IMG/VR virus record: IMGVR_UViG_3300009104_001210
Span: 1-64,000 of that record
Strand: one strand, 5' to 3'
DNA: 64,000 nucleotides
A program made the translations under genes and the position numbers. This document shows positions 1 through 64,000 of this stretch, piece by piece. Under the pieces are notes generated by a model. The model did no database searches. It saw only the letters and a list, made by a program, of their open reading frames with translations, and was not told where the DNA came from. The first letter of the stretch is position 1. Every line of letters starts with the position of its first letter.

Positions 1-615
1 GGAACAGTTAACGCAAGTGGTGGTACATTTACGGGTAATGTTGATGTAGATGGAACACTTACTGCTGGAACTGCTAAATTTGGTGAGAATGTTGCAAGTA
101 CTAATGATGGTCTTTGGTTAGACGCTGACAATTATTGGTACGATAGTGGAGTTATGAAAGCTACATCAGGTACTGTCGGTGGTTGGACTATGACGGATAC
201 AAAATTACAAAACGCTACAAACCTTTTAACATTGGATTCACAGAATCCCAAGATATACGTTGGAAGTAGTGGTGGTAGTTCTACAAGTTTATTTCTTTCT
301 GGAGATGGTCTTTATAGAATATGGATTGGTGGCACAGCCTCAGGATCTGCCCCATTCAGAGTACATAGGGATGGTACATTAACTGCAACTGGTGTAGATA
401 TCACAGGAAATATTACAGCAACGACTGGTACATTTACAGGAACAGTTAACGCAAGCGGTGGAACATTCACAGGTAGAGTTAGAGCGGGAGATGCATATTT
501 TGGAGTAGGTGCTGATGGAGGATCAAATGACGGCATTTATTTAAACTCTAACAATTATTGGTATGATACTGGAACTATAAAAGCACAAGATGGAACAATT
601 GGTGGATTTACACTT
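1..615 (+). repeat. Internal repeat in tail fibre, ~438 nt (146 aa) period
   Basis: GTVNASGGTFTG at 1-36 recurs at 439-474. Both copies are followed by NDG(L/I)(W/Y)L...NYWYD(S/T)G..KA..GT(V/I)GG(W/F)T. Confidence 0.8.
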
Positions 616-1851
616 GGAAGTTCTAAATTAACTACTACAGGAGGAGCTAACGATCAATCTACAATTGGATTTGGTATATCTACTCCAGAATCTAAACTTC
701 ATGTTATTCAGGATGCTACTGATAGTGATACATTCACAATTGGTTCAACACCATCTTGGGAATGTAAAGATGGAAAAACTGCTTGGGCTGCGAGAATTGG
801 TGTAGATCCATATACAGGCGGAACAGCAAACAATTTTTATCAAGGTGCAATCGGTATGTTAGGTATTAAAGATTCATATCGAATACGAAATTTTGGTCTG
901 TACATGGAAACCATACAGGGTCAAAATAAAGGATGGGCTGGCAGTGATATAGATGTTAGTGGTTCTTATGGTTACGGAGTACAATTTAGTTTTGCTTCAT
1001 CTAAAGTTCAATATGGAGTAAGATCAATTCAAGCGTTTGGACCTGGCCAAGGTACTGCAGGATCTGCTACGGGTGAAATTATGCATATTGGAGCATTGTA
1101 TGATCAGGGAGATGGTTTAGATGTTCAAAGTAACACCCGCACATGGACTACAAGTGGTGGATTAATGCAGAGGGGAGTACAAATCGTCTGTAAGGGAAAC
1201 TATGATGTAGCTATAACATCACACCCAACTAATGCTTCGAATGCAATGAGGGATCTAAGTTATGTATCGGCTTTATCTTTGAATAATTTGCGTACTGGTA
1301 CTAATGGTCAATCAGCTGGACATGGTATTTTTGCTACTGGCTCACAATGGAAACATTTTATTGGTGCATCCACGTTAATTGGAGATCCTTCAGATGGAAA
1401 TAATAAAACACCTTCTTATACGTTAGATGTAAGGGGAGATATACGAGCAACAGGTAACATTACAGCATATTCTGATATTAGAGATAAAGAAAATATAGAA
1501 ACCATTTCTGGGTCTCTTGGTATAATTAATGATATTAGAGGAGTTAAGTTTGATTGGAATGAAGATTATAAATTTGAACACAGAGATAGGAATAAAGGTT
1601 CTGACCGATATATAAAAGCGCTTGCATCAGGATCAGCACCTATGTTAGATCCAAACTTAGAGGGAAGACAAATTGGCGTCATCGCTCAGGAAATAGAGTC
1701 GGTACTACCAGAATTGGTGTTTGAGGATGATAGGGGACGTAAAAATGTATCATATTCAAACTTGACAGCGGTTTTGATAGAGGCTGTTAAGGAACAACAA
1801 GAACAAATCGAAGAATTGAAACAAGAAATAAAGGAGATAAAAGATGCCTGA
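1..1851 (+). CDS. Tail fibre/spike protein with C-terminal peptidase S74 intramolecular chaperone (5' end outside window)
   Basis: Frame 1 is open from base 1 (GTVNASGGTFTG...). G/T/S-rich beta-repeat sequence. C-terminus YSDIRDKENI...GVKFDW...IGVIAQEIE.VLPELV...VSYSNLTAVLIEAVKEQQEQIEELK is the S74 signature plus coiled coil. Confidence 0.88.
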   Translation, partial: GTVNASGGTFTGNVDVDGTLTAGTAKFGENVASTNDGLWLDADNYWYDSGVMKATSGTVGGWTMTDTKLQNATNLLTLDSQNPKIYVGSSGGSSTSLFLSGDGLYRIWIGGTASGSAPFRVHRDGTLTATGVDITGNITATTGTFTGTVNASGGTFTGRVRAGDAYFGVGADGGSNDGIYLNSNNYWYDTGTIKAQDGTIGGFTLGSSKLTTTGGANDQSTIGFGISTPESKLHVIQDATDSDTFTIGSTPSWECKDGKTAWAARIGVDPYTGGTANNFYQGAIGMLGIKDSYRIRNFGLYMETIQGQNKGWAGSDIDVSGSYGYGVQFSFASSKVQYGVRSIQAFGPGQGTAGSATGEIMHIGALYDQGDGLDVQSNTRTWTTSGGLMQRGVQIVCKGNYDVAITSHPTNASNAMRDLSYVSALSLNNLRTGTNGQSAGHGIFATGSQWKHFIGASTLIGDPSDGNNKTPSYTLDVRGDIRATGNITAYSDIRDKENIETISGSLGIINDIRGVKFDWNEDYKFEHRDRNKGSDRYIKALASGSAPMLDPNLEGRQIGVIAQEIESVLPELVFEDDRGRKNVSYSNLTAVLIEAVKEQQEQIEELKQEIKEIKDA

Positions 1852-2014
1852 AGAAACACCCGTCGTTAAATGTGATTGCCCAGAATGTTCGGATACTTGT
1901 AAAAGAGATTATCCATGCCAAAGTAATGGTTGTGATTGTGATTGTTGTTGTCATGCTTCTGAATCTGGTTATTACACCATAACAGATAAAATGAAAGAAA
2001 AGGCTAATGGCTAG
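1844..2014 (+). CDS. Small Cys-rich protein (56 aa, 10 Cys), metallothionein-like or RiPP-precursor-like; not in the ORF track
   Basis: AAGGAG at 1831-1836 and ATG at 1844. Translation MPEETPVVKCDCPECSDTCKRDYPCQSNGCDCDCCCHASESGYYTITDKMKEKANG*. Overlaps both neighbours by 8 nt and fills the gap between them. Confidence 0.8.
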   Translation: MPEETPVVKCDCPECSDTCKRDYPCQSNGCDCDCCCHASESGYYTITDKMKEKANG

Positions 2015-2975
2015 AAGTAATGGAGATACTTTAGGATTAGGAGAAATGGGGTATGCAACCGGCGATAGCGCCAATACTACCACAACGGTAAGTATGCAGG
2101 ATACTTCAGGAGGAACATCTACAGTTTCATTTGATGATTTTGGAATTGATGCTTGTACTAATCCAACAGCCAATGATAGTAATGCTTTACATCCAGAAGA
2201 TACTGCTGAAACTTATACTGCAAATTTTACATCTGCAGGTTCACTTTTTTTATCTAAAATAGGAAATCAAACTCGTAATTTTACTTGGTCTATTTCCCCA
2301 GATGTCGGAGCATTTACATCAGCTGATGTAGGTGCGATATATACAGCACCATTAGTATCTTCAGATACAGCTGCAACTATATCATATAAATTTCATGATT
2401 CGTTTAATGATCACGCAACAGATTATAATACAAATAAATCAATAAGTATAACTATTACAGATACATATGGAGCAGGATGCTTTTCTTTAGATACTAAAAT
2501 TTTGTTATCTGATGGAACGGAAAAAGAAATACAAGATTTAGATATGTCTGATAAGTTAATGGGGATGAAAATGCCAGGTATGCCAACAAAAGGAAAATCA
2601 GCTGATGATTGGCATACCTATGCAAGTTGGACTACAAGCTCTATTGATTTATTTGAAACTTGTGAAGTTGAAATAGAAAGTTTGTGGTTTGATTATTTTG
2701 AAAGTTATTATAAGATTACTACAGAAGAAGATAAAGTTTTAACTGTAACATATGAACACCCTCTTTTTATATTGAGAGAAGGAATTTATCAATGGACACA
2801 TGCTCAAACTTTACAAGAAACAGATAAACTTGTAAATTATAAAAAAGAAGTAGTATCAATAACCAATATAGAGTTTAGAGATGAAGAACTTGAAACTTGT
2901 AATGTTGATGTTGAACCCGAAGACGTTTATTTTGCAGAACATTTTTTAGTGCATAATACTTTTCATGATAAATAG
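2007..2975 (+). CDS. Virion-associated-type protein with C-terminal Hint (intein-like) domain ending HN-T
   Basis: C158 (GAG-CFSLDTKILLSDG), block B VTYEHP, block F/G CNVDVEPEDVYFAEHFLVHN317, then TFHDK*. N-terminal part is S/T/D/G-rich and paralogous to 4029..5144. Confidence 0.85.
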   Translation: MARSNGDTLGLGEMGYATGDSANTTTTVSMQDTSGGTSTVSFDDFGIDACTNPTANDSNALHPEDTAETYTANFTSAGSLFLSKIGNQTRNFTWSISPDVGAFTSADVGAIYTAPLVSSDTAATISYKFHDSFNDHATDYNTNKSISITITDTYGAGCFSLDTKILLSDGTEKEIQDLDMSDKLMGMKMPGMPTKGKSADDWHTYASWTTSSIDLFETCEVEIESLWFDYFESYYKITTEEDKVLTVTYEHPLFILREGIYQWTHAQTLQETDKLVNYKKEVVSITNIEFRDEELETCNVDVEPEDVYFAEHFLVHNTFHDK

Positions 2976-2987
2976 GGATAGTATCAT

Positions 2988-3992
2988 ATGAGTTATGATG
3001 TTTATTATAGTACAGGTGGTGGTTCACTTATTATGGGGGGATCTGATGTATGGGTTAATTATTGGTTACAAAATATAGCACCAAAATTAAAACGACCATC
3101 TAAGTTATTAATTCATAGAGCACCAAATTCAATTGTAGAATTTGATTCACCAATTGAAGTTGTTTGGCAAAATGAACCTGAAGTATTTAAAAAAGTATTA
3201 GGAGAAGCTGAAAGAATTCATATTTTACATGGTTATTATCATCCTAAAAAAGAAATAATGGATAATTTGGATAAAATTTATTCTAATATCTTACACGTAA
3301 CAGTAGAAAAATCTTTACGAGCAGGTGTTTATTTAGGATTAAAAAAGTTGAAACATTTTGCTGCAAATATATCTTATGAAAAAGAAATATTAAAAGCATC
3401 TAAAAATAATATATGGATTGGAGTAGATGATACAACATATCATAAAGATAATGATATAATTGATATTCCAAATTTTTATGAATTTAAGAGAAAAAAAGAT
3501 GTGGTTATGAATGATAGAGTTGGATTTTTAGCTAGAATGGAAACAAGAAAAGCACCACACTTTATAAACGATATAGATTCTTGCATGCTTACAGATATAA
3601 GTGATGTTCAATGGTGGAGAGATAATTTAGAATTTCAATGGAATAAAACAAAAGTATTTCAATTTCAATATAAAAATTTACAAAAGTTTTTAGAAAGGGA
3701 TGATTGGGGAATATCACATTCAGCTCACGTATATGAACCATTTGGCTATTCTATATTTGAAGCAATTGATTATGGTAAGTTACCAATATTAGCAGCTGAT
3801 TGGTTATTTGGTAAGTTAGAGTATCCTTTTAGAGCAGCAAATAAACAAGAATTTGAAAATACACATTCTCAAATTTGTAAACTGAGTGAAAAAGAAAGAC
3901 AGTATTGGTTATTAAAGTTAAGAGCTTATTTATCAAGATATGATAATAAAGATGAATGGATCAACAAATATTTGGAAATATACAATTCTTGA
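2988..3992 (+). CDS. GT-B glycosyltransferase, GT4-like
   Basis: N-terminal GGSDVW loop. C-terminal EPFGYSIFEA (E-x7-E) followed by GKLPIL. Confidence 0.7.
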   Translation: MSYDVYYSTGGGSLIMGGSDVWVNYWLQNIAPKLKRPSKLLIHRAPNSIVEFDSPIEVVWQNEPEVFKKVLGEAERIHILHGYYHPKKEIMDNLDKIYSNILHVTVEKSLRAGVYLGLKKLKHFAANISYEKEILKASKNNIWIGVDDTTYHKDNDIIDIPNFYEFKRKKDVVMNDRVGFLARMETRKAPHFINDIDSCMLTDISDVQWWRDNLEFQWNKTKVFQFQYKNLQKFLERDDWGISHSAHVYEPFGYSIFEAIDYGKLPILAADWLFGKLEYPFRAANKQEFENTHSQICKLSEKERQYWLLKLRAYLSRYDNKDEWINKYLEIYNS

Positions 3993-4000
3993 TATTTATA
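3993..4000 (+). promoter_or_regulatory. TATTTATA intergenic motif (putative phage promoter)
   Basis: Exact motif in the 36-nt gap upstream of 4029. Recurs in every gap of 30 nt or more. Confidence 0.55.
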
Positions 4001-4028
4001 ATTGATAAACTATATATAGGAATGTTTA

Positions 4029-5144
4029 ATGGCAACAGATGCAAATCAAGATTTATCGTTAGGAAAACTGAGAAGAGCGGTAGATGGAAATGACTCATAT
4101 ACAGCAGAATCTAAATTAGGAGAAGATGCTGGCGGCACTACTTCTGCAGATTCAGATGTAGGAATGTCCAATTTTTCTATTTCAGCAGTTAGTTCAACTC
4201 TTTCTGGAAGTAAACACCAAGATGAAGGTACAGCTGAAACCGTAACAATGGAATTTTCAGATGCAGGTTCAAGGTTTATTTCACGAATAGCTGGTCGTTC
4301 TGAGAACTTTACTTGGGCAAAAAACAACGCCGTTGGTTCAGGAACTTATACAATAGAATCTGGAGATTATACGGCGACGGGAACAGCAGGTGCTATTTCT
4401 AGTGTAGATACAGCAAATACAGTAGGTGATGGTGTTAGGGGAACATTTCATGCTGCACATACAGGAGATTGGCGAGTAGGAATTAGTGCTTCATTTCATG
4501 AAGATGGACAATCAGATGGATATAATGATCACGCAACAAGATATAATACTGCTATAAAGAAAAAAACTCAAGTAGAAGACGTATATAATAGTGTTGCTAT
4601 AACTTGTTTTACACCTGATACTGAAATGCTTATGGCAGATGGAACATCTAAACAGATACAAGATGTACTTATTGGTGATGAGATTGTTGCTATGACATTA
4701 CCAAACGATGTAGAAGATTTTAAAGATTATAGTGTTGATAGTATAGATGGATTAGAACAAACTACAGCAAAAGTTGTTAATATGTTCTTTGATTTTGCTG
4801 ATGAGTATTATATTATTAATGGTGATATTAAAGTAACAGGAGAACATCCTATTTTTATTCAGGTTCCTGAAGGATTTTATGTAGATGTTGAAGATTCTTC
4901 TGAATTTTATTGTTGGGAATATGTTGTTAACTTGAAAGTTGGTCAAATTATGTATAATAAGAATTTGAATGAAGTTCCAATTGATGTTATTGAGAAAGTA
5001 GAAAAAGAAATAGAAATTGTAAATGTAGATGTTGATGGTCCAAATACATATTTTGCAGGTGGAGTATTGGTTCATAATAAAGGAGCAGCATCAGTATCAG
5101 ATACAGGTGATGGAATAGGACACTCATTTACTGAAGACGGATAG
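4029..5144 (+). CDS. Virion-associated-type protein with C-terminal Hint (BIL-A-like) domain ending HN-K
   Basis: C193 (AIT-CFTPDTEMLMADG), VTGEHP, VNVDVDGPNTYFAGGVLVHN350 plus a 21-aa tail. Shares AGS.F(L/I)S(K/R)I......NFTW and NDHAT.YNT with 2007..2975. Confidence 0.85.
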   Translation: MATDANQDLSLGKLRRAVDGNDSYTAESKLGEDAGGTTSADSDVGMSNFSISAVSSTLSGSKHQDEGTAETVTMEFSDAGSRFISRIAGRSENFTWAKNNAVGSGTYTIESGDYTATGTAGAISSVDTANTVGDGVRGTFHAAHTGDWRVGISASFHEDGQSDGYNDHATRYNTAIKKKTQVEDVYNSVAITCFTPDTEMLMADGTSKQIQDVLIGDEIVAMTLPNDVEDFKDYSVDSIDGLEQTTAKVVNMFFDFADEYYIINGDIKVTGEHPIFIQVPEGFYVDVEDSSEFYCWEYVVNLKVGQIMYNKNLNEVPIDVIEKVEKEIEIVNVDVDGPNTYFAGGVLVHNKGAASVSDTGDGIGHSFTEDG

Positions 5145-5180
5145 GAGCAATAAATCCTTTAATTTGAGAAGAGTTTTTTA

Positions 5181-5188
5181 TATTTATA
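5181..5188 (+). promoter_or_regulatory. TATTTATA intergenic motif (putative promoter of the first island operon)
   Basis: Exact motif 21 nt upstream of ATG 5210. Confidence 0.55.
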
Positions 5189-5209
5189 ACTGAGTAATAG
5201 CAGGTTTTA

Positions 5210-6793
5210 ATGGATAATAGGTTAGCAATAATTGTTCCTTATCGAGATAGAAGAAAACAGTTAGATGTTTTCATTCCGCATATGGATTCCTTTTTTCAAA
5301 ATAAAGGAATTGATTATCAGATAATAGTAGCAGAACAAAGAGATGATAGGCCTTTTAACAGAGGTAAATTATGTAACGCCGTGTTTGATTTAATTAAAGA
5401 CGACTTTGATTATTTTTGCTTTCACGACGTAGACTTGTTGCCATTAACAGATGATTGTGATTATTCTTATGTAGATAAACCAACTCATGTAGCAGCTATC
5501 ATTGACGATGTATATCTACCATATGAAGAGTTTATTGGTGGAGTATTCTTAATCAATAAAGAGCATTTCGAACAAATTAATGGATTTTCTGATGAATATT
5601 GGGGATGGGGATATGAAGATAATGATTTGTTAGAAAGAATGAGAAAAAATGATATTCCATTAAATACAGTTATAGATATTTCTTCTGTTTCAAAAAATCC
5701 AAGATATTCTTTTGATCAAGTACATTTACACAATAATTTTAAAACTAAGATATTAAATACTATTAAACTACATGGTGATATTTGTATAGAAGTACCAACA
5801 TCGGATTCTATAGATAATTTAACTAATGGTAGTTTTTCTTTTTCTATTTGGGCAAAACCAACAATAGAAGATTATGAACAATTTATATTATCAAGACCAC
5901 CAATTGGGTTAGGAATGTTATATACAGTAGAAGGTGAATTTAAATTTTTATTGTGGGATGAGAATGATGAAGCTCATGTTATAAAAGATTATAGAATACC
6001 AAATGAATGGTATCATTTATGTATGACATATGATACTAAAACTAAAATGTTTAGTGCATATATTAATGGTTCTTTAATAAAAACGATTAAAGTTGAATCA
6101 TTAAAAAACTTTAGTGGAGAGTGGTTTTATATTGGAGCAGATTCTTCTAATGAAAATAATTTTAGAGGAAGTGTTAGTGAAGCAACATTATGGAATGTTT
6201 GTTTAGATGAAAACGAAACTAAAAAATTATATTTTGAACAAGTAACTAATTTGATACATAGTCCAATAATGTGGCATAAGTTTGATAAGTGTTACGGAAG
6301 TTATATATTAGGTACAGAAGTTAATAGTGGAAATTTTCAAAAAATAAAAGTATATATTATGCTAGATGAATCTACTTATGAAAATAACGGAACAGTTAAA
6401 AGTTTTTCTAAGGAAATAAAACCTCTTCAATCGAAAGCTACAATAAATCCTATATTAGAAAAGATAATATTGGGTACTACTATAAAGATACCTAATAGAA
6501 GATATGGAATTTATAAAACTTTAGTTAATGATAAAACATGGAAAAGAGGAAGACAGGTTACAGATAAAGATTATGTTCATAGTAGAGTAAGACATTATAA
6601 GTCTACTGATGGAAAGGATATTGTAACTAAATTAAAATCATATGATCCAGATATTTTAGAAAATTCAGATATATTTTTTGATGAAGTTAGAGAAGGATCA
6701 GTGATTAATGTTGGTTTAAATAAATTAGATTATAAAGTTAGAAACAGACAAGAATTTGAAGATATTCATGAATGGATAGAAATAATAACATAG
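5210..6793 (+). CDS. GT7 (beta-1,4-galactosyltransferase-like) glycosyltransferase with inserted LamG domain
   Basis: LAIIVPYRDR, FNRGKLCN, FHDVD, GWGYEDND. LamG (FSFSIWAKP...WYHLCMTYD...YINGSL...YIGA...FRGSVSEATLWN). GT7 C-terminus resumes at IPNRRYG and ends GLNKLDY. Confidence 0.85.
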   Translation: MDNRLAIIVPYRDRRKQLDVFIPHMDSFFQNKGIDYQIIVAEQRDDRPFNRGKLCNAVFDLIKDDFDYFCFHDVDLLPLTDDCDYSYVDKPTHVAAIIDDVYLPYEEFIGGVFLINKEHFEQINGFSDEYWGWGYEDNDLLERMRKNDIPLNTVIDISSVSKNPRYSFDQVHLHNNFKTKILNTIKLHGDICIEVPTSDSIDNLTNGSFSFSIWAKPTIEDYEQFILSRPPIGLGMLYTVEGEFKFLLWDENDEAHVIKDYRIPNEWYHLCMTYDTKTKMFSAYINGSLIKTIKVESLKNFSGEWFYIGADSSNENNFRGSVSEATLWNVCLDENETKKLYFEQVTNLIHSPIMWHKFDKCYGSYILGTEVNSGNFQKIKVYIMLDESTYENNGTVKSFSKEIKPLQSKATINPILEKIILGTTIKIPNRRYGIYKTLVNDKTWKRGRQVTDKDYVHSRVRHYKSTDGKDIVTKLKSYDPDILENSDIFFDEVREGSVINVGLNKLDYKVRNRQEFEDIHEWIEIIT

Positions 6794-6801
6794 GAGTTGA
6801 T

Positions 6802-6981
6802 ATGATAAGTATTTTTAACGATGAAAAGAAAGTAATTGAGTTAGAAAGAATAGCGGATTGGTTACATTCTGCAACTTCAACTATGAAATTTAATAAAAGT
6901 ATGTCTCAATTTGTTATTTGGACAAATTTATTAAAATTAATGTTTACTAATGAAGTAGATAAGGAGAATACAAATGGCTAA
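6802..6981 (+). CDS. Hypothetical protein (59 aa)
   Basis: AGGAG RBS before ATG 6802 (track start 6772). Coupled to neighbours. Confidence 0.55.
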   Translation: MISIFNDEKKVIELERIADWLHSATSTMKFNKSMSQFVIWTNLLKLMFTNEVDKENTNG

Positions 6982-7186
6982 AACATTAGAAGAAAGAGGA
7001 GTAGATGCTTTAGAAAAGATATCTGAATCCTTACAAACTATAGAAGATGCCGTATTGGAGTTTGATGTTCCAGCATGGAGCGAAAGATTAGAATGGTATA
7101 TGAATGAATACTATGCTATTTTAAAAGCTAAAGTTGTTGGAAATCCAAATAGACCATCTCGTGATAGAGATGTAAATGAGTCATAA
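6974..7186 (+). CDS. Hypothetical protein (70 aa)
   Basis: AAGGAG RBS. Overlaps both neighbours. Confidence 0.65.
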   Translation: MAKTLEERGVDALEKISESLQTIEDAVLEFDVPAWSERLEWYMNEYYAILKAKVVGNPNRPSRDRDVNES

Positions 7187-8654
7187 TATAGGTCCACTCG
7201 GATTAAGATCACTTAATCCTAAGTTAGCAATAATAGTACCTTATAGAGATAGAAAGAAGCAGCTTGATAAATTTATAAAGCACATGACGAACTTCTTTCT
7301 AGATACGGATGTAAAGTATCATATATTTGTAATAGAACAAGAAGATGATAAACCATTTAATCAAGGAAAGTTATTAAATGTTGGGTTTTCTTTAGCAGAA
7401 CACGATTTTAATTATTTTTGTTTCCATGATGTAGATTTACTTCCCGAAAAGGATTGTGATTATTCGTATCCTGATGATAAACCATTACACTTAGGTGGGT
7501 TTACAAGTGAATATGATTACGAATTACAGTTTCAAGACTATTTTGGTGGAGTAACTTTGTTTAGAAAAGAAGATTATGAAGCAGCAAATGGTAGGTCAAA
7601 TAACTATTGGGGGTGGGGATTTGAAGATGATGATTTATTGTTTAGATGTAAACAAGCAGGACTTCCAATTGACACAAAGTTTTTTGGTGTAGCTAAAACA
7701 AACTGTTATTCTTATCTTGAGTTTGATGGATATGATGATTTTGTTGAAATAAAAGTTACAGATGAACTAAAAGAATTAACAAAAGATAGTTTCTCAGTAA
7801 CAGTTTCTATACATCCAGAATTACAACACCAAGTAGAAGATATTCCATACGATGAACATTTTGCTTTTTCTATACCTGGCTATCATTGTGGTTTATCTTA
7901 TACAAGTCATAGAAGATATAAAGCAGATATATTTGATTCTAATATAAAATCACAAGCAGTTCTTACAGATATAGAAACAGAATATTTTAATCATTTAACT
8001 ATGGTTTATAATAAGGAAATAGATAGATTTTTATTTTATCAAAATGGAAAATTAGTAGATTCTACAAGAATTGAAAAATTATATGATTATACTAAAGAAG
8101 AGTATTTATATTTAGGATGTGCTAATCCAGCAAATAAAGAATATTCATATAACTTTAAAGGTAAGATAGTAGAAGTTGCTATTTGGAATAACGCATTGGA
8201 TGAGGGAGATGTGAGTTCTTTATATAAAAATAATTTTGTAAGAAGTTTGACTACAAACTTTTTTGATTATAGAAGTTCGGAAAGCTTAGTTTTATATTAT
8301 GATTTTAAACATATAGTTGGAAATCAAGTTTTTGATAATAGTGGATGGTATAATAATGGTGTTATACATGGAGCAACTAACGGTAGTAAAATAGGCAAGA
8401 GAGGAAGATGGTTAACTGTACCTCATAGAAGATATGGTAGATATACTTCACAACAACATTCAAAATCAGCATGGGCAGCAGAAGGTTTACATTGGTTATA
8501 TTCAGAAACAAGAGATAATCAAACAAGATTTTTTAATAAAGTTAAAACAGGTTATGAAGATTGGCATATTGATGGATTAAATACTTTAAAATATTCATTA
8601 AATTCAAGAGAAGAGTTATCAGATAAAGCAACTATATTTAAAGTGGAATTATAA
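7176..8654 (+). CDS. GT7 glycosyltransferase with inserted LamG domain
   Basis: IIVPYRDR, FNQGKLLNVG, FHDVD, YFGGV, GWGFEDDD. LamG insert. Resumes TVPHRRYGRY...DGLNTLKY. Confidence 0.88.
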   Translation: MSHNIGPLGLRSLNPKLAIIVPYRDRKKQLDKFIKHMTNFFLDTDVKYHIFVIEQEDDKPFNQGKLLNVGFSLAEHDFNYFCFHDVDLLPEKDCDYSYPDDKPLHLGGFTSEYDYELQFQDYFGGVTLFRKEDYEAANGRSNNYWGWGFEDDDLLFRCKQAGLPIDTKFFGVAKTNCYSYLEFDGYDDFVEIKVTDELKELTKDSFSVTVSIHPELQHQVEDIPYDEHFAFSIPGYHCGLSYTSHRRYKADIFDSNIKSQAVLTDIETEYFNHLTMVYNKEIDRFLFYQNGKLVDSTRIEKLYDYTKEEYLYLGCANPANKEYSYNFKGKIVEVAIWNNALDEGDVSSLYKNNFVRSLTTNFFDYRSSESLVLYYDFKHIVGNQVFDNSGWYNNGVIHGATNGSKIGKRGRWLTVPHRRYGRYTSQQHSKSAWAAEGLHWLYSETRDNQTRFFNKVKTGYEDWHIDGLNTLKYSLNSREELSDKATIFKVEL

Positions 8655-9592
8655 TGGAAAAAATAAATAATATGAATGTTTTAATAACAGGAGGAGCGGG
8701 GTTTATAGGATCTACTTTTATTAAAAAATTACATAAATATCCTACTTTTGAAAAAGCTGGTAATTTTATATCTTTGGATAACTATTCTACAGGTACAAAA
8801 GATAATCATCTTAGAGATGATAAAAATAAAAAAATGACGGGTATAGAAGAAAAATATGTATCAGGAGATATTGGAAATCCACACCGTGATCCTGATGAAT
8901 ATAGGGAACTTGCTGGTGGTTGGGTACATTCTAGGAGAACAGGGGCAATATTTGATAATTTAATTGATTGTAATTTAACACAAGGAGATGAAAAGGAATA
9001 TGGAACACACCAAAGACTTGGTAATCCAGATTTAATAGTACATTTTGCTGATGTTCCAAGAATAACAGATACTACAAAACCATTTACAGAATATCAAAAT
9101 AAAGATTATCCATCAGATTTATTTGATACTAATGTTGTTGGAACTAAAAATATACTTGAATTTGCAAGACATGGACAGCAACCTGAAGATCGTGAAAAGA
9201 GAAAATCTTGGGGTTGGAAAAATATAGATTATTCACAAGTGTTTTATATTGGTTCTACTCCAGACAAAACTTTTTATCAGAATGATCACACATTTACTAA
9301 ATGGCAAGGAGAAGAATTGTGCAAATTTTATTATAAAACATTTGGTATGAATATTGGAATTTTTAAATTTGGAAAAGTTTTTGGTGATGAACATAAAATT
9401 CAAAAAGATAATAATTTTTATATAGGTGGTAAAGCAAGTGTTTATGATGTGGGATCAGGAGTTTATAATGATAAAGATAGAATACACGTTGATGATGTTT
9501 GTATGCAATTATTATCAATGATAGGTAAAGATCTTGGTGGAAAAACTTATCATTTAAGTGCTAATTTGGATTGGATGGATGAGTACTTATAA
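8654..9592 (+). CDS. NAD-dependent epimerase/dehydratase (extended SDR), atypical
   Basis: ITGGAGFIGS Rossmann motif. LDNYSTG; TNVVGT.NILE. The YxxxK position reads HTFTK. Confidence 0.75.
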   Translation: MEKINNMNVLITGGAGFIGSTFIKKLHKYPTFEKAGNFISLDNYSTGTKDNHLRDDKNKKMTGIEEKYVSGDIGNPHRDPDEYRELAGGWVHSRRTGAIFDNLIDCNLTQGDEKEYGTHQRLGNPDLIVHFADVPRITDTTKPFTEYQNKDYPSDLFDTNVVGTKNILEFARHGQQPEDREKRKSWGWKNIDYSQVFYIGSTPDKTFYQNDHTFTKWQGEELCKFYYKTFGMNIGIFKFGKVFGDEHKIQKDNNFYIGGKASVYDVGSGVYNDKDRIHVDDVCMQLLSMIGKDLGGKTYHLSANLDWMDEYL

Positions 9593-10607
9593 TAAATCAG
9601 ATATATTAAATTTTAAAAAACACTTTGATATAAAAACACAATCTCTTTTAACAAAAAATTTTAATGTAATACCTTATCATGAAAAAGTATTAACACCACT
9701 TATACAATCTTCAAAAAAGAACACAATTTTAAATTTAGGAGAATTTTTTGAAAATCAAATTTTTGATACAGCAAATTTGGTTAATCTTCATAAATTTTTA
9801 GAAAAAATAGGTTCATTAAATAATATTATATTGCTTAGTGAAGATTGTAATTTTGAAAAATTATATGAAGAGTGGTGTGAAAAAAGGAAAATTAAAAATA
9901 GAGTTAATGTTATTGGGTATCCATTTCTTTTTTATGAAAGAGCTAGAGAGTATCTTATATATTTTAAAGAGAATTACAAAATATTGAGATATGAAGATAG
10001 AGATGAGTTACCAACTAAAAAGTTTATGTGTTTAATGGGCAGAACAATGGAAGATAGAAATTCTCTTTATTATTTTTTTAAAAAAAGAGATTTATTTGAT
10101 AATAATTATATCAGTTATCTTGGTAGACGGATGATATTACCTGATAGTGGTAATATTAATTTAATAGGTATAGGAAATTCTACAGCAGAAACAGATAATT
10201 TAGGATTCTATTTTAAGGATTCTTATTTTTCAGTAATCCCAGAAACAGAACTTTGGTATGCTAGTCCACATTCATTATTTTTTACAGAAAAAACAACTAA
10301 AGTATTATATCATGGTCATCCGTTTATTATTTTGAGTTCTGTGGGAGCATTAAAACAATTAAGAGAGTGGGGATTCGAAACTTTTCCTGAATTATTTGAT
10401 GAAAGTTATGATGAGATAGAGAAACCATTTGATAGAATAGAGTTTATTAAAAAAGAAATTATGAAATTAATAACTATGGATGAAAAAAAATTATTAAAAT
10501 TATGTAAAAGTGTTGAAGATAAATGTATTCATAATAAAGAAGTTTTATTTAGTTTAAAAGTAATAGAAGAAAAAGTGTATAAAAAATTATCGAGTATGTG
10601 TATATGA
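9579..10607 (+). CDS. GT10-like (alpha-1,3-fucosyltransferase-motif) GT-B protein, paralogue 1
   Basis: KKFMCLMGR; YFSVIPET...FFTEKTTK..HGHPFI...GFETFPELFDESYD, resembling the GT10 Y.F....EN....Y.TEK motif. Start moved to ATG 9579. Confidence 0.55.
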   Translation: MSTYNKSDILNFKKHFDIKTQSLLTKNFNVIPYHEKVLTPLIQSSKKNTILNLGEFFENQIFDTANLVNLHKFLEKIGSLNNIILLSEDCNFEKLYEEWCEKRKIKNRVNVIGYPFLFYERAREYLIYFKENYKILRYEDRDELPTKKFMCLMGRTMEDRNSLYYFFKKRDLFDNNYISYLGRRMILPDSGNINLIGIGNSTAETDNLGFYFKDSYFSVIPETELWYASPHSLFFTEKTTKVLYHGHPFIILSSVGALKQLREWGFETFPELFDESYDEIEKPFDRIEFIKKEIMKLITMDEKKLLKLCKSVEDKCIHNKEVLFSLKVIEEKVYKKLSSMCI

Positions 10608-12070
10608 AAAGGAAAGGAGCAACAAAAAAATGGAAGGAAAAGAAAAAACTTCATGGAGAAATGTATGTAGATGCATTTGATACTGGAATTGAATATTATA
10701 GTTCTAATATAGGAAAAGAATTGAAATATTTAAAAGATGAATGGAATATGTCATATTTGGGAGTGATATGGGGATATGCAAAATCATTTAAAAAAGAAAC
10801 TTGGGATTGGTTAATAGAAAATACTTTTATATTTCCAGATGTAGCAAGATTAAAGAAAGATATATCAGATAGTTTACATCCAGAACTTTTTAATTTTTCA
10901 TATGAAGTGATAAAAAAATTAAATAAACATTTTATTACGATTATTGAAGATACTGAAGGTCATTGTATACAACTTAAAGTACCTGAAAAAGTACATAAAG
11001 TTTGTGAAAAAACAGAAATTCCTGTAGAAAAAATATTAATAATTACTAATGATATTAATGCTAAATCTGATTATGATAATTGGTTTGAAAAAATAAAAAA
11101 ATATGAAACAAAACTTAATATTGTAAGTTATCCTTGTTTTGTAAATAGAATGGTAGGGGATTTTTATGAAAAAATAGCAAAAAGTTTATATAAAGAACAT
11201 TCAAGTACTAGATTTGGTCGTACTACACTTGAATCGGGTATAACTATTCCTATTATTGATATTAAAGAACACATTTATAAACCGAAACGCAGATTAAAAC
11301 CAAATAAGAAATTTATATGTCTTATGGGAAGAGGTACAGATGATAGAAGTTTTTTTTGGGAATATTTTCAAAATGGTGTTAATGTTGATATTTTAAATAC
11401 AATGATTAAACGAATTAAATCCAGAAAATTATCTACAAAATGGGGGAAAGTTGTTGATCCAAAAACAAATTATATTTCTTTTGATGCTTTTAACTATGCA
11501 GTTTTTAAAACAAAACATAAGAAAGAGAACAAAGAAATAGCAAATTTATTACAAGAAAGTGGTCATATATCTTATGTTGCAGAAGATGTAATTTTAGAAA
11601 ATAGTTATGAAGATATAGATACTGGAAATTCCTTAACGCCCAGAGAAAATATTTTGTATGGTAGGTCAGGACCATTAACAGATAAGTTAGAATACTATTA
11701 TGAAGATTCTTATTTTTCTATAGTACCAGAATGTGTAAGTGGAACAATGTTATCAGAAAAGTGGGTAAAACCTATATATCATGGACACCCATTTATGATT
11801 TTATCGCCACTTGGGTGTGGAATATTAAAGAAGATGAGAGAGTGGGGATTTGAAACTTTTCCAGAAATATTTGATGAATCATATGATGAAATGGATAATA
11901 GATTAGATAGAGTGTCTCATATAGAAAATGAAATTTTAAGATTGTGTAAAATGGATATGAAAGAATTACAAAAGTTGCGTGATTCTGTATATGAAAAACT
12001 TGTCCATAATCAGAAAACTTTATTTGATATGAAATTAACACAAAAACCCTTTACGGATATATTAAAATGA
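10604..12070 (+). CDS. GT10-like GT-B protein, paralogue 2
   Basis: KKFICLMGR; YFSIVPEC...LSEKWVKP..HGHPFM...GFETFPEIFDESYD. ATGA overlap at 10604-10607. Confidence 0.55.
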   Translation: MKRKGATKKWKEKKKLHGEMYVDAFDTGIEYYSSNIGKELKYLKDEWNMSYLGVIWGYAKSFKKETWDWLIENTFIFPDVARLKKDISDSLHPELFNFSYEVIKKLNKHFITIIEDTEGHCIQLKVPEKVHKVCEKTEIPVEKILIITNDINAKSDYDNWFEKIKKYETKLNIVSYPCFVNRMVGDFYEKIAKSLYKEHSSTRFGRTTLESGITIPIIDIKEHIYKPKRRLKPNKKFICLMGRGTDDRSFFWEYFQNGVNVDILNTMIKRIKSRKLSTKWGKVVDPKTNYISFDAFNYAVFKTKHKKENKEIANLLQESGHISYVAEDVILENSYEDIDTGNSLTPRENILYGRSGPLTDKLEYYYEDSYFSIVPECVSGTMLSEKWVKPIYHGHPFMILSPLGCGILKKMREWGFETFPEIFDESYDEMDNRLDRVSHIENEILRLCKMDMKELQKLRDSVYEKLVHNQKTLFDMKLTQKPFTDILK

Positions 12071-13479
12071 AAGAACATTACTTAGGAGTATGTATTCCTT
12101 ATAGAGATAACGGAGATGGTGTAAGAAAAAAACATTTAGATACATTAGTTCCTTATCTTACTAAGTTTCTCGATGAAAGGAATATAAAACATAAAATGTT
12201 TATTGGTCATCAAGTAGATGATAAGTTATTTAATCGTAGTGGTACAAAGAATGCCGCATTTTTAGCAGCTAAAGAAGAGGGTTGTGATTATGTAGCATTT
12301 CATGATGTAGATATGTTGCCCGAAGACGGAGCAGATTACAGCTATCCCGAAGACAACCCAATCCACATAGCAACCTATCTATCTCAATGGGATTACAATC
12401 TCAGAGATGTAGAATACTTTGGTGGAGTTGTGTTGTTTACTATAGAGCAGTTTGAAGCAGTCAATGGATATCATACCAATTATTGGGGTTGGGGTATGGA
12501 AGATGATGACTTGTTTTGGAGATGTCATTTAAAGGGAATGACAAACGATAGATATGTTGAAGGACCAGGTGAAACAAATATTTGTACACTAAATGGTGAA
12601 TCAGATTTTATACAAATACCTTCTTCTAGAACGCTTCATAGTATTGGTAGTAGAAGTCATGAAATTGAGTTATTAGTAAGACCACATCAGTTTGCTGAAA
12701 AACAATATTTGATAGGAGATGAAAATAAAAAATATATTGAATATCCTATTTTTATTAGATATGGTTGGGATTATAGTATAAGTTATAATAATTCAAAAGC
12801 TATATCAAGTATGATTTGGACTTGGAAAAATGATTTATTATATAATTGGGCTAAAAGATATCCGAATGAATGGACATTAGTTAATGTAAAAGTTGATGAT
12901 GTTAAAAGAGAAATTAGATTGTTAATTAATGGAGAAGAAACAGATGCACGACATGGAACAGGAACAGAATCACCATTAGTATATAATATGCCACTTAAAA
13001 GATATGGTGGGTCTCCGATTTATCTTGGTAAAGCAAATAGTAATAATGCAAAACAACAAAATTTTATGGGAGATATAGCACATATTAAAATAAAAAATAA
13101 TAGAGATAAAGTAGTTTTACATTATGACTTTGATGAAGTTATAGATAATATAGTTATTGATAAGAGTGGTAATGATAATAATGGAATTATGAATGGTTGT
13201 GAGATAAAAAAGGAAGTTGTTGATAAAATACCATTTACAGTTGTACCACATAGAAGGTTTAGTAAATTTGAATGTTTATTTCATGAAGATGAAGGTATTG
13301 TTAAAGGAAATTTTGTGAGTGATACTACACCTAGAAATGAAAGAATATATAAGTTAAAGATGCAACAGAAAAAAATAGATATAGATACAGATGAGTATGG
13401 AGTAAAAAATATGGAATATGAATTAGTTAGTATAGAAGATTGTTATAATTATCATAAAATGGTTAATGTAAAGTTCTAA
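12067..13479 (+). CDS. GT7 glycosyltransferase with inserted LamG domain
   Basis: VCIPYRD, FNRSGTKN, FHDVD, YFGGV, GWGMEDDD. LamG insert. Resumes VVPHRRFSKF...GVKNMEY. Confidence 0.88.
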   Translation: MKEHYLGVCIPYRDNGDGVRKKHLDTLVPYLTKFLDERNIKHKMFIGHQVDDKLFNRSGTKNAAFLAAKEEGCDYVAFHDVDMLPEDGADYSYPEDNPIHIATYLSQWDYNLRDVEYFGGVVLFTIEQFEAVNGYHTNYWGWGMEDDDLFWRCHLKGMTNDRYVEGPGETNICTLNGESDFIQIPSSRTLHSIGSRSHEIELLVRPHQFAEKQYLIGDENKKYIEYPIFIRYGWDYSISYNNSKAISSMIWTWKNDLLYNWAKRYPNEWTLVNVKVDDVKREIRLLINGEETDARHGTGTESPLVYNMPLKRYGGSPIYLGKANSNNAKQQNFMGDIAHIKIKNNRDKVVLHYDFDEVIDNIVIDKSGNDNNGIMNGCEIKKEVVDKIPFTVVPHRRFSKFECLFHEDEGIVKGNFVSDTTPRNERIYKLKMQQKKIDIDTDEYGVKNMEYELVSIEDCYNYHKMVNVKF

Positions 13480-15008
13480 TGAGTAATTACGAACATGAAA
13501 GAATAAAGAAAGTTTTACCTCAAATAGAGGCAAAGACTTCACCAACATTTTGTCTTGCTAAATGGCACCATGTTACTATCTATCTACATTTAGGTGAAAC
13601 TCATAGTTGTTATCACCCACAACCACACGCAATTTCTTTAGAAGAGTTAAAAAACAATCCTTCAGCATTACATAATACCGTACAAAAGAAGTTTGAAAGA
13701 AAGCAGATGTTAGAGGGTAAGAAACCTGAAGGATGTACTTATTGTTGGAATGTAGAAGCATTAGGTGAAGATTATATAAGTGATAGGAAACAAAGAACTC
13801 TTTCTATATATGAGGGAGATAAGAGTAGATTAGATGATATTATAAATAATCCCTGGGATATGAATGTTAATCCTGAATATATCGAACTTTCTTTTGGTAA
13901 TCAATGTAATTTTAAATGTGGTTATTGTCATCCAAGATATAGTTCAAGATTTTATGATGAAATTAAAGAATATGGTTCTTATTACAAAAATTATACAGGC
14001 AAATATGATGTTGAGTGGTTTGAAGATAGGTTATATAAAAATGATGAAGATAATCCATATGTAAAGGCTTGGTGGAAATGGTGGCCAGAAGTTTCTAAGA
14101 CATTAAATATATTGAGAATTACAGGTGGTGAACCAACAATTCATGGTAGTACTTATAGATTATTAGATGAGATTAATAAAAACCCTATGCCAAATCTTGA
14201 ATTGAATATAAATTCTAATCTTGGTGCAAATCCAAAACTTTTTGATAAATTTGTAGAGAAGTTAAAACCAATTATAGAAGAAAAGAAAGTTAGAGAGTTC
14301 AAGTTATTTACTTCTATAGATAGCTGGGATAAACCTAAAGCTGAATATATGAGATATGGTTTAGATTTAGATTTATTTGAAAGAAATTTTAATAAGTATT
14401 TAACTGAAATTGATAATTCAAAATTATCTTTAATGATAACATTTAATAACTTATGTGTTTCTAACTTTGATTCTTTATTAGAACAAATATTAGTGTGGAG
14501 AGAAAAATATAATACTAAAGCAGCTAGAGAAAAAGGAAATGTTAATCAACCTATACCTTTACAGAGAATTCAAATAGATACACCATATTTAAAAGAACCG
14601 CCACATTATGATATGAATATTTTACCTAAAGAAGAGTTTACACATTATATGGATGATCATTTAAAGTTTATGATTGACAATCAAGATGATGAGGATAATA
14701 CAAAATTTAGAACTATAGAAGTTGAAAAATTTAGAAGGGTTGTAGATTATTTTAAAAGTTCAGAGATAGAACATAGACCATATCCAACCGTTGAGGAATA
14801 TATTAAGAAAGGAAGAAGTGATTTTTATAATTTTTTTAAGGAACACGATAATAGAAGGGGAACAAATTTTTTAAAATCTTTTCCCGAATACACAGAGTTT
14901 TTTAATTCTTGTAAGAGTGAAATAATTAATACTGCTAGAAGTTCTAGGTTAGCTGAAAAAAGAATGAGATTATTAGAGAGAAGGAGAAAAAATGATAAAA
15001 CTAATTAA
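13479..15008 (+). CDS. Radical SAM protein with N-terminal twitch-like Fe-S domain
   Basis: FCLAKW...HSCYHP...GCTYCW precedes NQCNFKCGYC (CxxxCxxC). ITGGEP, NSNL. Confidence 0.88.
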   Translation: MSNYEHERIKKVLPQIEAKTSPTFCLAKWHHVTIYLHLGETHSCYHPQPHAISLEELKNNPSALHNTVQKKFERKQMLEGKKPEGCTYCWNVEALGEDYISDRKQRTLSIYEGDKSRLDDIINNPWDMNVNPEYIELSFGNQCNFKCGYCHPRYSSRFYDEIKEYGSYYKNYTGKYDVEWFEDRLYKNDEDNPYVKAWWKWWPEVSKTLNILRITGGEPTIHGSTYRLLDEINKNPMPNLELNINSNLGANPKLFDKFVEKLKPIIEEKKVREFKLFTSIDSWDKPKAEYMRYGLDLDLFERNFNKYLTEIDNSKLSLMITFNNLCVSNFDSLLEQILVWREKYNTKAAREKGNVNQPIPLQRIQIDTPYLKEPPHYDMNILPKEEFTHYMDDHLKFMIDNQDDEDNTKFRTIEVEKFRRVVDYFKSSEIEHRPYPTVEEYIKKGRSDFYNFFKEHDNRRGTNFLKSFPEYTEFFNSCKSEIINTARSSRLAEKRMRLLERRRKNDKTN

Positions 15009-15096
15009 ACGATTGATTACTAAAATAAAATTAGAAATAAGATATCGTAAAAAAATTAAAGAACTTAAAAAAAGAGATCCTTTTATATACAAATAA
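14992..15096 (+). CDS. Small basic peptide (34 aa) ending RDPFIYK; not in the ORF track
   Basis: AAGGAG at 14981-14986, ATG 14992. MIKLIKRLITKIKLEIRYRKKIKELKKRDPFIYK*. Stop TAA directly abuts ATG 15097. Confidence 0.75.
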   Translation: MIKLIKRLITKIKLEIRYRKKIKELKKRDPFIYK

Positions 15097-16332
15097 ATGA
15101 GTATTAGAGAAAAATATAAAAAGTTAAAAGGATCTAAGGTTTTTTGTATGATGCCCTGGATACATACACACGTGTGGCCAAGTGGTAAAGCATTTCCTTG
15201 TTGTATGTCGGATAGTACAGTTGAATATGGTAATTTAAATGATAATAGTTTAGCAGAGATTTGGAATGATGAAAAGTATAAACAACTTCGTTTAAATATG
15301 TTAAATGAAAAAGAAAGTTTAGAATGTAATAGATGTTATGAAATGGAGAAATCCAATGTGTGGACTTTACGAAAAATGGTAAATCAGACATATGATAAGC
15401 ATTGGGATAGAGTAGAGACAACACAAGATGATGGTACGGTAGAAGAAGTAAATATGGGATATATGGATATTAGAGTTTCTAATATATGTAATTTCAGATG
15501 TAGAACTTGTGGTCCAGAGTTGAGTAGTGCTTGGCATGAAGATCATATTAAACTTTATGGAGAAAAACCACAATGGCCTAAGATAATGAATATAGCAAAT
15601 AATGAAAGGTTTTGGAAAGATTTACAACCATTATTATTTACGGTAGAGGAAGCGTGTTGGGCAGGTGGAGAACCAATTATTACAGAAGAACATTATAAGA
15701 TATTAGATTTTTGGGTTGAAAATAACATGAAAGATGTTAGATTAAGATATACAACAAATTTTAGTAATCTTTATTTTAAGAAAAAAAGTATATTAGAGTA
15801 TTGGAATTCTTTTAATGATGTTAGAATAGCTGCAAGTCTTGATGCTATGGGTAAAAGAGGTGAGTTGATTAGGGCAGGAATGGAATGGAATGTTATAGAA
15901 GACAATCGTAGACAAATGATAAAAGAATGTCCTGATGTATATTTTGAAATAACACCTACAGTTAGTATTATGAATGTGTATCATCTACCAGACTTTCATA
16001 AGGATTGGGTAGATAAAGAACTTTTAGAACCAAATAATATAAGAGTAAATATATTAACACATCCAGAAGATTATAGAATACAAATTATACCAAAAGAAGA
16101 AAGAAAGAAATTTATAGACAAGTATAATGAACATATAAAATGGATTGATGATAATTTTGGTGAAGGTGTTGCTAAAAATGGATTTATGTCTATATTAGAT
16201 TTTTTAGAACAAGGTAATTATGAAGATAGTATATCTAATTTTATTAATAGAAATAAAGCATTAGATAAAACAAGAGAAGAATCTTTATTTGATGTTTGTA
16301 CTGAATTAAAGTTTTTAAAAGATTATGAATAG
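15097..16332 (+). CDS. Radical SAM protein with N-terminal twitch domain
   Basis: FCMMPW...GKAFPCC...ECNRCY; NICNFRCRTC; AGGEP; YTTN; SLDA. Confidence 0.9.
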   Translation: MSIREKYKKLKGSKVFCMMPWIHTHVWPSGKAFPCCMSDSTVEYGNLNDNSLAEIWNDEKYKQLRLNMLNEKESLECNRCYEMEKSNVWTLRKMVNQTYDKHWDRVETTQDDGTVEEVNMGYMDIRVSNICNFRCRTCGPELSSAWHEDHIKLYGEKPQWPKIMNIANNERFWKDLQPLLFTVEEACWAGGEPIITEEHYKILDFWVENNMKDVRLRYTTNFSNLYFKKKSILEYWNSFNDVRIAASLDAMGKRGELIRAGMEWNVIEDNRRQMIKECPDVYFEITPTVSIMNVYHLPDFHKDWVDKELLEPNNIRVNILTHPEDYRIQIIPKEERKKFIDKYNEHIKWIDDNFGEGVAKNGFMSILDFLEQGNYEDSISNFINRNKALDKTREESLFDVCTELKFLKDYE

Positions 16333-17047
16333 AGAATTTATATTTTATAAGAATAAACACAAGGATAAAACTGCTATTTTATTTGCAAGTGGTCCAACCT
16401 TAGAATTATATAACTTTGATTCTTCTAAGGATTGGGTTAGAGTAGGGGTTAATTCTGTAATTTATAAAGAAGATTTAAAATTAGATTATTTTTTTGGTGG
16501 ACAAAATGTAAAGAGAGAAAGTTGGAATCATCCACACCATGATTTAGAAATTAAATCACCAATATTTAATCAGTTGGATAAAAGAAAAGATGAAATGGAA
16601 ATTTTTCTATTAAATAAAATAGTGTATGATATACAAAATAAACCAACGTGGGTAGATAAAGCTAATGATGAACTTTTTACAAATGAAGAAATTCAAATGT
16701 TAGATGCAATTTCTTTCGAATGTCATACGGAAAGAGGAGTATCAGCATTTCAAATTGATATAAATACTAATCCATTATATGATAGAAGAATTGTTTTTCC
16801 TGCATTACAATTTTTACTTTATACAGGAGTTAAAGAAATATATTTGGTTGGATGTGATTGTGGATATGGTGCTTCTTATTTAGAACCAAATAAACGATGG
16901 GATCATGATATAAAAAATAAAACAGAAGGAACTATTTCATTTTGGAAAGAATTTAAAGAGTTTGTTGATATAAATTTTAAAGATGTAAAAATAATATCTA
17001 TTAATCCAAAGGGATTAAAAGGAATGTTTCAGGATGTTTATGAATAA
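16325..17047 (+). CDS. DUF115/Maf (MptE-like) domain protein, putative sugar transferase
   Basis: KTAILFASGPTL, VGVNS, PALQFLLYTGVKEIYLVGCDC. Confidence 0.65.
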   Translation: MNREFIFYKNKHKDKTAILFASGPTLELYNFDSSKDWVRVGVNSVIYKEDLKLDYFFGGQNVKRESWNHPHHDLEIKSPIFNQLDKRKDEMEIFLLNKIVYDIQNKPTWVDKANDELFTNEEIQMLDAISFECHTERGVSAFQIDINTNPLYDRRIVFPALQFLLYTGVKEIYLVGCDCGYGASYLEPNKRWDHDIKNKTEGTISFWKEFKEFVDINFKDVKIISINPKGLKGMFQDVYE

Positions 17048-17666
17048 GTTAGTTACATTTGGAGATAGTTTTGTGGAACAATCTGTTCATACAGAACCAT
17101 TGACCTGGTTAGATTATGTTTGTCAAGAAAATGATTTAATACTTGATTCACGTGGTGTAGGTGGTATTGGTCCTTGGAGCACAATAATGAATTTTTTAGA
17201 TTATGATAAAGATTTTGATATTTGTTTCTTTGCTTGGTCCACCTTACACAGAGAAATGGATATAAAAAAAGATTCGAATGATTATATTTTTTTAAAAGGA
17301 ATTGCTTTATTACAATGGTTTGATAGATTTTTACAAAAAAATTATTCAGATAAAAAAATTATTCATTTATATTCTTTTAAAGAATCAGATTATATTTCAG
17401 ATGACGGATCGGGCCATGAAGTGAATATTTTAAACAAGAACAATATACATTTTGATTTTTATCCTCATATATTTGAACAAGGAATAAATATAAAACCAGA
17501 ACTTTTAGAATTTTCGAAGTTATTAGATTTTAATTTTACAAAAGATATTAGATCATTACATATGGCACCTCAAGTTCATGAATCATTTGCTAAACAACTT
17601 AATAAAGTATTAAAAGACGAATCATTAAATAATGGTGATATGGTGGAGTTCAATCTTGAATATTAA
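17034..17666 (+). CDS. SGNH/GDSL-fold protein
   Basis: VTFGDSF block I, RGVGG oxyanion-type Gly, C-terminal ..LHM.PQVH. Confidence 0.55.
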   Translation: MFMNKLVTFGDSFVEQSVHTEPLTWLDYVCQENDLILDSRGVGGIGPWSTIMNFLDYDKDFDICFFAWSTLHREMDIKKDSNDYIFLKGIALLQWFDRFLQKNYSDKKIIHLYSFKESDYISDDGSGHEVNILNKNNIHFDFYPHIFEQGINIKPELLEFSKLLDFNFTKDIRSLHMAPQVHESFAKQLNKVLKDESLNNGDMVEFNLEY

Positions 17667-19083
17667 ATCTAAAACATTTTGTCCTTTTCCTTTTATGAAC
17701 CTCAATAATAATACTGATGGTTCTATGAAGATATGTTGTGCTCAAAATGAAAACTTACATTTAAAGAAAGATGATGGTTCTACATTCAATGTAGCAACTG
17801 ATGATATAGATGAAGTTTGGAATTCAAAGCACATGAGAGATATCAGAAAGAAACTTTTGAATGGAGAGCAAATACAAGAATGTAACGTGTGTTGGAATGT
17901 AGAAAATTTAGAAAAAACATATGGTGGTCATGAAGCACCAACAAGTACAAGATTAGATAGTATTAAAAGTTATATGGAAGAAGATGGTATTTATTCGCAT
18001 ATGAAAGAGGTGATAGAAAATAATATTAAGATGATGGATGATGATGGATTTATTAAAGATACACTTAATAGTTTAGAACTTAGATTAGGAAATCATTGTA
18101 ATTTAAAGTGTACAATGTGTTGGGGATATAGTAGTAGTAGAATTAACGCTGAACGATTAGACATAGTAAAAAAGTATGGATCAAAAATGCCAGTATGGTT
18201 ATATGATATGTGGTATCCAGCCGAGTATAATATATCCAAAATCAATATGATGTGGCATGAAAATCCGCAGTTTTTAGACAACTTTAAAAAAGTAGCACCT
18301 ACATTAAAAAGATTATATGTAACGGGTGGTGAACCAAGTATAATAAAAGCTAATGATGATATGATAAATCATTTGATTGAGATAGGTAATAAAGAATGTC
18401 ATGTATCATTTACTACTAATCTTACAACTTGGAATATGAACTTGTATGATAAACTATCTTTCTTTGATAAGAGTGAAGTTCAGGTTAGTATTGATGGTTA
18501 TAAAGAATCACAAGAGTATATAAGATATGGTTCAGCTTGGGAAGATATAGAAACAAATTTTAAAAGGTTGATAGAATTACCAGATAAAGTAAGAATTCAG
18601 ATATATAATGTATTTCAGATTTATAATATGTTTGAAACATATAAATTAATGAAATGGTTAGACTCTTTGAGTTTAAAAAGGCATGTATCTTTTTGGCCTA
18701 TATTAATAGATCAACCATTACATTTAAGATCAAATATAATTCCCTGGTCTTTAAGAGATAAAGCTATGGAATTATATAGAGAATTTTATGATTATTCAAC
18801 ATATGATAATAAATACTTAGACTTACATGGTGCAGCTAATAGAATTATTTCTTATTTAGAAAGTGATTGGGAAGCGCACGGTAGTTATGGAAAATATTGT
18901 CAAGGTGTAGAACAAACAGAAGTAAATCAAAGATATATGTTTTATCAATATACAAATTTTATGGATAGGTGTAGAGATACAGATTTTTTTAAAACTTTTA
19001 TTCAATTTGAAGAATTGAGAGAAGAATATGAAAACAGTCTTGATAAAAAAATAGTAACACCTAATTGGTGGATAGATGACTGA
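17656..19083 (+). CDS. Radical SAM protein with N-terminal twitch domain
   Basis: FCPFPF...GSMKICC...ECNVCW; NHCNLKCTMC; TGGEP; FTTN; SIDG. Probable TTG start at 17656 after GGAG (track start 17632). Confidence 0.9.
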   Translation: MNIKSKTFCPFPFMNLNNNTDGSMKICCAQNENLHLKKDDGSTFNVATDDIDEVWNSKHMRDIRKKLLNGEQIQECNVCWNVENLEKTYGGHEAPTSTRLDSIKSYMEEDGIYSHMKEVIENNIKMMDDDGFIKDTLNSLELRLGNHCNLKCTMCWGYSSSRINAERLDIVKKYGSKMPVWLYDMWYPAEYNISKINMMWHENPQFLDNFKKVAPTLKRLYVTGGEPSIIKANDDMINHLIEIGNKECHVSFTTNLTTWNMNLYDKLSFFDKSEVQVSIDGYKESQEYIRYGSAWEDIETNFKRLIELPDKVRIQIYNVFQIYNMFETYKLMKWLDSLSLKRHVSFWPILIDQPLHLRSNIIPWSLRDKAMELYREFYDYSTYDNKYLDLHGAANRIISYLESDWEAHGSYGKYCQGVEQTEVNQRYMFYQYTNFMDRCRDTDFFKTFIQFEELREEYENSLDKKIVTPNWWIDD

Positions 19084-20110
19084 GTTATTAAAAATATTAC
19101 CAGGTGAAAATAAGTATATAAATGTAACTTGGCAAGTAAATGATTGGTGTAATTTTAGATGTTCTTATTGTAATGAGGGTAATTGGGGTGGTAACAATTT
19201 AAATAAAGATACAGATAAGTACATAGAGTTTTTAGATTCTTTGATATCAAAATATCAATCATTTGGTTATGAGTCTTTTAAATTCTTTTTTTCGGGAGGA
19301 GAACCAACATATTGGAAATCATTAATACCAATAGCAAAATTTTTACATAAAAAATGTGATAAACCATTATTAGCTATAAATACAAATTTAAGCAATCCTT
19401 TGAGTTGGTGGTTAGATAATTATTATTACTTTCAAGATGTTGTAGCTAGTTATCATATTGAATATATTAAATACAATAAGTATATTAAGAATGCTAAGTT
19501 TTTACAAGATAGAGTAAATTATTTAGCATTGAGAATTATGATGGAAGAAAGTAGGTTTCAAGAGTGTATTGATATTGGTAGAAAGATGTATAGCGACATG
19601 GATAATTGTGTTGTAGAATGGGTCCCACTACTTAAAGATTTATCAGTAGATGCAGAAATGTGGGATTATGACGAAGAATGGAAAAATGATTTTTTCAAAA
19701 AGACGGATGGTTATATGAGAAAATGGGGAAAAGTAAATGAAAGACGAAAGTTTAAACCTGCTTATAGTTTAGAGGTTTGGAGTGATGGTAAAATTAGACC
19801 TGTAAACTCTAATAGATTATCAGCAGAGAAGTTAACTAATTTTCAAGGATGGACTTGTTTTTTAAATGATGCTATTTTTATAAATACAAGGGGTGATGTT
19901 AGCGCTGGTAGTTGTGGTGTTAGTGATATATTTACTAATATAAACACATGGAAACAAGAAGATTTAGAAAATTTAGGAAATCCTGTTATTTGTCCAAAGA
20001 ATCATTGTACTTGTGGTACGGATGTAATAATACCAAAAATAAATCCAAAAGTTTATAAAGATGTAGGAGATTATAAGATTATTAAAAAGGAAAATATAAA
20101 TGCAACCTAA
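19076..20110 (+). CDS. Radical SAM protein with C-terminal twitch-like Cys cluster
   Basis: DWCNFRCSYC; SGGEPT; NTN; ASYH; C-terminal WTCF...SCG...ICPKNHCTCGTD. Confidence 0.88.
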   Translation: MTELLKILPGENKYINVTWQVNDWCNFRCSYCNEGNWGGNNLNKDTDKYIEFLDSLISKYQSFGYESFKFFFSGGEPTYWKSLIPIAKFLHKKCDKPLLAINTNLSNPLSWWLDNYYYFQDVVASYHIEYIKYNKYIKNAKFLQDRVNYLALRIMMEESRFQECIDIGRKMYSDMDNCVVEWVPLLKDLSVDAEMWDYDEEWKNDFFKKTDGYMRKWGKVNERRKFKPAYSLEVWSDGKIRPVNSNRLSAEKLTNFQGWTCFLNDAIFINTRGDVSAGSCGVSDIFTNINTWKQEDLENLGNPVICPKNHCTCGTDVIIPKINPKVYKDVGDYKIIKKENINAT

Positions 20111-22331
20111 GATAGCAGTTTGTATGTTGCCAGCTTGGTCTTTAGAGACACCACCATTGAGTCTTGGACTGTTAGCAGGTGCTTTAAAAACAAGAGATAG
20201 AGTTGCGAAACAATTTCATATTAACTTACTATCTGCTGAATATGTAGATGAAGAAGCTAGAGAAGAATTATGGGCACCTACGGGTCACTTCTTTTGGACT
20301 AATGATCATTCATTCAATGATAAAATTCTTCCTACTTATAAAGAATATTGGGATAGTTTGATAGATGAACTTAAAGATTATGATATAGTTACTTTTACAA
20401 CATATTTTTCTAATATAGTTGTTACTGATTATTTTGCTGAAAGATTATATAAGGCTAATCCAAAACTTCATATTTTTTATGGTGGACCATATTGTTGGAA
20501 TGCACCTAAAGGTGGACTTTGTATATCATCACCCGATGGTGAACCCGATAGGTATTGGATAAAATTATCATGTGATAATGAAGGAGAAATTGTTATTAAT
20601 GATTTGGTAGATTGTTATGAGAAAGGTATTAGTTATGAAACTGTAAAAGGAATATGGACATTTGGTTCAACTTCTAAAGATAGACATAAATTTACAGGTA
20701 TGAGAATACCAGAAAAAGAGTTAGATACAATACCAACGCCTATTTGGGATGGTGTAGATTTGGAAATTTACGCTAAACATCACTATTCAGGACATGCACA
20801 TTTACCATTACAAGGTTCACGTGGTTGTACTTATAAATGTACATTTTGTTCAGAGACAAGAATTTTTAGATTTAAGAAAGGTAGAAAGATTAAAGAAGAA
20901 ATTTTAGAACAAACAAGAAAATATGGAATTACTCATTTCTCATTTGTGGATTCTCTTGTTAATGGTTCTATGCCACAATTTAAAATATTAGTAAATGAAT
21001 TAGCAGAAGAGGTTGAAAAAGATCCAAAATTGAAAGATTTAAGTCTTGGTGGATATGCAAGAACCCATAAAGAAATGGATAGTAAATTGATGAGAAAGGC
21101 TGCTAAAGCAGGATTTAAATGGTTATCTATTGGAGTGGAAAGTGGAACGCCTAAAATACTTGAGGTTATAGAGAAAAGACAAACAGTTGAGGGAATCGAA
21201 CAATTGTGGAAAGCTTGTTGGAGACACGGAATACGTATGGATGCTAATTGGATATCAGGCTATCCAAGAGAAAATCATATTGATTGGATAATGAGTTTAC
21301 ATTTTTTATATAAGAATAAACATTATATACCCGTAGTAGCAGCAAATCAGTTTCCTGCAGGAGTAACTCCAGGTACAGCACTTGATCAATATAGAGATGT
21401 ATTTAATATTTCACCATTAGGAAATATATTTTATGATTGGATTAGTAATGATGTAAAAAATACTTATGTTAATAGATTTTTAAGAGTGAAGTTATGTCAT
21501 ATGTTTTTAGAAATATGGAAAATTTACTATTCGGGATTTTGGACTGTAAGAGAGAATATTAAACACATAAAATTTAAAGATCCTAAATCAATGTTTAATA
21601 AAGAACAGTATCAAGAATGGGATCAAAGAGCAAATGGAACATTTTGGCAACAGAGACATAATTGGCATGGAAATAGAGAACAATTTAAGATTAGAAACTT
21701 AAATTATAATGTACCATATTTAGAATTTGCTAATAAAGCTGATACAGGAGAATACGATGCTTCAGTTAGTATTGAAGATACTATAAAAATACAAACAAGA
21801 AACGAAATAAGAGTTTGGTGTTGGCTAATGTATCAGATAGCCGGACCATTTGATATTGAAGTGGAGTTTGATGAAGATTATAGTGAACGAAATATAGATG
21901 GTGCTAGAATGATTAGTAAATTTAAATTTCAATCAGAAATGGATGGTAGTTATAGATTATCAATAGATAATAAATTGACAATAGATAAAAGAGCAAAAAG
22001 AACTATTCATATACAATTACCTATAGAATTAAAACATAGTGATAAAGAAATGTGGAAAAAAAGAAAAAAACAAATAGCGAGAAGATTTCATGAAGATGAA
22101 GAACCTTTACATATAGGTGATCATTTAAAAATTAATAAGGATGGTACTATGGTAACTTTTTATGATATTAGTTTTCATGATAAGTATCACGATGTTGGAA
22201 ATATGAATGATGAGTATGAAGACGAAGATTATTTTCGGAAAAAATATGGAGTACCAAATTATCTTGATGCATTAGATATAGAAAAATATAAACTTAATTT
22301 AAAAAGAACTTTTATGACAGGAAAACATTAA
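20100..22331 (+). CDS. B12-binding radical SAM protein with long C-terminal extension
   Basis: PPLSLGLLAG, YGGP, SRGCTYKCTFC, SIGVESG, WISGYPRE. Confidence 0.85.
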   Translation: MQPKIAVCMLPAWSLETPPLSLGLLAGALKTRDRVAKQFHINLLSAEYVDEEAREELWAPTGHFFWTNDHSFNDKILPTYKEYWDSLIDELKDYDIVTFTTYFSNIVVTDYFAERLYKANPKLHIFYGGPYCWNAPKGGLCISSPDGEPDRYWIKLSCDNEGEIVINDLVDCYEKGISYETVKGIWTFGSTSKDRHKFTGMRIPEKELDTIPTPIWDGVDLEIYAKHHYSGHAHLPLQGSRGCTYKCTFCSETRIFRFKKGRKIKEEILEQTRKYGITHFSFVDSLVNGSMPQFKILVNELAEEVEKDPKLKDLSLGGYARTHKEMDSKLMRKAAKAGFKWLSIGVESGTPKILEVIEKRQTVEGIEQLWKACWRHGIRMDANWISGYPRENHIDWIMSLHFLYKNKHYIPVVAANQFPAGVTPGTALDQYRDVFNISPLGNIFYDWISNDVKNTYVNRFLRVKLCHMFLEIWKIYYSGFWTVRENIKHIKFKDPKSMFNKEQYQEWDQRANGTFWQQRHNWHGNREQFKIRNLNYNVPYLEFANKADTGEYDASVSIEDTIKIQTRNEIRVWCWLMYQIAGPFDIEVEFDEDYSERNIDGARMISKFKFQSEMDGSYRLSIDNKLTIDKRAKRTIHIQLPIELKHSDKEMWKKRKKQIARRFHEDEEPLHIGDHLKINKDGTMVTFYDISFHDKYHDVGNMNDEYEDEDYFRKKYGVPNYLDALDIEKYKLNLKRTFMTGKH

Positions 22332-23599
22332 TGGAAGATTTAAAATATTTTTGTTCACATCTTTTCACTTCTTTAAGTTTTGATCAAAGAGGTCGAGTTA
22401 GGGTATGTTGTAATAATTATGAAATACCAAAAGATGAGAATGGGAAACCAATATTAGTTACAGACGAAGATTTTAGTATGAAAAAAGCTTTTGCGAGTGA
22501 TGTTCATATGAGAATTAGAAAAAATATATTAGCAAATAAACAAGATCCTGGTTGTATTAGATGTTGGCAAACAGAAGATAATGGAGCAGAGAGTTATAGA
22601 ACTATTTGGAATAATACTTTAGCAAGTGGGTTTTATAAAGATATAATGCTAGAGTCTGTAAATTCAGATGGTTACATTGATAATCCATATGTTACTTTTT
22701 TAGATTTTACTCTTGGTAATAAGTGTAATTTAATATGTAGAATGTGTAATGTAGATAATTCACATATATGGGAAAAAGAATCTAAATTACTTTATCCAAA
22801 TCAAGAATTAAATATACCTGAATCTACCGTATCTGTAAATGAAGATTTTTTAAGTGATGAATTTTTTGCAACTAATTTAACGCATTTAAAGCAAGTTAAT
22901 TTTCTTGGTGGTGAACCATTAATTATACAAGAACATATTGATTTTTTGAAACAATGTATTAAATTTGATATAAGTCAAAATATAGTATTATTTTATACAA
23001 CAAATTTAACAACAGTAAAAGATGAGTTATTTGATTTGTGGGAAGAATTTAGACACATTTATCTTGGTGTGAGTATAGATGGTTATAAAGAAGTAGATGA
23101 TTATATTAGATACCCATCTAAGTGGGCAAAGTTAGAAAAGAATATAAAGAAAGTTTCTAAATGGAAAAAAGATCTTAGTATGGACTTACAGATTCACGCA
23201 ACATTTCAAGTATTAAATGTTTTAAACTATGATAAGTTGTTAGAGTGGGTATATTCATTGGGTGATTTAGGTTTTTGGAGAATACCATTTGCTAATTGGG
23301 TAACATATCCTTCTTGGTATGATTGTAGAATATTACCTGATGATTTAAAAGATATTGCTGTAGAGAGAGTAAATAAATTTCTTGATAGTAAAAAAGATGT
23401 TAAGTGGGATGTAGGTGAAGAACAATGGTTAGGTATTTTGAAAAGTAATTTAGTAACTTTAAAAGATGAGTTACCTGAAACAGAACAATATGATGCTATT
23501 GCTAGATTTAAAATTTATACAAAAAAATTGGATATGAATAGAAAACAACATATAAGTAATTATATTCCTGAATTAGAGTATTTTGTTTATGAGTCTTAA
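22331..23599 (+). CDS. Radical SAM protein with N-terminal twitch domain
   Basis: FCSHLF...RVRVCC...GCIRCW; NKCNLICRMC; LGGEP; YTTN; SIDG. Confidence 0.9.
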   Translation: MEDLKYFCSHLFTSLSFDQRGRVRVCCNNYEIPKDENGKPILVTDEDFSMKKAFASDVHMRIRKNILANKQDPGCIRCWQTEDNGAESYRTIWNNTLASGFYKDIMLESVNSDGYIDNPYVTFLDFTLGNKCNLICRMCNVDNSHIWEKESKLLYPNQELNIPESTVSVNEDFLSDEFFATNLTHLKQVNFLGGEPLIIQEHIDFLKQCIKFDISQNIVLFYTTNLTTVKDELFDLWEEFRHIYLGVSIDGYKEVDDYIRYPSKWAKLEKNIKKVSKWKKDLSMDLQIHATFQVLNVLNYDKLLEWVYSLGDLGFWRIPFANWVTYPSWYDCRILPDDLKDIAVERVNKFLDSKKDVKWDVGEEQWLGILKSNLVTLKDELPETEQYDAIARFKIYTKKLDMNRKQHISNYIPELEYFVYES

Positions 23600-25154
23600 T
23601 ATATATTTTGGTTGGGATTATTATAACTATTCTCAAAAATCTGAAGTTAAAAATATAATTGAAAAAAAGTTTACAGATTGTAGACCAAAAAATGTTTGGC
23701 CAAATGATGCAGATACGTTGCCATTATTTGATGACAGTTATGATATTCCAAATGGTTGGCATAACTTATATTCTGTAATACGATATTTTTATAATCAAAA
23801 TTATGAAATTCATGACAGAGATACAAGTGATTTAATAAAAGAAGATATACCTTTTATTTATGTAATTGGAACAAAATCTGGACCATTTACTTGGTCAGAA
23901 GATAGAGCTAAATTATTTCTTAATATAAAACAGCACACTAAAGATTATATTAAAAAAGGTAAAGTATTATTGGTTGTTGATATGTCCGATGAAGGATTTC
24001 CAATGAAATCTACAGAAGAAATGACAGTTTCAGAAGCAGGTTATTATGAACATATAGGAGAGGAAGTTTATAAAAAAGCATTACAAGAAGATTTTCCATT
24101 AGAAAATATAGTTTATTTAACTTCAAATTATAAAATTGCTAAAAAGTATAAATCAATTAAACAAATGGTATTACCCTGGACAGAACTTATTATGAAAAAT
24201 AGTTCCCCAAATCCAATTCCAAAATTAAATCAATATCATTTAAGTACTATAGATACATGGAATGGTTATGGAACTGATATTGCAGATTTGGGAGACATAA
24301 CTTTAGATGATTGGGCAGAAAAAAGATTTGAAAAGGTTTTCAATTATAAAAAAGATAATTTATCTGATATGAAAAGTTTTTTATGTCTTTGTAAATTAGT
24401 AAAAGATTGGAGATTATTTCATTCATTAGGATTAAACTATTATGGATTGCATGAAAAAGGTTTAACTTCATTAATATTGTCAAGAGAAAAATTGATTTTA
24501 TCACCTTATATGTTAGGAAAAGTTGAAAATAAAAAAGAAATGTTAGATTATGAGTTTAATACTAGTTTAATAGAAGATGATTTATTAGATGAATATATAG
24601 AAACTGTAATATTACAATGTAGTTTATTTGGAAAGAAAACTTCATTAAAAAAGGTTAAAACTAAAAATAACATTAAGAATTTATTTGAGAAGTTACCTTT
24701 ATATATTGATAGAAAATCTTTTGATGATGTGAATGGATTTACTGCTTGGGATGAAAGTTTTTATAATGACACTTTCTTTTCTTATACATATAACACTTTT
24801 GCTACAAGTAATAAGACTATATATTTAACAGAAAAAATTTGGAAGGATATAATGTGTTTTCATCCAACAATTTTAGTTTCAAATCCAGGATCACTTAAAC
24901 AGTTAAGAAAGTTAGGATATAAAACACACTCACCTTTTATAGATGAACGATATGATAATTTAGCAGATTTTGATTTGAGGTCAGAAGCACTGTTTTTAGA
25001 AATGAATAAATTGTGTAAGATGAGTAAGAAAGAACTTTTAACTTGGTATGAAAAACAATCAGATATATTATTGTTTAATTTTAAGCATTTTGTTAAATCA
25101 AATCCTTCAAAAAAGACAGTTGATGATATAGTAACGTTATATAAAATATTATGA
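23589..25154 (+). CDS. GT10-like GT-B protein, paralogue 3
   Basis: KSFLCLCK; FFSYTYNT...YLTEKIWK..FHPTI...GYKTHSPFIDERYD. N-terminus near-identical to 25151. Confidence 0.5.
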   Translation: MSLNIYFGWDYYNYSQKSEVKNIIEKKFTDCRPKNVWPNDADTLPLFDDSYDIPNGWHNLYSVIRYFYNQNYEIHDRDTSDLIKEDIPFIYVIGTKSGPFTWSEDRAKLFLNIKQHTKDYIKKGKVLLVVDMSDEGFPMKSTEEMTVSEAGYYEHIGEEVYKKALQEDFPLENIVYLTSNYKIAKKYKSIKQMVLPWTELIMKNSSPNPIPKLNQYHLSTIDTWNGYGTDIADLGDITLDDWAEKRFEKVFNYKKDNLSDMKSFLCLCKLVKDWRLFHSLGLNYYGLHEKGLTSLILSREKLILSPYMLGKVENKKEMLDYEFNTSLIEDDLLDEYIETVILQCSLFGKKTSLKKVKTKNNIKNLFEKLPLYIDRKSFDDVNGFTAWDESFYNDTFFSYTYNTFATSNKTIYLTEKIWKDIMCFHPTILVSNPGSLKQLRKLGYKTHSPFIDERYDNLADFDLRSEALFLEMNKLCKMSKKELLTWYEKQSDILLFNFKHFVKSNPSKKTVDDIVTLYKIL

Positions 25155-26701
25155 AGAAAATTAAACTTGGTTGGGATTATTATAATTATTCTCAACAACC
25201 AGAGATAAAAGAGATTATAAGTAAGAATTTTCAAGGATTTAGTCCTGATGGAACTTACCCAAATGATTCAGATACACTTCCACTATTTGATTCAAATTAT
25301 CAACCGACAAATGCTTGGCACAATCTTGTCAATATTTTATGGAGACATTTACCTGAAAGAAATGAATTAATACATAAAGATACTGTAGATTTTATAAAAG
25401 ACGATGAATCTTTTATTTATTTAATAGCCACTAATGGGGGACCAAAAGATTGGTGTGGTGGTGATACAGAAAGAAATACTTTATTTCATAATATAAAAGA
25501 ACATACAAAAGAACATATTAGAAAAGGTAAAGTACTTGTTACTATTGATTTATCATTTGAGGGATTTCCAATGGATGGAACTGATAGATTGAGTACAATA
25601 GATATGGGAGACCACCCACATATAGCAGAACAACTACATAGTAGAGCAGAAATAGAAAAGTTTCCAATTGAAAATATTGTTTTTTTAAGTGCTAATCATA
25701 AAGATCCTGAAAATTATAAAAAGTGGTGTGAAAAAAATAATAAAACACCTGTTAATTGGATTTTACTTGATTGGTGTGAGAGAGCCATTTCTTCCGACTA
25801 TGAACATTTAGAAGATACATTTGAAGACAATTTCAATTATAAAAAAGATAATATAGATAAATTAAAACACTATCTTTGTTTAATGAGAAGATGGAAGATG
25901 CCAAGAGTGTTTCATCATATGGCATTAAATTATTTTGATTTATTAGATAAAGGGTCTGTTTCAGGTATATTGTCAAGATGGGATTTGTGGAGTATCTTTC
26001 CAGATGTAGATAGAACAAAACTTGAAATGGCACACGAAGGTGAGGTAACTTTTAGTGATTGTGCAACTTCAGATGATTATGATTTTAATAAAAATTTAAG
26101 ACATAGTTCATTGTTAAACGTTGCTACAGATGAGTTTAAAACAAGATTAAGATCTGATCTTACATCATTGGGTAATAATAAATATTTGTGGCAAGTTCGT
26201 AGTTCTGAAAACATTAAAAGTTTTTTAAAGAAACTTCCATTGGTAGTAGATAGAAAAACTTTTGATACTTTAGATTCATTTCATCATTGGGATAGTAAAA
26301 TATATAAAGATACTGTTTTTTCTTATATATATGAAACTTGGTGTTTATCTACAAATATGGTTTTTTATTCAGAAAAGATTTATAAAGCTATTTTAAATTT
26401 TCATCCAATATTGGCTTGGGCTAATCCACAAACAATGGAGTTTTTAAGAAAAAATGGATATAAGACATTTTCTCCCTGGATAAATGAAGATTATGACAAT
26501 CAAGTTGATCCTGATGTTAGAAGTGTATTTTTATTAAAAGAAATGCAAAGGTTATGTGATATGCCAATTAATAAATTATTAGATTGGTATGGAGAACAAT
26601 CAGATATATTGATTCATAATTATAATCATTTTATGAATAACACACATCTTGAGAATAGTGGTGCAGAATTTTTAAAGGTTTATGATAAAGTAGTTAAATG
26701 A
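25151..26701 (+). CDS. GT10-like GT-B protein, paralogue 4
   Basis: KHYLCLMRR; VFSYIYET...FYSEKIYK..FHPI...GYKTFSPWINEDYD. Confidence 0.5.
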   Translation: MKKIKLGWDYYNYSQQPEIKEIISKNFQGFSPDGTYPNDSDTLPLFDSNYQPTNAWHNLVNILWRHLPERNELIHKDTVDFIKDDESFIYLIATNGGPKDWCGGDTERNTLFHNIKEHTKEHIRKGKVLVTIDLSFEGFPMDGTDRLSTIDMGDHPHIAEQLHSRAEIEKFPIENIVFLSANHKDPENYKKWCEKNNKTPVNWILLDWCERAISSDYEHLEDTFEDNFNYKKDNIDKLKHYLCLMRRWKMPRVFHHMALNYFDLLDKGSVSGILSRWDLWSIFPDVDRTKLEMAHEGEVTFSDCATSDDYDFNKNLRHSSLLNVATDEFKTRLRSDLTSLGNNKYLWQVRSSENIKSFLKKLPLVVDRKTFDTLDSFHHWDSKIYKDTVFSYIYETWCLSTNMVFYSEKIYKAILNFHPILAWANPQTMEFLRKNGYKTFSPWINEDYDNQVDPDVRSVFLLKEMQRLCDMPINKLLDWYGEQSDILIHNYNHFMNNTHLENSGAEFLKVYDKVVK

Positions 26702-27978
26702 AACAATTAAGATTATATTACGATTGCTTAACAGAAGATATAATTTGGAATGACAACCAAGAAGAAATAAATTTAATTCCAAATTGTATGCCAAATGATA
26801 AAGGATTCACATTTAGCCATTTTGGTTTTTTGATAACAAGAGCTACGGGTGAAGAAAATTGGAAAGAATATAAGAATAAATTTGAAATAACATTAACTAA
26901 TGATAGAAGTCAGAAATATGTTTATGTAGTAGAACCACAAGGTATAAGTACTTTGTTATTTGAATCTTTACCAACACTTATTGATAAAAATGTATTTAAA
27001 GATATTCAAAATGGTAGAGCTACATTGTGTATGTGTTATATACAAGAGGGAGATCATTATAAAGAGTTTTATGATGATGTTGATAAGTTTTGTAGTGATA
27101 ATTCTATATCTTCAGAGAATTTTATGTTTGTAACTAACAATCCAAATATAAAACAAACAGATAATATTTTTAGTATAGATTATTATTATAACCACGTATC
27201 TACGGTTTATCAAAATGATTATAGATATGCAAAAGATGATTGTAGAATTAATAAATTAGAAAATCTTGATTATGATAAAATAAGAGATAACTATTTTTTA
27301 TGTTTTAATAGATCACCAAAGTTGCATAGAACTATACTAATATCATTTTTATTGAAAGAAAACTTGTTAGATAAAGGATTGATTAGTTTAGGACCTATGG
27401 ATAAGATAAATACAGAAGAGGGGAGCAATTGGCAAGAAAGTTCAAGAAATTGGAGAACGCCAATATATTCTGAATTAAAAAAAGAAATTATGCCATATTG
27501 GGAAAAAGTAAAAGAAATGTCGCCAATGACAGTTGATCTTTCAAGTGAAGTGATGATTGATGGTTATATATCTTCTTGGATAGGAATAGATCCTACAATA
27601 TATAATCAATCTTATTTTTCTTTAGTTACCTCTACAAGTTTTGATACTCCCTGGTTTCATCCCGATGAAAAGTTTTGGAAACCACTTGGTCAGTTTCATC
27701 CGTTTATTTGGATTGGTCCACCAAATTCATTAGATAATTTAAGAAAATTAGGGTTTAAATCATTTTCTCCCTGGATTGATGAGTCATATGATAAGGAAGA
27801 AGATTGTGAAAAACGAATGTTGATGATAGTGAATGAGATAAAAAGATTATGTGATATGAATTATAATGAGATTCATAGGTGGTATTTAAGTATGAAACTC
27901 GTATTACTTCATAATTGGGAGCGAATATTGTATTATAATCCAAATCCTTTTTTAAAAATGTACACTAAGTTATTATGA
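26698..27978 (+). CDS. GT10-like GT-B protein, paralogue 5
   Basis: YFLCFNRSPKLHR; YFSLVTST...PDEKFWKP..FHPFI...GFKSFSPWIDESYD. Confidence 0.5.
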   Translation: MKQLRLYYDCLTEDIIWNDNQEEINLIPNCMPNDKGFTFSHFGFLITRATGEENWKEYKNKFEITLTNDRSQKYVYVVEPQGISTLLFESLPTLIDKNVFKDIQNGRATLCMCYIQEGDHYKEFYDDVDKFCSDNSISSENFMFVTNNPNIKQTDNIFSIDYYYNHVSTVYQNDYRYAKDDCRINKLENLDYDKIRDNYFLCFNRSPKLHRTILISFLLKENLLDKGLISLGPMDKINTEEGSNWQESSRNWRTPIYSELKKEIMPYWEKVKEMSPMTVDLSSEVMIDGYISSWIGIDPTIYNQSYFSLVTSTSFDTPWFHPDEKFWKPLGQFHPFIWIGPPNSLDNLRKLGFKSFSPWIDESYDKEEDCEKRMLMIVNEIKRLCDMNYNEIHRWYLSMKLVLLHNWERILYYNPNPFLKMYTKLL

Positions 27979-27998
27979 TGTTTTATTAATGAGTATGA

Positions 27999-28006
27999 TA
28001 TTTATA
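27999..28006 (+). promoter_or_regulatory. TATTTATA motif (putative promoter of the second island operon)
   Basis: Exact motif followed by TATGAG, at the head of a ~120-nt structured leader. Confidence 0.6.
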
Positions 28007-28007
28007 T

Positions 28008-28127
28008 ATGAGTCGGGTAGAGCTAACGCGAGTAAAGAACTTGAAAGTCCAAACCCTCTACAATATAAGACTATAAAACATGGGTGGCATCAAATGTTGA
28101 TGCCTTCATTAATTGGAGGCTTTTTTT
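28008..28127 (+). promoter_or_regulatory. Structured 5' leader of rmlC: candidate riboswitch/attenuator, also carrying a 22-codon uORF (28008-28076)
   Basis: AGTC/GACT (28011-14/28069-72) and GTAGAG/CTCTAC (28017-22/28056-61) stems. Perfect 8-bp hairpin GGCATCAA/TTGATGCC (28086-28104) overlaps a second hairpin that occludes the SD. Confidence 0.55.
28102..28127 (+). terminator. Intrinsic terminator-like and SD-sequestering hairpin
   Basis: GCCTTCA-TTAAT-TGGAGGC (7 bp incl. one G-U) followed by T7 and then the ATG at 28128. GGAGG is the SD. Confidence 0.6.
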
Positions 28128-28631
28128 ATGTTTAAAACTAATGTTACAAAATCGGAAGTATTTCCTGAAGTTAAAATCTTTCAGCCAGATTCCTGGTTTG
28201 ATTATCGTGGAGAAATGTGGACTTTTTGGGAATCAACATACGATACACCAAAAGAAAAAATTTCTAAATTTACTCGTTCAAGAAAAAATGTTCTTCGTGG
28301 ATTACATGGTGATAATGTAACTTGGAAGCATATTACTTGTGTTTGGGGAGAAATTTACTTAGTAGTAGTTGATAACAGACCAGAATCTAAAAATTATTTA
28401 AAATGGGATAGTTTTATTATATCAGAGAGAAATCATACAAGTGTTTTAGTACCACCTAATTTTTTAAACGGTCATTTGTGTTTAAGTGATGAATGTTTAT
28501 TTCATTACACACAATCTTATCCAAAAGATTATGTTGATTGGATGGATCAAGATGCTTTAAAATGGAATGATGAAAGAATTGGAATAAATTGGCCAATAGA
28601 TAATCCAATATTAAATTGGAGAGATAAATGA
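28128..28631 (+). CDS. rmlC: dTDP-4-dehydrorhamnose 3,5-epimerase
   Basis: DYRGEM, SRKNVLRGLHG, CVWGEIYLVVVDNR, VLVPPNFLNGH, IGINWPI. ATG 28128 follows GGAGG. Confidence 0.9.
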   Translation: MFKTNVTKSEVFPEVKIFQPDSWFDYRGEMWTFWESTYDTPKEKISKFTRSRKNVLRGLHGDNVTWKHITCVWGEIYLVVVDNRPESKNYLKWDSFIISERNHTSVLVPPNFLNGHLCLSDECLFHYTQSYPKDYVDWMDQDALKWNDERIGINWPIDNPILNWRDK

Positions 28632-29569
28632 AACATATAGTAACAGGTGGCTGCAGTTTTTCAGAAACTAAAAATTGTGTTGACTATACAGTTAAGGGTG
28701 TATCTTATGATAATCTTGAGTATGATACATATAAACCTTGGCCATTACATTTAGAAGATGTAGTTTCAAATTCTAAAGTACATAATATGGCAGTTCCTGG
28801 TGCTGGTAATGGTTATATTATAAGATCTGTTATATGGAAAGTTGATAAGTTGTTAAGAGAAGGAATAAAGCCACAGGTTTTTGTACAATTAACTTCAATG
28901 GATAGAAAAGAATTATTATTAGATGTAGATGACGCTAGCAGTGAAACAGATAAAAATTTATTGATTCATTACATAACCACATTAGATGCTCGGTTTAAAA
29001 GAAAAGATGGTGGTATACAATGGGAAAATGTTAAAAAACATAATCTTAATAAATTGTGGATAAAACATTCATATAGTGAAGATTCTATTATGAAATATTG
29101 GTACAAATATTATAATAGTAAAGAAAGTTCATTTGTAGAAACAATTGAACAAATATTAAGATTACAATGGTATTTAAAATTACATAAGATTAATTATAAA
29201 ATATTTTCAGGATGGAATATCTTTATAGGTCAAACTTCAGCAGTAACCGAAGATTTTGATATGAATCAAAGAGAAACAAATGTAGCAAGTAAACATTTAG
29301 GTAGTTATTTAAAATCAAATTTTAAAGAATTATATACTTTATGGGAAATGGTTGATTGGGATAATTTTTGGTTTCAATCAACTACTCAGCATCCATATAT
29401 ATCTGGATATGGTGGAATAACTGAATGGTCAGATAATAATTTACCATTTAAAGATAGATATATTACAGGAGATAGAACTTATGAAGATGGTTCACCATTG
29501 GATTCTCACCCTTCAGATAAAGCACACAAAGAATTTGCAAAACAGGTAGTAAAAAAATGGGTAAAATAG
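28628..29569 (+). CDS. SGNH/GDSL-fold protein
   Basis: TGGCSFS; NMAVPGAGN; C-terminal DSHPSDKAH. Confidence 0.6.
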   Translation: MKHIVTGGCSFSETKNCVDYTVKGVSYDNLEYDTYKPWPLHLEDVVSNSKVHNMAVPGAGNGYIIRSVIWKVDKLLREGIKPQVFVQLTSMDRKELLLDVDDASSETDKNLLIHYITTLDARFKRKDGGIQWENVKKHNLNKLWIKHSYSEDSIMKYWYKYYNSKESSFVETIEQILRLQWYLKLHKINYKIFSGWNIFIGQTSAVTEDFDMNQRETNVASKHLGSYLKSNFKELYTLWEMVDWDNFWFQSTTQHPYISGYGGITEWSDNNLPFKDRYITGDRTYEDGSPLDSHPSDKAHKEFAKQVVKKWVK

Positions 29570-30150
29570 ATAAACAATATTTAATAGACTTTGAAACAGA
29601 AGTAAAAGAACGATATGAAGCAGGAGAAATTAAAGCACCTGTACATTTAAGTTCTAATAATGAAGAACAACTTATAGAAATCTTTGAACAAGTTAATAAA
29701 GATGATTGGGTATTTTGTAGTTGGAGAAATCATTATCATGCATTACTGCATGGTATTCCAAGAGATACACTTATGGATATGATTGTTCGTGGTAAGAGTA
29801 TGAGTGTATATTCAGATAAACCAAAATTCTATTCATCATCTATTGTTGGTGGAATATTACCGATAGCTCTTGGAACTGCTATGTCAATTAAAATGAAAGG
29901 TGAGGAGAATAAGGTTTGGTGTTTTGTGGGTGATATGACTTTTGAAACAGGATTGTTTTATGAGACATATAAATATGCTAGAAACTTTAACTTACCTTTA
30001 GAGTTTGTAATTGAAGATAATAATCTTTCCACTAATACTCCAGTTGATGAAACTTGGGGTGGAAAGCAAACAGTACCAGCAGATGTATATCACTATGAAT
30101 ATAAAAGTGATTACCCACATCATGGAACAGGAAATTGGGTGTTATTCTAA
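29557..30150 (+). CDS. TPP-dependent E1 alpha-like subunit (pyruvate dehydrogenase/transketolase N-terminal type)
   Basis: PVHLS..NEE, SWRNHYHALL, TPP motif GDMTFETG...EDN, YPHHGTG. Confidence 0.88.
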   Translation: MGKIDKQYLIDFETEVKERYEAGEIKAPVHLSSNNEEQLIEIFEQVNKDDWVFCSWRNHYHALLHGIPRDTLMDMIVRGKSMSVYSDKPKFYSSSIVGGILPIALGTAMSIKMKGEENKVWCFVGDMTFETGLFYETYKYARNFNLPLEFVIEDNNLSTNTPVDETWGGKQTVPADVYHYEYKSDYPHHGTGNWVLF

Positions 30151-30680
30151 TGAAGTATAAAGATGAACTAATAAGAAGTATGGAGTGGTTGGCTGAAAAA
30201 GAAGATACAACTTTCATCGGACAATCAGTTGCTTATAGTGGTAATGCAATATACAATACTTTAAAAACAATAGATATTGATAAAAGGATTGAAGTGCCAG
30301 TATTTGAAGAAGTTCAAATGGGTATGTGTACAGGAATGGCAATGAATGGTATAGTTCCTATTTGTTGTTTTCCACGATTTGATTTTATATTAAGATGTAT
30401 GGATGCTTTAGTAAACCATTTAGATAAAATGCAACATATGACAGAGGGAACATTTAAACCTAAAGTTATAATGAGAACTTCTATAGGTTCTACAGATCCA
30501 TTAAATGGTGGTGTACAACATACACAAGATTATACAGACCCAATAAAAAGAATGTTACATGAAGTTAATGTGGTGTTGTTAAATGAACCAGAACAAATAT
30601 TTCCTGAATTTGAGGAAGCATATAATACAGATTGTTCTACATTGTTAATTGAATGGGGTGATTACTACAATGAAAAATAA
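30150..30680 (+). CDS. TPP-dependent E1 beta-like subunit (pyrimidine-binding domain)
   Basis: FIGQSV, EVPVFEEVQMG, FPRFDFIL..DALVNHLDK, GVQHTQD. TAATG overlap at 30148-30152. Confidence 0.88.
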   Translation: MKYKDELIRSMEWLAEKEDTTFIGQSVAYSGNAIYNTLKTIDIDKRIEVPVFEEVQMGMCTGMAMNGIVPICCFPRFDFILRCMDALVNHLDKMQHMTEGTFKPKVIMRTSIGSTDPLNGGVQHTQDYTDPIKRMLHEVNVVLLNEPEQIFPEFEEAYNTDCSTLLIEWGDYYNEK

Positions 30681-31587
30681 GAGTGCACTTATTATTGGTG
30701 GAATGGGAATGGTAGGTAGACAACTTACTAAATTATGTTCTAAAGAATATGGTGAGGTTTGTGTTGTAGATTTAGATTATAGGACACCACAAGATTTATT
30801 ACAAGGAGTTAAGTATCAACAAGCAGATTTAACATTTAAATCAAATGCAAGTATTATAGGAGAGTTTGATCACGTTTATCATTTAGCAGGAATTAAAGGA
30901 TCACCACTTAGAGCAAAAGAGAAGCCTGCAGATTATTTACCAATGTTACAGTTTGATTCAAATGTTATTGAAGCAGTTGGTTATTATCAACCAGATTGGT
31001 TTTTATATACAAGCACTATTGGTGTATATCCACCTATGGAAGAATATAGAGAAAATTTAGTTTGGCATAAAGTTCCAAGTGAAAATGATAGAGTTCCAGC
31101 TTATATAAAACGAATGGGTGAGTTGAGTTGTTATGCGATTAGAGCAACATATGGATATGAAAATATTTCTATTGTAAGACCTGCAAATATTTATGGGCCT
31201 TATGATAATTTTGGAGATGAATCTACAGTTATAGCTTCACTAATCAAAAAAGGATATAATGATGATGTAATAAATGTTTGGGGTGATGGAGAACCAATAA
31301 GAGATTTTATTTATTCTAAAGATGTTGCACAAGGAATGTTACATATGGTACAGAATAAAATAAATGTACCAGTAAATCTTGGTAGTGGAGTAGAAGTAAA
31401 AATTTCAGATATAGCAAATACAATTGGAGAATATTTTGATAAAGAAGTTAAGTATGATAAATTAAAACCAAATGGTGATATGAGACGACAAATGGATACA
31501 CGTAGAGCAGAGTCGGTTGGATTTAAACCAAAGTATACTTTAGAAGATGGAATTAAAGAAACTATAGATTGGTATACAAATGTTTGA
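30670..31587 (+). CDS. NAD-dependent epimerase/reductase, GDP-L-fucose-synthase-like
   Basis: GGMGMVG, HLAGIKG, RPANIYGPYDNF, WGDGEPIRDFIY, NLGSG. The catalytic YxxxK position reads PAYIK. Confidence 0.82.
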   Translation: MKNKSALIIGGMGMVGRQLTKLCSKEYGEVCVVDLDYRTPQDLLQGVKYQQADLTFKSNASIIGEFDHVYHLAGIKGSPLRAKEKPADYLPMLQFDSNVIEAVGYYQPDWFLYTSTIGVYPPMEEYRENLVWHKVPSENDRVPAYIKRMGELSCYAIRATYGYENISIVRPANIYGPYDNFGDESTVIASLIKKGYNDDVINVWGDGEPIRDFIYSKDVAQGMLHMVQNKINVPVNLGSGVEVKISDIANTIGEYFDKEVKYDKLKPNGDMRRQMDTRRAESVGFKPKYTLEDGIKETIDWYTNV

Positions 31588-32680
31588 CGAATCATTACAA
31601 AAACAAAACATACAAGATTTAAAAGACGTAGGTGTACTTCCATTAGAGATTTGTGAATATCTTGAACAAAATACGATATGTACTGATGATGGATCTTGGG
31701 GTACTTGGATAAATGAAATTGAAAATGAAAATGAGATAGAATGGGTACAACGTCGAATTGTACTTTTTACGAGTAAAGGTAAACCTCTCATTGTAACTAT
31801 TGATGCAGGAGAAGCAAATTGGTATGAAAATGAAGTTCATATAAGAATACACAATTTGTGTGAAAAATATAGTATTTCAGCAGATAAATTTATTTTTATT
31901 ACTAATGATGCTGAAATTGAGAATAGATATAACGAGTGGTTTAAAACAAGTAATTATAAAAAGAAAATTAATGTACTTAGTTATCCAATGCTTTTTCAAA
32001 GATATATTTCATTATATTATAAAGAAGGTTATACTGGTTACGATTTATTTGACATAAAAAAATATAAAAATCCAACAAAAAAGTTTTTATGTTTGATAGG
32101 AAAAGAAACTACAGAAAGAAGTTTACTTTGGAATTGGTTTAATATGTGGAAAGAAATAAAAGATTGTGGATATGTTTCTAATATTGCAAAAAATATAGTT
32201 TTACCAAATAGTTATAAAACATCTAAAAAAGATGTTTTAGAAGGTCGTTCATATGCAGGAATTGATAGTTTAGAACAATATTATGAAGATACTTATTTTT
32301 CTATAGTTCCTGAAAATACTGTAGATCATGGAGAGAAATGGGTAACAGAGAAAATAACTAAAGTATTATATCATGGTCATCCATTTATTGTAGTAGGAAC
32401 ACACGGAATTCTTAAATTGTTAAAATCTTGGGGATTTGAAACTTTTCCTGAATTATTTGACGAAAGTTATGATGATATAGAAGATTGGAGAGAAAGAATA
32501 GAGTATATTAAAAAAGAAATTATAAAATTTTGTTTATTAAAAGATGATAAAGAATTAAGTAAATTATATGATAGTGTTTATGAAAAATGTGTTCATAATC
32601 AAAAAACTTTACTTAATCTTAAAATACCAGGCGAAGAATTATTAAGTAAGTTAAAAAATATTGTGGAAACAAATGGGTAA
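31580..32680 (+). CDS. GT10-like GT-B protein, paralogue 6
   Basis: KKFLCLIGK; YFSIVPEN...WVTEKITK..HGHPFI...GFETFPELFDESYD. Confidence 0.55.
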   Translation: MFDESLQKQNIQDLKDVGVLPLEICEYLEQNTICTDDGSWGTWINEIENENEIEWVQRRIVLFTSKGKPLIVTIDAGEANWYENEVHIRIHNLCEKYSISADKFIFITNDAEIENRYNEWFKTSNYKKKINVLSYPMLFQRYISLYYKEGYTGYDLFDIKKYKNPTKKFLCLIGKETTERSLLWNWFNMWKEIKDCGYVSNIAKNIVLPNSYKTSKKDVLEGRSYAGIDSLEQYYEDTYFSIVPENTVDHGEKWVTEKITKVLYHGHPFIVVGTHGILKLLKSWGFETFPELFDESYDDIEDWRERIEYIKKEIIKFCLLKDDKELSKLYDSVYEKCVHNQKTLLNLKIPGEELLSKLKNIVETNG

Positions 32681-33257
32681 AATAGAAATAACATTATATT
32701 ACCGTAAAGAAAAAGATGGTACTAAAGGGCTTGATTATGAAGCAATAGCAGAAGATTTTGAGGATAAGTTAAGTAATATAGTTGATGTACCTGTAATGTG
32801 TTCTGTAACTGAAGATGTCAAATATGAAGATAGAGTCGCAAATGAAGGTGGTCCAGGCATTGAATATGATATACCAACTGATGGTTTATTTCAAGTACAT
32901 TGGCCAAACGGAAAACTTAGATATGAATGGTATTATAAAGACGGAAAAAGGGCAGATGGAGTATCGAGAGGTTGGTGGCCAAATGGTAATTTAAAACAAG
33001 CAATAAGTTTCAAGAATGGGAAATGGGATGGATTATACGATGAACGGTATCAGAGTGGACAGCATTGGAGAGAAAGAACGTTCAGTAAAGGCAGACTTGC
33101 TGGAACTTGTACAGAATGGTATGAGAATGGACAGATGAAATCTAAAGGATCATGGAAAGTGGTAAGTGTAAAAGATGGTAAATGGACTGAGTGGTATGAG
33201 AATGGACAGATAAAAAGTAAAGAAGAATATGATGCAAAACAAGAGACGATTATATGA
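32673..33257 (+). CDS. Small N-terminal domain fused to MORN-variant (YwqK-like) repeats
   Basis: Repeated (W/Y)xNG(K/N/Q)...(Y/F)K.GK.DG units. ATG 32673. Confidence 0.75.
   Translation: MGKIEITLYYRKEKDGTKGLDYEAIAEDFEDKLSNIVDVPVMCSVTEDVKYEDRVANEGGPGIEYDIPTDGLFQVHWPNGKLRYEWYYKDGKRADGVSRGWWPNGNLKQAISFKNGKWDGLYDERYQSGQHWRERTFSKGRLAGTCTEWYENGQMKSKGSWKVVSVKDGKWTEWYENGQIKSKEEYDAKQETII
33117..33211 (+). repeat. 20-nt exact direct repeat within the MORN repeats
   Basis: TGGTATGAGAATGGACAGAT at 33117-33136 and 33192-33211 (75 nt period). Confidence 0.85.
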
Positions 33258-34087
33258 AAATAGGAATAATAGGATTAGGATATGTAGGAACTGCTATTAA
33301 AAGTGGTTTCGAGAAACATTATAAATTAGAGACATATGATAAGTATGATGAGTCTAAGAGTACTTGTGAATTATTTGATATGGTTGCAGAGTGTGAAGTA
33401 ATATTTGTATGTGTTCCAACACCAATGAATAAAGATGGTAGTTGCCACACAGATATAGTTGAGAGTGTTGTAAAAGAAATAGATAAATGGACAGATAGTT
33501 ATTGGAAAGACATTAAACCAACTATTGTAATTAAATCTACAGTTCCACCTGGCACAACAAATAGACTACATAAGAAATATAAAAACGTTGATGTTATATT
33601 TAATCCAGAATTTCTTACAGAAGCTAATTTTCTTGAAGATTTTAAGAATCAGAATAGAATTATATTAGGTGGTATTCGTAGAGGAACTACTAAATTAAGA
33701 CAAGTCTATAGTAAAGTATTTCCACACGCAACGATTGTGAAGACAAATGCAAAGTATGCAGAAACTGTAAAGTATTTCATCAACTGTTTCTTAGGAACTA
33801 AGGTATCATTTGCTAATGAGATGAAGATGTTGTGTGATGAGATAGATATTGATTATGATAAGGTTGTAGAGTATGCCACATATGATGAACGATTAGGTAA
33901 ATCACATTGGGCTGTTCCAGGTCCCGATGGAGATTATGGATTCGGTGGACATTGTTTACCAAAAGACATTTCAGCAATAGTAAAAGGATATAGTGATATG
34001 AAATTATTAAAAGCTGTATTAGAAGTTAATAAAAAAGTGAGAAAGAACAAAGATTGGGAAGATATGAAAGGGAGGGCAGTAATATGA
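33254..34087 (+). CDS. UDP-glucose/GDP-mannose dehydrogenase family, short form lacking the C-terminal domain
   Basis: GLGYVG, FVCVPTP, IKSTVPPGT, NPEFLTE, GFGGHCLPKD. Only 277 aa. Confidence 0.88.
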   Translation: MKIGIIGLGYVGTAIKSGFEKHYKLETYDKYDESKSTCELFDMVAECEVIFVCVPTPMNKDGSCHTDIVESVVKEIDKWTDSYWKDIKPTIVIKSTVPPGTTNRLHKKYKNVDVIFNPEFLTEANFLEDFKNQNRIILGGIRRGTTKLRQVYSKVFPHATIVKTNAKYAETVKYFINCFLGTKVSFANEMKMLCDEIDIDYDKVVEYATYDERLGKSHWAVPGPDGDYGFGGHCLPKDISAIVKGYSDMKLLKAVLEVNKKVRKNKDWEDMKGRAVI

Positions 34088-35331
34088 AAATAGGATTTGT
34101 AGGATTAGGGAAATTAGGATTACCTGTAGCTTTAGCAGTTGAAATGAAGGGGCATGATGTTATAGGATATGATCCTTCATCTGAAGTTCAAAAAATAATT
34201 GCAGAGAAAAAATTACCATATAAAGAAGTTTTTGCTCAAGATTATTTAGATAAAAGTAAAATAGAAATAAAGGAAATAGAAGAAGTAGTTAAACATTCTG
34301 ATATTATTTTTGTTCCAATACAAACACCACACGATCCAAAGTTTGAGGGAGCTACAAGAATACCCGATGAAAGAAAAGATTTTGATTATTCTTATTTAAA
34401 GAAAGGACTTATAGATTTAGATGCTGAATTGCAAAGACAGGATAAAAAAGTAGTTGTAGTAGTAATTTCTACAGTTTTACCAGGAACAATTCGTAGAGAG
34501 ATTTTACCAATTTTAAGTAAGCATACTAAATTATGTTATAATCCATTTTTTATTGCTATGGGAACTGTAATAGAAGATTTTCTTAGACCAGAGATTATTT
34601 TATTTGGTGTAGATGATGAAGAAGCTGCAAAGAAGGCAAAGAAGTTTTATAGAACCATTAATCACGCACCATTTTATGAAACAACGATTGAGAATGCAGA
34701 ATTAATTAAGGTTGCGTATAATACTTTTATAGGAACTAAGATAGCATATGTAAATACACTTATGGAGATGTGTCATCTTTTACCAAATACAAATGTAGAT
34801 GAGGTTATGAACGGATTGAAGATGTGTAATAAACGTATTATATCAGACAAGTATTTAAGTGGTGGTATGGGAGATGGTGGTGGTTGTCATCCAAGAGATA
34901 ATATAGCATTGAGTTGGTTAAGTGATGAACTTGGATTGAGATTTAATTGGTTTGATAATATAATGAAACAGAGAGAAGTTCAAACAGAGTGGTTAGCAGA
35001 CTTAATTGAATATCATCACTTACCTGGAGAAGTTATAATATTGGGAAAATCTTTTAAATCGGAAACTAATATAGAAACAGGAAGCCCTGCACATTTGTTA
35101 GTTAATATATTGAAGGAAAGAAATATAGAAACTATACATTGGGATCCATATGTAGATGATTATCAGTTAGATATTGATAGACCAAGAACATTTTTTATAG
35201 CAACAAAACATCAAGAGTTCGCAACGTTTAACTTTCCTATAGAATCAATAATTATTGATCCATGGCGGTATATATCTGAGGTGGATAGATGTACAATAAT
35301 TAAATTAGGTGATAATATAAGTGAAAAATAA
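34084..35331 (+). CDS. UDP-glucose/GDP-mannose dehydrogenase family, full length
   Basis: GLGKLG, FVPIQTP, ISTVLPGT, NAELIKVAYN, GDGGGCHPRD, LGKSFK. GGGAGG RBS before ATG 34084. Confidence 0.9.
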   Translation: MKIGFVGLGKLGLPVALAVEMKGHDVIGYDPSSEVQKIIAEKKLPYKEVFAQDYLDKSKIEIKEIEEVVKHSDIIFVPIQTPHDPKFEGATRIPDERKDFDYSYLKKGLIDLDAELQRQDKKVVVVVISTVLPGTIRREILPILSKHTKLCYNPFFIAMGTVIEDFLRPEIILFGVDDEEAAKKAKKFYRTINHAPFYETTIENAELIKVAYNTFIGTKIAYVNTLMEMCHLLPNTNVDEVMNGLKMCNKRIISDKYLSGGMGDGGGCHPRDNIALSWLSDELGLRFNWFDNIMKQREVQTEWLADLIEYHHLPGEVIILGKSFKSETNIETGSPAHLLVNILKERNIETIHWDPYVDDYQLDIDRPRTFFIATKHQEFATFNFPIESIIIDPWRYISEVDRCTIIKLGDNISEK

Positions 35332-37294
35332 ATTATATTTAGTTGAACCATCATTTTTATTCGAAGACATTCAAGTAAGATTGCCTTATTCTACAGGTTT
35401 GCTTTGGTCTCATTGTAGATTAAACAAAACTATTAAAGAAAATTATGAATTGGCAGATTATTTATTTATTAGAACTGATGTAGATGATTTTATTAATGAA
35501 ATAGAAAATCCATCAATAATTGGTTTCTCTTGCTTTGTTTGGAATTGGGCATTCAATAATGAAGTAGCTAAAATAGTAAAAGAAAGGTATCCTGATTGTG
35601 TTATTGTATATGGTGGACAACATCAACCTTCTGTAGATAGGTTAAAACATGAAAAAGACTTTTTTGAAAGACACCCATATGTAGATATGTTAGTTCATGG
35701 TGAAGGTGAGTTAACTTTTGAACAAATTCTTTTAGAAAATTTAGAGGAAAAGGATTGGTCTAAAGTAACAGGTATAACTTATCAAACAAATGATTATAAA
35801 TTTGTTACAACTTTAACAACACCAAGAATTACAGATATAGATTCTATGCCAAGTCCATATTTAGATGGAACTTTTGATAAAATTCTTAAAAAATATAAAA
35901 ATAAAGATTTTAATTTCACTTGTACAGTAGAAGGTACAAGAGGGTGTCCATATAGATGTACTTATTGTGAAATAGGTAGTTTATATTTTCAAAAATTACA
36001 AAAACAGAGTTTTAAAAAGTTAAAAAGAGAGTTTGAGTGGATTTCAAAGAATAATATTGATTATGTTGATAATGGAGATTCGAATTTTGGACTTTTTGCG
36101 GATAGGGATTTAAAAACAGCAAAACTTTTAGTTGAATTGAAAAATAAAAATGGATTTCCAATTCGTTTTAGAAATGATTGGGCAAAAGATAGAGGTGAAC
36201 AATGTATACCTATTGCAAAGGTTTTGAAAGAAGGAGATTTAAATAAAGGATTGACTTTAGCACTACAATCATTACACGAACCAACTTTAAAAGCAATAAT
36301 GAGAAAGAATGTGAGTGGAAAAGATATAGAGGGGTTTTTAAAAAGATGTAAAGAAGAAAATCTTCCTGTATATTGTGAACTTATTGTTGGTTTACCCGAA
36401 GAAACATTAGAATCATTTAAAAAGGGTATATTCACTTTAATAAATCATAATCAACATAACTATATTGGTGTTTATCCATTAAGTATTTTACCAAATACAC
36501 CATTTGGTGATCCTGAGTATACTAAAAAATATGGAATAAAATATAAAACTACTAAAGCTCTTTATTATCATATTACAAAAACAGAGATGAGTGAACAAGA
36601 AGATGAACAAATTGTTTATGAATCAAATACTATGACACACGAAGAAGTATTAGAGGCTTATAATTTTAGATGGTTTATGATGGTTTGTCATTTTTTTGGA
36701 ACTACTCAATTTATAGCAAGATTTTTCAAAAATTATTTAGATGTTTCTTATGAAAGTTTTTATGATAAATTGTATGAGTATTTTACAAAAAAAGAAGATA
36801 CTGTTTTAGGAGAAGAAATTAAAAAGTTTAAAGTAGCAATAGATGAAGTTTTTAATGAGTTAAGATATTGGGGATGGTATTTGGAAGATGGTAGAACATG
36901 GGAATTTGATGAAGGCAGTATGTTTAGAATTTTTAAACAAAAAGATAAATTTTATAAAGAAATTAAAAAGTTTATTGTTGAAGAAATATATACCGATAGT
37001 TTAGAAATCGTAGATTCAGTAATGGAATATCAAGAGAACGCATTGATTGTTCCCGATAAACAATATCCATATAAATTAAATTTAGATTATAATATTCATG
37101 ATGTAGTAAGAAATAATAAAAATTTGACGAATAGTGGTCATGTATATGATATTGATGGAATGCCGAAGTCAAAAAATTATAAAGGAAATATGATAAAATG
37201 GTGTCGTGAGTTGTATTGGTGGGGAAGAAAAGAAGGTAGATATAAGTCAATAATAAGGAGTTATAATGATTTACAAAAAAAGAGAGTGGGATAA
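35321..37294 (+). CDS. B12-binding radical SAM protein
   Basis: LPYSTG, GFSCFVWN, YGGQH, GEGE, TRGCPYRCTYC, LIVGLPEET. Confidence 0.88.
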   Translation: MKNKLYLVEPSFLFEDIQVRLPYSTGLLWSHCRLNKTIKENYELADYLFIRTDVDDFINEIENPSIIGFSCFVWNWAFNNEVAKIVKERYPDCVIVYGGQHQPSVDRLKHEKDFFERHPYVDMLVHGEGELTFEQILLENLEEKDWSKVTGITYQTNDYKFVTTLTTPRITDIDSMPSPYLDGTFDKILKKYKNKDFNFTCTVEGTRGCPYRCTYCEIGSLYFQKLQKQSFKKLKREFEWISKNNIDYVDNGDSNFGLFADRDLKTAKLLVELKNKNGFPIRFRNDWAKDRGEQCIPIAKVLKEGDLNKGLTLALQSLHEPTLKAIMRKNVSGKDIEGFLKRCKEENLPVYCELIVGLPEETLESFKKGIFTLINHNQHNYIGVYPLSILPNTPFGDPEYTKKYGIKYKTTKALYYHITKTEMSEQEDEQIVYESNTMTHEEVLEAYNFRWFMMVCHFFGTTQFIARFFKNYLDVSYESFYDKLYEYFTKKEDTVLGEEIKKFKVAIDEVFNELRYWGWYLEDGRTWEFDEGSMFRIFKQKDKFYKEIKKFIVEEIYTDSLEIVDSVMEYQENALIVPDKQYPYKLNLDYNIHDVVRNNKNLTNSGHVYDIDGMPKSKNYKGNMIKWCRELYWWGRKEGRYKSIIRSYNDLQKKRVG

Positions 37295-37958
37295 TTCACC
37301 CGTTCCGTTTATATATGTAGATAATTTTTTAGATGAAAAAACTTGTTTAGAGTTACATAATGAATGTTTACAAGCACCTAAAGGTGGGTGGACATTATTC
37401 AGTAGAGCAGGTTCTGCTATGGAAGAATATAATGATTTATTTTATACAAAAACAGCACATAAAATAACTTATGATTTATTACATAGTGGAGAATTTCTTT
37501 ATGAGTTAGAACAACTCACAGGTATTGTAGGATTAATGCCTGATCCACATTTAGTTGGTGCTGGTTTTAGTAGATTTAGAAAAGGTAAAGATTTGAAAAT
37601 CCATCATGATTTTAATTGGAACGATAGACTAAGATTACATAGAAAATTAACTTGTTTTTTATTCTTGAATCCAGATTGGAAAGAAACTTGGGGTGGTCAT
37701 CAACAATATTGGGAATCAAGAGATGGTGAGATGATTGATGAAGTAGCACCAATGTTTAATAGGTTTATTATGTTTGAAAATAAAAAAGAATCACCATACC
37801 ATTCAGTAAGAAAATTAACTTGTCCTAAAAATGAAATAAGAACTGCATTGAGGGTTTTTTATTATGTTAGTTCAAGTGAATATGATGAAAATGATCCACC
37901 ACATAGAAGTATTTATGATTCTGATGAATATACACATACGAGGTTATATGATGAATAA
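37266..37958 (+). CDS. 2OG-Fe(II) oxygenase
   Basis: IHHDFN (HxD), WGG.Q.W, YHSV, R.ALRVFYY. Confidence 0.85.
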   Translation: MIYKKREWDNSPVPFIYVDNFLDEKTCLELHNECLQAPKGGWTLFSRAGSAMEEYNDLFYTKTAHKITYDLLHSGEFLYELEQLTGIVGLMPDPHLVGAGFSRFRKGKDLKIHHDFNWNDRLRLHRKLTCFLFLNPDWKETWGGHQQYWESRDGEMIDEVAPMFNRFIMFENKKESPYHSVRKLTCPKNEIRTALRVFYYVSSSEYDENDPPHRSIYDSDEYTHTRLYDE

Positions 37959-38469
37959 ATGGAAAATAGGTAATATAGAACCATTTTGGGATGAACAATA
38001 TAAAGATTTAAATTATTATAAAGTTGTTCATAATAACCCTCAAGATATGGAAAGATGGAGAAAACAAGGATATACACATCCTGATGAACTTTTTACAGGT
38101 GCTATGTGTCCTCATGGTGAGAAACATCCAACTTGGAGTCATAAAATAGTAGAGTGGTTAGAAAAAGATTTTGATTGGAAAGATATAGGATTAAATTATT
38201 ATAGAATGGAAACAGGAGTTATATTACCATCACATGCGGATTTGTATCAAGAATATACAAAAAAATTTAATTTAACTCAACGTCAAGCAGAACGAGTTCT
38301 TCTTTTGTTAGAAGATTGGAAACCTGGTCATTATCTTGAAGTAGATGGTGAAGCAGTAGTAAATTGGGAAGCAGGTGATTGGGTGTGGTGGCCAGGTGAT
38401 ATGGAACACGCTGCGTCAAATATAGGACCTGAGTATAGATATTCATTACAATTGACAGGACACAAATAA
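37948..38469 (+). CDS. Fe(II)-dependent oxygenase/cupin-fold protein
   Basis: LPSHADLY (HxD), MEHAASNIG, RYSLQLTG. GAGG RBS before ATG 37948. Confidence 0.72.
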   Translation: MMNKWKIGNIEPFWDEQYKDLNYYKVVHNNPQDMERWRKQGYTHPDELFTGAMCPHGEKHPTWSHKIVEWLEKDFDWKDIGLNYYRMETGVILPSHADLYQEYTKKFNLTQRQAERVLLLLEDWKPGHYLEVDGEAVVNWEAGDWVWWPGDMEHAASNIGPEYRYSLQLTGHK

Positions 38470-39845
38470 TGGAAGATTTTAAATTTTTATCAGTAGACAA
38501 TCTTTTTGAAGAGGTTAGAGATGAAGTTGTTCATATAAAGATGAAACATTTAGTAATTAGAACAGGAGAGTGGATTGATAAGGATGGAAACTATAAACCA
38601 GGTAATCATCCAAGTAAAAAAAGAGTTTCTGCGGTTGATGCTGAAATGTTTATTCATAATTGGTATAGTGCGGAAGATTTTGAGAAACAAGAAAATTGGG
38701 AATATGAACTTATGGAAGAAAGTATTCTTAAACATGGTTTGAAAGAACCTATTATGATTAGACCTAGATTTGATACAGGAGATTATGAAATGTGGGATGG
38801 GTCTCATCGTATGGTAACTATAAAACATATTTTATTAACAAGACATCCTGAAGTTGATATTAATGAAGTAGAAATACCTTGTATAGAGAGAGAAACTTTT
38901 GAAGATCAACTTGACGAATATTATAAAGTAAAAGATAGAGCTAAAGAATTTGAAAAGACTATAGATTTTGGGATGGAACGATATAAAGGAGCTACAGCAT
39001 TTCCAGATGTGGAAGTTAATGAATTTTGGAAAACTATTAATAAAGAAATAGATATTAGTTATATTTTTTCATTGACAAGTTTATCACAAGCATTTTGTAA
39101 CGTATTTCATAAGTACATTAAAGCATCTAAATTAAATAAATTAAAAGGGTTGGATGATTATAAATATAAATCTTATACTAATGGAACAAGTCAAGCATTT
39201 GATTCATTTTGGATGAGACATAAAGATAAAAGATTTAAATGTTTTAAAGGGGAGTTCTTTTATCATAAAGCAAATTGGAGAAAATATTATAGGTGGGATT
39301 ATATAGAAGATACGGGTGTTAGTTCTAATGATGCAGTAGTTATTAGTTTCCCATTTAGTGATTATTGTAAAATACACCCTAAAATGATAGAAGTGTTAGA
39401 TAAGTGTGAAGAGTTAAAAGTTCCTGTTTTGATTGATTGTGCTTGGTATTTAATTGCAAAAAATATAAAATTTGATTTTTCAAAATATACTTGTATTGAA
39501 GATATAACTTTTAGTTTGAGTAAGGGATTTTATGGCGCACCTAAATTGAGAGCAGGTATTAGATATTCAAGAAATTATTACGATGATAATATTAATATTA
39601 TGAATGAATGGAAACAATATAATTATCTATCAGCATATATTGGTATTAAATTATTAGAAGAGTTTGAACCAGATTTTGCTTGGACAAAACGGGGTGAAGA
39701 ATATAAAAGATATTGTAAATCTAATAATTTTGAAGAAACTGATTGTGTTGGATTTGTTTTTGGTGGAGATGAATATAAAGAATTAAATAGAGGTACGGAA
39801 GTAAATAGATTGTGCATTGTTAACGACATTGGAGATAATTTTTGA
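38469..39845 (+). CDS. Fusion of a ParB/Srx-like N-terminal domain and a fold-type-I PLP-dependent enzyme
   Basis: ESILKHGLKEPIMI...YEMWDGSHR (ParB/Srx). TNGTSQAF, VLIDCAW, FSLSKGF (PLP Lys), RAGIR. Confidence 0.72.
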   Translation: MEDFKFLSVDNLFEEVRDEVVHIKMKHLVIRTGEWIDKDGNYKPGNHPSKKRVSAVDAEMFIHNWYSAEDFEKQENWEYELMEESILKHGLKEPIMIRPRFDTGDYEMWDGSHRMVTIKHILLTRHPEVDINEVEIPCIERETFEDQLDEYYKVKDRAKEFEKTIDFGMERYKGATAFPDVEVNEFWKTINKEIDISYIFSLTSLSQAFCNVFHKYIKASKLNKLKGLDDYKYKSYTNGTSQAFDSFWMRHKDKRFKCFKGEFFYHKANWRKYYRWDYIEDTGVSSNDAVVISFPFSDYCKIHPKMIEVLDKCEELKVPVLIDCAWYLIAKNIKFDFSKYTCIEDITFSLSKGFYGAPKLRAGIRYSRNYYDDNINIMNEWKQYNYLSAYIGIKLLEEFEPDFAWTKRGEEYKRYCKSNNFEETDCVGFVFGGDEYKELNRGTEVNRLCIVNDIGDNF

Positions 39846-40807
39846 ATATATTAGTTACAGGTGGTGCAGGATATCTTGGTTCAGTAATTGTTCCTTTGTT
39901 ATTAGATAAAGGTTATGATGTAACCGTATATGATAATTTGATGTATAATCAGTTAACATTGAGTGATTTATGTTATAAATCTAATTTTAAATTTGTATAT
40001 GGAGATGTTAGAGATTATAAAAAATTAAATGAGTATGTACAGAAAGCAGATGTGATAATACCATTGGCTGCGATAGTTGGTTTTCCTGCTTGTGAAAAAG
40101 ATAAACAATTAGCAGAAGAGGTAAATTATAATCAGATATATGATTTAATAACTAATACATCTAAAGAACAAACTATTATTTTTCCAAATACAAATAGTGG
40201 TTATGGAACTCGTTCAAGTGGTATATGTACGGAAGATCAAAAATTACAACCAATTAGTCATTATGGAATAACCAAATGTAATGCAGAAGATATATTATTA
40301 CAAAATGGTAATGCAATTATCTTTAGATTTGCTACGGTGTTTGGTGTATCACCAAGAATGAGATTAGATTTATTAGTTAATGAATTTGTTTATAAAGCAT
40401 TGACGGATAAATATATTACTATCTTTGAAAGAAAAGCAGTTCGTAACTATATTCATATCAGAGATGTAGCTTCAGTATTTGAATGGATGGTTGTTCTTCG
40501 TGATATACATAGAGGTGAGATATTCAATGTAGGATTATCAAACGCTAATATCAATAAACAACAATTAGCTGAAATGATTAAAAAATATATTTCAGATTTT
40601 GCTATTACTTATTCTGATTATTATGAGGATCCTGACAAAAGAGATTACATTGTAAGTAATGAAAAAGTAGAAAGCACAGGTTGGCTACCTAAATATACTT
40701 TACACGATGGTATAAAAGAATTAATAATGGCTTATCAAATAATAATAAATAATGATACAAGTCATTTTAGAAATGGATTTCCTTTAACATATGGGGCAGC
40801 ATTATGA
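39842..40807 (+). CDS. NAD-dependent epimerase/dehydratase (extended SDR)
   Basis: TGGAGYLGS, PLAAIVGFPAC, canonical YGITK, RFATVFG, RNYIHIRD. TTG start. Confidence 0.88.
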   Translation: MNILVTGGAGYLGSVIVPLLLDKGYDVTVYDNLMYNQLTLSDLCYKSNFKFVYGDVRDYKKLNEYVQKADVIIPLAAIVGFPACEKDKQLAEEVNYNQIYDLITNTSKEQTIIFPNTNSGYGTRSSGICTEDQKLQPISHYGITKCNAEDILLQNGNAIIFRFATVFGVSPRMRLDLLVNEFVYKALTDKYITIFERKAVRNYIHIRDVASVFEWMVVLRDIHRGEIFNVGLSNANINKQQLAEMIKKYISDFAITYSDYYEDPDKRDYIVSNEKVESTGWLPKYTLHDGIKELIMAYQIIINNDTSHFRNGFPLTYGAAL

Positions 40808-41712
40808 GAATATTAATAACAGGAGTAACAGGTTTAATAGGTTCTAATCTTTATAGACTATTAAAAGAAAATAATTATGAAGTAGATGGAATATCATCTA
40901 AAGATGGAGATTTAACATCACTTGATGTTTGTAAAGATTTGATACAAGGTTATGATACAATTGTTCATTGTGCAGCAAATACATCAAACGCTTTTGATAC
41001 AGAGAAATCACCATTGGTTCACGTTACACCAAATGTTGCTATGAATGCTAATGTGATGGATGCAGCTTATCATAGTGGAGTTAAAAAATTTATTTTTATT
41101 AGTAGTTCCACAATATATCCACCATCAGATGAAAGACCAGTAAAAGAAACTGATCATATTTTTGATGAACCATATCCTGCATATTTTCCTGTTGGGTGGA
41201 TGAAAAGATATGCAGAAGTATTATGTGATATGTATTCTAATCGTTTAGATAAAACTATGCAGTGTATAGTTGTTAGACCTGCGAATGTATTTGGACCAGG
41301 AGACAAATGGGATTTTGATAAATGTCATGTAACACCTGCTACAATTAGAAAAGTAGTTGATAAACACAATCCAATTAAAGTTTGGGGAGATGGTTCTGAA
41401 ATAAGAGATTTGATTTATGTAAATGATGTTGCAGAAGCACTTAAACTTATCATAGATAAAGTAGATAAGTATTCTATTTGGAATGTAGGTAGTAATACTG
41501 CTTATTCTGTAAATGATGTTTTAGATATGTGTATGGAAATAGAAAATTATGAAGCACCAATAGAATATGTTGGTGGTATGAAACCAATGATTCCTATAAG
41601 AAAAATAAATTCTAATAAGATGGGTGATGATCTTAAATGGGAATGTAAGTATACGTTGAAAGAGGGATTAGAAAAAACAATTAAATGGTATAAAGAAAAT
41701 TATGTTAAGTGA
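40804..41712 (+). CDS. NAD-dependent epimerase/reductase, GDP-L-fucose-synthase-like
   Basis: GVTGLIG, HCAA, FISSS, RPANVFGPGD, WGDGSEIRD. The YxxxK position reads VGWMK. Confidence 0.82.
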   Translation: MRILITGVTGLIGSNLYRLLKENNYEVDGISSKDGDLTSLDVCKDLIQGYDTIVHCAANTSNAFDTEKSPLVHVTPNVAMNANVMDAAYHSGVKKFIFISSSTIYPPSDERPVKETDHIFDEPYPAYFPVGWMKRYAEVLCDMYSNRLDKTMQCIVVRPANVFGPGDKWDFDKCHVTPATIRKVVDKHNPIKVWGDGSEIRDLIYVNDVAEALKLIIDKVDKYSIWNVGSNTAYSVNDVLDMCMEIENYEAPIEYVGGMKPMIPIRKINSNKMGDDLKWECKYTLKEGLEKTIKWYKENYVK

Positions 41713-42343
41713 GTACGAAAAAAATAGTTATATAATAATAGATAATCTTTTAGAACAATCTTTATATAATCAACTTCTTGAGTTGTGTGTATCTTCTAAA
41801 TATGAAGAGGTGAACCAAATTAGAGAGGGTAGATATAAAACTTGGGAAACTAAAGGAGACGAAAACTTTCCATCAGAAGATGAAGATTATTTAGCTCATA
41901 TGTGGGCAAGTAATTCTATACTTGAAACAGATTTATTTAAAAATGTTTTTGAGAATTATATTAAACCACATATGCTTACTTTAACTGATAATAAAGTATC
42001 AAGGTTTATGCACCAAGCAAACAAATATAATAATGATGGAAAAGATTTTATTAGATTACATTATGATGATTATATGGGTATGTGTGGTTATATATTTTAT
42101 GTGAATGAAATTCAATGGAAATATGATTGGGGTGGTTTATTACAATTTACAAAAGATGATAAAATAAGCACGGTATTACCTAATCCAAATAGATTGGTAT
42201 TGACAAACCATTCTGCAAGAATAGGACATTGGGTCACACCAACAAATGTATGGGCTAAAGCAAATAGATATGTCTTAACAGGATTTTCATTAGAAGAAGA
42301 TAGAGAATTACCTGAGACTTGGAAAAAGAGGATAGATGAATAA
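41702..42343 (+). CDS. 2OG-Fe(II) oxygenase
   Basis: IRLHYDD (HxD), DWGGLL.F, PNPNRLV, GHWVTP, RYVLTGF. Confidence 0.82.
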   Translation: MLSEYEKNSYIIIDNLLEQSLYNQLLELCVSSKYEEVNQIREGRYKTWETKGDENFPSEDEDYLAHMWASNSILETDLFKNVFENYIKPHMLTLTDNKVSRFMHQANKYNNDGKDFIRLHYDDYMGMCGYIFYVNEIQWKYDWGGLLQFTKDDKISTVLPNPNRLVLTNHSARIGHWVTPTNVWAKANRYVLTGFSLEEDRELPETWKKRIDE

Positions 42344-43487
42344 TTTAAGATGGAGAGAACCCTGGGGTGGTTCTATGAGTCCTGAAGATACGGGATTGTG
42401 CAATAGACTTTTCCATTGGGAAATAGCATATGGTTTATGTAAAGCTAATGATTTTAAATTTAATATATTATTAGAAGAAAATTATTGGCCAGAATTACAA
42501 TATATAGAACTTCCATATACAAGAGGAGTACATCACGATGAGTTAAGAGATGAAAAATATAATTATGTTAGTTCTAAATTTTATAAAGGTACTACACCGA
42601 TTACTTATAAAAAATTAAAACAAATGTCGGATAAAAAGAATTATAAATTAAATATAAGTAAAGATTATTATTCTAATTTTGGATTTCATTTTATTGATGA
42701 GTTTAGTGATTTTGATGAAGATACAGGTGCATTATTATCTAGACCATCTCAGTTAATAACACTTCAAGATCAGTTTCTTGAAATGTTTATCAAAAAATAT
42801 ACAGAAAAAACTGTAGGATTACATATACGAAGGTGGCCAACGGGAGTTTTTAGAGATGAAGATGATGTTAAAGGATTTAGAGATGGAGAACCTGTAGATT
42901 GGGAAGTTGACGAATCAGATTTGTTAAATTTAGAAAATGTAGGAATTGCAGGAAAGCCACCAGATAATCTTTACTTTCTTAAAGATGACTCTGAAGTGGT
43001 AAAGGAGAGATTAAGACAATTAAAAAGCCCTATGAAAGATGGAAAGTTACTTTTACAGTACTCAGGAGATCCTGTGGGATATACTGCTGTGAATAATAGT
43101 GTATATATGTATATAATGGATGAGATGTTAAAAATAAATCCCAATCAAAAATTTTACCTTAGTAGTGATGTTAATAAAAAGAATTTGAAAATATTTTATG
43201 ATAATTATGACATTATTGATTTTGATACAATTATGAACGAATCGCCATTGATGAGAAGACATTTTAGACGTACTAAAACTTTACATCCACCTGAAGGATT
43301 CCACCAATATGTTTTAAAAAATGTAGTGGATTTGTTTTCATTAGCTAATTCTTATTTTTTAATTGCATTTGGAGATTCAACTTTTAGTACATTTGCACAA
43401 GATTATAAAATTATACCTGGAATTTTTCCACAAGATAAATTTAATGAAGAAGATAAACAAGCTTATATAAAGGTTATTGAATCATGA
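42336..43487 (+). CDS. GT11/GT23 (NodZ)-like fucosyltransferase-fold glycosyltransferase
   Basis: GLCNRLF, VGLHIRR, FYLSSD, VDLFSLA....STFS. Confidence 0.68.
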   Translation: MNNLRWREPWGGSMSPEDTGLCNRLFHWEIAYGLCKANDFKFNILLEENYWPELQYIELPYTRGVHHDELRDEKYNYVSSKFYKGTTPITYKKLKQMSDKKNYKLNISKDYYSNFGFHFIDEFSDFDEDTGALLSRPSQLITLQDQFLEMFIKKYTEKTVGLHIRRWPTGVFRDEDDVKGFRDGEPVDWEVDESDLLNLENVGIAGKPPDNLYFLKDDSEVVKERLRQLKSPMKDGKLLLQYSGDPVGYTAVNNSVYMYIMDEMLKINPNQKFYLSSDVNKKNLKIFYDNYDIIDFDTIMNESPLMRRHFRRTKTLHPPEGFHQYVLKNVVDLFSLANSYFLIAFGDSTFSTFAQDYKIIPGIFPQDKFNEEDKQAYIKVIES

Positions 43488-44272
43488 ATGTAGTAGTTAT
43501 AGGAGATAGTTGTAATGATATTTTTATTTATGGAGACATAGAAAGAATAAGTCCAGAAGCACCTATACCAGTTTTTAAACCAACACATAAAGAATCAAAT
43601 GGTGGTATGGCAAAAAATGTTGTAAACAATGTAGAATCATTAGAAATGACTATCTATACAGTTACAAATGAAAATACAATTGTGAAAAAACGATATGTAG
43701 ATAATCGTTCAGGACAAATGGTATTAAGAGTTGATGAACATGATTATTGTGATAGAGTAGAAATAAAAAAATTACAAGGTATAAAAAATAATAAATTTAA
43801 ATCTTATGGGTTGGGTGGTAATATAGATAAAATTGATGCAATTATTATTTCAGATTATTGTAAAGGATTTTTAGAAGAAAGTGATATAGAACATATTTGT
43901 AAATACAATAAAAATGTATTCGTGGATACTAAAAAGAAACTCGGTAAGTGGATTAAAGACGCAGATTATATTAAAATAAATGAGTTAGAATATAAAAAGA
44001 ATTACGAGTTATTATCAGATAAAGGATTTAGAGATAAACTTATTGTTACATTAGGTAGTAAAGGTTGTAGATATAAAGGATTAGAATATCCAGTAAAAGA
44101 AGTTCCTGTAAGGGATGTAAGTGGAGCAGGGGATACATTTATTGCAGGATTAGTTCGTGGTTATTTAGATACCAATAACATATATGAAGCAATTAAGTTT
44201 GCACAGAAATGTACTACAGTAGTTGTACAGAAACATGGAGTTGCAACAGTTACATTAGAGGAGATTTTATGA
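43484..44272 (+). CDS. PfkB sugar kinase, HldE/RfaE domain I-like (heptose-7-phosphate kinase)
   Basis: RISPEAPIPV, GGMAKNV, IISDYCKG, VDTK, VTLGSKG, DVSGAGDTF. Confidence 0.88.
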   Translation: MNVVVIGDSCNDIFIYGDIERISPEAPIPVFKPTHKESNGGMAKNVVNNVESLEMTIYTVTNENTIVKKRYVDNRSGQMVLRVDEHDYCDRVEIKKLQGIKNNKFKSYGLGGNIDKIDAIIISDYCKGFLEESDIEHICKYNKNVFVDTKKKLGKWIKDADYIKINELEYKKNYELLSDKGFRDKLIVTLGSKGCRYKGLEYPVKEVPVRDVSGAGDTFIAGLVRGYLDTNNIYEAIKFAQKCTTVVVQKHGVATVTLEEIL

Positions 44273-44988
44273 AAGTTAAGTATTTAGCTTGGCCTTATGG
44301 AAAATTAGGAAGTAAAGAACGTCCAGAACTTACTGAATTAAAAGATGCTGGATATGAATTTTCAGATCCATTTGATGTTATAGATATTTTTGAGAAAAAA
44401 GTAGCAAAATTTGCAGGAAGTAAATATGCTTGTGCTGTAAATAGTTCAAGTAGTGGATTGTTTCTTTGTTTAAAATATTATTGGGATCAGTTTTATGGGA
44501 TGAGAAATTTTCCTCAAACAGTAAAAATTCCTGGTAGAACTTATGTTTCAGTTCCAATGACAATTATCAATGCAGGATATAAAGTAGAGTTTGAGGATTT
44601 AAAATGGAAAGGTATTTATCAATTAAAACCATATACTATATGGGATGGTGCTTGTAGATGGACAAAGGATATGTATGTTGGTGATAATGCTTTACAAATA
44701 GTATCTTTTAATATTAAAAAGAGAATACCAATAGGTGCAGGTGGAATGGTATTAACTGACGATAAAAAAGCATATGAATGGATAAAACTTGCAAGTCATG
44801 ATGGTCGTAATGTTAATGTTCATTATGGAGATGATGATTTTGCTATGATAGGATGGCATATGTATATGTTACCCGAAGATGCTGCTAGAGGAATATTATT
44901 AATGGATTCAGTACCAGAAGTAAACGAAGATGTTTATAGTTGGGAAAACTATTATGACGTATCAGATAAAGAGGTTTTTAATAAATAA
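44269..44988 (+). CDS. DegT/DnrJ/StrS aminotransferase, short form (~239 aa)
   Basis: FEKKVAKFAGSKYACAVNS, P..TYVSVP, WDGA, SFNIKKRIPIGAGGM. GAGGAG RBS before ATG 44269. Confidence 0.82.
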   Translation: MKVKYLAWPYGKLGSKERPELTELKDAGYEFSDPFDVIDIFEKKVAKFAGSKYACAVNSSSSGLFLCLKYYWDQFYGMRNFPQTVKIPGRTYVSVPMTIINAGYKVEFEDLKWKGIYQLKPYTIWDGACRWTKDMYVGDNALQIVSFNIKKRIPIGAGGMVLTDDKKAYEWIKLASHDGRNVNVHYGDDDFAMIGWHMYMLPEDAARGILLMDSVPEVNEDVYSWENYYDVSDKEVFNK

Positions 44989-45860
44989 TGGGACGAGGTA
45001 ATTTAACATTATATAATACTGAACACAAATCTTTTGAGTGGAATCAATTTCCTTTATTAATTGATACTAATAAAGTGGGTATTAGGGATCTTAAATGGCA
45101 CAGTACTGATAAAGAAGAATTCTTTAAAATGAATTTAGAAGAACTTGGTTCAGATTGGGAATATGCAGATAGTGAAAAAACATTGCGATATGATTTTAAT
45201 AGTTGGGGTTATAGAGCAAAAGAATTAGATTATTTAGATAAAGATAATATATTAGTAATGGGTTGTAGTATTACAGAAGGAGTTGGATTACATAAAAATG
45301 ATATATGGTGTCATCAACTTAGTCAAGCATTAGATATAGATATTTTAAATTTGGGTAAAGGGGGAGTTGGACCAGATACTCTTTATATTAATACTGTTTT
45401 ATTTATTAAAAACATATATCCAAAACTCAGAAAGAAAAAACCAAATTTAATAATTTATCAATGGCCTCAAAGTTTTAGAAGAAGTTTTGCTTATGTTAAT
45501 GTTAATTATGATAAAAAAACTACAGATTTAGAGTTTACACATTATAATATAAATACGGTAGCTAGTGATAGAGATTATACTTGGTTTAGAACAAGATATT
45601 TGAGAGAAAATGGTGAAATGTATAGAGATCATTATATTAATTTTTGTGCAATAAATAATATGTGGAAAGCATTAGATATACCTGTTTTACATTGGTCTTA
45701 TTTACAAGATTTTGAATTACAGTTAGATATTAAAAGTGTACAAAAGGTAGAAATAACAAGTCAGAATAAGGATAAAGCTAGAGATTTAAAACATGATGGT
45801 AAGTTAGCACACAGCCAAGTAGTAGACGAATTAATACCTAATGTAAAGAAAATGTTATGA
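44988..45860 (+). CDS. SGNH/GDSL-fold protein
   Basis: FNSWGYR, MGCSITEG, NLGKGG, ARDLKHDG..AH. Confidence 0.6.
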   Translation: MGRGNLTLYNTEHKSFEWNQFPLLIDTNKVGIRDLKWHSTDKEEFFKMNLEELGSDWEYADSEKTLRYDFNSWGYRAKELDYLDKDNILVMGCSITEGVGLHKNDIWCHQLSQALDIDILNLGKGGVGPDTLYINTVLFIKNIYPKLRKKKPNLIIYQWPQSFRRSFAYVNVNYDKKTTDLEFTHYNINTVASDRDYTWFRTRYLRENGEMYRDHYINFCAINNMWKALDIPVLHWSYLQDFELQLDIKSVQKVEITSQNKDKARDLKHDGKLAHSQVVDELIPNVKKML

Positions 45861-47002
45861 GTGAAGGATTAGTTAATAAAGCGCAATATCATTTTGAAAG
45901 ATTAAATGATACTATTAATGGTAGTAGAATGCCTGTTCCTTTGAGTCTTGAGTTACAAATAACTAATACTTGCCATCAAGCCTGCTATTATTGTAATTCA
46001 GAAATATTTAGAGAACATAATCCTGATAAAGCAACTACTGAAGATTGGATAAATTTTATAGATAATTTACCTGAAGGAATTAAAGATGTTACCTTTTCGG
46101 GAGGTGGAGAACCATTAGATCATTTAGATGCAGATAAAATTATAAATTATGTTTTACATAAGGGATATAAGGTAGGATTGATAACTAATGGAGCAAGATT
46201 TAGACATTTAAATTTTACAAAAGAATATAGACCAAATTGGGTAGGTATTGATTTTGATACTGCAGATTCTAAAAAATATTTTCAAATAAGAAAAGGTAAT
46301 TTAGAAAAAGTAAAGAAAAGTATTTCTGAAAAAATGAGTGAGTTTCAAAGTTATGGTACTTTTTTTACTTATAAAGTTTTAATTAATGATTATAATTCAG
46401 AAATAGAAGATTTAAAAGCTAGCGTTGATTTAGCAGTAGAAATGGGATTTGATGAATATTTTCAGAGAATAGTTTATTTTGGTTATAGAACAGAAGATAT
46501 GGAAGGAGCAGGTAATAGAACATTAAAACCACCTAAAGGATATACGTGGGAAGAAGTTGAAAATGAAGTTAGAGATTATTGTGAAAAGAAAGGAATTTCA
46601 TATAAAGGTACATTTGGAAAACAAAGGCATTCTAAATTAATTAGAAATGCTGATTCCAATATAGAAAATTATGAATGGAATGAATCAACTCAAACTCATA
46701 TGGTAAAACAATGTTTTGCACCTTTATTTTATGTGGTTGTTAATTCAAACGGTGATATTTTGTGGTGCTGTGAACATTTAGGAAATAAAGATTATGTGGT
46801 AGATAATTGGATAGATAATGGATTATCATTTTTAGAAGAAAAGGGATTACTTGATAAAATGAAAAATTTTATTGATTGGAGAAAATGTGATAGTCAATGT
46901 AGATATTATGATTATAATAAGTTTTCAGCTAGAGTTAGTGATGGTTATTACAAGTATTCAGAAAATGAAATAAGAACAGGTCATGAAAAAGGATTTTTTT
47001 AA
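45857..47002 (+). CDS. Radical SAM protein with C-terminal SPASM/twitch domain
   Basis: NTCHQACYYC; SGGGEPL; ITNG; CFAP...NGDILWCC...CDSQCR. Confidence 0.88.
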   Translation: MSEGLVNKAQYHFERLNDTINGSRMPVPLSLELQITNTCHQACYYCNSEIFREHNPDKATTEDWINFIDNLPEGIKDVTFSGGGEPLDHLDADKIINYVLHKGYKVGLITNGARFRHLNFTKEYRPNWVGIDFDTADSKKYFQIRKGNLEKVKKSISEKMSEFQSYGTFFTYKVLINDYNSEIEDLKASVDLAVEMGFDEYFQRIVYFGYRTEDMEGAGNRTLKPPKGYTWEEVENEVRDYCEKKGISYKGTFGKQRHSKLIRNADSNIENYEWNESTQTHMVKQCFAPLFYVVVNSNGDILWCCEHLGNKDYVVDNWIDNGLSFLEEKGLLDKMKNFIDWRKCDSQCRYYDYNKFSARVSDGYYKYSENEIRTGHEKGFF

Positions 47003-48021
47003 TGGTAAGAGTTAATAACGAATGGGATAGGTTAAGAGAAGTATTCGTTGGTACAGTAGAAAATGCAAATAATCCAATTAAGGGTAAAGATTTACATGCG
47101 ATTAATTATGCAGATAAAAATAATATAGATGATGTAAAAGAGGGTTATTATCCTGAACAAGTTATAGAAGAAACAAAAGAAGATTTAGATATTCTTGTAC
47201 AATCTTTAAAATCTTTTTTTGATATTAAAGTTCGTAGAATGAAACCGAATCAAAATAATAAAATATTTCAAACAATTGATTGGGTTTCAGATGGATATTA
47301 TACATTTTGTCCGAGAGATAGTGTTACAGTAATTGGAGATACGATTATAGAATCACCAATGACGTTACGTTCACGATATTTTGAGACATTTGGATTTAGA
47401 GATCAGTTTATTGAGTATATGGAAGATGGTGCAAGGTGGGTATCAGCACCAAAACCAAGATTAACCGATGATAATTATCAAAGAAGAGATTTAACTAAAT
47501 TAACACTTACAAATGTAGAACCCGTTTTTGATGCGGCTAACATTTTACGGTGTAATAAAGATATATTATATTTATTATCGAACACAGGTAATAAACTTGG
47601 TGCAAAATGGTTACAAAACTTTTTAGGTGATGAATATAAGGTTCATGTTCTTGAAAATATGTATTCTTATGTTCATATTGATTCAACTATAGCACTTTTA
47701 AGGGAAGGATTGTGTTTATTGAACCCAGAAAGAGTGAATGATGACAATATGCCTGAAATTTTAAAGTCGTGGGATAAGATTTGGTGTCCACCTTGTGTAG
47801 ATATTGGATATTATGGTAATTTTAACCACGCATCTACTTGGATTGGGTTAAATTTGTTATCAATTGATGAAAATACTGTTATTGTAGATGAAAGTCAAGT
47901 AGAGTTACATAAATTATTGAAAAAGCATAATGTTGATAGTTTACCATTACGAATAAGACATTCGAGAACACTTGGTGGCTCATTTCATTGTGTAACTACG
48001 GATATACATAGGCAAAGTTAA
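47002..48021 (+). CDS. Amidinotransferase (glycine or inosamine-phosphate amidinotransferase family)
   Basis: NEWDRLREVFVG, CPRD, HIDSTI, RTLGGSFHCVT (Asp/His/Cys catalytic set). Confidence 0.92.
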   Translation: MVRVNNEWDRLREVFVGTVENANNPIKGKDLHAINYADKNNIDDVKEGYYPEQVIEETKEDLDILVQSLKSFFDIKVRRMKPNQNNKIFQTIDWVSDGYYTFCPRDSVTVIGDTIIESPMTLRSRYFETFGFRDQFIEYMEDGARWVSAPKPRLTDDNYQRRDLTKLTLTNVEPVFDAANILRCNKDILYLLSNTGNKLGAKWLQNFLGDEYKVHVLENMYSYVHIDSTIALLREGLCLLNPERVNDDNMPEILKSWDKIWCPPCVDIGYYGNFNHASTWIGLNLLSIDENTVIVDESQVELHKLLKKHNVDSLPLRIRHSRTLGGSFHCVTTDIHRQS

Positions 48022-48022
48022 T

Positions 48023-49309
48023 ATGGAAAAAGTAATCATAGTAAATCCCGACGCTAAAATGGATGCAAAGCAATTTGCATATGCACCTTTGGGTCCATTA
48101 TACATTGCGGCTGTCTTAGAAAGAGATGGTTTCGAATGTGAGTTGTGGGATTTAAGAGAAGATTACAATTCTTATGATAATCCACCAAAAGGTGATATCT
48201 ACTGTATCACTGCCGTTACACCACAAATAGATGATATGAAAGAAGTGGCTCGTAACATTAAAAAGAAGTATGGTGATAAAGCATATACAATTTTAGGTGG
48301 CCCACACGCAACTTGGTTACCAGATGATTGTGTTGACCATTTTGATTGTGTAGTTCAAGATGAAGCTGAAGGAATTATAACCAAAATATGTACAGAGAAA
48401 CCAACAGGTGTTCAAAGAGGTGATAGGATTGTTGATTTAGATACAATACCACATCCAGCAAGGCACTTACTTCCCGACCATAGAGCAGCAAGTACAGATT
48501 TGTGGGGTGGATATAACTACGAAAGTAATGTGATTGGTGCGACACTTATGTCAAGTAGAGGTTGTCCTTTCGCCTGTGCCTTTTGTGCCAACCTACAACA
48601 AAAAACAAGATTTAGAAGTGCAGAAAATGTTATAGAAGAAATAGAACTAATGATTGAAAAGTATGGTGTAAAACATTTTAGATTCTTAGATGACAATATA
48701 ATCATAGATAAGAAAAGGTTTGAAAGATTAGCACCAATGTTACACGAATTAGATATTAGGTTTAGATGTTCGATTAGTTCAGTATTATTAAATGATGAGT
48801 ATTGTGAATTATTATATCACGCAGGATGTAGAGAGGTTGGTATAGGTTTTGAATCGGCAGATGACGACATACTAAAACTTATTAATAAAGCTGGTAAAGC
48901 AACCAACAATATGCACAAAGATGCAGTTCAAGTTATACAGAAGTGGGGAATGAAAGCTAAGGTTTATATTATTACAGGTTTACCTGGTGAAACAAAAGAA
49001 TCAATAGAAGCAACAAAGAAGTTTGTATTAGATTTAAAACCCGATAAGTGGATTTGTTTATTATTCACACCATATCCTGGTACACCTATTTATATGAATC
49101 CTGATTTCTATGGTGTAGAGATAATACATAAAAGGTTTAGAGAATATGTTCAGTCTTACCCATCAAAGAGTCATGTAAATCTTAAAAAGATAGGTAATGG
49201 TGAGATATTGGCAACAAATAAAGATTTAGAAGAAAGGTTTGAAGATTTGTATCATTGGTTAAACAAATTAAATCCAGAATCTATGGAGTATAGTTCTTTT
49301 AATGGATAA
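48023..49309 (+). CDS. B12-binding radical SAM protein (class B methyltransferase-like)
   Basis: APLGPLYIAA, GGPHAT, SRGCPFACAFC, IGFESAD, ITGLPGET. Confidence 0.9.
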   Translation: MEKVIIVNPDAKMDAKQFAYAPLGPLYIAAVLERDGFECELWDLREDYNSYDNPPKGDIYCITAVTPQIDDMKEVARNIKKKYGDKAYTILGGPHATWLPDDCVDHFDCVVQDEAEGIITKICTEKPTGVQRGDRIVDLDTIPHPARHLLPDHRAASTDLWGGYNYESNVIGATLMSSRGCPFACAFCANLQQKTRFRSAENVIEEIELMIEKYGVKHFRFLDDNIIIDKKRFERLAPMLHELDIRFRCSISSVLLNDEYCELLYHAGCREVGIGFESADDDILKLINKAGKATNNMHKDAVQVIQKWGMKAKVYIITGLPGETKESIEATKKFVLDLKPDKWICLLFTPYPGTPIYMNPDFYGVEIIHKRFREYVQSYPSKSHVNLKKIGNGEILATNKDLEERFEDLYHWLNKLNPESMEYSSFNG

Positions 49310-49312
49310 TTT

Positions 49313-49738
49313 ATGATAATGGCAATTTTATATAATAAAAGTTATAAAGATATTGCAGTTAGTACAAGAGAAGAAATAATTAATTATTTTTCTCATATGC
49401 CTGGAAAGAAGAATACACCACATCGGTTGGTATCAGATCATAAAAATTTCGTAGATAATTTTCAAATGGAATCACGTAATACATTTGATGTTTTTGAAGT
49501 TTATATAAAAGGGCCTCAAGATAAAAATGCAGAATATAATGAAATTTGGCCAAAAAACTATGTTACAACTGTTTTTAGTAAAAGAGAACTTAATAGATTG
49601 CCAAAAGAAAATGAAATAATAGAAACTTTAGATACGATATCTGATTTTGAAAAAGGTCTTTATATAAGAAGAAGAGTTATAGTTGAAGGCGCAGATATAA
49701 GGGATCCAAGTGATCCAGGAGTAGAACATTTGGTATGA
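49313..49738 (+). CDS. Hypothetical protein
   Basis: 141-aa ORF coupled to the next gene (ATGA overlap). No recognised motif. Confidence 0.65.
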   Translation: MIMAILYNKSYKDIAVSTREEIINYFSHMPGKKNTPHRLVSDHKNFVDNFQMESRNTFDVFEVYIKGPQDKNAEYNEIWPKNYVTTVFSKRELNRLPKENEIIETLDTISDFEKGLYIRRRVIVEGADIRDPSDPGVEHLV

Positions 49739-51207
49739 GAATATTTGGTTTTAATGCATTGAATCATGATGCAGCTTTAAGTGTTATAGAAGATGGTGAA
49801 ATACTTTTCGCAGGTCATTCAGAAAGATATAGTGGTAAAAAGTTTGATGCTGAATTAAATGAAGAAATGGTACACGAAGCGCTTTCATATGGAATGCCTG
49901 ATAAGGTAGCATGGTTTGAAAAACCATATCTTAAAAAGACAAGACAACTTTGGGCAGGTCAATACGGAGAAGTATTTAATACATCTAATATTCCATCTCA
50001 ATATCTAAAACAATTCGGTATATATAATAAAGTTCAGTATGTTCCACATCATTTATCTCATGCTTCAGCAGGATATTACACTTCACCTTATGATGAAGCG
50101 GCAATTGTAGTTATAGATGCTATTGGTGAATGGGATGTAATGTCTATATGGTATGGGTGTGGAAATAAATTAGAAAAACGTTGGTCAAAGAAGTATCCAC
50201 ATTCACTTGGGTTATTTTATTCAGCTATGACACAAAGACTTGGATTGAAACCACAAGAAGATGAATATATTCTAATGGGAATGGATGCTTGGGGTCAGAG
50301 AGATAAAAAAATAAAAAATAGAATATATGATGATTTAATTAGAACTCGTATGAATCTTCATCGAGGATGTTCGGCTTGGGATTTAGATTTTTATCCTGAC
50401 GATGATAGTGATAAGTGGAAATTTGATGTAGCAGCAAATGTACAATGGATATGTGAAGAAGAAATCCAAAAAATATTTAAATTAACACAACGGTTAGTAC
50501 CCGAAACTAAAAATTGTGTTTATATGGGTGGAGTAGCATTGAATTGTGTAGCTAATTCAATTATAGCAAAAGATTATTATCCTAATTTATGGATATTTCC
50601 AAATCCAGGAGATGCAGGTTCATCACTTGGTTGTGCGGCATATGTATATGGTGAACATATTAATTGGAAAACACCATTTACAGGATATAATATAAAAGGT
50701 GAGTACCCTGTTACTCAAGTGAGTAAAGAACTACTCAAGGGAAATATAGTTGGTGTGGCAAATGGTAAAGCAGAATTTGGACCAAGAGCATTAGGGAATA
50801 GAAGTTTACTTGCTGACCCAAGAGGTGATGATATAAAAGATAAAGTAAACAAAATTAAACATAGACAAGAATTTAGACCTTTTGCACCATCTGTATTAGA
50901 GGAATATGCACATGAAATCTTTGATATGCCTGTTCGGAAATCTCAGTTTATGCAGTTTGTAGCAGATTGTAAGTATCCTGAAAAATATCCTGCTATTTGT
51001 CATGTGGATGGAACTTCAAGAGTTCAGACGGTAAGTAAAGATGATAATCCTGCTTATTATGAGTTAATAAAACAATTTTTTGAAGAAACAAGGTGTCCTA
51101 TGGTATTAAACACAAGTTTAAACATAAAAGGACAGCCAATTGTTAATGATGAGACAGATGCTTTAGATTTTCAAAAGCGTTATGGAGTAAAGGTTTTTAC
51201 TAAATAA
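49735..51207 (+). CDS. O-carbamoyltransferase (NodU/CmcH/TobZ family)
   Basis: NHDAA, HHLSHAS, GGVALNCVAN, GDAG, EFGPRALGNRS, FRPFAP, HVDGTSRVQTV, LNTSLN. Confidence 0.93.
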   Translation: MRIFGFNALNHDAALSVIEDGEILFAGHSERYSGKKFDAELNEEMVHEALSYGMPDKVAWFEKPYLKKTRQLWAGQYGEVFNTSNIPSQYLKQFGIYNKVQYVPHHLSHASAGYYTSPYDEAAIVVIDAIGEWDVMSIWYGCGNKLEKRWSKKYPHSLGLFYSAMTQRLGLKPQEDEYILMGMDAWGQRDKKIKNRIYDDLIRTRMNLHRGCSAWDLDFYPDDDSDKWKFDVAANVQWICEEEIQKIFKLTQRLVPETKNCVYMGGVALNCVANSIIAKDYYPNLWIFPNPGDAGSSLGCAAYVYGEHINWKTPFTGYNIKGEYPVTQVSKELLKGNIVGVANGKAEFGPRALGNRSLLADPRGDDIKDKVNKIKHRQEFRPFAPSVLEEYAHEIFDMPVRKSQFMQFVADCKYPEKYPAICHVDGTSRVQTVSKDDNPAYYELIKQFFEETRCPMVLNTSLNIKGQPIVNDETDALDFQKRYGVKVFTK

Positions 51208-51209
51208 GA

Positions 51210-51217
51210 TATTTATT
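51210..51217 (+). promoter_or_regulatory. TATTTATT variant of the intergenic motif
   Basis: GATATTTATT in the 32-nt gap before ATG 51240. Confidence 0.45.
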
Positions 51218-51239
51218 AGTAATATAATGGGGCTTTTTT

Positions 51240-51989
51240 ATGATCAAATTAATGGATTTATTAACCGAAGGTATAAACGATCCAGGAATATTCAAGGCAG
51301 TTTTTCTTGCAGGTGGACCTGGTAGTGGTAAATCATATGTCGCTAGTCAATTGTTTGGTATTCCAAATAACGTGAATATTTCTGCCTATGGTCTTAAAAT
51401 GGTTAATCAAGATACAGAGTTGGAAACGTTTTTGAAAAAGTATTTTGGAAGTGTTGATATAGATATGATGCCTGATGAGTTATTTAAACAATTAACTGAT
51501 CCAAAATCTGATGATTATAGTGGAATGAGAACACATACTAAGACATTAAGTAAACAAAGATTGAAACTTTATACTAATGGTAGATTAGGAGTTGTTATTG
51601 ATGGAACAGGTCACAAATATGGTGATGTAAAGGCAGAACGACAAAAATTGATTAATATGGGTTATGATACTTTTATGGTTTTTGTGAATACAAGTTTAGA
51701 TGTAGCTCAAAAAAGAAATATGGAAAGAGCGAGAAAACTTCCATCAGAGATTGTAGAAAAGTATTGGCAAGATGTACAAAAAAATATGGCATATTTTCAA
51801 GGTTTATTTGGAAATGCTAATTTTTTATTAGTTGATAATAATGCTACATTAAATTCAAAACAAGCGTTAAGAAAATTTAATATGTTAGTGGGGAAAGGTA
51901 TTGCTAAATTTATTAAGAAACCTATTAAGAATGCTATTGCAAAAAAATGGGTTAAAAAACAACAAATCCTTAAAAAACAAGGAAAATAA
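51240..51989 (+). CDS. P-loop kinase (AAA_33/zeta-toxin-like)
   Basis: KAVFLAGGPGSGKS, VVIDGTG, MVFVNTSL.VAQKRN..RAR. N-terminal MIKLMDLLTE. Confidence 0.8.
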   Translation: MIKLMDLLTEGINDPGIFKAVFLAGGPGSGKSYVASQLFGIPNNVNISAYGLKMVNQDTELETFLKKYFGSVDIDMMPDELFKQLTDPKSDDYSGMRTHTKTLSKQRLKLYTNGRLGVVIDGTGHKYGDVKAERQKLINMGYDTFMVFVNTSLDVAQKRNMERARKLPSEIVEKYWQDVQKNMAYFQGLFGNANFLLVDNNATLNSKQALRKFNMLVGKGIAKFIKKPIKNAIAKKWVKKQQILKKQGK

Positions 51990-51990
51990 T

Positions 51991-52473
51991 ATGTTAACAA
52001 CATTCGATGAGATTATTGAGTTAACTCTAGAACACGAGGGTGGATATGTCCATGATCCGAAAGATTTGGGTGGTGAGACTAATTTTGGTATTGCTAAAAG
52101 GTTTTATCCTGACGTAGATATCAAAAATCTTACCGTAGAGGGTGCTAAAGAAATCTATAAAAAAGATTATTGGGATAAAAATAAAGTAGATGCTTTACCC
52201 GATAATTTAAAACATATCTTTTTTGATATGTGTGTAAATCAAGGTAGAGGAGCCGCTGTAAAGATTTTACAACGAGCAATTAATGGTAAAGGTGGAAAAA
52301 TATCAGTTGATGGTGGATTTGGGCCAGGTACTAAAGCCGCATTAGCAAAACATACACCTGAATTAGAAAGAGTTCGTTGTTACAGATTAAAACACTATTA
52401 TGATATAGTGAATAAGAAACCTGAACAAGAAAGATTTTTGTTTGGATGGTATCGTAGGGCATTGTCAGTATAA
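51991..52473 (+). CDS. GH108 lysozyme with peptidoglycan-binding region (endolysin-like)
   Basis: EGGYVHDPKDLGGETNFGI, FDMCVNQG, LQRA, VDGGFGPGT, FLFGW.RR. ATG 51991. Confidence 0.92.
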   Translation: MLTTFDEIIELTLEHEGGYVHDPKDLGGETNFGIAKRFYPDVDIKNLTVEGAKEIYKKDYWDKNKVDALPDNLKHIFFDMCVNQGRGAAVKILQRAINGKGGKISVDGGFGPGTKAALAKHTPELERVRCYRLKHYYDIVNKKPEQERFLFGWYRRALSV

Positions 52474-52802
52474 TGCCAAAAGGAGATTGCTATAAGGCGA
52501 ATGGTAGAATTGTGATGAAAAAGATGTCCGCTTCTGATGCAAAGAATTGGATACTTTGTCATGGTGTAGGAATTTTACAAACAGATGGTAAACCATTTGG
52601 ACACGCTTGGGTAGAGAATGGTAGTAGGTGTATTGATAAAAGTAATGATCAAGATATTAATTTACCTAAGAAATTATATTATCAGTTAGGTAATTTTCCA
52701 GTTAAAGGATATAAGATTTATAAATATACACCAGAACAAACAGGATTGGCTATGGTAAGAAATAAACATTGGGGTCCTTGGGATTTAAAACCACCGAGAT
52801 AA
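52473..52802 (+). CDS. Hypothetical protein with transglutaminase/papain-like Cys-His motifs
   Basis: GDCY near the N-terminus and GHAWVE...ID. Confidence 0.5.
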   Translation: MPKGDCYKANGRIVMKKMSASDAKNWILCHGVGILQTDGKPFGHAWVENGSRCIDKSNDQDINLPKKLYYQLGNFPVKGYKIYKYTPEQTGLAMVRNKHWGPWDLKPPR

Positions 52803-52805
52803 ATT

Positions 52806-52970
52806 ATGAGAAAATTTCATATAGATGAACCGAGAGAAATCGGAAAAAAGAGATTAAGAGTAACACCAAAAGAGTTAAATATGGTTAAAAATGATTTAAC
52901 TGAATTGGCAGTTAAGAAAAAATTAAAAGAGTTAGTTAAAAAGGAAATAGCAGAACGACAAATAAGGTAA
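52806..52970 (+). CDS. Hypothetical protein (54 aa); not in the ORF track
   Basis: MRKFHIDEPREIGKKRLRVTPKELNMVKNDLTELAVKKKLKELVKKEIAERQIR* fills the 52803-52976 gap. Confidence 0.6.
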   Translation: MRKFHIDEPREIGKKRLRVTPKELNMVKNDLTELAVKKKLKELVKKEIAERQIR

Positions 52971-52976
52971 TTATGA

Positions 52977-55900
52977 ATGAATAAGTTAACTCAATGGCTA
53001 ATTGATCCTTATGTGAAAGAGGAATTTGGTGCACCTGCAGGTGTACTACCTTCACCTAGTAAAAAATACGTAAAGAAAGCTAAGAAAAAAGTAGATCAAT
53101 TAAATAAACAGATAAAGTATACAGATACTTTTAGTACACAACATCTTGATGAGGCACAAGATTGGGATAAGATTATTGCTATATATCCAGGTAGATTTCA
53201 ACCATTTGGACCACATCATTTAAAAGTATATAAATCACTTCAAAAACAATTTGATGATGTTTATATTGTAACTTCTAATATTCAGAAACCACCTCGACAC
53301 CCTTTAAATTTTAAAGAGAAAAAAGCACATATGGTTAAAATGGGAATTCCTTCAAAAAATATATTGATGGATAATCCATATAAACCTGCTAGTTTATATA
53401 GAAAATTTAACCCAAAGAAAACTGTAGCCGTATTTGTAGTTGGAAAGAAGGATAAGGGTAGATTATCAGGTGGTAAATATTTTCAAGATTATAAAAAGAA
53501 TAAAAAAGATTTAAAAGGATTTAGTACACACGGATATGTTCTACAAGCACCACATATATCAGTAAATGTTGCTGGTAAAGAAATTAGTGGAACTACTATG
53601 AGAACTATTTTGGGAAATCCTGAAATAAAACCAAAACAACGACAATTATTGTTTAAAAAACTTTTTGGATATTGGAATGCTTCTGTTTATAAAATGATGA
53701 CAGATAGGTTTGGTAAATTATATGAATATGTTGATAATAATTTAGATAAAGTACGGAATGAATTTCATATGTTGGTTGAGAGTAGTATTATGGCAGGTGC
53801 TCCCGTTGATGATGGACCACCTATATTTTATAATAGTTTTTCAGATTATAAAATAAATACTGAGAAGTGGATAAGAAAAACATTTGAAGATATTGGTTGG
53901 CAAATAATAGATTATATGATTAGTAAAAATGCGGAAGATCCTGGATGGGATTTAACATTAAAAACTAGCATTGTTCCTGCAGTATCATATGGTAAAACAG
54001 GTGGAAGTGAAAAAGAAGCTATTTCTAAATATAAACAACACGTTCAAGATAGAATTTTACAAAATTTGGGTTGGCAAATAGTACAATGGATGGGAATTAA
54101 AAATGATAATACTACTACGGGTGTTGATATAGGAATATCAAAAGTTTTACCTGGTACACATAATGCAGATAAGAATACAGATTTAAAAGAAAGTGTTAAT
54201 TTAGATAAAGAAGTAGAATTTCTTCTTGAAGTAGATGGAATGTTGTTAGAAGAAGGAGTTAAGTTTAATAACTTTTTAAAAGATTGGGCTAAAAAAGGAA
54301 AACAACCATTAGATAAAGTTAGACAAACAATGATGAATAAAAATGCTTTTTCTGTTGCTAAATTAAATGATTTTAGTGTAGATAAAGTATTAGATGGTGC
54401 AAAAAAAGGTTTTAAGCAGTATCAAAAAATTATAAATTATGTTCCTGATAAAATAGCCGATAAATTACACCAAACTAAATTTGGGAAATCTAAAGAAAAA
54501 CATTTGGCAAAACTTGATGATTATTTGAAAAATCATCCAAAACTAAAAAAAGTAATGGGTGTAGCAGCTGCAGCAGGTATAACTTATGCTTGGACTAAGA
54601 TGACATTCATCGGAGATCCTGAGTATGATTTAGATTTATCATCAGCTGCATCAGCAGCCGCTATGGGTGAATATAGTATGCAAGATTTGTTTTCGGGAAA
54701 AATGGGAACTAAATTTTTAGTATTAACCGCAGTAGGTGCTACTACAGGTTTGACAGCACCTTATACAAAGATTTTAGGTAGTGCTGGAACTATGGCAGCA
54801 GGTGTTAGTTTTGGTGCATATAGAGCATATAAAGCACGTAAACAAAAGAAAGCAGGTGCTGAAAAGAAAGCAAAAACATCAGCACCCGATACAGTAAAGA
54901 ATCCTAATCCAAAAGGAAGGAAGAAAACAGTTAATCGCCAAAGTGCAGTTAGGTGGGTAGCAAAGAATAAAGGAAATAAAGCAGCAAAAAAATATGCAAG
55001 TGGGTTATCCGAAATTAATTTAGATGATGAAGTTAATTTATTAATTGAAGGTGGAGCAGCAGGTCATATGAGTCATCCATTTGATGACAATCATTTAACT
55101 TTTGGTGATTTTAAAAATATTATAGATTTGAGTTTGAGTGGACAGTTGAATAGAGAAGATAACGTTACAGAGAAACTTGATGGACAAAACTTAATGGTGA
55201 GTTGGATAGGTGGTAAGTTAAGAGCAGCTAGAAATAAAGGAAATTTACAGAATTTTGGTGCTAGTTCTCTTGATATAAATGGTATGGCTTCTAAATTTGC
55301 AGGTAGGGGTAATATAAAAGATGCTTTTGTATTTGCTATGAAAGATTTAGAAAAGGCAATAGGTTCATTGAGTGATAAACAGAAAGAAAAAGTATTTGGT
55401 AATGGTAATAAATGGATGAATTTAGAAGTGATTTATCCTAAAGCACCAAGAATTATAGATTATGATGTTTCTGAACTATTTTTTCATGGAAGTATTGAGA
55501 TAGATGAAAGTGGTAGAACTATATCTCAAGTAAAAGGTAGTGCAAGAATGTTAGAAGGTATGATTAGACAGGTAAACCAGCACGTACAAAGAAAATTTAA
55601 AATATCAAAACCAATTGCATTAAGTTTACCAAAAGTGCAAAATTATTCAAAAAGAAAAAAATATTTTTTATCTAAGTTGAGAAAGTTACAGACTATTTAT
55701 AAACTAAAGGATAATGATACTTTAGGTATGTATCATGAGATGTATTGGAGAGAGTATATCTTTAATGGTGCAAAACAACATAAATATAAGATATCAAGAC
55801 CAGTTTTAGAGTCATTAGTAAGAAGGTGGGCTTATTTAGATAAGTCATTCAGATTGGATAATAAAAATATAGAAAATGATAAGTTTTTAAGTTGGGCAAA

Positions 55901-56270
55901 AGGAGTTGACAAGTTTAATTTGAAAAAGTTACAAGAAGACCATATAAAACCATTTGAATTGTTGTTTTTAGAGTTAGGTGCTGAGATTTTAAAGAATTTG
56001 GAAGGATTTTTGGCAGTAAATCCGAAAAGCGCCGCTAAAAAATTGAAAAATGAGTTAGGAAAAGCAGTTTCTGTATTAAAATCATCAAAAGATATAAAAA
56101 AATTAAATGTATTAAAGAAAAATTTAGAAAAAATCAATTCTTTAGGTGGATCGTCTGCAATAGTTCCATCAGAGGGTTTAGTTTTTAAATATAAAGGTAA
56201 AATGTATAAATTTACGGGCTTATTTGCACCTGTAAATCAAATATTGGGCGCAATGAAGTTTGTGAGGTAA
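52977..56270 (+). CDS. Multidomain protein: cytidylyltransferase-like N-domain, two unknown domains, C-terminal ATP-dependent ligase-like domain
   Basis: IYPGRFQPFGPHH...ISGTTMR (HxGH-type). C-terminal VTEKLDGQN (KxDG), NLEVI, SEGLVF, YKFTG (covalent nucleotidyltransferase motifs I, III, IV, V). Confidence 0.75.
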   Translation: MNKLTQWLIDPYVKEEFGAPAGVLPSPSKKYVKKAKKKVDQLNKQIKYTDTFSTQHLDEAQDWDKIIAIYPGRFQPFGPHHLKVYKSLQKQFDDVYIVTSNIQKPPRHPLNFKEKKAHMVKMGIPSKNILMDNPYKPASLYRKFNPKKTVAVFVVGKKDKGRLSGGKYFQDYKKNKKDLKGFSTHGYVLQAPHISVNVAGKEISGTTMRTILGNPEIKPKQRQLLFKKLFGYWNASVYKMMTDRFGKLYEYVDNNLDKVRNEFHMLVESSIMAGAPVDDGPPIFYNSFSDYKINTEKWIRKTFEDIGWQIIDYMISKNAEDPGWDLTLKTSIVPAVSYGKTGGSEKEAISKYKQHVQDRILQNLGWQIVQWMGIKNDNTTTGVDIGISKVLPGTHNADKNTDLKESVNLDKEVEFLLEVDGMLLEEGVKFNNFLKDWAKKGKQPLDKVRQTMMNKNAFSVAKLNDFSVDKVLDGAKKGFKQYQKIINYVPDKIADKLHQTKFGKSKEKHLAKLDDYLKNHPKLKKVMGVAAAAGITYAWTKMTFIGDPEYDLDLSSAASAAAMGEYSMQDLFSGKMGTKFLVLTAVGATTGLTAPYTKILGSAGTMAAGVSFGAYRAYKARKQKKAGAEKKAKTSAPDTVKNPNPKGRKKTVNRQSAVRWVAKNKGNKAAKKYASGLSEINLDDEVNLLIEGGAAGHMSHPFDDNHLTFGDFKNIIDLSLSGQLNREDNVTEKLDGQNLMVSWIGGKLRAARNKGNLQNFGASSLDINGMASKFAGRGNIKDAFVFAMKDLEKAIGSLSDKQKEKVFGNGNKWMNLEVIYPKAPRIIDYDVSELFFHGSIEIDESGRTISQVKGSARMLEGMIRQVNQHVQRKFKISKPIALSLPKVQNYSKRKKYFLSKLRKLQTIYKLKDNDTLGMYHEMYWREYIFNGAKQHKYKISRPVLESLVRRWAYLDKSFRLDNKNIENDKFLSWAKGVDKFNLKKLQEDHIKPFELLFLELGAEILKNLEGFLAVNPKSAAKKLKNELGKAVSVLKSSKDIKKLNVLKKNLEKINSLGGSSAIVPSEGLVFKYKGKMYKFTGLFAPVNQILGAMKFVR
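54198..55049 (+). repeat. Duplicated 33-nt linker flanking an internal domain
   Basis: NLDKEVEFLLE (54198-54230) and NLDDEVNLLIE (55017-55049). DNA aatttagataaagaagtagaatttcttcttgaa vs aatttagatgatgaagttaatttattaattgaa. Confidence 0.7.
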
Positions 56271-56271
56271 T

Positions 56272-56802
56272 ATGGCTAATAGAGAATCAGAAAGACAAGA
56301 TAAGGCTATGAAAGCTGTTTTACGAGGAGAAACTCCTGAAAAAAGAGTGATGGTTGGGTATGAACCCGAAAAAAAATCATCAAGTAACGGAAAAACGGTA
56401 GAAAGTCATCTAACAGAGATAATGAAAGATGTTAGAATGCCCTGGTTTTGTCCAGAGTGTGATAAGACAATGAAGATAAAACTTGATAATAAGTTTTGGA
56501 GATTATTTGGACATTGTTTTGATTGTCAAGTAAAAATTGAAACTCAACTTCGTATTGAGGGAAAATATGAAGAATGGGCAGAAAATAAGATTAAAGAAAA
56601 CCAAAAGTCATATTATAGGGATATGTTACAATCATTGGCAGAATGGAAGGAAAATGCTTCCAAAGTAGAATTTTTAGAAGAAGTTGGTGCACTTGAACTT
56701 GAAATGGAGAGTGAAAGATGGAAAACACCACAAGAAAACATAGATAAAATAGCTGATGAGGCTGAAGAGTTCATCAGAAAACAACTAAAAGAATTAGAAT
56801 AA
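56272..56802 (+). CDS. Hypothetical protein with CxxC...CxxC zinc ribbon
   Basis: FCPECDK and HCFDCQ. Confidence 0.75.
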   Translation: MANRESERQDKAMKAVLRGETPEKRVMVGYEPEKKSSSNGKTVESHLTEIMKDVRMPWFCPECDKTMKIKLDNKFWRLFGHCFDCQVKIETQLRIEGKYEEWAENKIKENQKSYYRDMLQSLAEWKENASKVEFLEEVGALELEMESERWKTPQENIDKIADEAEEFIRKQLKELE

Positions 56803-56803
56803 C

Positions 56804-56811
56804 TATTTATA
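56804..56811 (+). promoter_or_regulatory. TATTTATA motif upstream of the terminase/portal operon
   Basis: Exact motif followed by TATATGAC. Confidence 0.6.
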
Positions 56812-56849
56812 TATATGACAGAAAATAAACTCTTAAATAGGAGATTAAA

Positions 56850-57149
56850 ATGGCTATAAATGACCATCCAAGTGATTATACTCAATTTCAAAAATTTGGA
56901 CATCCTGGAAAATATCGTTCATTAAAGATAGTAAATAATGCAACGGGAAGTTTCACAGGTTCAGATTATGGAGCAGGTGGACTTATTGTAGGAGAAGCAT
57001 CAACAACTGGACACGCTGATTTATCAGGTGGTGGAAGAGTAAATCTTGCACACTTGACAGTTGGAACACAGTATGATTTTTCACTAAAAGAAGTGGCTTG
57101 TAACGCAAAAGCAGTATATGTACTTATACGTAATCCAAAGCTTGCATAA
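56850..57149 (+). CDS. Hypothetical protein (99 aa)
   Basis: AGGAG RBS. TAATG overlap with the terminase gene. Confidence 0.75.
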   Translation: MAINDHPSDYTQFQKFGHPGKYRSLKIVNNATGSFTGSDYGAGGLIVGEASTTGHADLSGGGRVNLAHLTVGTQYDFSLKEVACNAKAVYVLIRNPKLA

Positions 57150-58726
57150 TGGATAAAAACTATAAAGATATTATAAAGAAGGAATATATAAAATGTGCAC
57201 AAGATCCCGTGTATTTTTTAAAGAAGTATTCTTATATTCAACACCCAATACGAGGTAAGATACCATTTCATCTTTATGATTTTCAAGAGAAGTCAGTAGA
57301 AGAGTTTAAAGAAAATAGATTTCAAATAATTCTTAAAGCCCGACAACTTGGTATATCTACTATTACTGCTGGCTACTCTTTATGGATGATGACTTTCCAT
57401 TCAGACAAGAATATATTGGTTATTGCTACTAAACAAGATACTGCTAAAAATCTTGTAACAAAAATTAGAGTAATGCACGCAAATCTTCCAAGTTGGTTAA
57501 AACAACCATGTGTTGAAGATAATAAACTTTCATTACGATATAAGAATGGATCACAAGTAAAAGCAATTTCAAGTAGTGATGAAAGTGGTCGTTCAGAGGC
57601 ATTGTCATTATTGATACTTGATGAGGCAGCGTTTATTGAAAAGATTGATAGTATATGGGCAGCTGCATCACAGACGTTATCTACAGGTGGACAATGTATA
57701 GCATTATCTACACCAAACGGTGTTGGTAATTGGTTTCACAGAACTTGGGTTGATGCAGAAGACGGATTGAATGATTTTAATTTTAGTAGATTACATTGGA
57801 CATTACATCCTGAAAGAAATCAAGACTGGAGAGATGAACAAGATAAGTTATTAGGTCCTTCTCTTGCAGCTCAAGAATGTGATTGTGATTTTATCACTTC
57901 AGGGCAAAATGTTATTGATGGTTTAATTTTGGAAGAAATTAAAGAAAATATGATTGTAGATCCAATTGAAAAAAGAGGAGTAGATAGTAATGTTTGGGTA
58001 TGGGAGCCGCCAAATTATACAAAAAATTATTTAGTATGTGCAGACGTTAGTAGAGGAGACTCTACAGACTACTCTGCTTTTCACGTTATTGAATTGGAAG
58101 AAGTAAAACAGGTAGCAGAATATAAAGGTAGAATATCTACAAGAGATTTTGGTAATATGTTAGTTAATATTTCTAATGAATATAATGAAGCATTACTTGT
58201 TGTGGAAAACAATAATATTGGTTGGGCAGCAATTCAACAAGTAATAGATAGGGAATATCCTAATTTATTTTATTCAAGTAAAGATTTAAAGTGGGTAGAT
58301 GTTGAAAGACAGATTACTAATAAGCATTATAGAGAGGAAAAGAAAATGACTCCTGGTTTTACAATGTCTATGAAGACAAGACCATTAGTTATTGCTAAAT
58401 TAGAAGAATTTTTTAGAGAAAAAGCTGTAAGTATTTATTCTCAACGGTTATTAGATGAATTATTTGTATTTATATACAATGGAAGTAAAGCAGAAGCAAT
58501 GAGAGGATATAACGACGATTTGGTTATATCTTTTGGTATTGGTTTGTGGGTAAGAGAAACTGCTTTAAGATTAAAGGCACAGGGAATTGAATTACAGAGA
58601 AAAACTTTAGATAGCTTTCAATTAAATGAAGGCATATACACTCCAGAAGAAAATAGACCTGATTCTTGGGATTGGCACGTTGGCCCAGAGAAAGAAAAAG
58701 AGTCATTGGAGTGGTTAATTAACTAA
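57149..58726 (+). CDS. terL: Terminase large subunit (T4 gp17-like)
   Basis: LKARQLGIST (Walker A), LLILDEAAF (Walker B), STPNG, ADVSRGD..DYS, NDDLV nuclease acidic residues. Confidence 0.96.
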   Translation: MDKNYKDIIKKEYIKCAQDPVYFLKKYSYIQHPIRGKIPFHLYDFQEKSVEEFKENRFQIILKARQLGISTITAGYSLWMMTFHSDKNILVIATKQDTAKNLVTKIRVMHANLPSWLKQPCVEDNKLSLRYKNGSQVKAISSSDESGRSEALSLLILDEAAFIEKIDSIWAAASQTLSTGGQCIALSTPNGVGNWFHRTWVDAEDGLNDFNFSRLHWTLHPERNQDWRDEQDKLLGPSLAAQECDCDFITSGQNVIDGLILEEIKENMIVDPIEKRGVDSNVWVWEPPNYTKNYLVCADVSRGDSTDYSAFHVIELEEVKQVAEYKGRISTRDFGNMLVNISNEYNEALLVVENNNIGWAAIQQVIDREYPNLFYSSKDLKWVDVERQITNKHYREEKKMTPGFTMSMKTRPLVIAKLEEFFREKAVSIYSQRLLDELFVFIYNGSKAEAMRGYNDDLVISFGIGLWVRETALRLKAQGIELQRKTLDSFQLNEGIYTPEENRPDSWDWHVGPEKEKESLEWLIN

Positions 58727-58737
58727 GTGAGGTAAAA

Positions 58738-60561
58738 ATGGCTGATAAATCATTATTTGGTAGACTACAAAGATTATTTTCTACAAACGTTATTGTTAGA
58801 AACGTTGGTGGTAGAAAATTAAAAGTTGCAGATACAGATAAAACTCAAATGATGGCAAGAAAAAACTTAATTGACAGATATACAAGATTGTATTCTGGTT
58901 ATGGAGTTTCTGCTGTATCGGATGCCGTAGCAAAAAAAGCACAAAGAATAGGATTATTTAAAGATTATGAAACAATGGATAGTGATGGCATAATCTCATC
59001 AGCACTTGATATCTATGCAGATGAATCAACAATGAAATCTGAATATGGTAATGTTATAGAAATTAATAGTGATAATTCTAATATTAAAGAAATATTACAT
59101 AATCTTTTTTATGATATATTGAATGTTGAATTTAATTTGTGGCCTTGGGTTCGTAATATGTGTAAATATGGAGATTTCTTTTTACAATTAGAAATTAATG
59201 AAAAATATGGTATTACAAATGTAAATCCAATGTCTGCATATGATGTTGTAAGAGTAGAAGGTATAGATGCAGAGAATCCACAACTTGTTAAATTCCACCT
59301 TGAACAGTCAGAAAATATACACGCTATGCAAAGTAGGATGCAGTTTGGTAAAGATAAACCATATGAACTTGAAAATTATGAAGTAGCACATTTCAGATTA
59401 CTTTCAGATTCTAATTATCTTCCATATGGTAAGTCTATGATTGAACAAGGAAGAAAAGTATGGAAGCAGTTACAGTTGATGGAAGATGCTATGTTAATAC
59501 ACCGTATTATGAGAGCACCAGAAAAGAGAGTGTTTAGAGTAGATATAGGAAACATACCACCCGCTGAAGTTGATAACTATATGCAAAAAATCATCAATAA
59601 GATGAAGAAAGCGCCTATAATTGATAATACTACAGGTGATTATAATTTGAAATATAATGTTCAAAATGTTACGGAAGATTTTTTCTTGCCTGTACGTGGT
59701 GGAGATAGTGGAACACAAATTGATTCTTTGCCAGGATTGACTTATGAAGCAATAGAAGATATTGAATATCTTAAAAATAAAATGCTAGCAGCACTTCGTG
59801 TTCCAAAAGCATTTCTTGGATATGAAGAAGGACTTGGTAGTAAAGCTACACTTGCAGCAGAAGATGTAAGGTTTGCAAGAACGATTGAAAGAATCCAAAG
59901 AATTACTGTATCTGAATTGACGAAAATTGCAATAGTTCATTTATATGCACAAGGATTTACAGATGAAGAACTTGTAAACTTTGAATTAAATCTTACAAAT
60001 CCATCTACAATTTATGAAACTGAAAAAGTTGAGTTGTGGAATAGTAAAACTACATTAGCTTCGTCTATGATACAAGATGGTTTAGTTTCTACAGAGTGGA
60101 TTTATAAGAATATATTTAATTTTACGGATAAAGAAATTAAAGAAATGGATAATGAAATTGTATTTGATTACAAACAGAAATTCAGACGATCACAGATAGA
60201 AAATGAGGGTAATGATCCTGCAAAGAGTGGTGAAGCACAAGGAACACCCTCAGATGCACAAGCGGGTAGGACAGGACACGAGTTGGATGATATAGGTGGT
60301 TCACCTCCAGGTGGTTGGAACGGTGCAGGAAGACCAAAAGAGGGTGGAAAATATGGAAAAGATAGTGGCGCAAGAGGTAGAGATCCAATAGGTAAGCATG
60401 ATAGAAAAAAGAGTTATAGTCCGCATTTAGCACTTGCACATTTTGATGGATTAAAGAAAAATATGAAGAAATTCACCAAAAAGGATTATAAGTTAATAAA
60501 TGAGGCTGAAATGATAGAAAACGAATATAAAGAAGAACTTGAGGAGTCTAAATTAAAGTAA
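58738..60561 (+). CDS. Portal protein (T4 gp20-like)
   Basis: MEDAMLIHRIMRAPEKRVFRVDIGNIPP, EDFFLPVRGG, L.VPKAFL, EDVRFARTIERIQ. Confidence 0.95.
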   Translation: MADKSLFGRLQRLFSTNVIVRNVGGRKLKVADTDKTQMMARKNLIDRYTRLYSGYGVSAVSDAVAKKAQRIGLFKDYETMDSDGIISSALDIYADESTMKSEYGNVIEINSDNSNIKEILHNLFYDILNVEFNLWPWVRNMCKYGDFFLQLEINEKYGITNVNPMSAYDVVRVEGIDAENPQLVKFHLEQSENIHAMQSRMQFGKDKPYELENYEVAHFRLLSDSNYLPYGKSMIEQGRKVWKQLQLMEDAMLIHRIMRAPEKRVFRVDIGNIPPAEVDNYMQKIINKMKKAPIIDNTTGDYNLKYNVQNVTEDFFLPVRGGDSGTQIDSLPGLTYEAIEDIEYLKNKMLAALRVPKAFLGYEEGLGSKATLAAEDVRFARTIERIQRITVSELTKIAIVHLYAQGFTDEELVNFELNLTNPSTIYETEKVELWNSKTTLASSMIQDGLVSTEWIYKNIFNFTDKEIKEMDNEIVFDYKQKFRRSQIENEGNDPAKSGEAQGTPSDAQAGRTGHELDDIGGSPPGGWNGAGRPKEGGKYGKDSGARGRDPIGKHDRKKSYSPHLALAHFDGLKKNMKKFTKKDYKLINEAEMIENEYKEELEESKLK

Positions 60562-60576
60562 TTTTTCATATTTTTA

Positions 60577-60584
60577 TATTTATA
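60577..60584 (+). promoter_or_regulatory. TATTTATA motif upstream of the prohead genes
   Basis: Exact motif followed by TATGAC. Confidence 0.6.
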
Positions 60585-60616
60585 TATGACACACTTTTTA
60601 ATGATTGGAGCAATCT

Positions 60617-61474
60617 ATGTTAAATAGAAAACTAGGGCATTCGAAGATAAAAAATGCTGGAATACTTTTTGAACTGTTAACAAGACAAATTACAGTAGAT
60701 TTAATGGAGTCGGATAAATCTAAGGCAGTTGATATTTTAAAAAAATATTTTCATAATAAAACAGAATTGGGAAAAGAATATCAATTATATAAAGTTTTAG
60801 TTGAAAATAAATACAGTTCTGAATCGAGAGCAGAATCTTTGATTGATGCGGTTTTAGAGAGCAGAAAAAAATTAAATAATTCTACTATTAAAAAGGAAAA
60901 ATATAATGCTATTAAAGAAATTAAAGAATGTTATGATATAGGAGACTTTTTTAATGCACGAATTCCTAATTATAAAGTTTTAGCATCAATATATAATGTG
61001 TTTCAAACTCAAGATAGTGTCCAGCCTGAATTGTATGTTAAATCAAAATATACTATTGTTGAAAATTTAACTATTAATTCAAAACCAGCTAAAAAGAATA
61101 AAACTTTTGAATACCTTAAAAAACAAGAAAAAGATTTAAGATTACTAGCATATTCAACTTTAGTAGATAAGTTCAATAAAAAATATAAAAATTTAAATAA
61201 TGAACAAAAAACATTAATAAAAGAATATATCAATAATATTTCTAATACTAATAAATTAAGAGAGTATGTAAATACTGAAGTAGATAAAGTTAAAAAGTCA
61301 TTAAAAAAACAAGTTCAAACTGTAGATGATAAAGTTACACAAATTAAATTAACAGAAGTTGTTAATCAAATTGATGGTTTGAAAAAAGGTAAAATTGTTT
61401 CTGATAAGCAGGTTGTTTCAATGATGAGGTATTACCAACTTATAGAGGAAATAGATCATGTCGCAAACAATTAA
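60617..61474 (+). CDS. Hypothetical head-module protein
   Basis: GGAG RBS before ATG 60617. HSKIKNAGILFELLTRQIT N-terminus, helical/coiled-coil composition, lies between portal and protease. Confidence 0.75.
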   Translation: MLNRKLGHSKIKNAGILFELLTRQITVDLMESDKSKAVDILKKYFHNKTELGKEYQLYKVLVENKYSSESRAESLIDAVLESRKKLNNSTIKKEKYNAIKEIKECYDIGDFFNARIPNYKVLASIYNVFQTQDSVQPELYVKSKYTIVENLTINSKPAKKNKTFEYLKKQEKDLRLLAYSTLVDKFNKKYKNLNNEQKTLIKEYINNISNTNKLREYVNTEVDKVKKSLKKQVQTVDDKVTQIKLTEVVNQIDGLKKGKIVSDKQVVSMMRYYQLIEEIDHVANN

Positions 61475-62084
61475 ATTATCAAAACTTAAAGAAATTATTA
61501 GAGATCTTTTAACAAAAGAGTTAGAAGAGGCTTCTACAACTGTAACTGCTGGTGGTTCTTATATGACACCTGCCGCATTTACTGCTAAAGGAAAAGATAG
61601 ACGAAAGAAAAATGCTAAACAAAGTGGATATGCTTTAGCAGAGGCTAAGTTTGCAGTCAAGTTTCAGTTAGGCAGTGAAATGGGTGATACGGCTACTATT
61701 ATTGTTAATGCAGGTTCAGCAGGTGCTGCAAAAATGGTAGTTGCTAAACAACTTAAAGGTGGAGCTAAAAAAGTTGTTAGTGTCAAGAGAGTTGAAGCTG
61801 GTAAAGCAAAACAGATTGATAAAAAACTTGAAAATGTAAATGAAGGTAAATATCACGAATATAGAAATGATAAAACAAGAACATCAAAACAAAAGATTGG
61901 TCGTTCTATGATGGAAGTTCGTGATAAGTTGAATGAGCTTGATAAATTAGTTAAAATGAATATTAAGTTAAAGAACGAGTTAGGTGTTGATTCTACATCT
62001 TATTGGAAACGAACTCATTCTGCTATGAAAAAAATTAGTGAAAGGTTAGTAAAATTAGCTAATAAAGTCGGCCAATTACACTAA
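61458..62084 (+). CDS. Hypothetical prohead-core-like protein
   Basis: Head-module position. (L/V)xE-A/G motifs (ELEE-A, ALAE-A, VNE-G). C-terminal coiled coil. Confidence 0.6.
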   Translation: MSQTIKLSKLKEIIRDLLTKELEEASTTVTAGGSYMTPAAFTAKGKDRRKKNAKQSGYALAEAKFAVKFQLGSEMGDTATIIVNAGSAGAAKMVVAKQLKGGAKKVVSVKRVEAGKAKQIDKKLENVNEGKYHEYRNDKTRTSKQKIGRSMMEVRDKLNELDKLVKMNIKLKNELGVDSTSYWKRTHSAMKKISERLVKLANKVGQLH

Positions 62085-62090
62085 CTTTTT

Positions 62091-62306
62091 ATGAAGTTGA
62101 AAGAAAAGCCAAAATGGGAACATTTTAGGTTTCAACTTATTTACAAACTTTTGGATATTATAACTATAACAAAAAAGTTTTGTGAAGAATCGCTGAAACA
62201 GGGAAAACGAAATAGTTTTAGTAAGGTGGAAGCGTTAGAAAAAGTTGACAAGCTAATAGAAGAGCTTGAAGAGGTTAGAACTGAAATTATTAAAGTTAAA
62301 AGCTAA
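62091..62306 (+). CDS. Hypothetical protein (71 aa)
   Basis: Fills the gap on the + strand; helical composition. Confidence 0.6.
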   Translation: MKLKEKPKWEHFRFQLIYKLLDIITITKKFCEESLKQGKRNSFSKVEALEKVDKLIEELEEVRTEIIKVKS

Positions 62307-62321
62307 TAAGGTGAGATAAAT

Positions 62322-62975
62322 ATGAGACAACTTATAGTAGACTACTTACCATTTGAAGTAAGGCCAGAGACAATAACTGAATCCATGAAATCCAATAATG
62401 GGAAATTAATGGTTAAGGGTGTATTGCAGAGAGCAAATGCTGAAAATCAAAATGGTAGAATCTACCCTAAAGAAATTCTAGTAAGGGAAGCAAAAAAATA
62501 TGGTCAATCATTTATAAAAGAACGTAGAGCAATGGGTGAATTAGACCATCCCGAAAGCTCGGTAGTCAACTTATCAAATGTTTCTCATAATATAAGAGAA
62601 ATGTGGTGGGAAAATGATGATTTAGTAGGAAAGGTAGAAGTTCTACCTACGCCCGCAGGAAACATTTTAAAAGAATTATTCAGATCAGGTATTAAATTAG
62701 GTATCTCTTCAAGAGGTATGGGTTCAGTAGAAACTATAGATGAAAAAGATGATGAAGACCCAAGTAAACAAACTGTAGCAGTACAACCTGATTTTGAACT
62801 TATAGCATTTGATTTTGTATCTAATCCATCTACACAAGGCGCTTTCTTACACCCAACAAACGAGGGTAGACTTAATGAAAGTGTAGATTATAGAGTAGAT
62901 GAAAGAAATCCGAATGAATGTGGACAATGGTGTAAAGTAGAAACTATTGCTAACGATATTATTAGAGAGATGTAA
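62322..62975 (+). CDS. Prohead maturation protease (T4 gp21-like)
   Basis: NQNGRIYP, GELDHP, GISSRGMGS, FDFVSNPST.GA. Confidence 0.95.
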   Translation: MRQLIVDYLPFEVRPETITESMKSNNGKLMVKGVLQRANAENQNGRIYPKEILVREAKKYGQSFIKERRAMGELDHPESSVVNLSNVSHNIREMWWENDDLVGKVEVLPTPAGNILKELFRSGIKLGISSRGMGSVETIDEKDDEDPSKQTVAVQPDFELIAFDFVSNPSTQGAFLHPTNEGRLNESVDYRVDERNPNECGQWCKVETIANDIIREM

Positions 62976-62977
62976 TT

Positions 62978-63220
62978 ATGCCGAAAACAAAAATAGATAA
63001 AATGTGGGAAACGTGGAAAGATTTTAGATTAGATGATATACCACCTATGTATGAAGGAGCAAAATCTTCAGCTTTAAAAGATGTATCAAGTCTTGAGAAA
63101 AACTTGAAAATGATGATTAAAGATATACATGAAAGTGGTGATAAGAAAAAAGCTGTACGTTTAATGGGGTTATATAAGGAATATGTTCTTGAATTGAAAC
63201 TTGCTTTATCGGAAATGTAA
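62978..63220 (+). CDS. Hypothetical protein (80 aa)
   Basis: Coupled ORF in the head module. Confidence 0.65.
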   Translation: MPKTKIDKMWETWKDFRLDDIPPMYEGAKSSALKDVSSLEKNLKMMIKDIHESGDKKKAVRLMGLYKEYVLELKLALSEM

Positions 63221-63597
63221 TGTCTGTATTACACCGAATAGTCAAGGAATCTATAGCAAATGGCTGGTTTGATGAAGTAACTGAAGATATTCTTAATGAC
63301 GAACAAGAATTCAACACAATGGTTGATGTTTTTGTTAGTGAAATAATGAATAACTTACAAGAATTCAGAAAAAAGAGAGTTATTCGTAATAAAAAACTCA
63401 AACTCAGAGTTATTTGTCCAAAAAATAAAAGATATGTCGCATCAAAAAAGCAATGCGTAAGAGTTTCGGGTGCACAAAGAGTTAAAAAAAGAAGGGCTAT
63501 GAAAAGAGCAGCTATTAAGAAAAGAGGAAAGTCTGCTATGATTAGAAGAAAGAGAATGAAGTCTATGAGAAAAAGACGGGCTATGGGATTACGATAA
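63220..63597 (+). CDS. Prohead core protein-like (T4 gp68-like): acidic N-half, K/R-rich C-half
   Basis: RVKKRRAMKRAAIKKRGKSAMIRRKRMKSMRKRRAMG tail. Confidence 0.6.
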   Translation: MSVLHRIVKESIANGWFDEVTEDILNDEQEFNTMVDVFVSEIMNNLQEFRKKRVIRNKKLKLRVICPKNKRYVASKKQCVRVSGAQRVKKRRAMKRAAIKKRGKSAMIRRKRMKSMRKRRAMGLR

Positions 63598-64000
63598 TGA
63601 GTGAACGTAACTATAAAGCAGAATACAAGAAATTTCAATCATCTACTAAAGCAAAGAAATATAGAGCTGAGTTAAATCAGTATAATAGAAAAAAAGGTAC
63701 TTATGGTAATGGTGATGGTAAAGATGCTTCACATAAAGGTGGTAGAATAGCAGGATTTGAAGCAGAATCTAAAAATCGTGGTAGAGCAGAAAAAAGTAGA
63801 TTAAAAAAAGAAGCTATAACTATGTTAGAAGCTAAGTTTACTGATGATACTTTAGTTAGTAGAATTAAACATTGGAGTAAACAACATAAAGGTACAGGAA
63901 TCGGATATGGTCATGTACTTGGTCAATTAGCAGTTCATATGAAAGAAATGGGTTGGAATAAAAGTTATAAAGAGGTTGCAAGAATTGCAGTGGAATTAGG
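63597..64000 (+). CDS. Protein with N-terminal degenerate HNH-like domain (3' end outside window); not in the ORF track
   Basis: TAATG overlap at 63595-63599. MSERNYKAEYKKFQSS...RAELNQYNRKKG..GNGDGKDASH...SKNRGR; open to the window end. Confidence 0.65.
   Translation, partial: MSERNYKAEYKKFQSSTKAKKYRAELNQYNRKKGTYGNGDGKDASHKGGRIAGFEAESKNRGRAEKSRLKKEAITMLEAKFTDDTLVSRIKHWSKQHKGTGIGYGHVLGQLAVHMKEMGWNKSYKEVARIAVEL

What the first reader, a model, noticed from the sequence alone, without database searches (positions are those of the whole stretch)
43484..51207. Aminoglycoside-style tailoring cassette: kinase, DegT aminotransferase, twitch rSAM, amidinotransferase, B12 methyltransferase, carbamoyltransferase
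Seen: these enzymes sit in one run at the 3' end of the island. Established: the same families make streptidine (StrS/StsC aminotransferase, StrB1 amidinotransferase acting on a phosphorylated inosamine), oxidise or epimerise aminosugars (BtrN, NeoN), C-methylate gentamicin (GenD1, GenK) and carbamoylate tobramycin (TobZ). Inference: the phage builds a guanidino-, C-methyl- and carbamoyl-bearing aminosugar or aminocyclitol. It could be a cationic glycan cap, or a diffusible small molecule, which would be very unusual for a phage.
Basis: partly seen in the sequence, partly recalled or inferred. Interest (0 to 1): 0.8.

Follow-up and report, generated by a model that had tools for sequence, protein, structure and literature searches.

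The report
Phage guanidino-sugar tailoring gene block
An uncultured marine T4-like phage carries a tightly packed gene run, centred on a streptomycin-type amidinotransferase, that most likely makes an unusual positively charged (guanidino) sugar for a phage-built glycan rather than a free antibiotic.

Summary
Two genes were missed: an SGNH esterase/acyltransferase (44988-45860) and a 141-aa orphan. The key call holds. 47002-48021 is a StrB1-type amidinotransferase (PDB 1bwd, E 1e-111, almost gap-free, catalytic Asp/His/Cys intact), far closer to StrB1 than to SxtG, HsvA or AGAT.

Three details need correcting:
- The aminotransferase is a compact 239-aa DegT whose fold matches nucleotide-sugar aminotransferases.
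- The kinase is a heptose-7-phosphate-kinase-type PfkB shared with cyanophages.
- No cyclitol-forming enzyme is in the window.

The block ends a ~46-kb island of soluble sugar enzymes, glycosyltransferases and at least nine radical SAM enzymes. No island protein has a membrane segment.

A four-gene core keeps its order in a second, distant phage lineage: fucosyltransferase-like GT, mini-DegT, SGNH, amidinotransferase. The twitch rSAM, B12-rSAM and carbamoyltransferase are lineage-specific. The kinase is facultative.

Best reading: a guanidino, probably carbamoylated and C-methylated, aminosugar built for a glycoconjugate. The acceptor is unresolved. An aminocyclitol or diffusible antibiotic is poorly supported. 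Bacterial homologues at 43-47% identity sit in amino-acid/NRPS-like contexts, so the acceptor cannot be read from sequence.

The parts
42336..43487 (+). Fucosyltransferase-like (NodZ/FUT8/O-FucT-type, GT-B) glycosyltransferase.
   Evidence: No Pfam hit. Protein-atlas feature and structure neighbours are NodZ/FUT8/O-FucT/GT11 clusters, mostly viral. It is found about 1.0 kb upstream of the mini-DegT in every locus that also has the amidinotransferase next to it.
43484..44272 (+). PfkB-family sugar kinase of the heptose-7-phosphate-kinase (HldA / HldE domain I) type. It is a facultative member.
   Evidence: Pfam PfkB 8.7e-19. NCBIfam rfaE_dom_I 2.5e-38, below the curated cut-off. PDB 4e84 HldA 3.8e-12. 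phrog_8133 4e-83. It is 40-46% identical to the cyanophage 'carbohydrate kinase', which in P-SSM2 lies next to a nucleotidyltransferase, GmhA and a carbamoyltransferase. It is absent from L004. It lies within about 1 kb of the amidinotransferase in L006 and L018.
44269..44988 (+). Compact (239 aa) DegT-type PLP-dependent sugar aminotransferase ('mini-DegT'), lacking most of the C-terminal domain.
   Evidence: Pfam DegT 2e-12, partial. The homologues are 195-239 aa long with invariant Asp126 and Lys151, and Lys151 aligns with the PseC Schiff-base lysine. AlphaFold2 model pLDDT 77. Foldseek PDB top hits are GDP-perosamine synthase, ArnB, PseC and DesI, E 1e-8, TMq about 0.6. The start at 44269 follows from the homologues and from the ATGA overlap with the kinase stop codon.
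44988..45860 (+).
   Evidence: Invariant GCS (Ser94), Gly, Asn121 and Asp266-x-x-His269 in 10 homologues. Atlas neighbours are Lipase_GDSL, DUF6071 and AlgX-like. Foldseek PDB hits are acetyl xylan esterase, CE2 and GDSL lipases.
45857..47002 (+). Radical SAM enzyme with one twitch-like auxiliary-cluster motif; lineage-specific.
   Evidence: Pfam Radical_SAM 2.6e-18; SPASM 0.0094, below cut-off. CX3CX2C at residue 39, and Cys286/304/305/344/348. PDB best hits are GDGT-MAS, SkfB and PqqE; BtrN is not found at E<0.01. It is present in L002-L004, with weak (about 25%) relatives in L006 and L011.
47002..48021 (+). StrB1-type L-arginine-dependent amidinotransferase; the anchor gene.
   Evidence: PDB 1bwd E 1.3e-111, one single-residue gap on each side; SxtG 3e-61, HsvA 3e-59, AGAT 8e-53. 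Asp177, His225 and Cys330 are invariant in 11 viral homologues. 38 viral loci at 64-100% identity. 3293 metagenomic homologues. The viral sequences lie on one side of a branch from 80 bacterial ones.
48023..49309 (+). Class B (cobalamin-domain) radical SAM enzyme, a candidate C-methyltransferase; lineage-specific.
   Evidence: Pfam B12-binding 7e-12 plus Radical_SAM 8e-29. NCBIfam best hits are PhpK, BchE and HpnJ, all far below their cut-offs. PDB best hit is AprD4 at 8e-12. It occurs only in L001-L005 at 91-100% identity.
49313..49738 (+). 141-aa orphan ORF, function unknown.
   Evidence: No family, atlas or structure lead. It occurs only in L001-L003. A 15-nt in-frame deletion seen in two metagenomes is compatible with a coding sequence.
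49735..51207 (+). NodU/CmcH/TobZ-family O-carbamoyltransferase; lineage-specific here but common in cyanomyoviruses.
   Evidence: Pfam Carbam_trans_N 1e-37 and Carbam_trans_C 6e-57. phrog_1601 'Nol-like carbamoyltransferase' 8e-103. PDB 7xb6, NovN, GdmN and TobZ. 39% identical to the P-SSM2 enzyme over its C-terminal 280 residues.
5210..42343 (+). The rest of the glycan/radical-SAM island (context). It holds three GT7-LamG fusions, four SDR epimerases/dehydratases, an RmlC-like protein, a split TPP enzyme, two UDP-glucose-dehydrogenase-like genes, two P4H-like 2OG oxygenases and at least seven more radical SAM genes.
   Evidence: Pfam scans. No transmembrane-like segment in any protein.

Best explanation
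The interval is the 3' tailoring end of a ~46-kb, all-soluble glycan factory in a marine T4-like myophage. Its portal is nearest to Flavobacterium phage 'immuto' and Microcystis phage Mel-JY01.

The conserved core is four genes: a fucosyltransferase-like GT, a compact DegT aminotransferase, an SGNH enzyme and a StrB1-type amidinotransferase.

Proposed mechanism (inferred unless marked otherwise):
1. An activated keto-sugar, made by the island's SDR dehydratases/epimerases, is transaminated by the mini-DegT. The PLP Lys151 and Asp126 are shown to be conserved.
2. The amidinotransferase takes the amidino group from L-arginine onto Cys330. The Asp177/His225/Cys330 triad is shown to be conserved.
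3. It passes the amidino group to the new sugar amine, giving a guanidino sugar. The acceptor probably carries a phosphate or NDP handle, as StrB1's natural acceptor does.
4. In this lineage the sugar is further edited by a twitch-like radical SAM enzyme (oxidation or epimerisation), a cobalamin radical SAM enzyme (probably C-methylation) and an O-carbamoyltransferase.
5. The PfkB kinase activates a heptose-type sugar at the anomeric position.
6. The SGNH enzyme adds or removes an O-acyl group.
7. The GT then places the cationic sugar on a glycan that the island's other GTs build on a soluble acceptor made during infection. My first choice for that acceptor is a virion protein.
For: - Enzyme identities.
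- Catalytic residues conserved.
- Gene order: GT, mini-DegT, (rSAM), SGNH, amidinotransferase is kept in L024-L037, although protein identity has fallen to 28-65%.
- Fixed offsets: among the 80 best mini-DegT loci, the 8 that have an amidinotransferase all have the GT at about -1.0 kb (-1.9 kb where the kinase intervenes), the SGNH at +0.7 kb and the amidinotransferase at +1.5 kb, or +2.7 kb where a rSAM intervenes.
- The amidinotransferase is followed by an RmlD/epimerase-type SDR and a UDP-glucose dehydrogenase in L032.
- The cultured cyanophage S-SCSM2R has a mini-DegT, a rSAM and the amidinotransferase embedded among five glycosyltransferases.
- The mini-DegT fold matches NDP-sugar aminotransferases. 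In other phages it sits with SDRs in 33 of 80 loci.
- The kinase or a rSAM recur beside the amidinotransferase in L006 and L018.
- No membrane protein, flippase, polymerase or exporter is in the island.
- The island lies between a tail-fibre gene and the lysis/packaging genes, on the same strand.
Against: - No product or acceptor has been observed. No RNA run holds the gene.
- No nucleotidyltransferase partner or GmhA was found in the window.
- The amidinotransferase's nearest bacterial clade sits with SbnA/SbnB-like and NRPS-like genes, implying an amino-acid acceptor there.
- In the phage group L006-L023 its neighbours include PALP-like, AMP-binding and methyltransferase/GNAT genes rather than a clear sugar set.
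- 72 of the 80 best mini-DegT loci lack the amidinotransferase.
- Class B radical SAM enzymes do chemistry other than methylation. The best PDB hit is the dehydratase AprD4.
- The virion-protein acceptor is inferred only from gene position and solubility.
Confidence: 0.5

Rival explanations
1. The block makes a streptidine-like guanidino aminocyclitol, or a free aminoglycoside-like small molecule, which is released (for example at lysis) and acts as a diffusible agent.
For: - StrB1 is the best solved relative.
- Kinase, aminotransferase and amidinotransferase together recall the streptidine logic.
- Carbamoyl plus guanidino recalls bluensidine (own knowledge).
- Actinomadura and Frankiaceae homologues lie near a carbamoyltransferase in natural-product-like clusters.
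- The S-SCSM2R authors call the trio 'antibiotic synthesis genes' (PMC12801897).
Against: - No cyclitol synthase, inositol dehydrogenase, APH-type inosamine kinase or phosphatase.
- The kinase is the heptose-kinase type and is absent from L004.
- The aminotransferase fold matches NDP-sugar enzymes.
- The conserved neighbours are glycosyltransferases.
- No exporter or self-resistance gene, and no membrane protein at all.
Confidence: 0.08
2. The island decorates the phage's own DNA. The glycan, including the guanidino sugar, is attached to a hydroxymethylated pyrimidine as an anti-restriction hypermodification.
For: - Phage BGCs with a kinase, a cytidylyltransferase and a GT-B have been shown to put heptose and other glycans on 5hmC (bioRxiv 10.1101/2023.12.21.572611).
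- T4-like phages are the classic DNA glycosylators (own knowledge).
- All island proteins are soluble.
- A cationic sugar on DNA would help charge neutralisation (inference).
Against: - No dCMP/dUMP hydroxymethylase, C5-methyltransferase, TET/JBP-type oxygenase or 5-hmdU DNA kinase was detected in the 64-kb window. The two 2OG oxygenases hit P4H-type models.
- The P-loop kinase-like 51240-51989 is a conserved hypothetical of pelagimyophages, not of phages known to hypermodify DNA.
- The other 152 kb of the contig was not examined.
Confidence: 0.12
3. The island supplies unusual nucleotide sugars to the host's own envelope machinery. This remodels LPS, capsule or S-layer glycans during infection, for example for superinfection exclusion or to avoid trapping of progeny.
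For: - Cyanomyoviruses such as P-SSM2 carry the same kinase and carbamoyltransferase next to heptose/LPS-type genes.
- Many island enzymes are of the LPS/capsule type: RmlC-like, SDRs and UDP-glucose dehydrogenase.
Against: - The island encodes its own glycosyltransferases: three GT7-LamG fusions and one fucosyltransferase-like GT.
- It has no initiating phosphoglycosyltransferase, flippase, polymerase or ligase, and no membrane protein.
- A ~46-kb investment by a lytic phage in host-surface remodelling is hard to rationalise (inference).
Confidence: 0.15
4. The amidinotransferase does not act on a sugar. It amidinates an amino acid, a polyamine or a protein lysine, and its place in the run reflects mosaic shuffling of hypervariable-island genes.
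For: - The large bacterial clade at 43-47% identity sits with L-Dap-synthesis-like genes and an NRPS-like A-PCP protein.
- HsvA, a solved relative, uses polyamines (substrate from own knowledge).
- In L009 and L020 the neighbours include AMP-binding and PALP-like genes.
- Most mini-DegT loci lack the amidinotransferase.
Against: - Fixed order and spacing with GT, mini-DegT and SGNH in two lineages that have diverged to 28-65% identity.
- 1-4-nt start/stop overlaps with its upstream neighbours in the window.
- No Dap-synthesis or adenylation gene in the window.
Confidence: 0.12

Closest known systems
StrB1, L-arginine:inosamine-phosphate amidinotransferase of streptomycin biosynthesis (PDB 1bwd)
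   Same: Full-length, almost gap-free alignment at E 1e-111. About half the residues are identical: 57 of 104 in the middle block, by my count of that alignment. Same short architecture, 339 vs 348 aa. The same Asp/His/Cys triad falls at the aligned positions.
   Different: - Phage-borne and 29% GC.
- It forms its own viral group, apart from all 80 bacterial representatives.
- No inosamine pathway surrounds it.
- Its partners are a glycosyltransferase, a mini-DegT and an SGNH enzyme.
- The acceptor is unknown.
Cyanomyovirus 'LPS/heptose' gene set (e.g. P-SSM2: Nol-like carbamoyltransferase, heptose nucleotidyltransferase, PfkB kinase, GmhA, next to a tail-fibre gene)
   Same: The kinase is about 40% identical and the carbamoyltransferase 39%. 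Both sets lie in a T4-like phage near tail-fibre genes.
   Different: The window has no GmhA or HldE-II-type nucleotidyltransferase. It adds the amidinotransferase, the mini-DegT, the SGNH enzyme and two radical SAM enzymes.
Synechococcus phage S-SCSM2R ORF305-309 ('antibiotic synthesis genes', PMC12801897)
   Same: It has a mini-DegT (195 aa, 33-35% identical), a radical SAM enzyme and an amidinotransferase (45% identical), clustered with glycosyltransferases and 2OG oxygenases.
   Different: - Its radical SAM enzyme is not detectably related to 45857-47002.
- No SGNH or fucosyltransferase-like homologue was detected, and no carbamoyltransferase is annotated in the stretch examined.
- The function was not tested there either.
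Virus-encoded glycan factories: Megavirinae fibril glycosylation clusters and phage DNA-glycan hypermodification BGCs
   Same: They are large viral gene sets that make rare bacterial-type sugars and transfer them with virus-encoded GTs onto a viral macromolecule (PMC10117803; bioRxiv 10.1101/2023.12.21.572611).
   Different: None of those described carries an amidinotransferase or this density of radical SAM enzymes. The search of the DNA-glycan paper found no 'amidino', 'carbamoyl' or 'radical SAM'.
Bluensidine/streptidine tailoring in aminoglycosides, with TobZ, GenK/GenD1 and BtrN (own knowledge plus PDB hits)
   Same: The same enzyme superfamilies occur in one operon: amidinotransferase, O-carbamoyltransferase, class B rSAM and twitch-type rSAM.
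   Different: There is no aminocyclitol core enzyme. The rSAM enzymes show no specific similarity to BtrN, GenK or GenD1. The context is glycosyltransferases rather than pseudo-oligosaccharide assembly, and there is no resistance or export gene.

Membership tests
AGAT/StrB1 amidinotransferase family (guanidino-group-modifying 'pentein' superfamily) | Full-length homology to a solved member | tested here: met
   PDB phmmer: StrB1 1.3e-111 (residues 2-337 vs 4-339), SxtG 3e-61, HsvA 3e-59, AGAT 8e-53.
AGAT/StrB1 amidinotransferase family (guanidino-group-modifying 'pentein' superfamily) | Catalytic Cys-His-Asp triad | tested here: met
   Asp177, His225 and Cys330 align with the StrB1 motifs FDAAN, HVDST and FHCAT. 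They are invariant in 11 viral homologues.
AGAT/StrB1 amidinotransferase family (guanidino-group-modifying 'pentein' superfamily) | Arginine-dependent amidino transfer activity | not testable with these tools
   Needs an enzyme assay.
StrB1 subtype (short form, open active site) | StrB1 length, without the extra segments of AGAT/SxtG | tested here: met
   The alignment to StrB1 has one single-residue gap on each side. The alignment to SxtG spans 347 chain residues for 335 of the query, with several gaps.
Streptidine (scyllo-inosamine) pathway | A cyclitol source: inositol-phosphate synthase or sugar-phosphate cyclase, plus an inositol dehydrogenase | tested here: not met
   No such Pfam family in any of the 56 window ORFs of 100 aa or more at E<=0.01.
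Streptidine (scyllo-inosamine) pathway | An inosamine kinase adjacent and conserved with the amidinotransferase | tested here: inconclusive
   The kinase is the PfkB heptose-7-P-kinase type. It is absent from L004 and L024-L037 but lies beside the amidinotransferase in L006 and L018.
Streptidine (scyllo-inosamine) pathway | StsC-type glutamine:scyllo-inosose aminotransferase | tested here: inconclusive
   The mini-DegT hits a scyllo-inositol transaminase only at E 0.06 by sequence. Its best fold matches are NDP-sugar aminotransferases.
DegT/DnrJ/EryC1/StrS sugar aminotransferases | PLP Schiff-base lysine and the pyridinium-binding aspartate | tested here: met
   Lys151 aligns with the PseC lysine in the SF(H/N)xxK motif. 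Lys151 and Asp126 are invariant in 11 homologues.
DegT/DnrJ/EryC1/StrS sugar aminotransferases | Complete two-domain architecture of about 360-390 aa | tested here: not met
   The protein is 239 aa, and the whole phage family is 195-239 aa. Foldseek alignments cover about 240-250 columns of targets of about 367 residues.
Twitch-type radical SAM enzymes (BtrN-like) | CX3CX2C plus a partial-SPASM cysteine set for one auxiliary cluster | tested here: met
   CX3CX2C at residue 39; Cys286-x12-Gly-x4-Cys304, Cys305, and Cys344-x3-Cys348. The Pfam SPASM hit is only 0.0094.
Twitch-type radical SAM enzymes (BtrN-like) | Specific sequence similarity to BtrN or NeoN | tested here: not met
   PDB hits at E<0.01 are GDGT-MAS, SkfB, PqqE and cytosylglucuronate decarboxylase, not BtrN.
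Class B (cobalamin-dependent) radical SAM methyltransferases (GenK/GenD1-like) | N-terminal B12-binding domain plus a radical SAM core | tested here: met
   Pfam PF02310 7e-12 and PF04055 8e-29; CX3CX2C at residue 181.
Class B (cobalamin-dependent) radical SAM methyltransferases (GenK/GenD1-like) | Assignment to a C-methyltransferase subfamily | tested here: inconclusive
   The best NCBIfam hits (PhpK, BchE, HpnJ) are all far below their cut-offs. The best PDB hit is AprD4, a dehydratase.
NodU/CmcH/TobZ O-carbamoyltransferases | Both Carbam_trans_N and Carbam_trans_C domains above the gathering score | tested here: met
   130.6 and 192.3 bits against cut-offs of 24 and 27. PDB TobZ 4e-40 and NovN 1e-51.
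SGNH hydrolase superfamily | Ser, Gly, Asn and His blocks with a DxxH motif | tested here: met
   Ser94 (in GCS), Gly, Asn121 and Asp266-x-x-His269 are invariant. The fold matches SGNH esterases.

The most novel reading that the evidence does not exclude
A lytic marine phage encodes the full route to a free, aminoglycoside-like cationic (guanidino, carbamoyl, C-methyl) sugar metabolite. The metabolite is released at lysis and acts on neighbouring cells or competing phages, i.e. a phage-made diffusible antibiotic or signal.
Probability: 0.07. Interest if true: 0.95.

Novelty: new variant of a known kind. Interest (0 to 1): 0.62.

Why it matters
To my knowledge, guanidino sugars are known almost only from aminoglycoside antibiotics. 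If phages put one on a glycoconjugate, that would be new glycan chemistry: a permanently cationic sugar on a virion, or on DNA.

The amidinotransferase is not a one-off. It occurs in 38 IMG/VR loci and has more than 3000 metagenomic homologues. The block itself is near-identical in marine metagenomes from a dozen studies, so any function applies to an abundant group of ocean phages.

The result also corrects a published reading of the same trio in cyanophage S-SCSM2R as 'antibiotic synthesis genes'. It points to that cultured phage as a tractable system.

The compact 195-239-aa DegT family and the amidinotransferase would be useful enzymes for making guanidinylated sugars.

Tried and rejected
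- Pfam, NCBIfam and PHROGs gave nothing useful for the amidinotransferase, so its identity rests on the PDB sequence search (vs 17).
- blastn against phage genomes found only the carbamoyltransferase.
- I looked for GmhA and an HldE-II nucleotidyltransferase in the window by tblastn with the P-SSM2 proteins and found none.
- I tested whether the N-terminal cytidylyltransferase-like domain of the 1097-aa protein (52977-56270) is the heptose nucleotidyltransferase. Similarity was only a 33-residue motif match (E 0.008), with a GRFQPF..HH motif that I recall as NMNAT-like, so I did not include it.
- I tested whether the P-loop kinase-like 51240-51989 is a DNA 5-hmdU kinase. Its relatives are hypotheticals in pelagimyophages, Melnitz and jumbo phages, so I set it aside.
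- The 141-aa ORF gave no lead by families, atlas or structure.
- The promoter/terminator scan was uninformative: fewer sites than in shuffles, and no + strand terminator.
- The RNA-run search found no holder.
I rebuilt the alignment without that row.
- The careful ML tree did not finish. I report the quick tree with SH-aLRT support only. Identical sequences and hits under 300 aa were left out.

Full report
**What the window is.** All substantial ORFs lie on the + strand and GC is about 29%.
- The 3' part encodes a T4-type large terminase, a gp20-type portal (Pfam 5e-78) and a gp21-type prohead protease, so this is a T4-like myophage.
- The portal's nearest cultured relatives are Flavobacterium phage vB_FspM_immuto (54%) and Microcystis phage Mel-JY01 (52%).
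- The window equals positions 1-64000 of the 216-kb contig IMGVR_UViG_3300009104_001210 (locus L002).
- Between a tail-fibre-like gene (154-1851, endosialidase-chaperone domain) and the lysis/packaging genes lies a ~46-kb island (5.2-51.2 kb). It holds three GT7-LamG fusion glycosyltransferases, four SDR epimerases/dehydratases, an RmlC-like protein, a split TPP enzyme, two UDP-glucose-dehydrogenase-like genes, two P4H-type 2OG oxygenases and at least nine radical SAM genes.
- None of the 56 window proteins has a transmembrane-like segment.

**The observation.** The interval 43484-51207 is bounded exactly by a start and a stop codon. It holds eight genes joined by 4-nt overlaps or gaps of 3 nt or less.
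- PfkB kinase.
- DegT.
- A radical SAM enzyme with CX3CX2C plus a five-cysteine C-terminal motif, CX12GX4C...CX3C, that fits one auxiliary cluster, i.e. twitch-like.
- The amidinotransferase.
- A B12-domain radical SAM enzyme.
- A two-domain NodU/TobZ-type carbamoyltransferase.

- An SGNH-fold gene at 44988-45860. Ser94, Gly, Asn121 and Asp266-x-x-His269 are invariant, and the fold matches acetyl-xylan and CE2 esterases.
- A 141-aa orphan.
- The upstream gene 42336-43487 is a NodZ/FUT8/O-FucT-like glycosyltransferase.
- The DegT is truncated.

The arrangement is real. Single metagenomic contigs from independent studies bridge DegT to the B12-rSAM gene. Runs from 12 studies hold about half or more of the stretch's sampled words.

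**The amidinotransferase.** Pfam and NCBIfam are silent on it. A sequence search of the PDB gives the following:

| Solved relative | E-value | Note |
|---|---|---|
| StrB1 (1bwd) | 1.3e-111 | residues 2-337, one single-residue gap on each side |
| SxtG | 3e-61 | |
| HsvA | 3e-59 | |
| AGAT | 8e-53 | |

- Asp177, His225 and Cys330 align with the StrB1 motifs that carry the catalytic triad (the StrB1 numbering Asp179/His227/Cys332 is from my own knowledge). They are invariant in 11 viral homologues.
- The gene is common in phages: 38 IMG/VR loci at 64-100% identity and 3293 metagenomic homologues, the best 120 all 65% identical or more.
- One cultured phage, Synechococcus phage S-SCSM2R, carries a copy at 45%. 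Campylobacter CP220-type phages carry one at 31%.
- Among 185,579 species-representative bacterial genomes, the 80 best matches reach only 43-47% identity.
- In a quick ML tree, the 24 distinct viral sequences sit on one side of a branch from all 80 bacterial ones (SH-aLRT 95). The careful search did not finish. Duplicates and hits under 300 aa were left out.

There is an important caution, though. The large bacterial clade at 43-47% identity sits next to SbnA-like and SbnB-like genes and an NRPS-like adenylation-carrier protein in Halioglobus, which points to an amino-acid acceptor there. About 50% identity to StrB1 therefore does not identify the acceptor.

**The other enzymes.**
- *Aminotransferase.* It is a compact form. 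The true start is 44269 (ATGA overlap with the kinase stop; homologues start there), giving 239 aa. The whole phage family is 195-239 aa, with invariant Asp126 and Lys151. Lys151 aligns with the PseC Schiff-base lysine. An AlphaFold2 model (pLDDT 77) matches GDP-perosamine synthase, ArnB, PseC and DesI, all nucleotide-sugar aminotransferases.
- *Kinase.* Its best matches are the heptose-7-phosphate kinases HldE domain I and HldA. It is phrog_8133. It is 40-46% identical to the cyanophage 'carbohydrate kinase'. In P-SSM2 that kinase lies between a heptose nucleotidyltransferase and GmhA, directly after a Nol-like carbamoyltransferase and near a tail-fibre gene. The window's carbamoyltransferase is 39% identical to the P-SSM2 one.
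- *Missing partners.* No GmhA or HldE-II homologue is in the window.
- *B12-rSAM.* It has no specific affinity to GenK or GenD1. Its best hits are PhpK, BchE, HpnJ and, in the PDB, AprD4.
- *Twitch-like rSAM.* It shows no specific similarity to BtrN.
- *Cyclitol enzymes.* No cyclitol-forming or inositol-oxidising enzyme is present.

**Co-occurrence.**
- The complete run is kept in the close relatives L002-L004. L001 and L005 are cut off upstream of the amidinotransferase and keep only the downstream genes. L004 (87% identical amidinotransferase) lacks the kinase and the orphan.
- A second lineage, L024-L037, has the amidinotransferase at 64-68% identity, GC 28-30% and contigs up to 333 kb. It keeps the order fucosyltransferase-like GT, mini-DegT, (a B12-rSAM in some), SGNH, amidinotransferase, SDR. 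These partners have diverged to 28-50% identity. The block is preceded by GT7-LamG genes and two radical SAM genes, and followed by a UDP-glucose dehydrogenase, a GDSL gene, DUF5672 and a full-length DegT.
- Searching from the mini-DegT instead gives 164 viral relatives. Of the best 80 loci, 33 carry an SDR but only 8 carry the amidinotransferase within 10 kb. Those 8 all have the GT, SGNH and amidinotransferase at fixed offsets.
- The kinase lies within about 1 kb of the amidinotransferase in two further lineages. In L006 a rSAM 24.5% identical to 45857-47002 lies between them. L018 is the second.
- In L009 and L020 the neighbours include AMP-binding, PALP-like and methyltransferase/GNAT genes.
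- In S-SCSM2R the mini-DegT, a different rSAM (no detectable similarity) and the amidinotransferase sit among five glycosyltransferases and 2OG oxygenases.

Overall, a four-gene core is stable. The kinase is facultative but recurrent. The twitch rSAM, B12-rSAM and carbamoyltransferase are lineage-specific additions.

**Mechanism.**
- *Shown:* the enzyme families, their catalytic residues, the tight operon-like packing, the conserved order with a glycosyltransferase, the all-soluble island, and its position among late/structural genes.
- *Inferred:* an activated keto-sugar is transaminated by the mini-DegT. The StrB1-type enzyme moves the amidino group of arginine, via Cys330, to the new amine, giving a guanidino sugar. 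The acceptor probably carries a phosphate or NDP handle, by analogy with StrB1 and because of the recurrent kinase. In this lineage the sugar is further oxidised or epimerised, probably C-methylated, and O-carbamoylated. The fucosyltransferase-like GT then adds it to a glycan built by the island's other GTs.
- *Acceptor:* because no initiating transferase, flippase, polymerase or exporter is encoded, I favour a soluble acceptor made during infection. A virion protein is my first choice. DNA and the host envelope are rivals. I put 0.5 on the guanidino-sugar-for-a-glycoconjugate reading as a whole.

**Comparison with what is known.**
- The chemistry resembles aminoglycoside tailoring (StrB1, TobZ, class B and twitch rSAM enzymes).
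- The system fails the membership test for a streptidine-type pathway: no cyclitol source, no StsC-specific aminotransferase, and a kinase of another family that is not consistently present.
- In organisation it resembles virus-encoded glycan factories (Megavirinae fibril glycans; phage DNA-glycan BGCs; cyanomyovirus heptose/carbamoyltransferase sets). It adds an amidinotransferase and an unusual load of radical SAM enzymes.
[quoted passage not shown] The evidence here argues for a glycan role instead.

**Verdict.** Novelty: a new variant of a known kind. Interest 0.62. The block is a widespread, uncharacterised phage module that probably makes a sugar type unknown in glycoconjugates. Its product and target remain untested.

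Noticed in passing
window 15097-16332, 17632-19083, 22331-23599: Three radical SAM genes carry a SPASM/twitch-like cysteine motif (C-x17-CC ... CxxC; Pfam SPASM 1.6e-13 and 2e-7 for the first two) at the N-terminus, before the CX3CX2C core. This is the reverse of the usual domain order.
   Followed up: partly
window 2007-2975 and 4029-5144: Two very acidic proteins (D+E 53-62 vs K+R 19-24) with weak Hint/intein-type domain hits lie between the tail-fibre-like gene and the first glycosyltransferase. They are possible self-processing structural proteins or glycan acceptors.
   Followed up: no
window 29557-30150 and 30135-30680: A split thiamine-diphosphate enzyme (an E1/DXP-synthase-like N part and a transketolase pyrimidine-binding part) sits between an RmlC-like gene and an SDR. 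It could add a two-carbon branch or extend a sugar chain.
   Followed up: no
window 52977-56270: A 1097-aa, very basic protein (K+R 187 vs D+E 114) has an N-terminal cytidylyltransferase-like domain with a GRFQPF..HH motif that I recall as NMNAT-like. It is conserved in L004/L005 (67%). The first 340 residues have no PDB sequence match.
   Followed up: partly
L087 5849-13269 (Halioglobus sp. chromosome): The bacterial StrB1-like amidinotransferase clade, highly conserved across many phyla, sits after SbnA-like (PALP) and SbnB-like (ornithine cyclodeaminase family) genes and before a 1409-aa adenylation-carrier-hexapeptide protein. This suggests an amidinated diaminopropionate product.
   Followed up: partly
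window 49409 (inside the 141-aa ORF): A 15-nt in-frame deletion relative to the window is present in contigs of two independent seawater metagenomes (X5, X9).
   Followed up: no
window 16325-17047: There is a weak, sub-threshold Pfam hit to MptE-like/DUF115 (E 1.4e-4). As I recall, that family includes the Maf flagellin nonulosonic-acid transferases, so this may be a further glycosyltransferase candidate.
   Followed up: no
window 51240-51989 / 51901-52473: The P-loop kinase-like gene has homologues in Pelagibacter phage HTVC008M and Methylophilales phage Melnitz at 45%. It overlaps the listed TTG start of the GH108 endolysin by 89 nt. The GH108 domain begins at residue 40, so the endolysin probably starts further downstream.
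   Followed up: partly
L120-L199 (viral contigs): The compact 195-239-aa DegT family is widespread in phages: 164 relatives found, with locus GC from 27 to 44%. It is usually next to SDR and UDP-glucose-dehydrogenase genes and mostly lacks the amidinotransferase.
   Followed up: partly
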